NCBI GenBank assembly: GCA_041483535.1
Contig: JBGPFV010000001.1
Location: 1 to 32,502 of the forward strand
Length of the DNA stretch: 32,502 nt
Origin: Terriglobia bacterium
GTDB taxonomy: Bacteria; Acidobacteriota; Terriglobia; Terriglobales; Acidobacteriaceae
Direction of reading: 5' to 3'
Shown here: piece after piece, positions 1 through 32,502 of the stretch
How the letters are laid out: every line of letters begins with the position of its first letter
Numbering within the stretch: the first letter of the stretch is position 1
Notes under the pieces: generated by a model
Seen by the model: the letters and a program-made list of their open reading frames with translations, nothing else
What the model was told of the DNA's origin: nothing
The model's database searches: none
Translations under genes and position numbers: made by a program

Positions 1-224
1 CCTGCATCGATCTTGCCCCCGGATATTCCGCATCGCTCTCCGCGCTGATGAACACCGTGGGGAGCATCGGCGGAGTCGTTTCTTCCACCGTGACCGCCTC
101 GATTGCGGTTCATCGAGGCTGGGTGCCGGCGCTGGACGTTGCGGTATGGGTCACGATCGGATCAGGACTATTGTTTACAATGGTAAACGCGAATCGCAGT
201 ATTGAGGAGAAAGGGAGTACGTAG
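1..224 (+). CDS. MFS transporter, C-terminal fragment (5' end lies outside the window)
   Basis: Frame 3 is open from the window edge to TAG at 222-224. The translation ...CIDLAPGYSASLSALMNTVGSIGGVVSSTVTASIAVHRGWVPALDVAVWVTIGSGLLFTMVNANRSIEEKGST looks like the last TM helices of ACS-type MFS permeases. It is absent from the ORF track because it has no start codon. Confidence 0.6.
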   Translation, partial: CIDLAPGYSASLSALMNTVGSIGGVVSSTVTASIAVHRGWVPALDVAVWVTIGSGLLFTMVNANRSIEEKGST

Positions 225-227
225 CGG

Positions 228-1610
228 GTGACAGACATGAGGCAAACGAGAATTGTGTTGCTGGGAATTCTGCTGGCCGTTCCAGGGTATGGACAGGATC
301 AGCCGCAAACCGCGGCTTCTTCCAAAGTCTACGGACAAGTCCAAGCGCCAGCAGCAACCGCGGACACCAATGCCACGCAAGCGCCACTGGTCCTCACGCT
401 GCAGGATGCCCTTACACGCGCCAAAGCTAACGATCCGCAGTTCAGGGCGGCTCTGACGGAACTAGGGCTGGCTCATCAGGACACCGTGCAAAGCCGCGCT
501 CAACTGCTTCCCAACGTCAACTACAACATGCAGTTCCTCTACACGCAGGGGAACGGTTCTCCTTCCGGACGCTATACGGCCAATAACGGCGTTCACGAGT
601 ACCTAGCGCAGGGAAACGTTCACCAGGCGCTTTCGCCGGGGATGTTAGCGGACTATCGACGCGTCGAAGCCGCCGAGGCTCTGTCGCGGGCCAAGTCGGA
701 GATTGCGACGCGCGGTCTGGTCGTCACCGTGGTGCAGGCTTACTACGGATACGTCGTGGCCGAGCGCAAGTATGCCACCGCCCAGAAGGCGGCTTCGGAA
801 GCGGACCACTTTCTCGGCCTCAGCCAAAAGCTGCAGAACGGCGGCGAGGTCGCGGGTTCCGACGTGATCAAAGCTCAGATTCAGGATCAGCAGCAACAGC
901 GCGCACTGCAGGATGCTCTTCTGGCGATGAACAAGACTCGCCTCGATCTTGCCGTGTTGCTGTTCCCGAATTTCGACCAGAATTTCTCGGTCGTAGATGA
1001 CTTGCGCCTGCCCGACCCGTTGCCCCCTTTCGTCGAAGTGCAGGCGGCTGCAACCAAGAGTAATCCGGAACTTCGGGCTGCGCTTGCCTCTCTGCGGCAA
1101 TCCGACCAGGAAGTGAAAGTCGCGTGGGCGGCCATGCTGCCATCGGTCGGCCTGGATTATTTCTATGGCATCGACGCCAATCAGTTCGCGGTGAACGGTC
1201 CGGCTCCGGACCGGTTTCGCAACTTGGGATACTCGGCCACCGCTACACTACAGTTGCCTATATGGAACTGGGGGGCGGGTTACAGCAAGGTGAAGCAGGC
1301 GGATTTGAGGCGGCGGCAGGCCCATGTCGAGTTGAGCTTCGCGCAACGCCGGCTGCTGGCCGATCTGCGGTCGTTCTATGACGAAACCGAGACCTCGCGC
1401 GCGCAGCTCGAATCGCTAGGTCAAACCGCGGAACTTGCTTCCGACAGTTCACGTTTAACTACTTTGCGCTACCAGGCGGGAGAGGCCACGGTGCTGGAAG
1501 TGGTGGACGCTCAAAATACCCTGACGCTGGCTCGCAATGCGTATGATGATGGTCAGGTTCGTTTCCAGGTCGCCCTCGCGAACCTGCAAACCCTGACCGG
1601 GAGCTTCTAA
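228..1610 (+). CDS. TolC-family outer membrane efflux protein
   Basis: 460-aa ORF with a signal-like N-terminus (RIVLLGILLAVPGYGQ). The opening LTLQDALTRAKANDPQFRAA and two coiled-coil repeats are typical of OEP/TolC. It is the first gene of an OMF-MFP-RND operon. An alternative start is ATG 237. Confidence 0.85.
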   Translation: MTDMRQTRIVLLGILLAVPGYGQDQPQTAASSKVYGQVQAPAATADTNATQAPLVLTLQDALTRAKANDPQFRAALTELGLAHQDTVQSRAQLLPNVNYNMQFLYTQGNGSPSGRYTANNGVHEYLAQGNVHQALSPGMLADYRRVEAAEALSRAKSEIATRGLVVTVVQAYYGYVVAERKYATAQKAASEADHFLGLSQKLQNGGEVAGSDVIKAQIQDQQQQRALQDALLAMNKTRLDLAVLLFPNFDQNFSVVDDLRLPDPLPPFVEVQAAATKSNPELRAALASLRQSDQEVKVAWAAMLPSVGLDYFYGIDANQFAVNGPAPDRFRNLGYSATATLQLPIWNWGAGYSKVKQADLRRRQAHVELSFAQRRLLADLRSFYDETETSRAQLESLGQTAELASDSSRLTTLRYQAGEATVLEVVDAQNTLTLARNAYDDGQVRFQVALANLQTLTGSF

Positions 1611-1613
1611 AGC

Positions 1614-3053
1614 GTGTTTCACATATCGATTTGTGGGGAAGGAGGCCGCACCCTTCAGGGGCTATGGCGGGACCAGAGTTGCTGTGGCCACAGGCAGCAG
1701 CCGAGCTGCGCTCGCCTTGGACGGGCGAGGGCGCCCGTCCCCACACTAGCGCTGGCCTCAATCATTCCTGTTCTTGTGCTGGCGCTGGGCTGCTCCGCGG
1801 GCAAGCAGCCGGAGCCGACGGTCGCGGTTCAGGTGGTTCCGGTCAAGAAGGCGACCATCGAGCAGACGGTGACCTCCGAAGCCATTTTGTTTCCACTGGC
1901 CCAGTCGGCGATTGTTCCGAAGATCAGCGCGCCGGTCAAAGCGTTCTACGTGAATCGCGGCAGCAAGGTTCATGAAGGACAGTTGCTGGCCAAATTGGAA
2001 AGCCGCGACTTGGCTGCCGCTGCCGAGGACAACCAGGGAGCCTACGATCAAGCGCAGGCCGCCTACGCGATCGCCACCGCGTCTACTTTGCCGGAAGAGA
2101 TTCAGAAAGCGCAGGGCGATACTAGGGCGGCGAAGCTGGCTCTGGAGGCCGAACAGAAGCTCTACGACAGTCGTCAAGATCTTTACAAGCAAGGCGCCCT
2201 GCCTCGCAAAGAGCTCGATCAAGCTACCGTCAGTCTCGCGCAGGCACGAACTCAATACGAAATTGCGCAGCACCACCTCGATGCTTTGATGGCGGGAGGC
2301 AAGCAGGAGGAAATCAAGTCTGCCAAGGGACAATTGCAATCGGCCAAAGGCAAGTATCTCGGCGCCGCGGCGCAGTTGAACTACTCGGAAATCCGCAGTC
2401 CCATCAACGGCGTGGTTACCGACCGTCCCTTGTACCCGGGAGAAATGGCTGCTGCGGGAACGCCCCTGCTCACTGTCATGGACACCGGCACGGTGGTGGC
2501 GCGTGCCCACATTCCGCAAGAGCAGGCCGCGTTGCTGAAGGTGGGCGACAAGGCCACGGTCCTTGTTGCTGGCGGTCCAGGCGAAGATGACGCGATCGAA
2601 GGAAAGGTGACCGTCGTCAGCCCGGCGCTTGATCCCAACAGCACGACGGTTGAAGTCTGGGTCCAGGCCAGGAATCCGAAGGAACGATTGCGACCGGGAA
2701 CGAGCGTGCGGATTTCCATGCTGGCGCGCTCGGTGCCGAACGCGGTGGTCATTCCCGCGGCAGCGGTGCTCACCGCTCCGGACGGAACGAGCTATGTGAT
2801 GGTCGTTGTTCCCGAAAATCGGGGCTCCGACAATCGTGCCCACCAGAAGACGGTGAAGACCGGAATCCGGCAGGGCGATCAAGTGCAGATTCTTGATGGC
2901 CTCATGGAAGGCGATCGCGTCGTCGCATCCGGCGCCTATGGCCTGCCCGACAATACCAAGATTCGCGTCGAAGCCGCCACCGAGTCTGACAAGACGGATC
3001 ACCCATCGGACAGGCCATCTGCGGGAAAAGAGACAGAAAAGGATGCCCAGTAG
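1614..3053 (+). CDS. Efflux RND periplasmic adaptor (MFP/HlyD family) lipoprotein
   Basis: 479-aa ORF starting 4 nt after the TolC stop. It has a lipobox (LVLALGCSAGK), a long alpha-hairpin (QAQAAYAIA...LEAEQKLYD...) and a beta-barrel region (YSEIRSPINGVVTDR). The start is uncertain, but no other in-frame ATG/GTG/TTG precedes the lipobox. Confidence 0.85.
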   Translation: MFHISICGEGGRTLQGLWRDQSCCGHRQQPSCARLGRARAPVPTLALASIIPVLVLALGCSAGKQPEPTVAVQVVPVKKATIEQTVTSEAILFPLAQSAIVPKISAPVKAFYVNRGSKVHEGQLLAKLESRDLAAAAEDNQGAYDQAQAAYAIATASTLPEEIQKAQGDTRAAKLALEAEQKLYDSRQDLYKQGALPRKELDQATVSLAQARTQYEIAQHHLDALMAGGKQEEIKSAKGQLQSAKGKYLGAAAQLNYSEIRSPINGVVTDRPLYPGEMAAAGTPLLTVMDTGTVVARAHIPQEQAALLKVGDKATVLVAGGPGEDDAIEGKVTVVSPALDPNSTTVEVWVQARNPKERLRPGTSVRISMLARSVPNAVVIPAAAVLTAPDGTSYVMVVVPENRGSDNRAHQKTVKTGIRQGDQVQILDGLMEGDRVVASGAYGLPDNTKIRVEAATESDKTDHPSDRPSAGKETEKDAQ

Positions 3054-6000
3054 CGCGATGACCGCGACCCAAGGTGAATCCCCTTACTGGTTTGCGCGCC
3101 ACTCCCGCTCCATCCTCGTCTTAATCATCACGCTGGCGCTGGTTGGCATCTACGTCGCGTTCACCATTCCGGTTTCCGTTTTTCCGGACACGAATTTTCC
3201 GCGCATTCTGATTGCTGTCGACAACGGCGTGATGCCCATCGACCAGATGATGGTCACGGTCACGCGCCCGCTCGAAGAAGCAGTCAACAGCGTGCCGGGT
3301 CTGCGGCAGGTCCGCTCCATTACCAGCCGCGGATCGGCCGAAATCGACCTGTTCTTCGACTGGAACGTCGACATGTTCCAGACCTTGCAGTACGTGAACG
3401 CGTTGCTATCCAACGCACAACGCGACCTGCCGGCGAGCGCGAAGGTGGAAGCGCATCGCATGACCTTCGCCAGCTTTCCGATTCTCGGCTATAGCCTGAC
3501 TTCGGACACAGTTCCGCAGACCCAGCTCTGGGAACTTGCCACTTACGAGCTCAAGCCCCGGCTGAACCGCCTGGATGGCGTGGCCCGCGTGATTGTGCAA
3601 GGCGGCCAGGAGCCGGAGTTTCACATCGTGCCCGATCCCGCCAAGCTTTTGCAGGCGAGTGTTACGGTTACCGACCTGCTCGATGCGGTGCGGCGCACCA
3701 ACCTGATTGACTCTCCCGGCCTGCTCGAGCGTAACCACCAGCTCTACCTTGGGCTGATTAGCGGACAGGTGCACGATCCGCAACAGATTGCGGCGACCGT
3801 CGTCAAGACAACCGCCGCCGGTGTGCCGGTGCGGGTGGGCGACGTCGCGAAAGTGGAGGCGGCAGTTCGTCCTCTCTATACCATTGTTTCGGCGAACGGA
3901 AAGCCGGCGGTCCTTTTGAGCATCAACCGCCAGCCGGAAAGCAACACCGTGCAGGTGGCGGAAGAGGCGCACGCGGAAGTCGTGAGCATCCGCAAATCGC
4001 TGCCGCCCGGGGTGGAGATTCATCCTTTTTACGATCAGTCGGAGATCGTTCGGCAATCGATTGCCAGTGTCCGCGACGCCATTCTCATCGGCTTAATCCT
4101 GGCGTCGATTATTCTCGTGATTTTTCTGCGCGACTGGGGCACTTCCATCGTGGCTGGCCTGGTGATCCCGGTAACCATCGCGGTGACGTTCATCGCCCTT
4201 AAGTGGATGGGCGAGAGTTTTAACCTGATGACGCTCGGCGGGCTGGCTGCGGCGGTTGGCCTGGTGATCGATGACGCGATCGTGGTGGTGGAGAACATCG
4301 TGCTGCATCGCGACGCGGGCCAGACGCGGCTGCAGGCCATCCACAGCGCGCTGGGCGAGATCACCATCCCGCTGATCGGCTCGACCATCACCCCGATTGT
4401 TGTGTTCCTTCCGCTTGTGTCCATCACCGGCGTAACCGGCACGTTCTTCCGCGCCCTCGCCGTCACCATGTCGGTCTCGCTGCTCACGTCGCTGGCGCTC
4501 GCGCTCAGTTGGACGCCGGCGCTCAGCCAGTTTCTGATCAAGCGATCCACCGGCGATTCGTCCGACATCCCGGACGGCATCGCGGAGAATGATGAAGACG
4601 CTCTCGACCAGATCGCTCCTGAGCCAGAGGTCGAGTCGATCCGGCGTCTGATGGAAGTGGAAGAAGCTTCACTCAGCGGCTTTTTCCGGAAGGTGATTGC
4701 CTTCCACGAGCGCTGGTTGCGCCGGGCGCTGGAGCGCCCACGCTGGCTGGCCGGCTTCAGCCTGGTTCTGATCGTCATTGCTTTCGTGTGCTACCAGTTC
4801 TCCGGCTCCGACCTGCTGCCGGAGATGGACGAAGGCGGTTTCATTATCGACTACATCATGCCCGCGGGCAGTTCCTTGGCGGAGACCAATCGCGTGATCC
4901 GCCATCTCGAACAAATCCTGCACGGTACTCCCGAGGTCGAGTACACCTCGCGGCGCACGGGCATGCAACTGGGCCTGGCGTCGGTGACCGAGGCCAACAC
5001 GGGCGACATTTCGGTGAAACTCAAGGCCTCCCGCAGCCGCGATATCGAGGACATCATCGCCGAGGTTCGCGCGAAAATCAGGACAGAAGAACCGGCCATT
5101 GACGTGGAATTCGTCCAGGTTCTCCAGGACATGATTAACGATCTGACGGGAGAACCGCAGCCGGTTGAGATCAAGTTGTTTTCGCAGGATGCTTCCGTCA
5201 TCGAGGACTGGGCGCCGAAGGTAGCGGATGCGATCGCCAAAGACAAAGGCGTGGTCGATGTCTTGAACGGAATCGATAACACCATCAGCGGTCCGGCAGT
5301 GATGTTTCAGGTCGACCCCGCCATCGCGGCACGGGCCGGGTTCACTCCCGAAGAAGTTGCGACCGACGCGACTGCCATTCTGGAAGGCGAGCCGTCGACG
5401 ACTCCCGTAGTCACTCATGATCGCACGTACACCGTGCGCGTGCGCTTTCCGGCGGGGAATCGAGCTTCACTCGAGGCCATGCGCGACACGCTGCTGGTCA
5501 GTTCGACGGGCAAAACGGCGACGCTCGGATCGCTGGCCACGCTGACCGAGATTCCCGGACAGACGGAAATCCGGCGCGAGAACCTGCTGCGGAATGTGGT
5601 GGTCTCGGCGCGACTGGAGGGCGTCGACCTGGGCACGGGTGTTGCCAGCGTCAAGAAGAGCGTGGAGCAGTTGCATCTGCCTTCTTCGATTCGGGTGGTA
5701 TACGGCGGAACCTACCAGACGCAACAAAAATCATTCCGCGATCTCATCTTCGTGCTCATCCTGGCGGTGGTGCTCGTCTTCATCGTATTGCTGTTTGAGT
5801 TCCGGACCTTTGCCGCGCCCCTCGCGATTCTTTCGTCGGCCCTGCTTTCGACCTGCGGAGTGTTTCTGGCCCTGTTCATCACCCGCACCACGTTCAACAT
5901 CTCGTCGTTCATGGGGATGATCATGGTGATTGGCATCGTGGCCAAGAACGGTATTCTGCTGCTCGATGCCGAGCAAAAATTCCGCGCCGCCGGACTCTCG

Positions 6001-6237
6001 CTGGAAGAAGCGGTCATTCAAGCAGGGCGCCGCAGGTTGCGGCCGATCGTCATGACCGCGCTCGCCGCGGTAGCGGGAATGCTGCCTCTTGCATTCGCCA
6101 TGGGCGCAGGATCGCAGATGTTGAAGCCTCTAGCGATTGCCGTGATTGGCGGCGTGCTCCTTTCCATGGTTCTGTCGCTGATCATCACTCCCGCGGTCCA
6201 CCTGTTCGCCACCCGGCGCGCGCTGCGAAGTTCCTAG
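3043..6237 (+). CDS. RND efflux permease (AcrB/HAE1-like inner membrane transporter)
   Basis: About 1064 aa. The N-terminus RHSRSILVLIITLALVGIYVAFTIPVSVFPD is typical of RND pumps. The TM4 motif GLVIDDAIVVVENIV is of the HAE1 type. Two large periplasmic loops and 12 hydrophobic segments are present. I place the start at ATG 3043, overlapping the MFP stop by 11 nt, rather than at ORF-track 2893. Confidence 0.9.
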   Translation: MPSSAMTATQGESPYWFARHSRSILVLIITLALVGIYVAFTIPVSVFPDTNFPRILIAVDNGVMPIDQMMVTVTRPLEEAVNSVPGLRQVRSITSRGSAEIDLFFDWNVDMFQTLQYVNALLSNAQRDLPASAKVEAHRMTFASFPILGYSLTSDTVPQTQLWELATYELKPRLNRLDGVARVIVQGGQEPEFHIVPDPAKLLQASVTVTDLLDAVRRTNLIDSPGLLERNHQLYLGLISGQVHDPQQIAATVVKTTAAGVPVRVGDVAKVEAAVRPLYTIVSANGKPAVLLSINRQPESNTVQVAEEAHAEVVSIRKSLPPGVEIHPFYDQSEIVRQSIASVRDAILIGLILASIILVIFLRDWGTSIVAGLVIPVTIAVTFIALKWMGESFNLMTLGGLAAAVGLVIDDAIVVVENIVLHRDAGQTRLQAIHSALGEITIPLIGSTITPIVVFLPLVSITGVTGTFFRALAVTMSVSLLTSLALALSWTPALSQFLIKRSTGDSSDIPDGIAENDEDALDQIAPEPEVESIRRLMEVEEASLSGFFRKVIAFHERWLRRALERPRWLAGFSLVLIVIAFVCYQFSGSDLLPEMDEGGFIIDYIMPAGSSLAETNRVIRHLEQILHGTPEVEYTSRRTGMQLGLASVTEANTGDISVKLKASRSRDIEDIIAEVRAKIRTEEPAIDVEFVQVLQDMINDLTGEPQPVEIKLFSQDASVIEDWAPKVADAIAKDKGVVDVLNGIDNTISGPAVMFQVDPAIAARAGFTPEEVATDATAILEGEPSTTPVVTHDRTYTVRVRFPAGNRASLEAMRDTLLVSSTGKTATLGSLATLTEIPGQTEIRRENLLRNVVVSARLEGVDLGTGVASVKKSVEQLHLPSSIRVVYGGTYQTQQKSFRDLIFVLILAVVLVFIVLLFEFRTFAAPLAILSSALLSTCGVFLALFITRTTFNISSFMGMIMVIGIVAKNGILLLDAEQKFRAAGLSLEEAVIQAGRRRLRPIVMTALAAVAGMLPLAFAMGAGSQMLKPLAIAVIGGVLLSMVLSLIITPAVHLFATRRALRSS

Positions 6238-6279
6238 GAGTTCCCGAACCCAAGCTGAGTTTGATAAGGTATTCGTGCC

Positions 6280-6852
6280 ATGACGACGAAGAAGAACGCA
6301 GTCTGCAGCACGGCGCTCAGGGAAAAGGCGCAGTTAATGTCGGGTTCGGAGATTGAACGGACGCTGGTGCGTTTGGCTCACGAAATCCTGGAAAAAAACG
6401 GTGGCGTTGACGGCTTAGGACTGGTCGGAATCCGCCGTCGCGGAGTGCCCATCGCCGAGCGCCTGGGCAAAATAATTCAGCGGGTGGAAAAGAAGAAAAT
6501 GTCCGTGGGCGCGCTCGATATCACGTTCTATCGCGATGACCTTTCGACCCTGGGACCGAAGCCCATCGTGCAGGAAGCGGAAATCGGCTTTTCCATCGAC
6601 GGCAAGAGGATCGTGCTGGTCGACGACGTGCTTTATACCGGCCGCACCACGCGCGCCGCCCTCGACGCCCTTTTTTCGCATGGCCGCCCGAGCCATGTGC
6701 AGTTGCTGGTGCTGATCGATCGCGGCCATCGCGAATTGCCGGTCGAGGCCACCTTCATTGGCCGAACTGTGCAGACTGCCGACAATGAAGTGATCGAAGT
6801 CAAGTTGACCGAGATCGATGAAGCGGAGAAAGTTCTGCTGATGGAGAGGTGA
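6280..6852 (+). CDS. pyrR: Bifunctional pyrimidine operon regulator / uracil phosphoribosyltransferase PyrR
   Basis: LSGSEIERTLVRLAHEILEKN...GIRRRGVPIAERL, the PRPP-binding motif IVLVDDVLYTGRTTRAA, and LVLIDRGHRELPV. An alternative start is ATG 6337. Confidence 0.9.
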   Translation: MTTKKNAVCSTALREKAQLMSGSEIERTLVRLAHEILEKNGGVDGLGLVGIRRRGVPIAERLGKIIQRVEKKKMSVGALDITFYRDDLSTLGPKPIVQEAEIGFSIDGKRIVLVDDVLYTGRTTRAALDALFSHGRPSHVQLLVLIDRGHRELPVEATFIGRTVQTADNEVIEVKLTEIDEAEKVLLMER

Positions 6853-6876
6853 AGTTCTGCAGCATGTCAACAGATC

Positions 6877-6958
6877 TTGTCATCCTGAGCGAAGCGAAGG
6901 ACCCGCTTTCCTGGCACTGCGCGAGACAGCAGGTCCTTCGCTTCGCTCAGGATGACAA
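6877..6958. repeat. Perfect 26-bp inverted repeat (TTGTCATCCTGAGCGAAGCGAAGGAC / GTCCTTCGCTTCGCTCAGGATGACAA) with a 30-nt loop; REP-like element or bidirectional terminator
   Basis: Left arm 6877-6902 and right arm 6933-6958 are exact reverse complements. The element sits between the convergent pyrR and rbsK stops. Its translation gives the spurious ORF 6849..7115 (VILSEAKDP.../LRFAQDDN). Confidence 0.85.
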
Positions 6959-7011
6959 TTCACGAAAGGTGTTGCTCACTACGGTCCGGCCCCAAGTTTC
7001 ACCACGTACTG

Positions 7012-7947
7012 CTAGACCTTGCCTCTTTCGCTCCACTCTGCGTCGAAGCGCGCCCGTGCATAGAAAGACTTCTGCGTTCCGACTCCCGTGGTTGACAGGC
7101 CAGCGTAAAGGTTAGCCCGCCTAACCGCTTCCCGCTCCGGCAGGCCCTCGCCAAGGAAGGCCGCAAAGCTGCCAATAAAAGCGTCACCGGCGCCGGTGCT
7201 GTCCACGCTCTTCACCTTAAACGCGGGCACGTGCTCCATGCCTTCGCTTCCGGCAAGCAGCGAACCATTCGCACCCAGAGTAATAATCACGCGCCGAATA
7301 CCGCCGGCAAGAAGTTTTCCCGCGCAGCGTCTGGCGTCATCCAGATTGTGCACTGAGATGCCGGAAATCGCCTCCGCTTCACTCTCGTTGGGAACAAAGT
7401 AATCAAGATCCGCTACGGCTTTGAGGTCGATGGGTTGCGCGGGAGCCGGATTCAAGATGCAGCGGATGCCGTTTTGCCGCGCAAACTTGATGGTGTAGTA
7501 CACGGTCTCCAGCGGGATCTCAAACTGGAGAACGATGCAGTCGGCGCTCTTCAGCATGTCCGCGGCAGCATCCACGTCGGCCGGTTTCAATTCGTCGTTC
7601 GCGCCTTTGACGACGATGATTCGATTCTGTCCGGAAGGATCGACGAAGATCGGCGCCACTCCGCTGGAGACACCGCTTACCTGGCGCACGTACGTGGCAT
7701 CGATCCCAAGTTTTTCAAAGTTCTTGATGGTCGACGGACCGAACAGATCGTCCCCAACTCGCGCCACCATGAAGACGTCGGCTCCGCAGAGGCGGGCGGC
7801 AACGGCCTGATTCGCGCCTTTGCCGCCGAATCCAAGATCGAATTTCTGGCCGAAGATGGTTTCCCCTGGCTTGGGAAACTGGTCGGAGAACGTGGTCAGA
7901 TCAACATTGGCGCTACCCACAACCGCGATGCGAGGACGCTTTGCCAT
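7012..7947 (-). CDS. rbsK: Ribokinase
   Basis: 311 aa. IAVVGSANVDL, GFGGKGANQAVAAARL-type motif, NESEAE, and the anion hole TGAGDAFIGSFAAFL of PfkB-family ribokinases. Confidence 0.9.
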   Translation of the reverse strand: MAKRPRIAVVGSANVDLTTFSDQFPKPGETIFGQKFDLGFGGKGANQAVAARLCGADVFMVARVGDDLFGPSTIKNFEKLGIDATYVRQVSGVSSGVAPIFVDPSGQNRIIVVKGANDELKPADVDAAADMLKSADCIVLQFEIPLETVYYTIKFARQNGIRCILNPAPAQPIDLKAVADLDYFVPNESEAEAISGISVHNLDDARRCAGKLLAGGIRRVIITLGANGSLLAGSEGMEHVPAFKVKSVDSTGAGDAFIGSFAAFLGEGLPEREAVRRANLYAGLSTTGVGTQKSFYARARFDAEWSERGKV

Positions 7948-7999
7948 AGACTCCCATTGCCGCCGGCACGCTCAAACAGCGGGCGCGTCGAGCTCTGCA

Positions 8000-8344
8000 C
8001 TATTTCTCATTCCCATTGCTTATCGATTTTAGGTGGCGGACCAGCTTGTCTTGGTCCCCAGTGGACATGCCCACAAATTCGATGCCGTTTCCAAACTGGG
8101 GATGCTGTGTTCTCACTACGCCCTCCGCCGTCACCTTCTCATCTCCCAGCCACAGCACGATAGCAAGTTTGCTTCCGACCTCGAGGGTCATACTCATTTC
8201 TACGTAGCATCCGGTCGCGCAGATATCCGAGGTTTCGACACGGAGCGGAGCCGTCGAACCCTCCGGCCTTAGCTCAAGCTGGAGCGCGGTTTTCGTGCGC
8301 GGGTACCTTCTCCGCTCCAACTGGGAGGATTGCGGGTCATCCAT
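8000..8344 (-). CDS. PilZ domain protein (putative c-di-GMP receptor)
   Basis: RRRYPR (RxxxR) followed by a D-I-C-A-T-G variant of DxSxxG, in a ~110-aa beta-barrel-like sequence. ATG 8344 is preceded by a strong SD (AAGGAAGGAA). I regard the ORF-track extension to 8569 as non-coding. Confidence 0.7.
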   Translation of the reverse strand: MDDPQSSQLERRRYPRTKTALQLELRPEGSTAPLRVETSDICATGCYVEMSMTLEVGSKLAIVLWLGDEKVTAEGVVRTQHPQFGNGIEFVGMSTGDQDKLVRHLKSISNGNEK

Positions 8345-8610
8345 GATTCCTTCCTTCCTCTTCCACATCCCACGGTCGGGCGCCGCATGATGGAATTTGA
8401 TAGGGGCCGAGTTTCGTGCCTGAGGTCCAGCGCCATGGGTGAGCGCCATTATAGCCTTAAGGATTCGCAGCCCTTTAGAGAAACCTGAAACCGGCGGCAC
8501 AAAGAGCATCCCCCACACTGTCCACAACAGAAATGTCCCAAGGTTACAACTTGGAGAAGTCGGGATCATTCATCTGGCATCCGCACGCGCTCTTGAGTAT
8601 TCTCTTGGGG

Positions 8611-9852
8611 ATGGCCACTGTTTCGTTGAGCGAACTGTTGGGCTCGACCGTGTATGACACCTCCGGGGCGGCTAGCGGCCGGGTGCGTGAGGTGGCCCTC
8701 GCCCCGCAGGAAGACCGCTCTCGCGTGGCCCTGCTGATCGTCAAAACGCCTGTGGGAAACCGCTTGTTGCCCTTGACGGCTGTTTCTGCGATCAATGGCG
8801 GCATTCGGGCCTCCACTGCGGCTGCGGAATGGGCCTCGGCCGACGGCTCCGAAGGACTGTTGCTGCTCAGCCGGGATCTGCTGGATCAGCAGGTGATTGA
8901 CGTCCACGGCCGCAAAGTTGTGCGCGTGAACGACGTGGATTTTCACCACGACAGCGCGCAGAATCGCTCGGTCTTGAGAGTTGGCGGCGTGGACGTGGGC
9001 GCGCGGGGCGCCGTTCGCCGCCTCCTGAAAGGTGTGGTTCCAGCGGCCGTCCTTCGGGCCCTCCTACTGCGGGTCCCTCCCCGCCAGATTCCCTGGGACT
9101 TCGTGGACCTCATCGAGACCGATCCGGCGCGGCGCGTCAAGCTGAAGATTTCGCATGAGCGGCTGGGCAAACTCCATCCCGCCGACATTGCCGACATTGT
9201 GGAAGATCTGTCTCCCGATGAGCGCGAAGCGGTCTTCGAGACCCTCGACGAGGGCGTCGCCGCCGGCGCGCTGGAAGAGCTCGAACCCAAAGTGCAGAAA
9301 TCAGTCTTGGAATCGCTCGATTCCGACCGGGCCGCCGACATAGTCGAAGAGATGGAGCCGGACGCGGCGGCCGACCTTTTAGGTGACCTCTCCGATGAGC
9401 GGAGTGAGGAAATCCTGGTGCAGATGCAGCCCGAGGAGCGCCAGGAAGTCACCGACCTGCTCGAGTTCAAAGAGAATACAGCCGCCGGCCGCATGACCAC
9501 CGAATACATTGCACTGCCCGTGACCGCCACCGCCAACCACGCGATCGAGGCCATGCGCACTTTCGAGGGCCGCATGGAAAACATGAGCACCATCTACCTT
9601 ACGGATACTCACGGGACGCTGGCGGGCGCGGTGCCACTGGTGAAGATCGTTCTGGCGCCTTCCTCAACGCTGCTGCTGGCTTTGTCTCAGGAGCCCCTCA
9701 TTTCCTGTCACGAAAACGCGAAAGAGAAGGAATTCGCCGAGCTCTTCGACAAGTACAACCTGCTGACCTTGCCGGTGATCGACGAACACAATCACCTGAC
9801 CGGCGTGATCACGCCCGATGACGTGATCGCCATGTTGCGCGCCAAGTTGTAG
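8611..9852 (+). CDS. Soluble MgtE-like protein: PRC-barrel + MgtE N-domain + CBS pair, with no transmembrane domain
   Basis: N-terminus LSELLGSTVYDTSGAASGRVREVAL... resembles a PRC barrel. The acidic helical repeats LHPADIADIVEDLSPDEREAVFETLD...AADIVEEMEPDAAADLLGDLSDERSEEILVQM are typical of MgtE_N. Two CBS motifs follow (TTEYIALPVTATANHAIEAM... and LPVIDEHNHLTGVITPDDVIAML). The ORF ends right after the CBS pair, so the 5-TM MgtE pore is absent. An alternative start is 8533. Confidence 0.8.
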   Translation: MATVSLSELLGSTVYDTSGAASGRVREVALAPQEDRSRVALLIVKTPVGNRLLPLTAVSAINGGIRASTAAAEWASADGSEGLLLLSRDLLDQQVIDVHGRKVVRVNDVDFHHDSAQNRSVLRVGGVDVGARGAVRRLLKGVVPAAVLRALLLRVPPRQIPWDFVDLIETDPARRVKLKISHERLGKLHPADIADIVEDLSPDEREAVFETLDEGVAAGALEELEPKVQKSVLESLDSDRAADIVEEMEPDAAADLLGDLSDERSEEILVQMQPEERQEVTDLLEFKENTAAGRMTTEYIALPVTATANHAIEAMRTFEGRMENMSTIYLTDTHGTLAGAVPLVKIVLAPSSTLLLALSQEPLISCHENAKEKEFAELFDKYNLLTLPVIDEHNHLTGVITPDDVIAMLRAKL

Positions 9853-9870
9853 GCATGTCGTTTTCCGGTA

Positions 9871-9933
9871 GAGACGGGGCTTGCCCCGTCTCACCTGCGC
9901 GGCAGGAGGCGCAGCAAGGCCCGGCTCTACGAG
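9871..9933. repeat. Bipartite palindromic REP-like element: perfect hairpin GAGACGGGGCTTGCCCCGTCTC plus a degenerate second unit
   Basis: 9871-9892 is a perfect 22-nt palindrome. 9901-9933 (GGCAGGAGGCGCAGCAAGGCCCGGCTCTACGAG) is a decayed copy of the unit seen intact at 25359-25382 and 29132-29153. Confidence 0.8.
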
Positions 9934-10030
9934 AAAAGTTGCTCGGTTTTGCAGATTCGCCTATCCAGATAACACTTTCAGCATTTATTCTGATCGTTCG
10001 GTTTTGCCAATTTGACCGTTCCCGTGGTCC

Positions 10031-11296
10031 GTGCGCATGAAATTCCTGAGAAGTTGGAAGTTCCGGATCCTGCTCTTTTTCGCCGTCGTAGGACCGGGCT
10101 TCATCACCGCGAATGTTGACAACGATGCCAACGGCATCTTGACGTATTCGCAGGCCGGGGCGCAGTTCGGCTACCTGCTCTTGTGGACGATGATCCCGAC
10201 TACGATCGCGCTGATCGTAGTGCAGGAAATGTGCGCCCGCATGGGAGCGGTCACGGGCAAGGGCCTGAGCGATCTGATCCGGGAAGAATACGGCCTGCGC
10301 ATCACGTTCCTCATGATGCTCGGCATTCTGATTACAAATTTCGGAAACGTCGTGGGCGAGTTTGTCGGCATTGCGGGAAGCATGGAGCTGTTCGGGGTCT
10401 CCAGATACTACTCGGTGCCGATTTGTGCGGTGATCGTTTGGTTGATTGCGGTCAAAGGGCAATACAAGAGCGTGGAGAAGGTCTTCCTGGCAGCCTCGTT
10501 TTTCTATATCACTTACATATTCGCCGGTGTTCTGGCCAAGCCCGCGTGGATTGAGGCGGTTAAGGCCACGATGAAGCCTCCCGGGATGGCGGCCTTCAAG
10601 CACGGACCGTATCTCTACATGGTCATTGGCGTTGTCGGAACTACGATCGCGCCCTGGATGCAGTTCTATTTGCAGTCGTCGATTGTGGAGAAAGGGGTCA
10701 CGCGGCGGCAGTACAAAACCTCGCGGCTCGACGTGATTGTGGGCTGTATCTTCACCGATGTGGTTGCCTGGTTCATCATCGTGGCCTGCGCGGCCACGCT
10801 CTACCTGCATGGGAATCGCGACATTCGCGACGCTGCCGACGCTGCCCAGTCGCTGCGTCCGCTGGCGGGCGACTGGGCGTACATCCTGTTTGCCCTAGGG
10901 CTTTTCAATGCGTCGCTGTTCGCGGCTTCGATTCTGCCGCTTTCGACGGCCTATACGGTCTGTGAAGGATTAGGTTTCGAGTCGGGAGTCGAACGCAAAT
11001 TTTCTGAAGCTCCCGCCTTTTACTGGCTCTATACCGCGCTCATTGTTGCCGGAGCGGCCGTGGTCCTGATCCCCAGGCTTCCGTATATAAAGATCGCGGT
11101 ATTTTCACAGGTGGTCAACGGCGCAGTCTTGCCCTTCGTATTGATCTTCATGTTGCTGCTCATCAACAAGAAGGAACTCATGGGCGAATACGCGAATAAA
11201 CCCATGTTCAACTTCATCGCCTGGGCCACCACCGTGATTATGATTGGGCTCACGGTGGTGTACGTGTACGGGCAGGTGCGTGGCGGAGCCGGGTAG
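10031..11296 (+). CDS. Nramp/SLC11-family transporter with NRMT-type (Nramp-related Mg2+ transporter) binding-site residues
   Basis: 421 aa with about 11 hydrophobic segments. TM1 is GPGFITANVDNDANGILTYSQAGAQFGY, where D-A-N-G replaces the canonical D-P-G-N. TM6 is GTTIAPWMQFYLQSS, which replaces G-A-x-x-M-P-H-N. An alternative start is ATG 10037. Confidence 0.8.
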   Translation: MRMKFLRSWKFRILLFFAVVGPGFITANVDNDANGILTYSQAGAQFGYLLLWTMIPTTIALIVVQEMCARMGAVTGKGLSDLIREEYGLRITFLMMLGILITNFGNVVGEFVGIAGSMELFGVSRYYSVPICAVIVWLIAVKGQYKSVEKVFLAASFFYITYIFAGVLAKPAWIEAVKATMKPPGMAAFKHGPYLYMVIGVVGTTIAPWMQFYLQSSIVEKGVTRRQYKTSRLDVIVGCIFTDVVAWFIIVACAATLYLHGNRDIRDAADAAQSLRPLAGDWAYILFALGLFNASLFAASILPLSTAYTVCEGLGFESGVERKFSEAPAFYWLYTALIVAGAAVVLIPRLPYIKIAVFSQVVNGAVLPFVLIFMLLLINKKELMGEYANKPMFNFIAWATTVIMIGLTVVYVYGQVRGGAG

Positions 11297-11308
11297 CTCA
11301 GGAGCATG

Positions 11309-11390
11309 AACCGCAGAGATCGCCGAGCGCGCCGAGGAATTCAGAAGAAAAACCTCATTGTTCCCTGCGTATTCAGCGACCTCCGCGGTT
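11309..11390. repeat. Imperfect inverted repeat element (AACCGCAGAGATCGC ... GCGACCTCCGCGGTT)
   Basis: Arms 11309-11323 and 11376-11390 are complementary at 13 of 15 positions. The element lies between the convergent stops of the Nramp-like gene and the NUDIX gene. Confidence 0.55.
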
Positions 11391-11404
11391 AGATGTTGTG
11401 GCGC

Positions 11405-11797
11405 TCAAAGGATTTTTCCTGCCGCCAGATCCTTTACCAGACCCAGGTCGGCTTCGAGGAAGTCCAGGCCCAGCAGTTCCTGCCGCGTCGCCCAGCGTAT
11501 TTCGCGAAAAATCCGGTTCTCAACTTCACCCTGGTAATTACGCACTTCGAAGAACCGGAGTTCCACGGACCCGCCGCCCGGGTATTCATGGAGGATGCGG
11601 GCGACCTCCGTGCCTACCTCCGCTACGATTCCCAGTTCTTCCTCCAACTCCCGGCGCATGGCATCGCGAGGCTGCTCACCTTCTTCGATCTTGCCTCCGG
11701 GAAACTCCCATTTGAGCGGCATAGGCTGGTGCCGCGTCCTCTGGCAGGCGAGGATGAGGTCATCTTTCAGAATCAGTGCGGCTACGACTCGTTTCAT
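11405..11797 (-). CDS. NUDIX hydrolase, MutT-like (8-oxo-dGTP diphosphatase family)
   Basis: 130 aa with a complete Nudix box: GGKIEEGEQPRDAMRRELEEELGI. Confidence 0.85.
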   Translation of the reverse strand: MKRVVAALILKDDLILACQRTRHQPMPLKWEFPGGKIEEGEQPRDAMRRELEEELGIVAEVGTEVARILHEYPGGGSVELRFFEVRNYQGEVENRIFREIRWATRQELLGLDFLEADLGLVKDLAAGKIL

Positions 11798-11816
11798 GGA
11801 CGAAAAAGCGCTTCTG

Positions 11817-11891
11817 GCTGCTAGCTTCTGGCTTCTAGCAAACAGTCTTTCGCGGAAGATTGCCAGCAGCTAGTAGCCAGGAGCTAGCAGC
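11817..11891. repeat. Imperfect inverted repeat / hairpin (GCTGCTAGCTTCTGGCTTCTAGC ... GCTAGTAGCCAGGAGCTAGCAGC)
   Basis: Arms 11817-11839 and 11869-11891 pair at 21 of 23 positions. The hairpin lies directly 3' of the GAF gene stop on the minus strand and is plausibly its terminator. Confidence 0.6.
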
Positions 11892-11905
11892 GGGCACAGT
11901 TCGGT

Positions 11906-12394
11906 TCAGGCACTTTCCAGCCGCTTCCCAACCAACTGCGCGCAATATTCGACGAGTTCGCGGTCCTCGACCGTGAATGCTGCCGGGAAATGACTGTCAA
12001 TATCGAGTTCGCCGCGAACCTGGCCGCGCACAAAGACGGGAACCACGATCTCGGACTTCGTTTCGAGCGAGCAGGCAAGATAGCGTGAATCACTGTTTAC
12101 GTCATCCACCACCACGGTCTTGCCCGATGATGCCGCCGCACCGCAGATACCCTGGTTCAGAGGAATGCGCGTGTGCGGAGTCATCGCTCCCCGATAGTGT
12201 CCCAATACCAGCATGGGCGGATTGGCTCCGGGTTCGAGCATGTAGAAGCCCACCCAGTTGTACTTCAGCATGTGTTGGTTCAGCAGAAGCGTGATGTCTT
12301 TCATCAATTGGTCCGCCGTGCGCGTTTCCGAATTCGAGCGGTCCACTTCTTTGCGCACTTCTTCGATGCCGTGAGGACTTGAACTGGTGGCCAT
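11906..12394 (-). CDS. GAF domain protein, free methionine-(R)-sulfoxide reductase (fRMsr/YebR)-like
   Basis: 162 aa. WVGFYMLE..., GICGAAASSGKTVVVDDV...YLACSLETKSEIVVPV resembles the YebR/fRMsr motif pattern (GxCG ... H/Y-x-AC ... SEIV(V/L)P). Confidence 0.75.
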   Translation of the reverse strand: MATSSSPHGIEEVRKEVDRSNSETRTADQLMKDITLLLNQHMLKYNWVGFYMLEPGANPPMLVLGHYRGAMTPHTRIPLNQGICGAAASSGKTVVVDDVNSDSRYLACSLETKSEIVVPVFVRGQVRGELDIDSHFPAAFTVEDRELVEYCAQLVGKRLESA

Positions 12395-12404
12395 AATGTT
12401 AATC

Positions 12405-13253
12405 CTAAACCATGCGGGCGCGGTTTATCTTCGCGGGTGGAAGAGAACGGAGTCCGGGCTGGGGGCCGAATACGGCAGGATGAATTGCACCGGCCAGGGC
12501 GCGCAATCCCGAAACTAGCGTAGGAGCGGGAGTGTTCAAAAGTTCATCGGAGATGCAATAGACCTGCGAATTCCGCACCGCCGTTGTATTCGACCAGCCT
12601 CTCTCCGCGGCGATCTTCGCCAGCGGCACGCGGTCGCCAGCACCGCACCAGGCAGCGATGATGACCTCCGGGTCCAGTCGAGCGATCTCTCCGGCGGAAC
12701 ACTGGGCCCCCGGCTTGCCCAGAAAGTCGCCACCCGCCGCCTCCACCAGTTCGGCTACCCAAGGCTGCGATGCAATGACGGGCTTGCCCCACTCCTCCGA
12801 GAACACGCGTTTTCTGGGAAGGCCAGCGGTCTGGCATCGCATGTCGTCGATAGCTGCTTGCATATCGGAAATCGCCTTCGCACCGCGCTCGCCAGCGCCG
12901 ACGCAGCCCGAGATCAACGCGATGTCGGAGTAGATGTCGTCGAGCGTGCGCGGAGCCAGGCCAAGAAAGCGAATGCCCGCCTTAAGGATTTCCACCACCG
13001 CAGTTTCCTGGTAAGGAACGGCCGCGATCACAAGGTCGGGCGCGGCGGCAAGAATCTCGCTGGCCTTCGAGTTCCAGGAGTCGGCAACGATCAATCGGTT
13101 GCCGCCTCGCGCCGCTGTTCGCAGCTCCGGAACCACATCCGCGCAATACTTTGTGCAGGCGACAACGCGATTTAGTTCGCCCACGCTGGCGAGAATCACG
13201 GTCGCGCTCGGTTGCAGGCAAGCAATGTGGCGAGGTGTGCGCAAGGCGGGCAT
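12405..13253 (-). CDS. Periplasmic-binding-protein type 2 (BtuF/FhuD-like) domain protein without a signal peptide
   Basis: 282 aa. IACLQPSATVILASVGE...PDLVIAAVPYQ...DPEVIIAAWCG is the cluster A-II SBP pattern. Only 8 residues precede the first beta-strand, and the ORF cannot extend further upstream. Confidence 0.65.
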   Translation of the reverse strand: MPALRTPRHIACLQPSATVILASVGELNRVVACTKYCADVVPELRTAARGGNRLIVADSWNSKASEILAAAPDLVIAAVPYQETAVVEILKAGIRFLGLAPRTLDDIYSDIALISGCVGAGERGAKAISDMQAAIDDMRCQTAGLPRKRVFSEEWGKPVIASQPWVAELVEAAGGDFLGKPGAQCSAGEIARLDPEVIIAAWCGAGDRVPLAKIAAERGWSNTTAVRNSQVYCISDELLNTPAPTLVSGLRALAGAIHPAVFGPQPGLRSLPPAKINRARMV

Positions 13254-13321
13254 GTCCTATTGTAGGGAGGGTTGGCAGGGAATGCGAAATTCTGCGGTCC
13301 CGGCGCATTACAATCGCCTTT

Positions 13322-13690
13322 GTGTATTCCGCCGAACTCCTGGACCACTTTCAGAACCCGCGAAACGCAGGTGAAATGGAAGCTCCTGACGCCACCGCGC
13401 GCTTGGAGAACCCCGCGTGCGGAGACATCCTGGAACTCAGCCTCCGATTAGAAAAGCCGAAATCGGAAGGGAATCGCGTTGTCGACATTCGCTTTCGCGC
13501 CAAGGGCTGCGTGCCAGCGATGGCCTGCGCATCGGCCCTCACGGAGTTGGTCCAAGGCAAAAGCATCGAGGAAGCTCGGCAAGTGAGCAGGGAAGAGTTG
13601 GTTCGCAAAGTCGGTGGCCTACCGCAAGCCTCCGCGCACGCCAGCCACCTGGCGATGGACACACTCGCCGCGCTCTTGCGGGGGCTCTGA
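13322..13690 (+). CDS. IscU/NifU N-terminal-like Fe-S scaffold homolog (atypical)
   Basis: From GTG 13322: (M)YSAELLDHFQNPRNAGEMEAPDATARLENPACGDILEL...FRAKGCVPAMACASALTELVQGKSIEEA...LPQASAHASHLAMDTL. The IscU motifs HFxNPRN, CGD and GC are present. The third ligand Cys (LPPVKIHC) reads A-H-A. Confidence 0.7.
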   Translation: MYSAELLDHFQNPRNAGEMEAPDATARLENPACGDILELSLRLEKPKSEGNRVVDIRFRAKGCVPAMACASALTELVQGKSIEEARQVSREELVRKVGGLPQASAHASHLAMDTLAALLRGL

Positions 13691-13851
13691 GTTGGGCCGT
13701 GCCCGCATGCTGCTGAAAGTCGTGTGCAGTTTGGACGAAGCGTTCGCAGCAGTCGGCATTGAATCTTCCCACTTCGAACCTTATAGAGTGACCGCGCGAT
13801 GGACACGCTCGCCGCGCTCTTGCGGGGTGCGCTATCTTTACGCCCCAGCGT

Positions 13852-15198
13852 TCACACCATGACTGGTCGCTGCGCCGCTGCCGGATCGACTCGTAGTGTG
13901 AGTCCATCGACTTGGCGCACGACGATGCGTTCTCCGGCGGGGATGGGGACGGAGGAGACGGCGTCCCACAGCTCGCCGTGCACGAAGACTTTTCCGGCGG
14001 GGGCTAGCGTGGTTTGCGCGATTCCGATTTCTCCGATCATTCCTTGTTCGCCGGTGACAATTTTGTTGCGGCGGGCGCGCACGGCGATGCTCATGAGAAA
14101 CGCCGTAATAAGTCCGAGCGGGATGCTGACGGCGAGCGCGGTCAGGGGGTGGACGCGCATCTCGGGGATGGGCGCGTCGACTAGAAACAGGCCGCCCATG
14201 GTCAGCAGAACAATGCCACCGGTGGTGAGCACGCCGTGGCTGGCGAACTTGGCTTCCGCCGCGAACAGCGCGAAGGCTCCGATGATCATGGCAATGGCCG
14301 CGAAGCGCACGGGCAGCAGGTTCAAGGCGAACGCCGCCAGAAGGATGAAGACCACGCCTACGGTTCCAGGAATGACCGCGCCGGGGTGGTTGAATTCGGC
14401 GTACAGCGCCATCGCGCCGATGGCCAGCAGGATGAACGCGACGTTGGGGTCCATGATGTAGGTGAGGATGCGCTGCTTGAGAGTCATCGGGTAGTCGCGC
14501 ACGGGTTCGTCGGCAAAGCTGAGCGTGACGGTCGTGCCGTTAAATCGTTTGAAACTCTTCCCGCTCAACTGGTGTAAGAGATCCTGCGAGTTCGGAGCGA
14601 TGTACTCGATCAGCTTTTTGTCGAGCGCTTCCTGGTCGGTAAAAGACTTCGACTCGCGCACGGCGCTCTCCGCCAGTTCGACGTTGCGACCGCGTTTGGC
14701 AACCACCGAGCGCATCAGGGCTGCGGCGTCGTTTTCCATTTTCTGCTTCATCACGTCGTCCATCTTGCCGCCGAGAATGACGGGGTGCGCCGCGCCGGTG
14801 TTGGTTCCTGGCGCCATGGCAGCAACGTCGGCGGATTCGAGGATGAAGAAGCCGGCGGATGCGGCTCGGCTGCCGCTGGGGGTCACGTAGATGATGACCG
14901 GCACCGGCGAGGCCACGATTTTTTCTATGATTTCGCGCGTGGAATCGACCAGTCCGCCGGGAGTGTTGATCTCGATCAGGAGGGCTTGGTCGTGGTTGGC
15001 GGCGGCCAAATCGAGGGCTCGGCCAATGTATTCGGCGGTGACGGGTTGGATGGCATCGTGGATTACGATCTTCAGGACGTCGGCGGAGCAGGGCACAGCA
15101 AGAAATGCAGAGACAAGAACGGCGAACCAAAAACGCGATGCGAGTTTGCCTCTGAGAACTGAGAGCTGAGAACCGAGAACTGGTTTGAACGGCTTCAT
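13852..15198 (-). CDS. NfeD-family membrane-bound ClpP-class serine protease (long NfeD)
   Basis: 448 aa. Signal/TM region, ClpP-like LLIEINTPGGLVDS...SGSRAASAGFFILESADVAAMAPGTNTGAAHPV, four or five central TM helices, and a C-terminal OB-fold tail (GKVFVHGELWDAVS...GERIVVRQVDGLTLRV). Confidence 0.85.
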   Translation of the reverse strand: MKPFKPVLGSQLSVLRGKLASRFWFAVLVSAFLAVPCSADVLKIVIHDAIQPVTAEYIGRALDLAAANHDQALLIEINTPGGLVDSTREIIEKIVASPVPVIIYVTPSGSRAASAGFFILESADVAAMAPGTNTGAAHPVILGGKMDDVMKQKMENDAAALMRSVVAKRGRNVELAESAVRESKSFTDQEALDKKLIEYIAPNSQDLLHQLSGKSFKRFNGTTVTLSFADEPVRDYPMTLKQRILTYIMDPNVAFILLAIGAMALYAEFNHPGAVIPGTVGVVFILLAAFALNLLPVRFAAIAMIIGAFALFAAEAKFASHGVLTTGGIVLLTMGGLFLVDAPIPEMRVHPLTALAVSIPLGLITAFLMSIAVRARRNKIVTGEQGMIGEIGIAQTTLAPAGKVFVHGELWDAVSSVPIPAGERIVVRQVDGLTLRVDPAAAQRPVMV

Positions 15199-16895
15199 GG
15201 CTGCGGCAGTGGCTGCGCTTTCTCCGCGAGCTTGGCTGCTAGGGTGCGCTTCAGGTCCTGGCCGGCTTGGTTGCCGGGCTCTAGTTGCAGCGCCCGACTA
15301 ATGTTCTGGGCGGCTGCTTCCATTCTATTTTCTCTCAAATCGAGGCGGGCAAGAATCAGGTAGGCCTCGGCCGACTCGCGAATGCGGAGGGAGGCCTCGG
15401 CCTGGGCACGGGCTTCGCGGGCGTCGCCGCCAGCGTCGTTGTTTTCGGCAAGAGCTGCGGCCAGGGCGGCGAGGGGCGCGGGGCTCGAGGGATCGACGGC
15501 GGCGGCGTGCCGGAATTCGGCCTCGGCTTCGGCGGCGAATCCGTGGGCCATGAGTTCTTTACCGAGTTCGAGGTGAAAGCGCGCGTGGGCGCGGGGATCG
15601 GATCGGGCAAAGCGGTCTTCCGCCCAGCCCCCCATTTGCGTGGTCATCTGGCGGAAGGCGTCTTCTTCATAGTTGGGCTTGATGCGCTCCAGGGGCGCCT
15701 TCGACGTTGCGCTGCTGGGCACAATGCCTCTACTGCCAGGCGCGGTTGCCGGAATGGTGGTCAGGGAGTCGAGCAAGGTTTTCGCTTCGGCGTCGTTCGG
15801 GCGACGATCGAGCGCGGTGTGCAGTTCGCGGACCGCGCCGGCGTGATCGCCCGTCTGGCTAAGAGCCACTCCTAAGTTGAAATGATAGTCGGCATCGCTC
15901 GGATCGTTCTGAATCGCTTTCTCGAAATAGTCGACCGCCCTTTTCTGGCCGCGACGGGCGGCGACTACTCCGAGGTTGTTATAAACCTCGGCCAGAGGCA
16001 GGCGGGCGGCGACGAAGGCAAAGGCGCTTTCGGATTTGGCGAAGTCCGAGTGCGCGTAGGCGGCGAGGCCGAAATAGAAATTTGCCTCGCGGGCCACCGC
16101 GCCTGACCTGGAACCGGTCGCTACAGAAGATTGCTGCACTTGGCCGAGAGCGGCGATCGCCGGTTCGTAAGCGCGCTCGGCGTAGTAAGTCTCGCCTAAT
16201 TTCAGCCAGGCTTGGGCATACTCCGGATTCAGGCGGACTGCTTCGCGATAGTGCCGCTCCTTTTCTTCCGCGGTAGTGGCCAGCATTCCATGGATGTAGT
16301 TTTCCAGCGCGTCCAGCCGCACGGGAGCGACGCTCGCGATGTACTTGTCTTTAGGAACAGAGAAATTGTTACGGATCAGGCGAAGCAGATCCCAGGCCAG
16401 TGCGGATTGCAGCGTGCCGAGATCGGCCAGAGGCGCGGATTCGGCGACGGCGGGCGAGAGTTTTTCGGCGCGCATGTCGAGCAACTGCGCGCTTGCAGTC
16501 AGGCGTGCGCCGTCGTACCGATAGGAGCCGAGGGCGACGTAATCGACATCCATCTGCTCGGCCAGGCGGTAGAGAGTGGCGCGTGAAGGGTGAACGCCGG
16601 CTGGAATGCCCTGGCGATCGTAGGCTCGGAGGCGCTCGTCACGGCTGGCCACATACAGAACCGGAGAATTGAGTTGCTGGTGGAAGGTTTCGGGAAAGGA
16701 TTCACCGAGCCATTCCAGGCCAGGCGTCGGCGAAGCATTTTCGAAGGGAATCACGACCATGGTGTGGCCGGCAACGGTGTGGCCGACAACCGCCTGGCCG
16801 GCGGCACTGCCTCCGGAGGCCGGAGGGTCCTGGGCGCGAATCGAAGGGGAGAAGAGCAGCGAAACCACAAAGACGAAAACAGCGGCGCGTTTCAC
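15195..16895 (-). CDS. Secreted tetratricopeptide-repeat (TPR) protein
   Basis: Multiple TPR units (AQAWLKLGETYYAERAYEPAIAAL; YNNLGVVAARRGQKRAVDYFEKAIQNDPSDADYHFNLGVAL; ...). GTG 16895 gives (M)KRAAVFVFVVSLLFSPSIRAQ, a clean signal peptide, and avoids overlap with ndh. The ORF-track start is 16955. The stop overlaps the nfeD start (ATGA). Confidence 0.8.
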   Translation of the reverse strand: MKRAAVFVFVVSLLFSPSIRAQDPPASGGSAAGQAVVGHTVAGHTMVVIPFENASPTPGLEWLGESFPETFHQQLNSPVLYVASRDERLRAYDRQGIPAGVHPSRATLYRLAEQMDVDYVALGSYRYDGARLTASAQLLDMRAEKLSPAVAESAPLADLGTLQSALAWDLLRLIRNNFSVPKDKYIASVAPVRLDALENYIHGMLATTAEEKERHYREAVRLNPEYAQAWLKLGETYYAERAYEPAIAALGQVQQSSVATGSRSGAVAREANFYFGLAAYAHSDFAKSESAFAFVAARLPLAEVYNNLGVVAARRGQKRAVDYFEKAIQNDPSDADYHFNLGVALSQTGDHAGAVRELHTALDRRPNDAEAKTLLDSLTTIPATAPGSRGIVPSSATSKAPLERIKPNYEEDAFRQMTTQMGGWAEDRFARSDPRAHARFHLELGKELMAHGFAAEAEAEFRHAAAVDPSSPAPLAALAAALAENNDAGGDAREARAQAEASLRIRESAEAYLILARLDLRENRMEAAAQNISRALQLEPGNQAGQDLKRTLAAKLAEKAQPLPQP

Positions 16896-16914
16896 GACAA
16901 GTCGATTATATCGG

Positions 16915-18351
16915 CTAGTGCGGCAACCGCGTGATAACTGCCTGCTCCGATTCAAGCTTGCTGGTAGAGAGCCGGGCGTCCCCGCCCGGCTGGACGAGCG
17001 AGGCGCCCGTTGCTCCGCCGTCAGCCTGGACCTCTTGCTTGGGCTGGGTCCAGCCGGGCAATTCGTCGCTGCCGGTGATGAGACGCGCGCCCCGCTCGTA
17101 GGTGAGATACGACCATGCCCACTGGATCATCACCAGCAGCCGATTGCGGAATCCAATCAGAAAAAAGATGTGGACGAACAGCCACGCCAGCCAGGCGAAA
17201 TATCCGGACAACTCGAACTTGCCGAATTGGGCGACCGCGGCGGCGCGGCCGATGGTGGCCAGGCTGCCTTTGTCGTGATAGCGGAAATTGCGACGCGGTT
17301 GATGTTCCAGGTCGCGGGCGATGGTTTCAGCAATCCAATCGCCTTGCTGGATGGCGACGGGCGCGACACCGGGGAGCATCTTGCCGTTTTCGTCGCTCAG
17401 TGAGGCGAGGTCGCCAATAACGAATACCTCGCGATGTCCGGGAACGCTGAGGTCGGGTTGGACAAGGACGCGCCCGGCGCGGTCGCTGGAAACACCCAAC
17501 TTTCGGCCCAGGGGCGAAGCGGCAACACCCGCTGCCCACAAAACCACTGGGGCCGGAATCTTTTCATCGCCGACCCAAACCGCGCCGGGCTCAATGCGAG
17601 TTACGATGCTGGAGGTGCGAACCTCGACTCCCAGGTGTCGAAGCTGGTCTTCGGCTTTGCGGGAAAGTTCTTCGGAATAGGGTCCGAGAACACGTGGGCC
17701 GCCTTCGAGCAGCAGAATGCGGGTCTGCTTTGGGTCGATCTTGCGAAACTCGTGGTTCAACGCGTGGCGCGCGATTTCAGCCAGCGTGCCGGCGAGTTCG
17801 ACGCCGGTGGGGCCGCCTCCGATGACCACAAACTGCAAGGGAGATCGGTTTTGGGCGTCGTTGCCGGCAGTCTGGCGCTCGGCCAGTTCGAAGGCCAGCA
17901 GAACGCGGCGGCGGATTTCCAGGGCGTCTTCTATGGTCTTCAAACCGGGCGCCAGCGGCTCCCACTCAGGGTGACCGAAGTAGGCATGAGTCGCCCCGGA
18001 AGCGATCACCAGAAAGTCGTAGTCGAGCACTTGCTCCTTCGTAATAAGTTTCTTTTGCTCCAGATTGAAATCGACTACTTCTTCAAGCAACACTTCAACA
18101 TTGCGGTGGCCTCGTAGTATCCAGCGAATGGGGGCCGCGATTTCGCCGGGAGAGAGGCCGGCGGTGGCGACCTGGTAGAGCAGTGGTTGGAAAGTATGGT
18201 GGTTTTTCCGGTCAATGACGGTGAGTTGAACGGGGAGCCGTGCGATGCCGCGGGCGGCGGTCAGGCCCGCGAAGCCGGCGCCTACGATCACCACCCTCGG
18301 TCTCGGCTTGCGGGTGGTTAATGATGGGTCGAGTGGCAGCTTGGTTGGCAT
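16915..18351 (-). CDS. ndh: Type II NADH dehydrogenase (NDH-2), FAD-dependent pyridine nucleotide-disulfide oxidoreductase
   Basis: 478 aa. Two dinucleotide folds (VVIVGAGFAGLTAA and VVIGGGPTGVELAG), HTFQPLLYQVATAGL, and a C-terminal membrane-anchoring segment (FAWLAWLFVHIFFLIGF). Confidence 0.9.
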   Translation of the reverse strand: MPTKLPLDPSLTTRKPRPRVVIVGAGFAGLTAARGIARLPVQLTVIDRKNHHTFQPLLYQVATAGLSPGEIAAPIRWILRGHRNVEVLLEEVVDFNLEQKKLITKEQVLDYDFLVIASGATHAYFGHPEWEPLAPGLKTIEDALEIRRRVLLAFELAERQTAGNDAQNRSPLQFVVIGGGPTGVELAGTLAEIARHALNHEFRKIDPKQTRILLLEGGPRVLGPYSEELSRKAEDQLRHLGVEVRTSSIVTRIEPGAVWVGDEKIPAPVVLWAAGVAASPLGRKLGVSSDRAGRVLVQPDLSVPGHREVFVIGDLASLSDENGKMLPGVAPVAIQQGDWIAETIARDLEHQPRRNFRYHDKGSLATIGRAAAVAQFGKFELSGYFAWLAWLFVHIFFLIGFRNRLLVMIQWAWSYLTYERGARLITGSDELPGWTQPKQEVQADGGATGASLVQPGGDARLSTSKLESEQAVITRLPH

Positions 18352-18728
18352 CTACTATAGAGATTCATCAAATGGCGGTTCCGACGAAAACTTTTCCCGC
18401 AGAACCGACCGCGGTTCCCCGAGGCTGTAAGGTCCGGAGCATTGCGGTTCCGGCCGCCTACCGCCGACTCTTCGTCTGGTCCTAGATCGTCGTCGCATTT
18501 CTGTTTCTGGAGTTTGCACTCTGGGAGCCGCGGCTGGAGAGGAGGAACCGCTGGGTGGGAGTGGCGGCGATCACGATTCTGGTGCTGGCGCTGATGGACC
18601 GCGCATCGCTGGAGCGGCTCGGCCTGCGATTGCCGAAGACGTTCGGCAGGAGGGTGGTGCTGGGGATTAGTTTTGCAACGGCCGCGGTTCTGGTAGTCAG
18701 GGTGCTGGGATCGGGTATCTGCGATATT

Positions 18729-18836
18729 GATCGGGTCATCGGGTGATCGGGCCATCTAAAGTCAACAGCATCGCTCCGATCTAGCGATGCGGGCGTTTTC
18801 AGATCACCCGATGACCCAATGACCCGATCACCCGAT
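18729..18836. repeat. Heptad-type GATCGGG/TCATCGGG inverted repeat element enclosing a small hairpin
   Basis: 16-bp perfect inverted repeat GGGTCATCGGGTGATC (18733-18748) / GATCACCCGATGACCC (18802-18817). An inner 8-bp stem GCATCGCT-N7-AGCGATGC lies at 18768-18790. The right arm continues as tandem GACCCGAT/CACCCGAT units to 18836. Confidence 0.8.
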
Positions 18837-18873
18837 TTCTTCGAAACCTTGTACACTCCTTCTTCACCCTCCG

Positions 18874-20478
18874 ATGCCCCCGGCGCAGCCCAGTTCGCGA
18901 GCTTTGCATTTTCTGCTGCCTTCGGTCCGCGACGTCATTTTCATTCTTTTGTTTTGGGCGGTGCTGGCGGGGCCTTTATCGAATCGGCCGCTGGCGGACT
19001 CGGATATTGGATGGCATATCCGAACCGGCGAACGGATTCTGGCGATGCGCACGATTCCTCGTACCGACCCGTTTTCTTCCACCATGCAGGGCCAGCCATG
19101 GTTTGCCTGGGAATGGTTGTACGACCTGGCGCTCGGAATCCTGCACCGGACTTGCGGATTGAATGGAGTGGTTTGGTTGTGCGCCTTGTTCGTCGCTGCG
19201 ATTTTCGCATTCCTGTTTTCGCGGCTGCTGCGGCGCGGAACTGGGTTGCTGCTGGCGGTCGTGCTCATGTTGCTGGCGGAGGCCGCTTCGACCATTCATC
19301 TCTACGCGCGGCCGCATATTGTGAGCTGGCTTTTTTCTCTGCTTTGGTTTGTTGCATTGGAAAAATGGGATCGATGGGAAGGTTGGGAGCACGGGCAGCC
19401 GCCGCGCTGGATACGCTGGTTCTTTCCCGTCTCGATGTTGCTCTGGGTGAATCTGCATGGCGGATGGCCCTTCGGAATCGCTCTGCTCGGAATCTACACC
19501 TTCGCCGCATTCGTCGAGAGCTGGCGCACGCACGATGTGTTTGCCGCAATTCGCGCCGCACATCGGGCCCGCGCCATGGCCGAGGTTTGGGCGGCCTCGG
19601 CGGTGGCGACGCTGGTGAATCCGTTTGGCTGGCGGTTGCACGCGCACATCTATCGCTATCTGGGCGATCGTTACCTGATGAACCGGATCGACGAGTTTCG
19701 CTCGCCGGATTTTCACGGATGGGCCGAGCGCTGTTTTGCGGGAATCCTGGTGCTGGTGCTGATCGCTTTCGCCGGCAGTTACAGAAAGCTGCGGCTCAGC
19801 CACCTGCTGGTCGTGCTGGTGGCGGCGTACGCGGGATTCTATTCGTCTCGCAATCTGCCCGTTTCGTCGATGCTGCTGGTGCTGGTGGCGGGGCCCATCC
19901 TGTGGGAGAACTTCGTTGCGCTGGCGGATAAGCCGGGTGCCTGGCCCTGGATGCGCAATGGCGCCGCCAGAATTTCACAGTTTTCCGATCGCATGGGCGC
20001 GCAGGAGATGCAACTTCTCGGGCACCTATGGCCGGTCGTCGCTGTGTTCCTTGCATTCGCGATCTGTCTGCAAGGAGGATGGCTCGGCTCGCGGCAGTTG
20101 ATTGATGCGCAATTTGATTCCAAGAAAATTCCGGTCGCGGCGGTGACTTTCCTGCAGCAAGAATCCCAAGGGAAGCAGCCAAGCACGGACCCGGTTTTCT
20201 CGACCGATGCCTGGAGCGGCTATCTCATTTACCGCATGTATCCCGAGCGGAAGGTCGTGGTCGATGACCGTCACGATCTCTACGGTTCGGGCCGGATTCG
20301 CCAGTACCTGATCCTGACCCAGGCCGAGCCGGGATGGCAGAACGTGCTGAAAGAGTGGCAGATTCGGACGGCGCTCTTGCCCGCTGGATCGACGCTCGCC
20401 AACCTGCTCCGCGAACTTCCGCAAGATTGGCGGGTGGGGTACGAAGACAACGTTGCGGTGGTGTTTGAGAGGCGTTAG
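18874..20478 (+). CDS. Large polytopic membrane protein of unknown function (possibly GT-C-like glycosyltransferase)
   Basis: 534 aa. About 10 or more hydrophobic helices in the first ~400 aa, then a soluble C-terminal domain. The N-terminal motif DSDIGWHIRTGERIL...DPFSST...WFAWEWLYD recurs in uncharacterized bacterial membrane proteins. The functional call is weak. Confidence 0.6.
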   Translation: MPPAQPSSRALHFLLPSVRDVIFILLFWAVLAGPLSNRPLADSDIGWHIRTGERILAMRTIPRTDPFSSTMQGQPWFAWEWLYDLALGILHRTCGLNGVVWLCALFVAAIFAFLFSRLLRRGTGLLLAVVLMLLAEAASTIHLYARPHIVSWLFSLLWFVALEKWDRWEGWEHGQPPRWIRWFFPVSMLLWVNLHGGWPFGIALLGIYTFAAFVESWRTHDVFAAIRAAHRARAMAEVWAASAVATLVNPFGWRLHAHIYRYLGDRYLMNRIDEFRSPDFHGWAERCFAGILVLVLIAFAGSYRKLRLSHLLVVLVAAYAGFYSSRNLPVSSMLLVLVAGPILWENFVALADKPGAWPWMRNGAARISQFSDRMGAQEMQLLGHLWPVVAVFLAFAICLQGGWLGSRQLIDAQFDSKKIPVAAVTFLQQESQGKQPSTDPVFSTDAWSGYLIYRMYPERKVVVDDRHDLYGSGRIRQYLILTQAEPGWQNVLKEWQIRTALLPAGSTLANLLRELPQDWRVGYEDNVAVVFERR

Positions 20479-20527
20479 ATATCGGGCGTTCCGGCTCGTG
20501 GTGCAAACGGAATTGGCGAGTAGCCTC

Positions 20528-20836
20528 TTACTCGTTCGCTCCCGCATTCTTGGGCGGGTCGGCGCGCCAAACGTACAGGTATTTCTCGTCACTCGACGTT
20601 ACCACGGGGATGTTTTTCTCGCGCGTTACGCGGTTCAGAGCAGAGCGAAGATTCTGCATCTTCTCCCCGTTCAGGCTGCTCAGCGGAACCTTGACCGCTT
20701 GCTGGACTTTCAGCTTTGAGATGTCGGCCAGAATGTCCGCCACCGCCTTGCGATGTTTTCCTTTACGGCCCTTCGGAACATCCGCCCGATTCACCGACTC
20801 ATAGTGCATGCCGTTTCCGTTTCCATTTCGTCCCAT
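20528..20836 (-). CDS. Hypothetical small basic protein
   Basis: 102-aa ORF (possible start at the internal MHYES...). Its composition is coding-like and differs from the Arg/Pro-rich shadow ORFs. I recognise no family. It sits at the edge of a lower-GC patch. Confidence 0.4.
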   Translation of the reverse strand: MGRNGNGNGMHYESVNRADVPKGRKGKHRKAVADILADISKLKVQQAVKVPLSSLNGEKMQNLRSALNRVTREKNIPVVTSSDEKYLYVWRADPPKNAGANE

Positions 20837-21148
20837 TTGGCGGCGCTCCTTCCCTCTCCTCTGAAATTCGTATCCGTACGCGAGAAATCGTACCCTAAAG
20901 AATCGTTTGCTGCAACTAAAAATCTATACGATCCCAAGTTACAGCCACGATCCGCTGGGTATGCGTACATTAAGACTCTTGTTATCAGCTACTTACACTT
21001 CCCGCGTTACCTTAAGACCTGCTAAGAGTTCACCCGTATGATTCGGGCGGCGCTAGGATGGTTGGCGGTTCGGGTGACTGAGACGCTCAGGAAGTAATCG
21101 AGGTTGCAGCAATCGTTCCGGAAGCTCTCTTGAGGGTGGCACCCGACC

Positions 21149-21376
21149 ATGATTTCCGTTGCCATGACCAAGAAGAGGCGCGATTTCGATCCCCGTACAT
21201 TCCTCGCAACCATCGTTGAGGGCAGCAAATTTGTGCTTTTGCCGAAGAATCAAGCCATCTTTTTTTGTGCGGGGGAAACCGCTCACGTTGTGGCGAACCA
21301 GAAAGTTTTGTCCCCTGACAGCAAGAGGTTGCCGGGCATGCGGTCAGACAACGTTGGGGCGCGGCGACAGAGGTAG
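21149..21376 (+). pseudogene. Truncated, degenerate N-terminal fragment of a Crp/Fnr-family regulator (cNMP-binding domain)
   Basis: MTKKRRDFDPRTFLATIVEGSKFVLLPKNQAIFF... matches the usual N-terminus of Crp/Fnr regulators (xKKRxFDPxxFLAxxGxGxxxxxxxKxQxIFxQGDxAD). Similarity is lost after a T7 homopolymer near 21261-21267, and the ORF stops at 75 aa versus about 230 aa expected. Confidence 0.55.
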
Positions 21377-21378
21377 CC

Positions 21379-21591
21379 ATGAGCCGAGAACTGGTGTGGA
21401 TTGAACAACAACGTTTTCGGGGATTTGGTTGTTCCGAATGTGGCTGGCGGTTCAAACCCTCTGGTCCGCCCACGGGCGCATCTTTCGATGACATGATGCG
21501 CGTCTTCGAGTTGCAGCGCGACAAGGAGTTTACATCCCATGTTTGCGCTGATCACTCCAAGAGCCAACCGTACGAGGAACAAAAACGCTGA
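21379..21591 (+). CDS. Small hypothetical Cys/His protein (CxxC ... HxC)
   Basis: 70-aa ORF, MSRELVWIEQQRFRGFGCSECGWRFKP...QRDKEFTSHVCADH. The CxxC plus H-x-C arrangement suggests a small metal-binding fold. No family is assigned. Confidence 0.45.
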   Translation: MSRELVWIEQQRFRGFGCSECGWRFKPSGPPTGASFDDMMRVFELQRDKEFTSHVCADHSKSQPYEEQKR

Positions 21592-21752
21592 CCAGGCTGC
21601 CGCCGTGCTCTCCGCAAAGCAGGCAAGCAGCGGCCCCGTTAAAAGCAGACAGGCCTCAAGTTCAGGACAAGTTACCCTCTCCGATGCGGCAAGGCTTGCC
21701 TTTGAATTGTTGGCGGAACATCGCCTCCGGACCGCGCCCCTCAAGGGATATA

Positions 21753-22493
21753 ATGTGGCGATTTCGCAGGCTGGATTTCAGCCGCATCGGAGGCCCATTG
21801 CGCCTGTCGCTCGACACTCGCGAGGTTGGACGCGTCACCATCGTGCGCTGCAACGGACGGATCGTTGCTGGTGGCGAGAGCGAATCTCTGCGCGCGCACG
21901 TTGCCTGGTTGTTGCGCGACCGCCGCTCCATCGTTCTGCATCTGGGCGACGTCGGATACATTGACAGCAGCGGCCTGGGCACGATGGTTCGCGCCCTCAC
22001 CAGCACGCGGCAGGCGCACGGAGACCTGAAGCTCTGCAACGTGCCGGAATTCGTGCGCAAAGTTCTGGAGATGTCGCGCCTGACGGCAGTGTTCGATTCC
22101 CACGAATCTGAGGAGAAGGCGGTGGCCGCTTTTTACCGTCCCGAAACTCGCGCCGAGGCACCGGTACCCACCGGCCGCAGCGTTCTGTGCCTCGACTCCA
22201 ATACCGACGTGCTTGCCTACTTACGCGAACTGCTGCGCCACGCCGGATACGACGTCCAGTCGAGCAGCCGCGTTAGCGACGCTCTGCTGCTGATGCGGGT
22301 TGCGCATTTCGATCTTTTGCTGGCGGGCCCCGGCATGACCGCCTCCCCGGCTTTGCCGCCGGCCTTCCAGGCTGCGTGCGCCAGACTCCCGGTGATTGAA
22401 CTGGGCAGCGAATTTTCCACCAGCCATGCCGGTGAAGCCGGCGCTGGATTGCTGGAAACGATCGAGGCCCGGCTCAACCCGAAGACCGCATGA
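21753..22493 (+). CDS. STAS-domain (anti-sigma-factor antagonist-like) protein fused to a degenerate receiver-like domain
   Basis: The STAS part is VTIVRCNGRIVAGGESESLRAHVAWLL...LHLGDVGYIDSSGLGTMV...LKLCNVPEFVRKVLEMSRLTAVF. The C-terminal ~120 aa (VLCLDSNTDVLAYLRELLRHAGYDVQSSSRVSDALLLMRVAHFDLLLAGPG) follows the REC beta1-alpha1-beta2-alpha2-beta3 pattern but lacks the DD pocket and the phospho-acceptor Asp. I chose ATG 21753; the ORF-track start is 21684. Confidence 0.65.
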   Translation: MWRFRRLDFSRIGGPLRLSLDTREVGRVTIVRCNGRIVAGGESESLRAHVAWLLRDRRSIVLHLGDVGYIDSSGLGTMVRALTSTRQAHGDLKLCNVPEFVRKVLEMSRLTAVFDSHESEEKAVAAFYRPETRAEAPVPTGRSVLCLDSNTDVLAYLRELLRHAGYDVQSSSRVSDALLLMRVAHFDLLLAGPGMTASPALPPAFQAACARLPVIELGSEFSTSHAGEAGAGLLETIEARLNPKTA

Positions 22494-22641
22494 CGCGGGA
22501 GCAGCGCCCCATACTAGCCTCCGATACGATGAGTCCGAGAATGGTGGCCGCCTCCTGGCCTGGGGCCGCGTCATCTTCGCCCGCTTGGAACATGATATGT
22601 AACTGCCCATATGCGTCCACTATGATGTACACTCTGCGGCT

Positions 22642-23451
22642 GTGGAAAACACAACGCCGAAGCTTCTGTGGGACGAGTGGCTCGGCCGCAAAGCTACTGG
22701 GCAGTTACAGCGCCGAATGTTGCCTCATCTCCGATGGAACCAGGAGATTTGGGGTGAAACAATCAGGCAGTATCTGACGGGTGGAGTACGCTGGTTGGAC
22801 GCCGGTTGCGGCTGGCACTTGCTGGGTAAGGATCTGGACCCGCTCGAAAACGAACTGGTCAGCCGGGCCGGGATCGTGGTTGGCGTCGATCTTGACTTCG
22901 GTCACTTACGCAAACACGTTAGTATTTCGCGGCGCATCTGCGCATCATTGGACTCGCTCCCCTTTCCCGACGCCAGCTTCGACCTGGTTACCAGCAACAT
23001 GGTGGCCGAGCATCTGCCCGACCCATTCCCAACGTTTCGGGAGATGTCCCGCGTCCTGGCCCCTGGAGGCACCCTGATGGTGCACACTCCGAACGCCCGC
23101 AACTACCTGGTTTTCGCGCACATCCTCGCGAAGAAGCTTCTGCCGCGATCGATGGTTCAGAGACTGGCGCGCGACGGGCGTGCCGCAGACGACGTTTATC
23201 CGACCTATTACCGTGCCAACAATGCGCACGCACTCCGCAAGCTCGGCGAGTCTGTGAACCTCCAACCCGAGTCCGTGCGCTTTCTGACCAACCCGAACCC
23301 ATACAGTCGTTTCTTTGCGCCCGCAGCGTTCTTCGAACTTCTTCTCATGGGCGCTACCATGACGCGCCCCCTGGACCGCTTCGCTGCCACCATGGTGACG
23401 GTTTTCCAGAAACAGGCCGATAAATCCACCCCATGTATTCGCGCCGCGTAA
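22642..23451 (+). CDS. Class I SAM-dependent methyltransferase (Methyltransf_11-like)
   Basis: Motif I VRWLDAGCGWH, the post-I acidic residue VVGVDLD, and LPFPDASFDLVTSNMVAEHLPDP...LAPGGTLMV. The substrate is unknown. Confidence 0.8.
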   Translation: MENTTPKLLWDEWLGRKATGQLQRRMLPHLRWNQEIWGETIRQYLTGGVRWLDAGCGWHLLGKDLDPLENELVSRAGIVVGVDLDFGHLRKHVSISRRICASLDSLPFPDASFDLVTSNMVAEHLPDPFPTFREMSRVLAPGGTLMVHTPNARNYLVFAHILAKKLLPRSMVQRLARDGRAADDVYPTYYRANNAHALRKLGESVNLQPESVRFLTNPNPYSRFFAPAAFFELLLMGATMTRPLDRFAATMVTVFQKQADKSTPCIRAA

Positions 23452-23692
23452 GTACCGGCTGAAAATCTCAGGACCTTGAAGAGTGCCGGCCTCCCCACTC
23501 CGAATTCCCTGTCACTCTCTGCAACCTGAGCGCGTCCGCATCATCTGATGTAGTTGAGTTTGGCGCCAGGCGCCTGGGAAGTGCTACCTTTGGGAGCCCG
23601 CGCCTATCCCCACGCGGACTTCGGCGAGAGTGAGAATGTATGCGGATCGCAAGAATACGTGGGTGTGTCGAGAGATTTCGGGAGAGCTGCCG

Positions 23693-25327
23693 ATGAAGGC
23701 GCAGTGTTTGCCGTTCCAGCAGATTCCGCACAGCACACCTCTCTTCCTCGACTATCTTTCCTACACTCCTTCGGTTCGCGATTTTTATCCCCGTTCACCG
23801 ATTGTTTCCGAGTGGGTCAAAGACGAATCGCAGCGGGTTGTTTACGACGCAGCGCGCCGCAGCAGGGTGAGCGCCATTCTTGAGCGGCAGAATCGCGCGT
23901 GGGGCGCTTCTCCAAAGACGCTGGCCAATATTGAACGGCTCAAGCGAGGAGCCCTGGCGGCGGTTACGGGACAGCAGGTTGGTCTTTTCGGCGGGCCGCT
24001 GTTTTCGATTTTCAAAGCATTGACGGCGGTCAAACTGGCGGAGCAGGCGACGGCGACGGGAGTGGAATGCGTCCCGATCTTCTGGCTGGCGACCGAAGAT
24101 CACGATTTGGCAGAGGTCAACCATGTGGCGCTGCTCTCCGAGCAGGGCCTTCCGGAACCATTCGCGGCGGAAAGCCGGGCATTTGAAAGCAACGCCGTGG
24201 ACGATGCGCCCGTGGGAACCGTCAAGTTCGGGCCGGAGATTGAGCCGGTGGTCGAGCGCGCCGCTGCACTGTTGGGAGATTCCGAGGTCACGACGTGGCT
24301 TCGCCAGGCGTATCGTCCGGGAGAAACGCTGGGTAGTGCGTTTGCCCTGCTGTTTGCACGCCTGTTTGCGGATTGGGGAGTCATCCTGCTGGATCCGGCG
24401 GACAAAGGTTTTCACGATCTCGCAAAACCACTGTTCCGCGCGGCGATCGAACGGGCTTCCGAACTTGATGAAGCACTGCTGGCGCGCGGCAAAGCGCTGG
24501 AGGCGGCGGGATATCACCAGCAGGTGAAAGTGACCTCGGCGACCACGCTGCTTTTTGAAGTGAAGAATGGTGCGCGCACCGTGGTGCGGCGCAGGAATAA
24601 TGGCGGCAATGGCAGTGAGTACGCCGTCGGTGAGGAGCGGATCTCTCAGGGAGAGCTGCTCGATCGGATTGAACAGGCTCCGGAGAAGTTCAACCCGAAT
24701 GTGTTGCTTCGTCCCGTGGTACAGGATTACCTGCTGCCGACGCTCGTTTATACCGGCGGAGCGGCCGAAGTCGCGTACTTCGCGCAGGTGGCCGTAGTCT
24801 ACGAGAAACTGCTGGGACGAGTGACACCGATTCTGCCGCGGTTTTCGGCAACGTTGGTCGAAGCCAAGCCACAGCGCATTCTGACCCGCTACGAACTGGG
24901 ACTACCCGATTTATTCCAAGGCCCGGAAAAAGTTCGCGAAGCAATTGCGGCTCGTTCGCTGCCACCGGATTTGCAGGAGCGCTTTGCGGAAGCCTACTCG
25001 AGTGTGGAGCGATCGATGACGGCGGTTCGTGAGTCGGTGGGCAAGCTGGATTCAACGCTGATCGATACCGCTGAAGGCACCCAGGCCAGCATGCGGCATC
25101 AAATCGACCGTCTGCAGGCGCGGGTATCACGGGCGGAGGGGCTACGGAATGATGTCATCACGCGGCACGCGGATGCCTTGAGCCACGCGCTATTTCCGCA
25201 CAAGGCCCTCCAGGAACGCGAGGTTGCAGGAGTCAGCTTTGTGGCGCGCTATGGGCCGGAACTGCTCGCGAAGCTCTATCAGACGATCCATCCCGATTGC
25301 CCCGATCACCAGCTAATTGCGCTGTAG
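23693..25327 (+). CDS. bshC: Bacillithiol biosynthesis cysteine-adding enzyme BshC
   Basis: About 544 aa from ATG 23693, preceded by GGGAGAG. TPLFLDYL..., VTGQQVGLFGGPLFSIFKALTAVKLAEQ, NVLLRPVVQDYLLPTLVYTGGAAEVAYFAQ, and a C-terminal coiled coil are characteristic of BshC. Confidence 0.85.
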   Translation: MKAQCLPFQQIPHSTPLFLDYLSYTPSVRDFYPRSPIVSEWVKDESQRVVYDAARRSRVSAILERQNRAWGASPKTLANIERLKRGALAAVTGQQVGLFGGPLFSIFKALTAVKLAEQATATGVECVPIFWLATEDHDLAEVNHVALLSEQGLPEPFAAESRAFESNAVDDAPVGTVKFGPEIEPVVERAAALLGDSEVTTWLRQAYRPGETLGSAFALLFARLFADWGVILLDPADKGFHDLAKPLFRAAIERASELDEALLARGKALEAAGYHQQVKVTSATTLLFEVKNGARTVVRRRNNGGNGSEYAVGEERISQGELLDRIEQAPEKFNPNVLLRPVVQDYLLPTLVYTGGAAEVAYFAQVAVVYEKLLGRVTPILPRFSATLVEAKPQRILTRYELGLPDLFQGPEKVREAIAARSLPPDLQERFAEAYSSVERSMTAVRESVGKLDSTLIDTAEGTQASMRHQIDRLQARVSRAEGLRNDVITRHADALSHALFPHKALQEREVAGVSFVARYGPELLAKLYQTIHPDCPDHQLIAL

Positions 25328-25385
25328 AGACGGGGCTTGCCCCGTCTCCCGCTGCGAAAGAGACGCGGCAAGCCGCGTCTCTACG
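25325..25385. repeat. Bipartite palindromic REP-like element (two perfect 22-24 nt hairpins in tandem)
   Basis: TAGAGACGGGGCTTGCCCCGTCTC (25325-25348, overlapping the bshC stop) and AGAGACGCGGCAAGCCGCGTCTCT (25359-25382). It lies between the convergent bshC and HAD genes. It belongs to the same family as 9871-9933 and 29132-29153. Confidence 0.85.
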
Positions 25386-25389
25386 GGGA

Positions 25390-26076
25390 TTATGTCGTTC
25401 CACGCATGACGATCTGCAGTTCTTCAAGCGATTCCACTCGCGGAACTCCCTTGTCGCGGTAGGCGCCGGCGGCGTCCATCAGCATCGCTTGCATGCCGGC
25501 GCCGGTCGCGCCCAGGTAATCCACGGAATAAACGTCGCCGACGTACAGGCTCTCTTCGGGCGCGGCCTTCATGCTCGTCAGCGCCTGACGGAAGATTTCC
25601 GGGTGCGGCTTCTCGTATCCGACCAGTCCGGAGTCGGTGATGGTGAGGAAGCACTGCGCGATACCGCAGCGGTCGAGCACGTCTTCGATTCTGCCATCGG
25701 CATTGGAGATAACCGCGATCCGGTGGCGCGTGCCGAGGTCACGCAGTTGTTCGGCGGTGCCAGGACGAATCTGGTCCCAGTTGGCGGAGTTGCGGATGCC
25801 GGAGACGAGCTGGTCGCGGACGGAATCATCGTCGTCCGTGAGTCCAATCTCGGATAACAACTGGGAGTAGAACATCCACCAGAAGCTGTGGTCGGCTGCG
25901 CCCTCCGCGATCATCATGCCGTCAAAGCGATTCTTGGTGCGGCATTCCAGATCGCGCAGGTGCTCGGCGTCGGGCGTGAACCCGCGTTCGGCGAGAGGCG
26001 CGTGGATGCGCTCACGATTCGGGAAGAGCAGGGTGTTGCCCACGTCGAAGAAAATGACTTTGACTTTCGCGTCCAT
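25390..26076 (-). CDS. HAD-superfamily hydrolase, subfamily IA
   Basis: 228 aa. Motif I VIFFDVGNTLL, motif II AVISNADG, motif III K-PHPEIF, and motif IV LYVGDVYSVDYLGA. Confidence 0.8.
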   Translation of the reverse strand: MDAKVKVIFFDVGNTLLFPNRERIHAPLAERGFTPDAEHLRDLECRTKNRFDGMMIAEGAADHSFWWMFYSQLLSEIGLTDDDDSVRDQLVSGIRNSANWDQIRPGTAEQLRDLGTRHRIAVISNADGRIEDVLDRCGIAQCFLTITDSGLVGYEKPHPEIFRQALTSMKAAPEESLYVGDVYSVDYLGATGAGMQAMLMDAAGAYRDKGVPRVESLEELQIVMRGTT

Positions 26077-26173
26077 GGTGAGTGCCGCTCCCCCATTATC
26101 AGGCCTGCTGCGGGCGATTCCGCAAGGTGAAACTTGCTCGATGAATTAAACTGAAAAATTGCCGATGGATTAG

Positions 26174-28447
26174 GTGGAACCAGAAGTCATGGCTCAACTG
26201 CGAGTTGTCGTTCTGTGGCACCAGCACCAGCCGTTTTACAAAGACCTGGTGACCGGGCAGTACCGTCTGCCTTGGACCCGCCTCCATGCCCTGAAGGATT
26301 ACTACGGGATGGTGAAGCTGCTGGACGAGTTTCCACAGGTCCATCAGACGTTCAATCTCGTGCCCTCGTTGATCGCGCAGATTCAAGACTATGCCTCGGG
26401 CGAGGCGCAGGATCCTTTTCTTCAGGTGGCGGGCAAACCAGCGAAAGACCTGACCCGGGAAGAGCGGCAGTTCGCCCTGCAATACTTATTTCAGGCGAAC
26501 CCGGTGAATGTCATCGGGCGCTATCCGCGGTACCGCGAGTTGTGGGAGAGGTTTCATCTGGCGGGTGGGTCGCCCGAGCGCGCGGACAAATATTTCCAAG
26601 CTCAGGATTTCACCGACTTGCAGGTGCTCTCGCAGATCGGTTGGTTCGACGAGTATTTTCTGGCGGAGAAAGACGTTGCGGAACTGGTTCGCAAGGGCCG
26701 GAACTATACGCTCGAAGACCAGCAGTTTGTGATTGCGCGGGAGCGCGACTTGCTCGGCCGGGTTTTGCCCGTGCATGCGGAGGCGGCTATGACAGGCCGG
26801 ATCGAGATTTCGACTTCGCCTTTTTATCATCCCATTCTGCCGCTCGTGTGCGACACGCAGATGGGAGCTGTGTCTTCGCCAGGGCTGCCCTTGCCTCAAA
26901 ATCGCTATCGCCATCCGGAGGATGCTCGCGAGCAATTGCGGCGTGGACTGGATCTCCACGAAAAAGTGTTCGGGTTGCGGCCGCGCGGGGTGTGGCCCTC
27001 GGAGGGCAGCGTTTCCGAGGAGGCGTTGGCGATCGCGCACCAACTGGGAGTGCAGTGGATGGCAACCGACGAAGGCGTGCTGGTACGGAGCCTGGGGACG
27101 AGTTTTTCACGCGATGGTTATGGCCACTTGGATTCGGAATCGGCCCAGCGGCTGTACACAATTTATCGCTACGAGAATGGCGATACGCGCATGAATCTGC
27201 TGTTCCGCGATCACGCGCTCTCCGACCTGATCGGATTTGTGTATTCGGGAATGCCGCCGCGCGAGGCCGCCAATAATCTCATCCACAAGATTAAGGAATC
27301 GGCGCAATCGGTTGTGGCCAAGGGACAAGACGCCGTGGTTTCGATCATTCTGGACGGCGAAAATGCCTGGGAATACTATCCGCAATCGGGGCGGGAATTC
27401 TTGCGCAGATTCTATGAGGGCTTGCAGAGCGATTCGGAGATCGAAGCGGTGACGGTGAGTGAGGCGATGGCGCGCCACAAGAACGTCAGCCCTCTGAAGT
27501 CGGTGGCGCCGGGGTCGTGGATCGGCGCGACCTTCAACGTTTGGATTGGAGCGCCGGAGGACAACAAAGCCTGGGACTACCTGTATCACGCGCGCAACTT
27601 CTACGCGCAGGCGGCGCCGGGCGCCACCGAGAAACAACGCCAACTGGCGCTGGAAGAAATCTTGATCGCCGAGGGCAGCGACTGGAACTGGTGGTACGGA
27701 CCGGAGCACCACACCGCAAACGATCGCGACTTTGACGAACTCTATCGCAAACACCTGTCGAATGTTTACCAGGCGCTCGGTGGAACTCCGCCGGATTATC
27801 TGGCGCAGCCGATCAGCGGAGGAGTGGCGCGGCCAACGTTTACGCCGCAGAGCGCCTATATCCATCCCCGGGTCACTGGCGACGTGGTGCGCTATTTCGA
27901 GTGGTTGGGGGCGGCGTGTTATACGGCGGACCAGCGTTCGGGCGCCATGCATGGCAAACAGTTTCTGACCGATGCAGTGTTGGCCGGGATCGACGAACAG
28001 TATGTCTACGGCCGGTTGGATTTCGTGGGCAAAGTGCCGGAAGGCGTATTCGAAGTGGTGGTGAATTTGGAATCGTGGGCCAACCATGCGGCCAAGCCCC
28101 GGCGGGAATTGCGGTTGGATGCGGCCGTGGATGGCGGCCGTCTGCAGTCGTGGAAAGTGACGGAGGGGGCCGGCAAGCTGGTCGCCGATTCGGCGGAGGC
28201 AAACGATATTGCGCGGGTGGCGCTGGTGCGCAATTTTGAGTTTTGCCTGCCGCTCACATGGCTGCTCGCCGCTCCGCTTGGGATTGACAAAGTGCGAGGA
28301 CCGAAAAGCTCAGATGTCCTGACCACCCGGCTGCGCCTGCGCTTCAGTTTGTGGCAAAACCATCTGCCGGTCGATGCACTGCCATTGGAAGGATGGATCG
28401 AACTGGAATTGCTGGCGGAAGAAGACCTGTTGGCCGTGAGCGGGTGA
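26174..28447 (+). CDS. Glycoside hydrolase family 57 protein (alpha-glucan-active: amylase, glucanotransferase or branching type)
   Basis: 757 aa. N-terminal WHQHQPFY...LPWTRLHALKDYYGM, the nucleophile region VSIILDGENAWEYY, and the acid/base region AEGSDWNWWYGPEH are GH57 signatures. An alternative start is ATG 26189. Confidence 0.85.
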   Translation: MEPEVMAQLRVVVLWHQHQPFYKDLVTGQYRLPWTRLHALKDYYGMVKLLDEFPQVHQTFNLVPSLIAQIQDYASGEAQDPFLQVAGKPAKDLTREERQFALQYLFQANPVNVIGRYPRYRELWERFHLAGGSPERADKYFQAQDFTDLQVLSQIGWFDEYFLAEKDVAELVRKGRNYTLEDQQFVIARERDLLGRVLPVHAEAAMTGRIEISTSPFYHPILPLVCDTQMGAVSSPGLPLPQNRYRHPEDAREQLRRGLDLHEKVFGLRPRGVWPSEGSVSEEALAIAHQLGVQWMATDEGVLVRSLGTSFSRDGYGHLDSESAQRLYTIYRYENGDTRMNLLFRDHALSDLIGFVYSGMPPREAANNLIHKIKESAQSVVAKGQDAVVSIILDGENAWEYYPQSGREFLRRFYEGLQSDSEIEAVTVSEAMARHKNVSPLKSVAPGSWIGATFNVWIGAPEDNKAWDYLYHARNFYAQAAPGATEKQRQLALEEILIAEGSDWNWWYGPEHHTANDRDFDELYRKHLSNVYQALGGTPPDYLAQPISGGVARPTFTPQSAYIHPRVTGDVVRYFEWLGAACYTADQRSGAMHGKQFLTDAVLAGIDEQYVYGRLDFVGKVPEGVFEVVVNLESWANHAAKPRRELRLDAAVDGGRLQSWKVTEGAGKLVADSAEANDIARVALVRNFEFCLPLTWLLAAPLGIDKVRGPKSSDVLTTRLRLRFSLWQNHLPVDALPLEGWIELELLAEEDLLAVSG

Positions 28448-28476
28448 GGATTGCCCATCTCTTTTCAAGGCCCAAT

Positions 28477-28986
28477 TCACGGTCCCGGCAAAGCTCCTAT
28501 GACCTCATCCAGCGGCGCGCGGTCGAGCTGGTTCGCGCCAAGATAGATGTAGCGGACTATGCCGCTGCGATCCTTCTCGCTACGACCTATGACAACCGTA
28601 GCCGGGTGCGCGATGTTGAGCGCGTCGGTGCCGAGCGCGTGATGGAGCCCGTAGGCTTTGGTCACGGCCCGATCCTCATCGAGCAGGAAGACGCTGGAGA
28701 GGGGATGTTTCTCCAGAAATTTCCCCGGCCTCCACACGCCGTCCCGCTTTTCGGCGGCAAGAAACGCCAACTGCGCTCCCGCTGCTTCAATTTCCGGCTT
28801 CCGGGACTCGAACTGAGTCATGCGCTTCACGCAGTTCGGTCACCAGGTGCCGCGCAGAAACTCGAGAATCAGCGCACCTTGCGCCAGCAAACCACTGAGA
28901 GTAAAGGTACCTTCACGGTTGGCCGCGGTTAGGGAAAAGTCCGGGGCGCGCGAGCCTACCTCCAAGGTTTCGGTGCGGTTCTTCAT
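28477..28986 (-). CDS. AhpC/TSA (PRX_like2) thiol-disulfide oxidoreductase with an in-frame TGA at the first redox Cys: candidate selenoprotein (W-U-P-N-C), or a nonsense pseudogene
   Basis: Hand translation from ATG 28986: MKNRTETLEVGSRAPDFSLTAANREGTFTLSGLLAQGALILEFLRGTW[TGA 28842-28840]PNCVKRMTQFESRKPEIEAAGAQLAFLAAEK... This continues in frame into ORF-track 28477..28830. Both halves carry redoxin-family motifs, and the TGA is the only interruption. Confidence 0.6.
28809..28838 (-). promoter_or_regulatory. Hairpin immediately 3' of the in-frame UGA (candidate bacterial SECIS element)
   Basis: On the mRNA: UGA-C-[CGAACUG]-CGUG-AAGCG-CAUG-ACU-[CAGUUCG]. There is a perfect 7-bp lower stem, a possible 4-bp upper stem (C:G, G.U, U:A, G:C) and a 5-nt G-containing apical loop. 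The loop lies closer to the UGA (about 12 nt) than in the classical fdhF-type model. Confidence 0.35.
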
Positions 28987-29114
28987 GTTGAGTTCGACTG
29001 TAAGTCAGGTGGAAATCGGGAACAATAACGGATGGGGTACGTGGGATGGTCCGGGAACGAATCGACTGGGCAGTGACCATGCGCACGAACCCGGTCCTTT
29101 CATGTCCGATATAA

Positions 29115-30497
<1,383 letters not shown>

Positions 30498-30555
30498 CTT
30501 TGCATCACCTAACCGCGGTATGGGGAGCAAATGGCCGAGCGTGGGAGGCGTAGCC

Positions 30556-31479
30556 ATGAAAGTCATCCTCAGCAGGAAGGGGAGTGACAGCGGGTTGAAG
30601 TCTGGCAGGATGGCCAGTCCAATTCTCCCCTGCGGTTGTCTCTGCTCTGTCCCGATCCCGTACGAACGCGGTGTGCGCTACTCCGACATTCGATTTGGCA
30701 AGCGAACGCTGCGGGAGATTTGCCACGGATTCAACCCCGAGTGGGAGGACGGGTTCGCACACCTTGATCCGGATCTTCGATTCGAATCTTTGGCTCGGAA
30801 TGTACCGCCAAAGGTATGGAGGCCAGCCTTCGGACAATCTGGATTCTCAGAGGGTCACCTCTGTAAGCAAGGTGTGGGTCAAAAAGGTGACCTGTTCATT
30901 TTTTTTGGGTGGTTCCGAAGAACCACGAAAGAGAATGGCAAGCTAAGGTTCGATCCGAAGGACAATCACGGACGACATGTCATCTATGGTTGGCTCGAAG
31001 TCGGAGAAGTTTTTCCAGTCGATGGGCGGCAACTACCCGACCAGTTGCGTTTCCTGTCAATTCACCCACACGTTCGTTTCCCGGAGATAGTCGGTCATCC
31101 TAACCGAGTTTACGTGGGTTCTGATTCGGGCCTGAAAGCCGGGCTGTTTGGAGTTCAGTCGGATGATCTTGTACTGACAAAGCCGGGGTCTGATGTACGT
31201 TCGCAATGGCAATTGCCTGGAAAGGTTTTCGATTCAGTGTTTCGTCAAACCCGCCTTTCACAAACCGGTCTTTCATATCATGGCAACCGTGAACGATGGA
31301 CAAAGGAAGTTGGGGGGATTGGCCTCAGGGCGGTGAGCAGAGGGCAGGAGTTTGTTGTAGATGGTCAACTGCATCCGAGTGTTTATCAGCACTTTGCCGC
31401 TCTGATCAAGTCCGCTTCGAAGGCACGCAGAACGTGCCTGCACGATTGTTGGCGGTCGGACGAGACCACCTTGACTTAG
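30556..31479 (+). CDS. Hypothetical protein; N-terminus resembles the Nmad3 family (putative nucleotide-modification-associated domain 3)
   Basis: ATG 30556 is preceded by GGGAGG at 30543-30548. MKVILSRKGSDSGLKSGRMASPILPCGCLCSVPIPYERGVRYSDIRF... resembles, from memory, the MK(I/V)ILSRKGFDS...SPI(F/L)P...SLPIP start of Nmad3-family proteins. GC looks lower than in the neighbours. The family call needs an HMM search. Confidence 0.45.
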   Translation: MKVILSRKGSDSGLKSGRMASPILPCGCLCSVPIPYERGVRYSDIRFGKRTLREICHGFNPEWEDGFAHLDPDLRFESLARNVPPKVWRPAFGQSGFSEGHLCKQGVGQKGDLFIFFGWFRRTTKENGKLRFDPKDNHGRHVIYGWLEVGEVFPVDGRQLPDQLRFLSIHPHVRFPEIVGHPNRVYVGSDSGLKAGLFGVQSDDLVLTKPGSDVRSQWQLPGKVFDSVFRQTRLSQTGLSYHGNRERWTKEVGGIGLRAVSRGQEFVVDGQLHPSVYQHFAALIKSASKARRTCLHDCWRSDETTLT

Positions 31480-31498
31480 TCCATGACTAAGCTATACT
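31471..31498 (+). promoter_or_regulatory. Near-consensus sigma70-type promoter (TTGACT-N16-TATACT) with an embedded operator-like inverted repeat, upstream of the antitoxin gene
   Basis: TTGACT is at 31471-31476 and TATACT at 31493-31498. The spacer holds CTTAGTC-CAT-GACTAAG (31475-31491), and a further ACTAAG lies at 31495-31500. The antitoxin ATG (31505) lies 7 nt after the -10 box. Confidence 0.5.
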
Positions 31499-31504
31499 AA
31501 GCTC

Positions 31505-31735
31505 ATGGAAGTCAATATCCACGAGGCCAAGACTCACCTGTCTCGCTTGCTGGAGCGGGTTGCCATGGGAGAAGAAGTCATCATCGCCAAGGCCGGGACA
31601 CCCGTGGCCAAGTTGGTGCCACTAAAGGTTCGTCCGAAGAGGCGGGTGCTCGGATCGGCGAAAGGGGAGTTCACCGTGCCCGAGGATTTCAACGATCCGC
31701 TGCCCAAGGAGATCGAGGATCTCTTCTACGAATGA
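31505..31735 (+). CDS. Type II antitoxin, Phd/YefM family
   Basis: 76 aa. MEVNIHEAKTHLSRLLERVAMGEEVIIAKAGTPVAKLVP is the classic Phd/YefM N-terminal fold. The acidic C-terminal tail and the 4-nt overlap (ATGA) with the toxin gene also fit. Confidence 0.9.
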   Translation: MEVNIHEAKTHLSRLLERVAMGEEVIIAKAGTPVAKLVPLKVRPKRRVLGSAKGEFTVPEDFNDPLPKEIEDLFYE

Positions 31736-32115
31736 AGGCGCTTCTCGATACGCACACGTTCTTGTGGGCAATCGCAGAGGAAGGAAAGCTCTCTCGCCGG
31801 GCTCGGCAGATCTATACCGGTTCGAATGATCTTTGGCTGAGTGTCGCCAGCGTGTGGGAGATTTTGATTAAGGTGCAAGCCGGCAAACTTCCTTTGCCCG
31901 AGCCCTCAGGACCGTATCTGGTCAAGAAGCTAGCCAAGGACCGGATCGGAGTTCTACCCATCACCTTGGAACACGTGCTCAGGACTGAATCCTTGCCACT
32001 CCACCACCGTGACCCGTTCGACCGCTTGCTCATTGCGCAGAGTATCGAAGAGGGATGGCCCATCATTACCGCCGATCCCTGGTTCGCGCACTATCCTGTG
32101 GATGCCATCTGGTAA
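31732..32115 (+). CDS. vapC: Type II toxin, PIN-domain VapC family
   Basis: 127 aa. LLDTHTFLW (first acidic residue), SVASVWEILIK, and HHRDPFDRLLIAQSIEEGWPIITAD are PIN-domain catalytic motifs. Confidence 0.9.
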   Translation: MKALLDTHTFLWAIAEEGKLSRRARQIYTGSNDLWLSVASVWEILIKVQAGKLPLPEPSGPYLVKKLAKDRIGVLPITLEHVLRTESLPLHHRDPFDRLLIAQSIEEGWPIITADPWFAHYPVDAIW

Positions 32116-32144
32116 TTAGGTAACTTTTTTCTGACAGCCGACCG

Positions 32145-32502
32145 CTAAAACCCCATCGTGTCATCCGCCGAAGGCCCGTACGTCGCCGGCACCGGCTTTT
32201 CATTCAAGCGCAGATACACGCCGAGTTGAGCGCGGTGGTGCACCAGGTGATTCAGGAACATTTGCCGGTAGGCCAGAAAGCGCGAGCCATCGAAAATAGG
32301 CTTGCCCCCGAAGCTCAGCTTCCAGTTCTGCGTCCAAGCGTCATCGGAAGTTTTCTTGAGCGCGGTGCGAGCTTGGGCTGCGCCTTCATCGAAGGCCTTG
32401 ACCAGTTGGGCGGCGGACTCGAACGGCACCGGCTGGATGCTGGCCTTGGAAAAATCCAGCCCGGGAGTGGTCAGCACCGTCACACCGAAGCCGGAAAGCT
32501 GC
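32145..32502 (-). CDS. DinB-family (four-helix-bundle, metal-binding) protein, C-terminal part; the start probably lies beyond the window
   Basis: ...FLNHLVHHRAQLGVYLRLNEKPVPATYGPSADDTMGF is the typical DinB-family C-terminus. The frame stays open from 32483 to the window edge, and such proteins are usually about 165 aa. Confidence 0.75.
   Translation of the reverse strand, partial: QLSGFGVTVLTTPGLDFSKASIQPVPFESAAQLVKAFDEGAAQARTALKKTSDDAWTQNWKLSFGGKPIFDGSRFLAYRQMFLNHLVHHRAQLGVYLRLNEKPVPATYGPSADDTMGF

Follow-up and report, generated by a model that had tools for sequence, protein, structure and literature searches.

Most NrmT genes (here NRMT) follow a gene that is a homologue of MgtE's cytoplasmic domain, in arrangements described as "mgtE-nramp operons" (Shin et al. 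2014, PLoS Genet, PMC4072509), and an M-box riboswitch is found upstream of only a subset of these pairs and is not obligatory (PMC4072509). One pair, Acp2976/Acp2977 from Acidobacterium capsulatum, was tested experimentally in B. subtilis: rescue by Acp2977 was complete in a mutant defective in Mn2+ uptake but only partial in one defective in Mg2+ uptake, and co-expression of Acp2976 had no measurable effect, the Mg2+ rescue by Acp2977 being unimproved (PMC4072509). It was speculated in the same work that the MgtE-like fragment provides cytoplasmic feedback regulation (PMC4072509). CabNRMT complements a Mg2+-uptake mutant without a partner, and purified EleNRMT moves Mg2+ alone (PMC4072509; PMC8806188). 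EleNRMT accepts Mg2+ and Mn2+ but excludes Ca2+, and its transport proceeds without H+ coupling; the NRMT signature consists of DxxG in helix 1, instead of DxxN, and of TxxA/T in helix 6, instead of A/CxxM (PMC8806188).

What the MgtE-like partner does has been a standing question since 2014, and two recent reviews of Mg2+ transport do not mention NRMT. At stake is the means by which bacteria avoid an overload of Mg2+ or Mn2+ from a carrier that is driven by the membrane potential and lacks coupling. The pair described here lies in a stretch of 32,502 nucleotides from a Terriglobia bacterium (contig JBGPFV010000001.1), which is referred to as the window. An earlier, sequence-only reading had noted the pair and held that no characterised example of it was known; this was not borne out, since Shin et al. 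both described and tested such a pair (PMC4072509; section 11, Discussion, Figs S5, S6). Pairing of the MgtE-like module with NRMT has thus been on record, with a partial experimental test, since 2014: the window pair represents the "mgtE-nramp" arrangement of that work as it occurs in Terriglobales, and the locus is no new kind of system.

The putative sensor gene and the transporter gene

The locus consists of a gene for an MgtE-like cytoplasmic protein that lacks a pore, referred to here as the sensor, followed by a gene for a transporter carrying the binding-site signature of the NRMT clade, and this order is very strongly conserved. The sensor gene (8611-9852, + strand; identified by Pfam, NCBIfam, AF2 and Foldseek) is contained in the open reading frame 8533/8611-9852 and codes for a soluble product of 413 aa. 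A length of 413 aa is shared by almost every close homologue, which makes the ATG at 8611 the likely start; residues are numbered from it. The protein begins with a PRC barrel (aa 3-66, 8617-8808), for which the PF05239 score of 34 bits exceeds the cut-off (21.2) and which corresponds to beta strands at aa 2-67 of the AF2 model (pLDDT 90.2 over the whole model). There follow a second beta-rich domain (aa 86-161, 8866-9093), delimited by AF2 secondary structure and alignment A1, a helical MgtE_N domain (aa 188-289, 9172-9477; PF03448, E 1.2e-27), which is very acidic (33 D+E out of 105 residues), and a CBS pair (aa 291-412, 9481-9846), defined by Pfam, alignment and AF2, in which the Pfam match covers aa 360-409 (E 9.5e-11). 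All these features are on the + strand.

The second beta domain is the best-conserved part of the family, with D92, D97, R105, D108 and R136 invariant in alignment A1; the conserved head formed by the two beta domains is not discussed in the literature searched. A tandem of PRC barrels was considered and is not demonstrable, the PRC match of the second domain being below threshold (E 0.08) and BLASTP revealing no internal repeat. The relationship to MgtE is limited to its cytoplasmic part: TIGR00400 (mgtE) gives 145 bits, below its cut-off of 233, over profile positions 23-252 of 450 only, and the top Foldseek matches are MgtE cytosolic domains (2oux, 2yvy, 8gpv, 8gps; E about 1e-19).

The sensor contains no membrane segment, its sole hydrophobic stretch (aa 337-359) lying within the CBS pair, and no DNA-binding domain. 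The MgtE pore domain, PF01769, has no Pfam match in the sensor, comparison of MgtE pore domains with the whole window by tblastn gave nothing (all matches at E > 0.5), and no pore remnant is present in any of the three frames of the spacer (178 bp) that follows. The domain composition proposed in the sequence-only reading, PRC, MgtE_N and CBS with no membrane segment, was recovered, and a frameshifted MgtE pore, which would have marked the sensor as an MgtE remnant, was not found by tblastn of the window or in the spacer frames. A decaying MgtE remnant would likewise display MgtE_N and CBS domains with the pore missing, and relatives carrying one to five C-terminal membrane segments could be evolutionary intermediates; this explanation is hardly credible, given an intact reading frame, the lack of pore-like sequence anywhere in the window or spacer, and more than 8000 homologues, mostly of 413 aa, with 699 clusters at E < 1e-30 and invariant key residues. 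The conservation data refute a pseudogene. The sensor is possibly derived in evolution from a PRC-bearing MgtE, and the proposals that it was detached from its own pore and that the two genes form a Mg2+ uptake pair are plausible.

The ligands of the cytoplasmic Mg2+ sites of TtMgtE, taken from PMC5882242, were mapped onto the sensor. D251 (9361-9363) and D255 (9373-9375) align with D91 and D95, ligands of Mg4 and Mg6, and D404 (9820-9822) with D247 (Mg4); in the family alignment they are kept in 31/34, 34/34 and 31/34 sequences, respectively. Within the acidic Mg4-Mg7 set (E59, D91, D95, D226, D247, D250), D91, D95 and D247 are thus retained and the others replaced (E59 by G219, D226 by N383, D250 by A407). 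The ATP-site residues Y170, R187, D188, N203 and F227 (PMC5529423) correspond to T, V, K, Q and L in the sensor, in an alignment that is possibly imprecise in CBS1. Since the protein ends about 9 residues past D404, the plug helix is largely absent; the sites Mg2 and Mg3 of TtMgtE depend on this helix and on the membrane domain, and the sensor has neither. In MgtE, the plug helix transmits gating.

Shin et al. themselves suggested, as an alternative to feedback, a cytoplasmic metal chaperone or buffer, which would take Mn2+ or Mg2+ from the carrier (PMC4072509). Such a function would suit the acidity of the MgtE_N domain and the activity of Acp2977 as a Mn2+ importer; it is nevertheless very unlikely, as a chaperone is unnecessary for Mg2+ at its millimolar cellular level, the conserved residues group in the N/CBS clamp and the beta domain and do not form a high-affinity site, and the module is fused to importers of differing mechanism (see below).

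The transporter gene (10031-11296, + strand) was assigned to the NRMT clade of the SLC11/Nramp family by its PF01566 match (E 1.9e-101, aa 37-390), indicating an Nramp/LeuT-type fold, and by its match to EleNRMT. The product is 421 aa long if read from the GTG at 10031; the ATG at 10037 is the likely start, because a relative, L161, has GTA in place of that GTG. Alignments place the binding-site motifs D32-A-N-G35 in helix 1 (10124-10135, +) and T204-T-I-A207, followed by P-W, in helix 6 (10640-10651, +), exactly as they had been read from the sequence. Both signature motifs, DxxG and TxxA, are therefore present; the D-A-N-G variant is rare, being found in 4 of 131 relatives, where D-A-G-G is the norm. 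EleNRMT (7QIA) matches the transporter with 363 bits (E 1.7e-107; 47% identity in alignment A2), far above the MntH structures (at most 100 bits, E 1e-27 to 1e-12), and the NCBIfam MntH model NF001923 remains below its cut-off (155 vs 430 bits). The transporter is closer to characterised NRMTs than to MntH, and its earlier assignment to the NRMT type stands. Its homology to EleNRMT predicts import of both hydrated Mg2+ and Mn2+, with the membrane potential as driving force and no coupling to H+. For the Terriglobales lineage, a simple Mg2+ reading is weakened, because the rescue by Acp2977 was full for Mn2+ and partial for Mg2+, and Acp2976 gave no help.

The spacer between the two genes

Sensor and transporter are separated by 178 bp. 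Shortly 3' of the sensor stop codon lies a GC-rich palindrome (9868-9892, +), which is a dispersed, REP-like element: an identical copy is located at 25324-25348 of the window, and two variants occupy 25357-25381 and 29132-29157. Close relatives do not conserve this portion of the spacer. A role of the hairpin as a specific attenuator was rejected, since it is a dispersed repeat and is absent from the sequence conserved in relatives.

The region immediately 5' of the transporter, about 100 nt long (9934-10030, +), is a conserved leader or promoter region, in which the motifs CTATCCAGA and GCATTTATTCTGATCG are conserved according to blastn and to an alignment with loci L016, L156, L149, L157 and L161. 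The leader matches no Rfam family and contains no M-box. Searches for an M-box or any other riboswitch gave no Rfam match at the gathering threshold over the entire window, nor at E <= 10 in the region 8200-10100, and the spacer shows no exceptional folding (z = -1.8). Among 36 related loci scanned, an M-box is found 5' of the module-NRMT pair in two, in agreement with Shin et al. The presence in the spacer of a REP-like hairpin, and of a leader that is conserved, suggests that co-transcription of the pair may not be strict.

Genomic context and fusions of the module

A survey covered 72 NRMT loci of diverse metagenomic origin for which 1.5 kb or more of upstream sequence was available. In 71 of them a module gene is located directly upstream, on the same strand, at a distance of 42-802 bp; loci 97% identical to EleNRMT are included among these. 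Similarly, 45 of 74 acidobacterial module genes adjoin an NRMT gene and another 8 have one within 4 kb (53/74 in total), the gaps being as small as 13 bp, or replaced by a 3-bp overlap. The other 21 have no Nramp within 3-6 kb; they are intact and lie beside genes for unrelated enzymes (UbiD, amidohydrolase, PALP, EPSP synthase or DXR). The adjacency pointed out in the sequence-only reading is thus conserved across genomes, and the transporter is almost never found without its module partner; about 120 syntenic pairs were gathered.

This constant company would be expected of a positive factor, such as an activator, stabiliser or assembly partner required for the full activity or correct selectivity of the carrier in its native membrane, and the weak Mg2+ rescue given by Acp2977 alone in a foreign host could be interpreted in the same way (PMC4072509). 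We judge a positive factor quite unlikely, since the Mg2+ rescue was not improved by Acp2976, CabNRMT complements and purified EleNRMT transports Mg2+, both without a partner (PMC4072509; PMC8806188), and the homologous domains in MgtE close the pore.

The module also occurs in other architectures. It is fused in cis to MgtE pores (P0159, P0173) and also to Mg2+ ATPases of the MgtA type, the latter fusions forming seven clusters that show 57-60% identity to the query; one module-MgtA fusion, P0262, scores 1120 bits with TIGR01524, against a cut-off of 611, and one adjoins mgtC. In addition, the NRMT partners from gut bacteria carry from one to five C-terminal membrane segments, and their module is therefore placed at the membrane; homology of the extensions of 4-5 segments to the MgtE pore was rejected (hhalign probability 0.8%).

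Three further proteins, in which the module is joined to an Nramp (P0298), to half of AcrB (P0299) or preceded by half of MatE (P0317), were evaluated as natural fusions, which would have been Rosetta-stone evidence, and were rejected. They have one nearly identical module in common, their junctions are Arg/His-rich and look out of frame, a transposase is present on the P0298 contig, and at locus L101 the same module-plus-membrane-segment gene sits normally 5' of NRMT. For these reasons they were classified as assembly or frameshift artefacts.

An independent CBS-domain regulator, controlling other proteins, or RNA or translation through its PRC barrel, could stand beside NRMT through co-regulation, with no contact between the two products. 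The 21 of 74 module genes that are orphan yet intact beside unrelated enzyme genes, the lack of effect of Acp2976 on transport in B. subtilis (PMC4072509) and the conserved leader that the transporter has for itself are in line with such a role, which however appears unlikely when set against the conservation of the module directly upstream of 71/72 NRMT genes across phyla, its repeated cis fusions to Mg2+ transporters, its membrane anchoring in gut lineages and the lack of a DNA-binding domain in the sensor.

It is possible, if somewhat short of probable, that the unit made up of PRC, beta domain, MgtE_N and CBS is a transferable cytoplasmic device governing Mg2+ import and not simply an MgtE leftover. 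It would then serve three mechanistically unrelated importers, namely MgtE channels and MgtA P-type pumps in cis, and NRMT carriers in trans, in soluble or membrane-anchored form. Docking or signalling would in all three cases fall to the invariant second beta domain, and NRMT would be one of the rare secondary carriers of bacteria that depend obligatorily on a sensor supplied as a separate subunit. The literature search found no paper mentioning a PRC barrel together with MgtE, or module-MgtA fusions.

Possible action of the sensor and comparison with known systems

For the window pair, the likeliest reading, with chances that we put at about even, is that the sensor is a trans-acting cytoplasmic cation sensor, restraining the H+-uncoupled NRMT as a regulatory subunit. 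NRMTs have no cytoplasmic domain of their own, and the soluble sensor protein would act on the carrier in trans. At high cytoplasmic concentration of divalent cation, metal would bridge the clamp formed by the acidic N domain and the CBS pair (D251 and D255 with D404), and the closed sensor would bind the carrier from the cytoplasmic side, possibly via its beta domains, blocking uptake. The uncoupled NRMT would thereby gain the kind of negative feedback that in MgtE and CorA is built into the channel polypeptide itself. We infer metal sensing by the sensor, its contact with the carrier, the direction of the regulation and, as the physiological ion in this lineage, Mg2+ or Mn2+.

Restraint in trans is favoured by the NRMT signature, the near-universal synteny, the retained Mg4/Mg6 ligands and the cis fusions to MgtE and MgtA, as well as by the membrane segments of the gut partners, the M-box in 2/36 loci and the same feedback idea put forward by Shin et al. 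(PMC4072509). On the other side stand the lack of effect of Acp2976 on Acp2977 in B. subtilis, Acp2977 being mainly a Mn2+ importer (PMC4072509), the activity of CabNRMT and EleNRMT without a partner, the 21/74 acidobacterial modules with no nearby Nramp and the loss of several MgtE metal ligands and of the plug helix from the window sensor; in addition, the spacer hairpin and leader suggest that co-transcription is perhaps not strict, and the P0298 fusion looks artefactual. The surveys sharpen the question, NRMT being nearly always accompanied by a partner and the unit being fused to MgtE and MgtA as well. If the trans-sensor model is true, one modular sensor would be reused across channel, pump and carrier, and a handle would be available for structural work on NRMT regulation.

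The locus has the organization of an mgtE-nramp pair, with a homologue of the MgtE cytoplasmic domain (8611-9852) immediately upstream of NrmT (10031-11296), both on the + strand. Gene order, strand, the two families and the absence of an M-box are all shared with Acp2976-Acp2977, and Acidobacterium capsulatum belongs to the same order, Terriglobales, as the closest relatives of the window. The window sensor, likened to Acp2976 by gene order and family, is orthologous to it in kind; in the portions of PMC4072509 covered here, the partner is called an MgtE cytoplasmic-domain fragment, and the PRC barrel and conserved second beta domain go unmentioned.

With the canonical Mn2+/Fe2+ transporters of the MntH/Nramp type (DraNramp, ScaDMT, EcoDMT), the window transporter shares the LeuT-type Nramp fold (PF01566), but the canonical binding site is DPGN / AxxMPH, as in D-P-G-N / A-T-V-M-P-H of DraNramp, instead of D-A-N-G / T-T-I-A-P-W. 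It is much more similar to EleNRMT from Eggerthella lenta (Ramanadane et al. 2022, PMC8806188), with which the GTTIAPW motif is identical and the equivalent of Q379 is kept, the helix-1 motif being D-A-G-G there and D-A-N-G in the window. The partner of EleNRMT-like genes ends in a hydrophobic segment which the window sensor lacks, and CabNRMT (Clostridium acetobutylicum Ca_c0685) has an M-box, unlike the window pair. Finally, the sensor has the N domain and CBS pair of the MgtE channel (Thermus thermophilus; 2YVX, 2ZY9), in the same fold and with acidic ligands of Mg4 and Mg6 kept, whereas the pore and almost all of the plug helix are missing, the ligands of Mg5 and Mg7 have disappeared and conservation does not extend to the residues of the ATP site. 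It has an extra N-terminal region of 185 residues with two beta domains, and it would act, if at all, on a separate protein.

The putative sensor and the adjacent transporter

The sensor ORF (8533/8611-9852, + strand) ends 178 bp before the transporter ORF, and its start at 8611 is supported by close homologues, which in their overwhelming majority are 413 aa long. Counted from this start, domain searches placed a PRC barrel at aa 3-66, a MgtE_N domain at aa 188-289 and a CBS domain at aa 360-409. The NCBIfam mgtE model was matched in its cytoplasmic part only (profile positions 23-252 of 450, score under the cut-off), and comparison with solved structures detected the MgtE cytoplasmic domains (E about 1e-25). 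A confident AlphaFold2 model (pLDDT 90.2), built from 34 diverse homologues, consists of two successive beta domains (aa 1-67 and aa 86-161), then a disordered linker (aa 171-179), a helical N domain (aa 182-284) and a CBS pair (aa 291-412); by Foldseek, the last 230 residues superpose on MgtE cytosolic domains (E about 1e-19). The second beta domain matches PRC below threshold only, and family-invariant residues (D92, D97, R105, D108, R136) are concentrated in it. No membrane segment was found in the sensor, the sole hydrophobic window (aa 337-359) falling within the CBS pair, and no MgtE pore remnant was found in the spacer or elsewhere in the whole window.

The metal ligands of TtMgtE, the Thermus thermophilus channel (PMC5882242), were transferred to the sensor via the structure-search alignment, and counted over 34 family sequences. 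Mg4 ligands D91 and D247 correspond to D251 and D404 (D in 31/34 in both cases) and Mg6 ligand D95 to D255 (D in 34/34). Mg7 ligand E59 is replaced by G219 (D or E in 30/34), and Mg5 ligands D226 and D250 by N383 (N in 22/34) and A407 (D or E in 20/34). The plug helix is essentially absent, because the sensor stops about nine residues past D404; the ATP-binding residues of TtMgtE (PMC5529423) are not kept.

The transporter ORF (10031-11296, + strand; Nramp PF01566, E 1.9e-101) probably starts at ATG 10037, since a relative, L161, has GTA in place of GTG 10031. Its best solved relative is EleNRMT of Eggerthella lenta (7QIA, E 1.7e-107), MntH structures reaching no better than 1e-27. In NRMTs, as defined by Ramanadane et al. 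(PMC8806188), helix 1 carries DxxG instead of the DxxN of classical Nramps, and helix 6 carries TxxA/T instead of A/CxxM. The window protein contains D32-A-N-G35 and T204-T-I-A207, followed by P-W, and keeps the equivalent of EleNRMT Q379. The third-position Asn is unusual: D-A-N-G occurs in 4/131 relatives, D-A-G-G in most. The sequence-only reading had described a MgtE_N and CBS protein with a PRC-like N-terminus, ending before any membrane segment, upstream of an NRMT-type Nramp with these same motifs; given the domain hits, the aligned motifs and the lack of a pore, that observation is confirmed in every particular.

Conservation and organization of the gene pair

In a module-led survey, using one genome per species, the best 80 of 594 relatives were examined, nearly all from Acidobacteriota. 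An NRMT lies immediately downstream on the same strand in 45 of these 80 loci (gap -3 to 710 bp) and 1.2-3.9 kb away in 8; 21 have no Nramp within 3-6 kb, and in 6 the flanking sequence is too short to judge. The 21 orphan modules adjoin unrelated enzymes (UbiD, amidohydrolase, PALP, NMO, EPSP synthase, DXR) and form several small clades, spread across the tree. In a transporter-led survey of metagenomes, started from EleNRMT and limited to loci whose upstream sequence spans 1.5 kb or more, the module gene was directly upstream on the same strand in 71/72 NRMT loci, some of them 97% identical to EleNRMT. The adjacency seen in the sequence-only reading is thus conserved, and the dependence is asymmetric: the transporter almost never occurs without the module, which for its part is also found on its own. 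Of 36 loci scanned for an M-box riboswitch, 2 have one ahead of the pair; the window has none.

Downstream of the NRMT, the NUDIX, GAF and periplasmic-binding-protein genes (11405-13253, - strand) were refound in 29, 13 and 18 surveyed related loci, respectively, and represent conserved local synteny. A PilZ-domain gene (8000-8569, - strand), divergent from the sensor gene, did not turn up alongside the pair in the related loci, nor is the upstream RND efflux operon (228-6237; OEP outer-membrane factor, CusB/HlyD-type membrane fusion protein, AcrB-family pump) conserved next to it in relatives.

Among close relatives, the spacer varies over its initial 80 nt. Just 3' of the sensor stop codon, at 9868-9892, lies a GC-rich palindrome (GTAGAGACGGGGCTTGCCCCGTCTC; variant GAGACGCGGCAAGCCGCGTCTC), which recurs at 25324-25348 and is dispersed over further intergenic sites (25357-25381, 29132-29157); it resembles a REP-type or terminator-like element. 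The NRMT gene is preceded by a leader of about 100 nt (9934-10030), which shows coding-like conservation in close relatives, with motifs CTATCCAGA and GCATTTATTCTGATCG, and no Rfam match; it may provide the transporter with a promoter or operator of its own. With both elements in the spacer, expression of sensor and NRMT may therefore be partly separate here.

Two other inverted repeats were observed. One, at 6877-6958 (34-nt arms, 94% complementary, TTGTCATCCTGAGCGAAGCGAAGGACC...), sits between a phosphoribosyltransferase gene (6280-6852) and a pfkB kinase gene (7012-7947, - strand), and a similar element, CTGAGCGAAG...GAAGG, is present in the spacer of a related locus, L016. The other, at 18728-18830, is made up of GATCGGG/CATCGGG-like units; its 48-nt arms are separated by 7 nt and show 79% complementarity.

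The module in other protein contexts

Among 1.84 billion cluster representatives searched, 699 module clusters were found at E < 1e-30, most of 410-440 aa. Full-length modules are fused to MgtE pores in P0159 and P0173. Seven clusters (P0262 and P0271-P0276, 1265-1318 aa; loci L085/L086, 5001-8948) carry the whole module at the N-terminus of a MgtA-type Mg2+ P-type ATPase, with a TIGR01524 score of 1120 bits (cut-off 611); the other six are 57-60% identical to the query P0262, and one fusion lies downstream of zip and mgtC. Partners of gut, Eggerthella-like NRMTs bear one to five C-terminal hydrophobic segments, whereas soil forms have none: a single segment in proteins of about 450 aa (L088, 3542-4894; L090; L093), four or five membrane segments in those of 612-628 aa (L099; L101, 3100-4938; L113, 3031-4896). 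Between these segments and the MgtE pore, no similarity was detected. Three chimeric calls in public metagenome assemblies, all around one same module, were judged artefacts, which misassembly or frameshifting close to a transposase probably explains, and were kept out of the evidence: P0298 (module and Nramp; L081, 1601-4504), P0299 (module and half AcrB) and P0317 (half MatE and module).

Possible role and relation to the described pair

An uncoupled carrier driven by the inside-negative potential needs a brake, which MgtE and CorA possess as their own metal-sensing cytoplasmic domains. EleNRMT is a H+-uncoupled Mg2+ and Mn2+ carrier (PMC8806188) and lacks a cytoplasmic domain. In the best-supported reading, to which we give roughly an even chance, the sensor would be a trans-acting, cation-sensing inhibitor of the NRMT. 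The near-obligatory partner gene, the retained acidic clamp between N and CBS domains, the variants anchored in the membrane, the presence of the module on two further kinds of Mg2+ importer and the occasional M-box, taken together, point to this role; the existence of orphan modules and the ligands lost in the window sensor speak against it.

Further counter-evidence comes from Shin et al. (2014), who found that a gene homologous to the MgtE cytoplasmic domain precedes most NrmT genes, named such gene pairs mgtE-nramp operons and studied Acp2976/Acp2977 of Acidobacterium capsulatum, a pair without M-box (PMC4072509). In B. subtilis, Acp2977 rescued a Mg2+-uptake mutant only partially and a Mn2+-uptake mutant fully, thus preferring Mn2+, and the Mg2+ rescue was no better when the MgtE-like fragment Acp2976 was co-expressed (PMC4072509). 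The same authors speculated that the fragment is a cytoplasmic feedback regulator or a metal chaperone (PMC4072509). The statement that no characterised example of the pairing is known has consequently to be withdrawn, and the idea of a trans-regulated pair, though plausible, is not new.

The added value of the present analysis is modest, consisting of the quantified linkage asymmetry, the two-beta-domain head of the module and the MgtA and MgtE fusions, on which no discussion was found in the searchable literature. By source name, the nearest relatives of the window sensor belong to Terriglobales, the order of A. capsulatum, and the window therefore contains a new instance of the described pair, from the same lineage as the tested one. 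The locus, which resembles the Acp pair in bacterial order and gene arrangement, is a further member of this known kind of pair.

Follow-up and report, generated by a model that had tools for sequence, protein, structure and literature searches.

The redoxin gene and its in-frame TGA

The window, by which we mean the whole stretch of DNA analysed here (32,502 nucleotides from a Terriglobia bacterium, GCA_041483535.1 JBGPFV010000001.1:1-32502), is an entire 32.5-kb contig; its relatives were covered by 10-kb flanks, about 20 kb per genome. Translation of the minus strand from the ATG at 28986 revealed 48 sense codons (MKNRTETLEVGSRAPDFSL...EFLRGTW), a TGA, and a further 120 sense codons in the same frame (PNCVKRM...) that run to a second TGA, the stop of the gene (Table 1). 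The original prediction had described this arrangement as an AhpC/TSA N-terminus followed by a TGA and 120 in-frame codons, and its coordinates were verified by the translation. It had also pointed out that the ORF track shows a part of the gene only; the entry in the ORF list indeed consists of the distal 117 aa (28477-28830). When the TGA was read as Cys, the product matched the Pfam families Redoxin (PF08534, E 1.3e-18, 67.7 bits) and AhpC-TSA (PF00578, E 8.6e-17, 61.7 bits), in both cases above the gathering cut-off and far beyond chance. Both matches covered residues 10-162 as one domain that extends across the TGA. The N-termini of orthologues start with MKNRTETLE, 48 codons ahead of the TGA. 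In what follows, orthologues with TGA at this position are termed Sec forms (for selenocysteine) and those with a Cys codon Cys forms. The codon of the partner cysteine, Cys52, was TGC in 135/135 Sec forms, and TGT was seen among the Cys forms.

The entire window was also screened for long frames broken by a single TGA. Among the 60 candidates no second selenoprotein gene was apparent, and the redoxin at 28477-28986 was the only real gene in which the TGA had a context of redox type. A Cys-rich TGA context at 10117 was rejected as a second selenoprotein; it lies in an alternate frame of an Nramp gene.

Table 1. Positions of the redoxin gene, its TGA and the downstream RNA elements, counted from the first nucleotide of the window
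Feature	Position	Strand	Remarks
Probable UxxC redoxin (Prx-like) selenoprotein CDS	28477..28986	minus	169 codons including the putative Sec-UGA, plus TGA stop 28479-28477
In-frame TGA, putative Sec codon	28840..28842	minus	residue 49, position 1 of W-U-P-N-C
Partner Cys52 TGC codon of UxxC	28831..28833	minus	doubles as the 5' arm of H1
Hairpin H1, UGCGU-GAA-GCGCA	28821..28833	minus	5 bp, 3-nt loop; nt 10-22 from the U of the UGA
Hairpin H2, (U)GACUC-AGUUC-GAGUC(C), proposed SECIS core	28804..28820	minus	5 bp in the window (28819-28805)
H2 apical loop	28814-28810	minus	invariant loop G at 28813
Long hairpin of the original prediction	28809..28838	minus	7-bp and 4-bp stems, loop AAGCG; window copy; mutually exclusive with H2

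Among solved structures, the BCP/PrxQ protein of A. pernix (2cx3, E 1.7e-9) was the closest in sequence, followed by ResA. An AlphaFold (AF2) model of the Cys-form orthologue P0008 (pLDDT 88) placed the CxxC at the N-terminal end of a helix, and Foldseek with this model retrieved M. tuberculosis BcpB (5epf), Bcp4 (3hjp) and then DsbE/ResA, with TM about 0.8. PrxQ/BCP proteins are the best match in both sequence and fold, and they share with the window protein the peroxidatic Cys, opposite which Cys52 is aligned in 2cx3, and the Arg of D-x-x-R...YG, which is retained within an invariant L-D-E-D-R...Y-G segment. They differ at the active site. Where PrxQ/BCP carries P-x-x-x-T/S-x-x-C, the window protein has R-G-T-W-U-P-N-C (U, the putative Sec), a ResA-like centre of the W-C-P-x-C type; residue 49 stands opposite the Thr/Ser of the PrxQ/BCP motif, and Arg takes the place of the motif Pro. 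With ResA/TlpA/DsbE the window protein shares the thioredoxin fold and the active-site motif G-T-W-C-P-x-C. The ResA/TlpA/DsbE proteins are membrane-anchored and extracytoplasmic, whereas inspection of the window sequence revealed no signal peptide or membrane anchor, the N-terminus (MKNRTETLEVGSRAPDF) being without a hydrophobic stretch. NCBIfam models matched below threshold only, with 37 bits for ResA (NF002854, cut-off 170) and 35.1 bits for SelL-related redox protein (NF040769, cut-off 120). The protein is very likely a cytoplasmic Prx-like oxidoreductase of the CxxC type that stands between PrxQ/BCP and the ResA-type CxxC proteins and has a UxxC centre.

Conservation of the TGA among orthologues

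Searches of about 5.8 billion proteins revealed two kinds of close match. Full-length proteins of 165-180 aa were 56-79% identical to the query, and many clusters of 108-125 aa, which start MTQFES and leave out the first third of the query, were 80-88% identical. All 14 of the aligned full-length homologues carried W-C-P-N-C, with Cys opposite the TGA. In public gene calls the gene appears as two fragments, a 48-aa 'peroxiredoxin' and a 'redoxin family protein' of 101-129 aa.

The codon itself was then read from DNA. Species-representative genomes, almost exclusively Acidobacteriaceae/Terriglobales MAGs from peat, bog and soil, supplied a set of 77 loci. TGA was found in 69 of the 71 loci with a locatable codon, at identities to the window from 89% down to 57%, and TGC in L043 and L070 only. 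Metagenome contigs were scanned with a profile built from Cys forms only; despite this profile, TGA was identified in 76 of the 79 best loci with a locatable codon. Across Terriglobales/Acidobacteriaceae genomes and soil metagenomes, 156 orthologues had a complete frame, and 143 of these carried TGA and 13 Cys. The Cys-form and Sec-form genes share the synteny enolase, redoxin, GH57 and are therefore orthologous.

Entropy at codon positions 1/2/3 was 0.61/0.46/1.18 over the 40 codons that precede the TGA and 0.44/0.37/1.08 downstream. No stop was found in the 46 codons upstream of the TGA in any orthologue. These sequence comparisons indicate that purifying selection acts on the frame before and after the TGA. 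TGA also serves as the true stop in 54 of 71 orthologues, which rules out a genome-wide reassignment of TGA. The original prediction, that Sec replaces the first Cys of a redoxin UxxC, is borne out by the frequency of TGA, by conservation of the frame on both sides, by Cys in the remaining homologues and by a conserved RNA element downstream, which is described below.

RNA elements downstream of the TGA

A hairpin that begins 2 nt past the UGA had been put forward as the element that would direct Sec insertion. This structure, a CGAACUG/CAGUUCG stem with a CGUG/CAUG upper stem, is present at its predicted position and forms part of the minimum free energy (MFE) fold of the window copy (-19.9 kcal/mol). 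The energy of this fold was unexceptional (z = -1.46), with 16 of 200 shuffles as stable, so the hairpin alone proves nothing.

Third-position variation was measured per codon in 67 TGA orthologues. Synonymous sites varied freely throughout the gene and were frozen after the TGA at +3 (TGC), +6 (CGC), +8 (ACT/GCT), +9 (CAG) and +11 (GAG) only; the codons between them, +1, +2, +4, +5, +10 and +12, were variable. This pattern therefore points to a constraint at the RNA level, about nt 10-40 past the UGA.

Structure was tested on an alignment of 135 distinct 66-nt segments (A4). The RNAalifold consensus consisted of two adjacent small hairpins, H1 and H2. Together, H1 and H2 were paired in 97.0% of cells, a level that none of 500 shuffles attained, and they contained 41 double-change cells compared with 0.1 expected. 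H1 alone was paired in 97.6% of cells, and its Arg codon was limited to CGC/CGU, both of which pair with G. H2 alone was 96.4% paired, and its observed covariation was matched by 0 of 500 shuffles. Pair 31-43 of H2 was AU in 48 sequences, GU in 46, GC in 40 and other in 1, which is the pattern expected for RNA pairing, with G-U tolerated and A-C avoided. Both members of this pair, the only one with strong covariation, are first codon positions (Thr/Ala and Ser/Pro/Leu), and the pattern might to some extent reflect co-variation at the protein level or by phylogeny. Each frozen synonymous site was either paired in H1/H2 or the loop G, and each variable site was unpaired or varied compatibly. An extension of H2 by CGC..GCG with an AU bulge was rejected; it was 91.1% paired, and its three outer pairs were broken in 10-20 of 70 sequences.

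The published model of bacterial SECIS elements specifies a loop of 3-9 nt, a stem of 4-16 bp, a UGA-to-loop distance of 16-37 nt, a G in loop positions 1-2 that is usually followed by G/U, and an MFE of -7.5 kcal/mol or lower (PMC13188914). The geometry of H2 agrees with this model: its stem has 5-6 bp, its 5-nt loop, [A/G]G[U/G]UN, begins 26 nt after the A of the UGA, and the composition of the loop was A 119/G 16, G 135, U 104/G 31, U 134 and N. H2 alone has an energy of -5.7 kcal/mol in the window (mean -6.4), which is short of the published -7.5; the stretch comprising H1 and H2 has -10.3 kcal/mol in the window and reached -7.5 or lower in 98.5% of sequences. With the first 12 nt past the UGA kept single-stranded, a state that would be expected in a ribosome with the UGA in its A site, H2 was the MFE structure in the window copy and in 53 of 70 orthologues. 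Rfam searches at gathering and permissive thresholds revealed no SECIS or other family, with chance-level hits only (E >1).

The long hairpin could still be a functional SECIS, or part of one. It is the unconstrained MFE structure of the window copy, its core occurs in the MFE structure of 35 of 70 orthologues, and the AACUG/CAGUU core can pair in most sequences. The poor conservation of its structure argues against this role. Pairing was 93.0% in a first pair count and 88.5% of cells across the 135 distinct sequences, at or below the level of shuffled controls, with no covariation in excess. Four of its pairs were broken in many of the 135 sequences (12-39 in 59, 21-27 in 54, 14-37 in 31 and 20-28 in 20). 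Its AAGCG loop has no G at positions 1-2 and, at a distance of only 12 nt, is closer to the UGA than the published 16-37 nt (PMC13188914); the closeness of the loop had been given as a caveat with the original prediction. The 5' arm of the hairpin, beginning 2 nt past the UGA, should also be unwound by a ribosome that has the UGA in its A site. A SECIS function of the long hairpin is thus unlikely, and H2 is probably the SECIS. The alignment of homologues that had been suggested as a check therefore had a divided outcome: TGA was conserved, with Cys otherwise, but the covariation favoured H2 and not the hairpin first proposed.

The two structures could conceivably form a switch operated by the ribosome, although we consider this improbable. 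While the mRNA is free, the UGA and the loop for SelB would both be masked by the long hairpin, which would be extended so that the UGA itself is paired. If this were true, the ribosome would melt the 5' arm, and the freed 3' arm would snap into H2 and show the G-U loop to SelB. Recruitment of SelB would then be timed to the arrival of the ribosome, in an architecture unlike the coaxial fdhF model.

The Cys forms were examined at the same sites, using the DNA of 12 distinct Cys forms. H2 had decayed in 8 of the 12, with only 2-4 of 6 pairs left, and these eight use GAA, CAA, TGT, CGA, CGG or AGA at sites that are frozen in 135/135 Sec forms. H2 was intact in three Cys forms, L043, L109/L161 and L167, which are 86-91% identical in amino acid sequence to Sec forms compared with 66-80% to any other distinct Cys form. 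The Cys forms with an intact H2 are exactly those most similar to Sec forms. Such a 'remnant SECIS' in recent Sec-to-Cys conversions has been described earlier (PMC1794560), and the intact H2 of the Sec-like Cys forms, as judged from these comparisons, is the same pattern. A rough NJ tree with Fitch parsimony gave at least 7 Sec/Cys switches, with Sec at the crudely placed root. Remnant hairpins and repeated switches make this group a compact system for the study of Sec-to-Cys replacement.

Decoding of the UGA and comparison with known selenoproteins

The window and 60 loci were searched for tRNA-Sec with ARAGORN, and none was identified; the window is without any tRNA gene. No match to E. coli SelA, SelB or SelD was found by tblastn in the window or in any of the flanks. 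The statement that the window contains no sel genes is therefore correct. The absence of matches is uninformative because the search covered only about 20 kb per genome. One cultured member of the phylum, Occallatibacter riparius, presumably belongs to the Acidobacteriaceae. Its strain DSM 25168 is listed under Acidobacteriota as utilising Sec, with three known selenoprotein genes (PMC12013277), and a 2006 census recorded 3 selenoprotein families and 4 selenoproteins in Acidobacteria (PMC1794560).

Several explanations of the TGA other than Sec were weighed against these data. The TGA could mark a pseudogene or a base-call error, in which one TGC/TGT-to-TGA change inactivated an ordinary CxxC redoxin in the window contig. 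A single substitution would be enough, and gene callers take the TGA as a stop; the same caveat had been attached to the original prediction. It is refuted by the identical TGA in 143 orthologues from independent assemblies, with identities as low as 57%, and by two halves that are kept in frame under purifying selection and followed by a conserved RNA element, and the explanation is almost certainly wrong. It is scarcely conceivable that the locus makes two products, a 48-aa peptide that ends at the TGA and a protein of 112-117 aa restarted at a nearby ATG or GTG. An ATG (Met56) does follow the TGA and is the start chosen by most gene callers, but some orthologues (L045, L048, L101, L103, L134 and L144) have Leu, Thr or Ile instead of Met56. 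The C-terminal piece would have no part of the active site and none of the first beta-strands, and both halves are needed for the Pfam domain and for the structural model. The halves also keep an invariant frame and spacing relative to each other, and the Cys forms are single proteins.

Recoding of the UGA by another route, such as read-through that a hairpin stimulates and a near-cognate tRNA (for Trp, Cys or Arg) carries out, is very unlikely. The lack of Sec machinery in the 32.5-kb window and in the 10-kb flanks of its relatives is in its favour, as is the UGA-C context, which terminates poorly. However, Trp or Arg at this site would ruin the redox centre. The site is the catalytic Cys of a CxxC, at which Sec and Cys regularly replace each other (PMC1794560, PMC2398784). 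Both the G-[U/G] of the loop and the spacing of the loop from the UGA fit the SelB-type consensus (PMC13188914), and use of Sec is documented in the phylum, including in one cultured Acidobacteriota species (PMC1794560, PMC12013277). Taken together, these data argue that the locus is, with high probability, a real selenoprotein gene. Its product is very likely a thioredoxin-fold oxidoreductase of about 169 aa in which UGA-49 is decoded as selenocysteine to give a U-P-N-C redox centre.

Decoding as Sec would proceed as follows. A ribosome nearing the UGA would unwind the first 10-12 nt downstream, and because of this unwinding the competing long hairpin would be gone. H2 would be left, with its loop offering, about 26 nt past the UGA, G-U or, in some relatives, G-G, and the adjacent H1 may stack on it. 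SelB with GTP and Sec-tRNA(Sec) would bind the H2 loop and bring Sec in competition with RF2. In the protein, Sec49 at the N-terminus of the first helix would attack a peroxide or disulfide substrate. A Sec49-Cys52 selenenylsulfide would form and then be reduced by a thioredoxin-type or low-molecular-weight thiol system.

If the gene is read in this way, many uncultured Terriglobales would decode Sec and need selenium for a redox enzyme. The gene was split or truncated in essentially all public records seen, and no NCBIfam model attains its cut-off. With gene calls fragmented in this manner, the active site of the enzyme is therefore missing from the proteomes of a lineage that is dominant in soil and peat. 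The locus also holds a lesson of method: the hairpin beside a UGA that stands out thermodynamically is not necessarily the SECIS, and a different hairpin was singled out here by frozen synonymous sites and covariation.

The protein type is already known, and the gene is a new or newly recognised representative of it. Established UxxC selenoproteins of PF00578/PF08534 include the Prx-like thiol:disulfide oxidoreductase, 'Prx-like 1', 'Prx-like 3' and 'Redoxin family protein' (PMC2398784, PMC13188914). The window gene resembles these Prx-like and Redoxin families in its Pfam domains, in a UxxC with Sec first (W-U-P-N-C), in having Cys-containing homologues and in a SECIS that would lie within the CDS, close downstream. 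It fits these families, whose published representatives are WP_010940744.1 and HEU0032618.1, by their stated features. HEU0032618.1 is of the accession type of TPA soil MAGs, and the Terriglobales homologues carry HEX, HEY and HYW accessions. Acidobacteria are unmentioned in the main text of the review PMC13188914 and of the BSepDB paper PMC13326102. The orthologue group may already have been catalogued.

The group is distinctive in its carriers, which are Terriglobales of soil and peat, and in the balance of its forms. In the marine GOS survey, Prx-like 1 had 225 Sec compared with 2,740 Cys homologues and Prx-like 3 had 68 compared with 2,608, Sec forms representing 2-8% of the marine Prx-like families (PMC2398784). 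In contrast, Sec is the majority state in the Terriglobales group, at 143/156. The candidate SECIS is also distinctive, as a pair of small hairpins that compete with a more stable alternative fold. The E. coli fdhF SECIS, which was included as a control, has its UGA at codon 140, and its GGUC loop occupies nt 22-25 when counted from the U of the UGA. Both elements have a small apical hairpin within the CDS with a loop G followed by U/G, the loop lies a couple of dozen nt past the UGA in each, and the GGUC loop of fdhF recurs exactly in some relatives of the window gene. Counted in the same way, the loop G falls at nt 30 here compared with nt 22-23 in fdhF, and H2, unlike the fdhF SECIS, is without a bulged U. 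In fdhF a coaxial lower stem reaches the UGA, whereas the window gene has a separate adjacent H1 and a competing alternative hairpin.

Variant, apparently disrupted and Cys-form redoxin orthologues

Among the orthologues with TGA at the first active-site position (Sec forms), the U-P-N-C motif was altered in two, to U-R-S-C in L031 and U-S-N-C in L040, and the downstream hairpins of both were intact. Five further genome loci (L064, L066, L068, L071 and L072), mostly from MFD and bog MAGs, are interrupted close to or beyond the TGA by a frameshift, a premature stop or an N; the probable cause is faulty assembly, not gene decay. H2, the small hairpin proposed as SECIS core, was complete (6/6 pairs) 3' of TGC/TGT in the Cys forms L043, L109 (=L161) and L167, where it looks like a remnant SECIS following recent Sec-to-Cys conversions. 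In public gene calls (protein records P0128-P0140 and P0141-P0154) the family is systematically fragmented, with N-terminal pieces of 48 aa labelled 'peroxiredoxin/hypothetical' and C-terminal pieces of 101-129 aa named 'redoxin family protein' by NCBI.

Genes near the redoxin

A conserved gene encoding 209-223 aa lies directly downstream of the redoxin in four Cys-form loci, and in L160 and L167 it separates the redoxin from the GH57 gene. The redoxin and GH57 stops are only 30 nt apart in the window, leaving no space for this gene. A BshC-type gene for bacillithiol biosynthesis is located 3 kb from the redoxin; its presence hints that the low-molecular-weight thiol of the source organism could be bacillithiol, which might also be a reductant of the redoxin.

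Features of the window and of orthologue loci
Feature	Location	Strand	Match
RND efflux operon (outer-membrane factor, HlyD-type adaptor, AcrB-type pump)	window 228-6237	+	
534-aa ORF	window 18874-20478	+	no Pfam match
BshC-type gene	window 23630-25327	+	Rossmann-like_BshC, E 1.9e-82
Nmad3 (nucleotide-modification-associated domain 3) protein	window 30520-31479	+	E 2.7e-57
Small ORF and the PIN-domain gene it overlaps	window 31505-32115	+	
Sec forms, altered motif	L031:10139-10204; L040:10139-10204		
Cys forms, complete H2	L043:10139-10204; L109 (=L161); L167:1001-1507		
209-223-aa gene	L160:10560-11189; L167:1606-2235; L161:1564-2199; L163:1489-2160		no Pfam match

Other genes of the window

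The RND efflux operon is an ordinary one, and neither it nor the Nramp, MgtE-like, NDH-2 and NfeD genes present elsewhere in the window have a connection to selenium. The 534-aa ORF is overlapped in a different frame by a 370-aa ORF (18819-19931), and either may be the true gene. After the Nmad3 gene, the small ORF and the PIN-domain gene look like a VapBC-type toxin-antitoxin pair.
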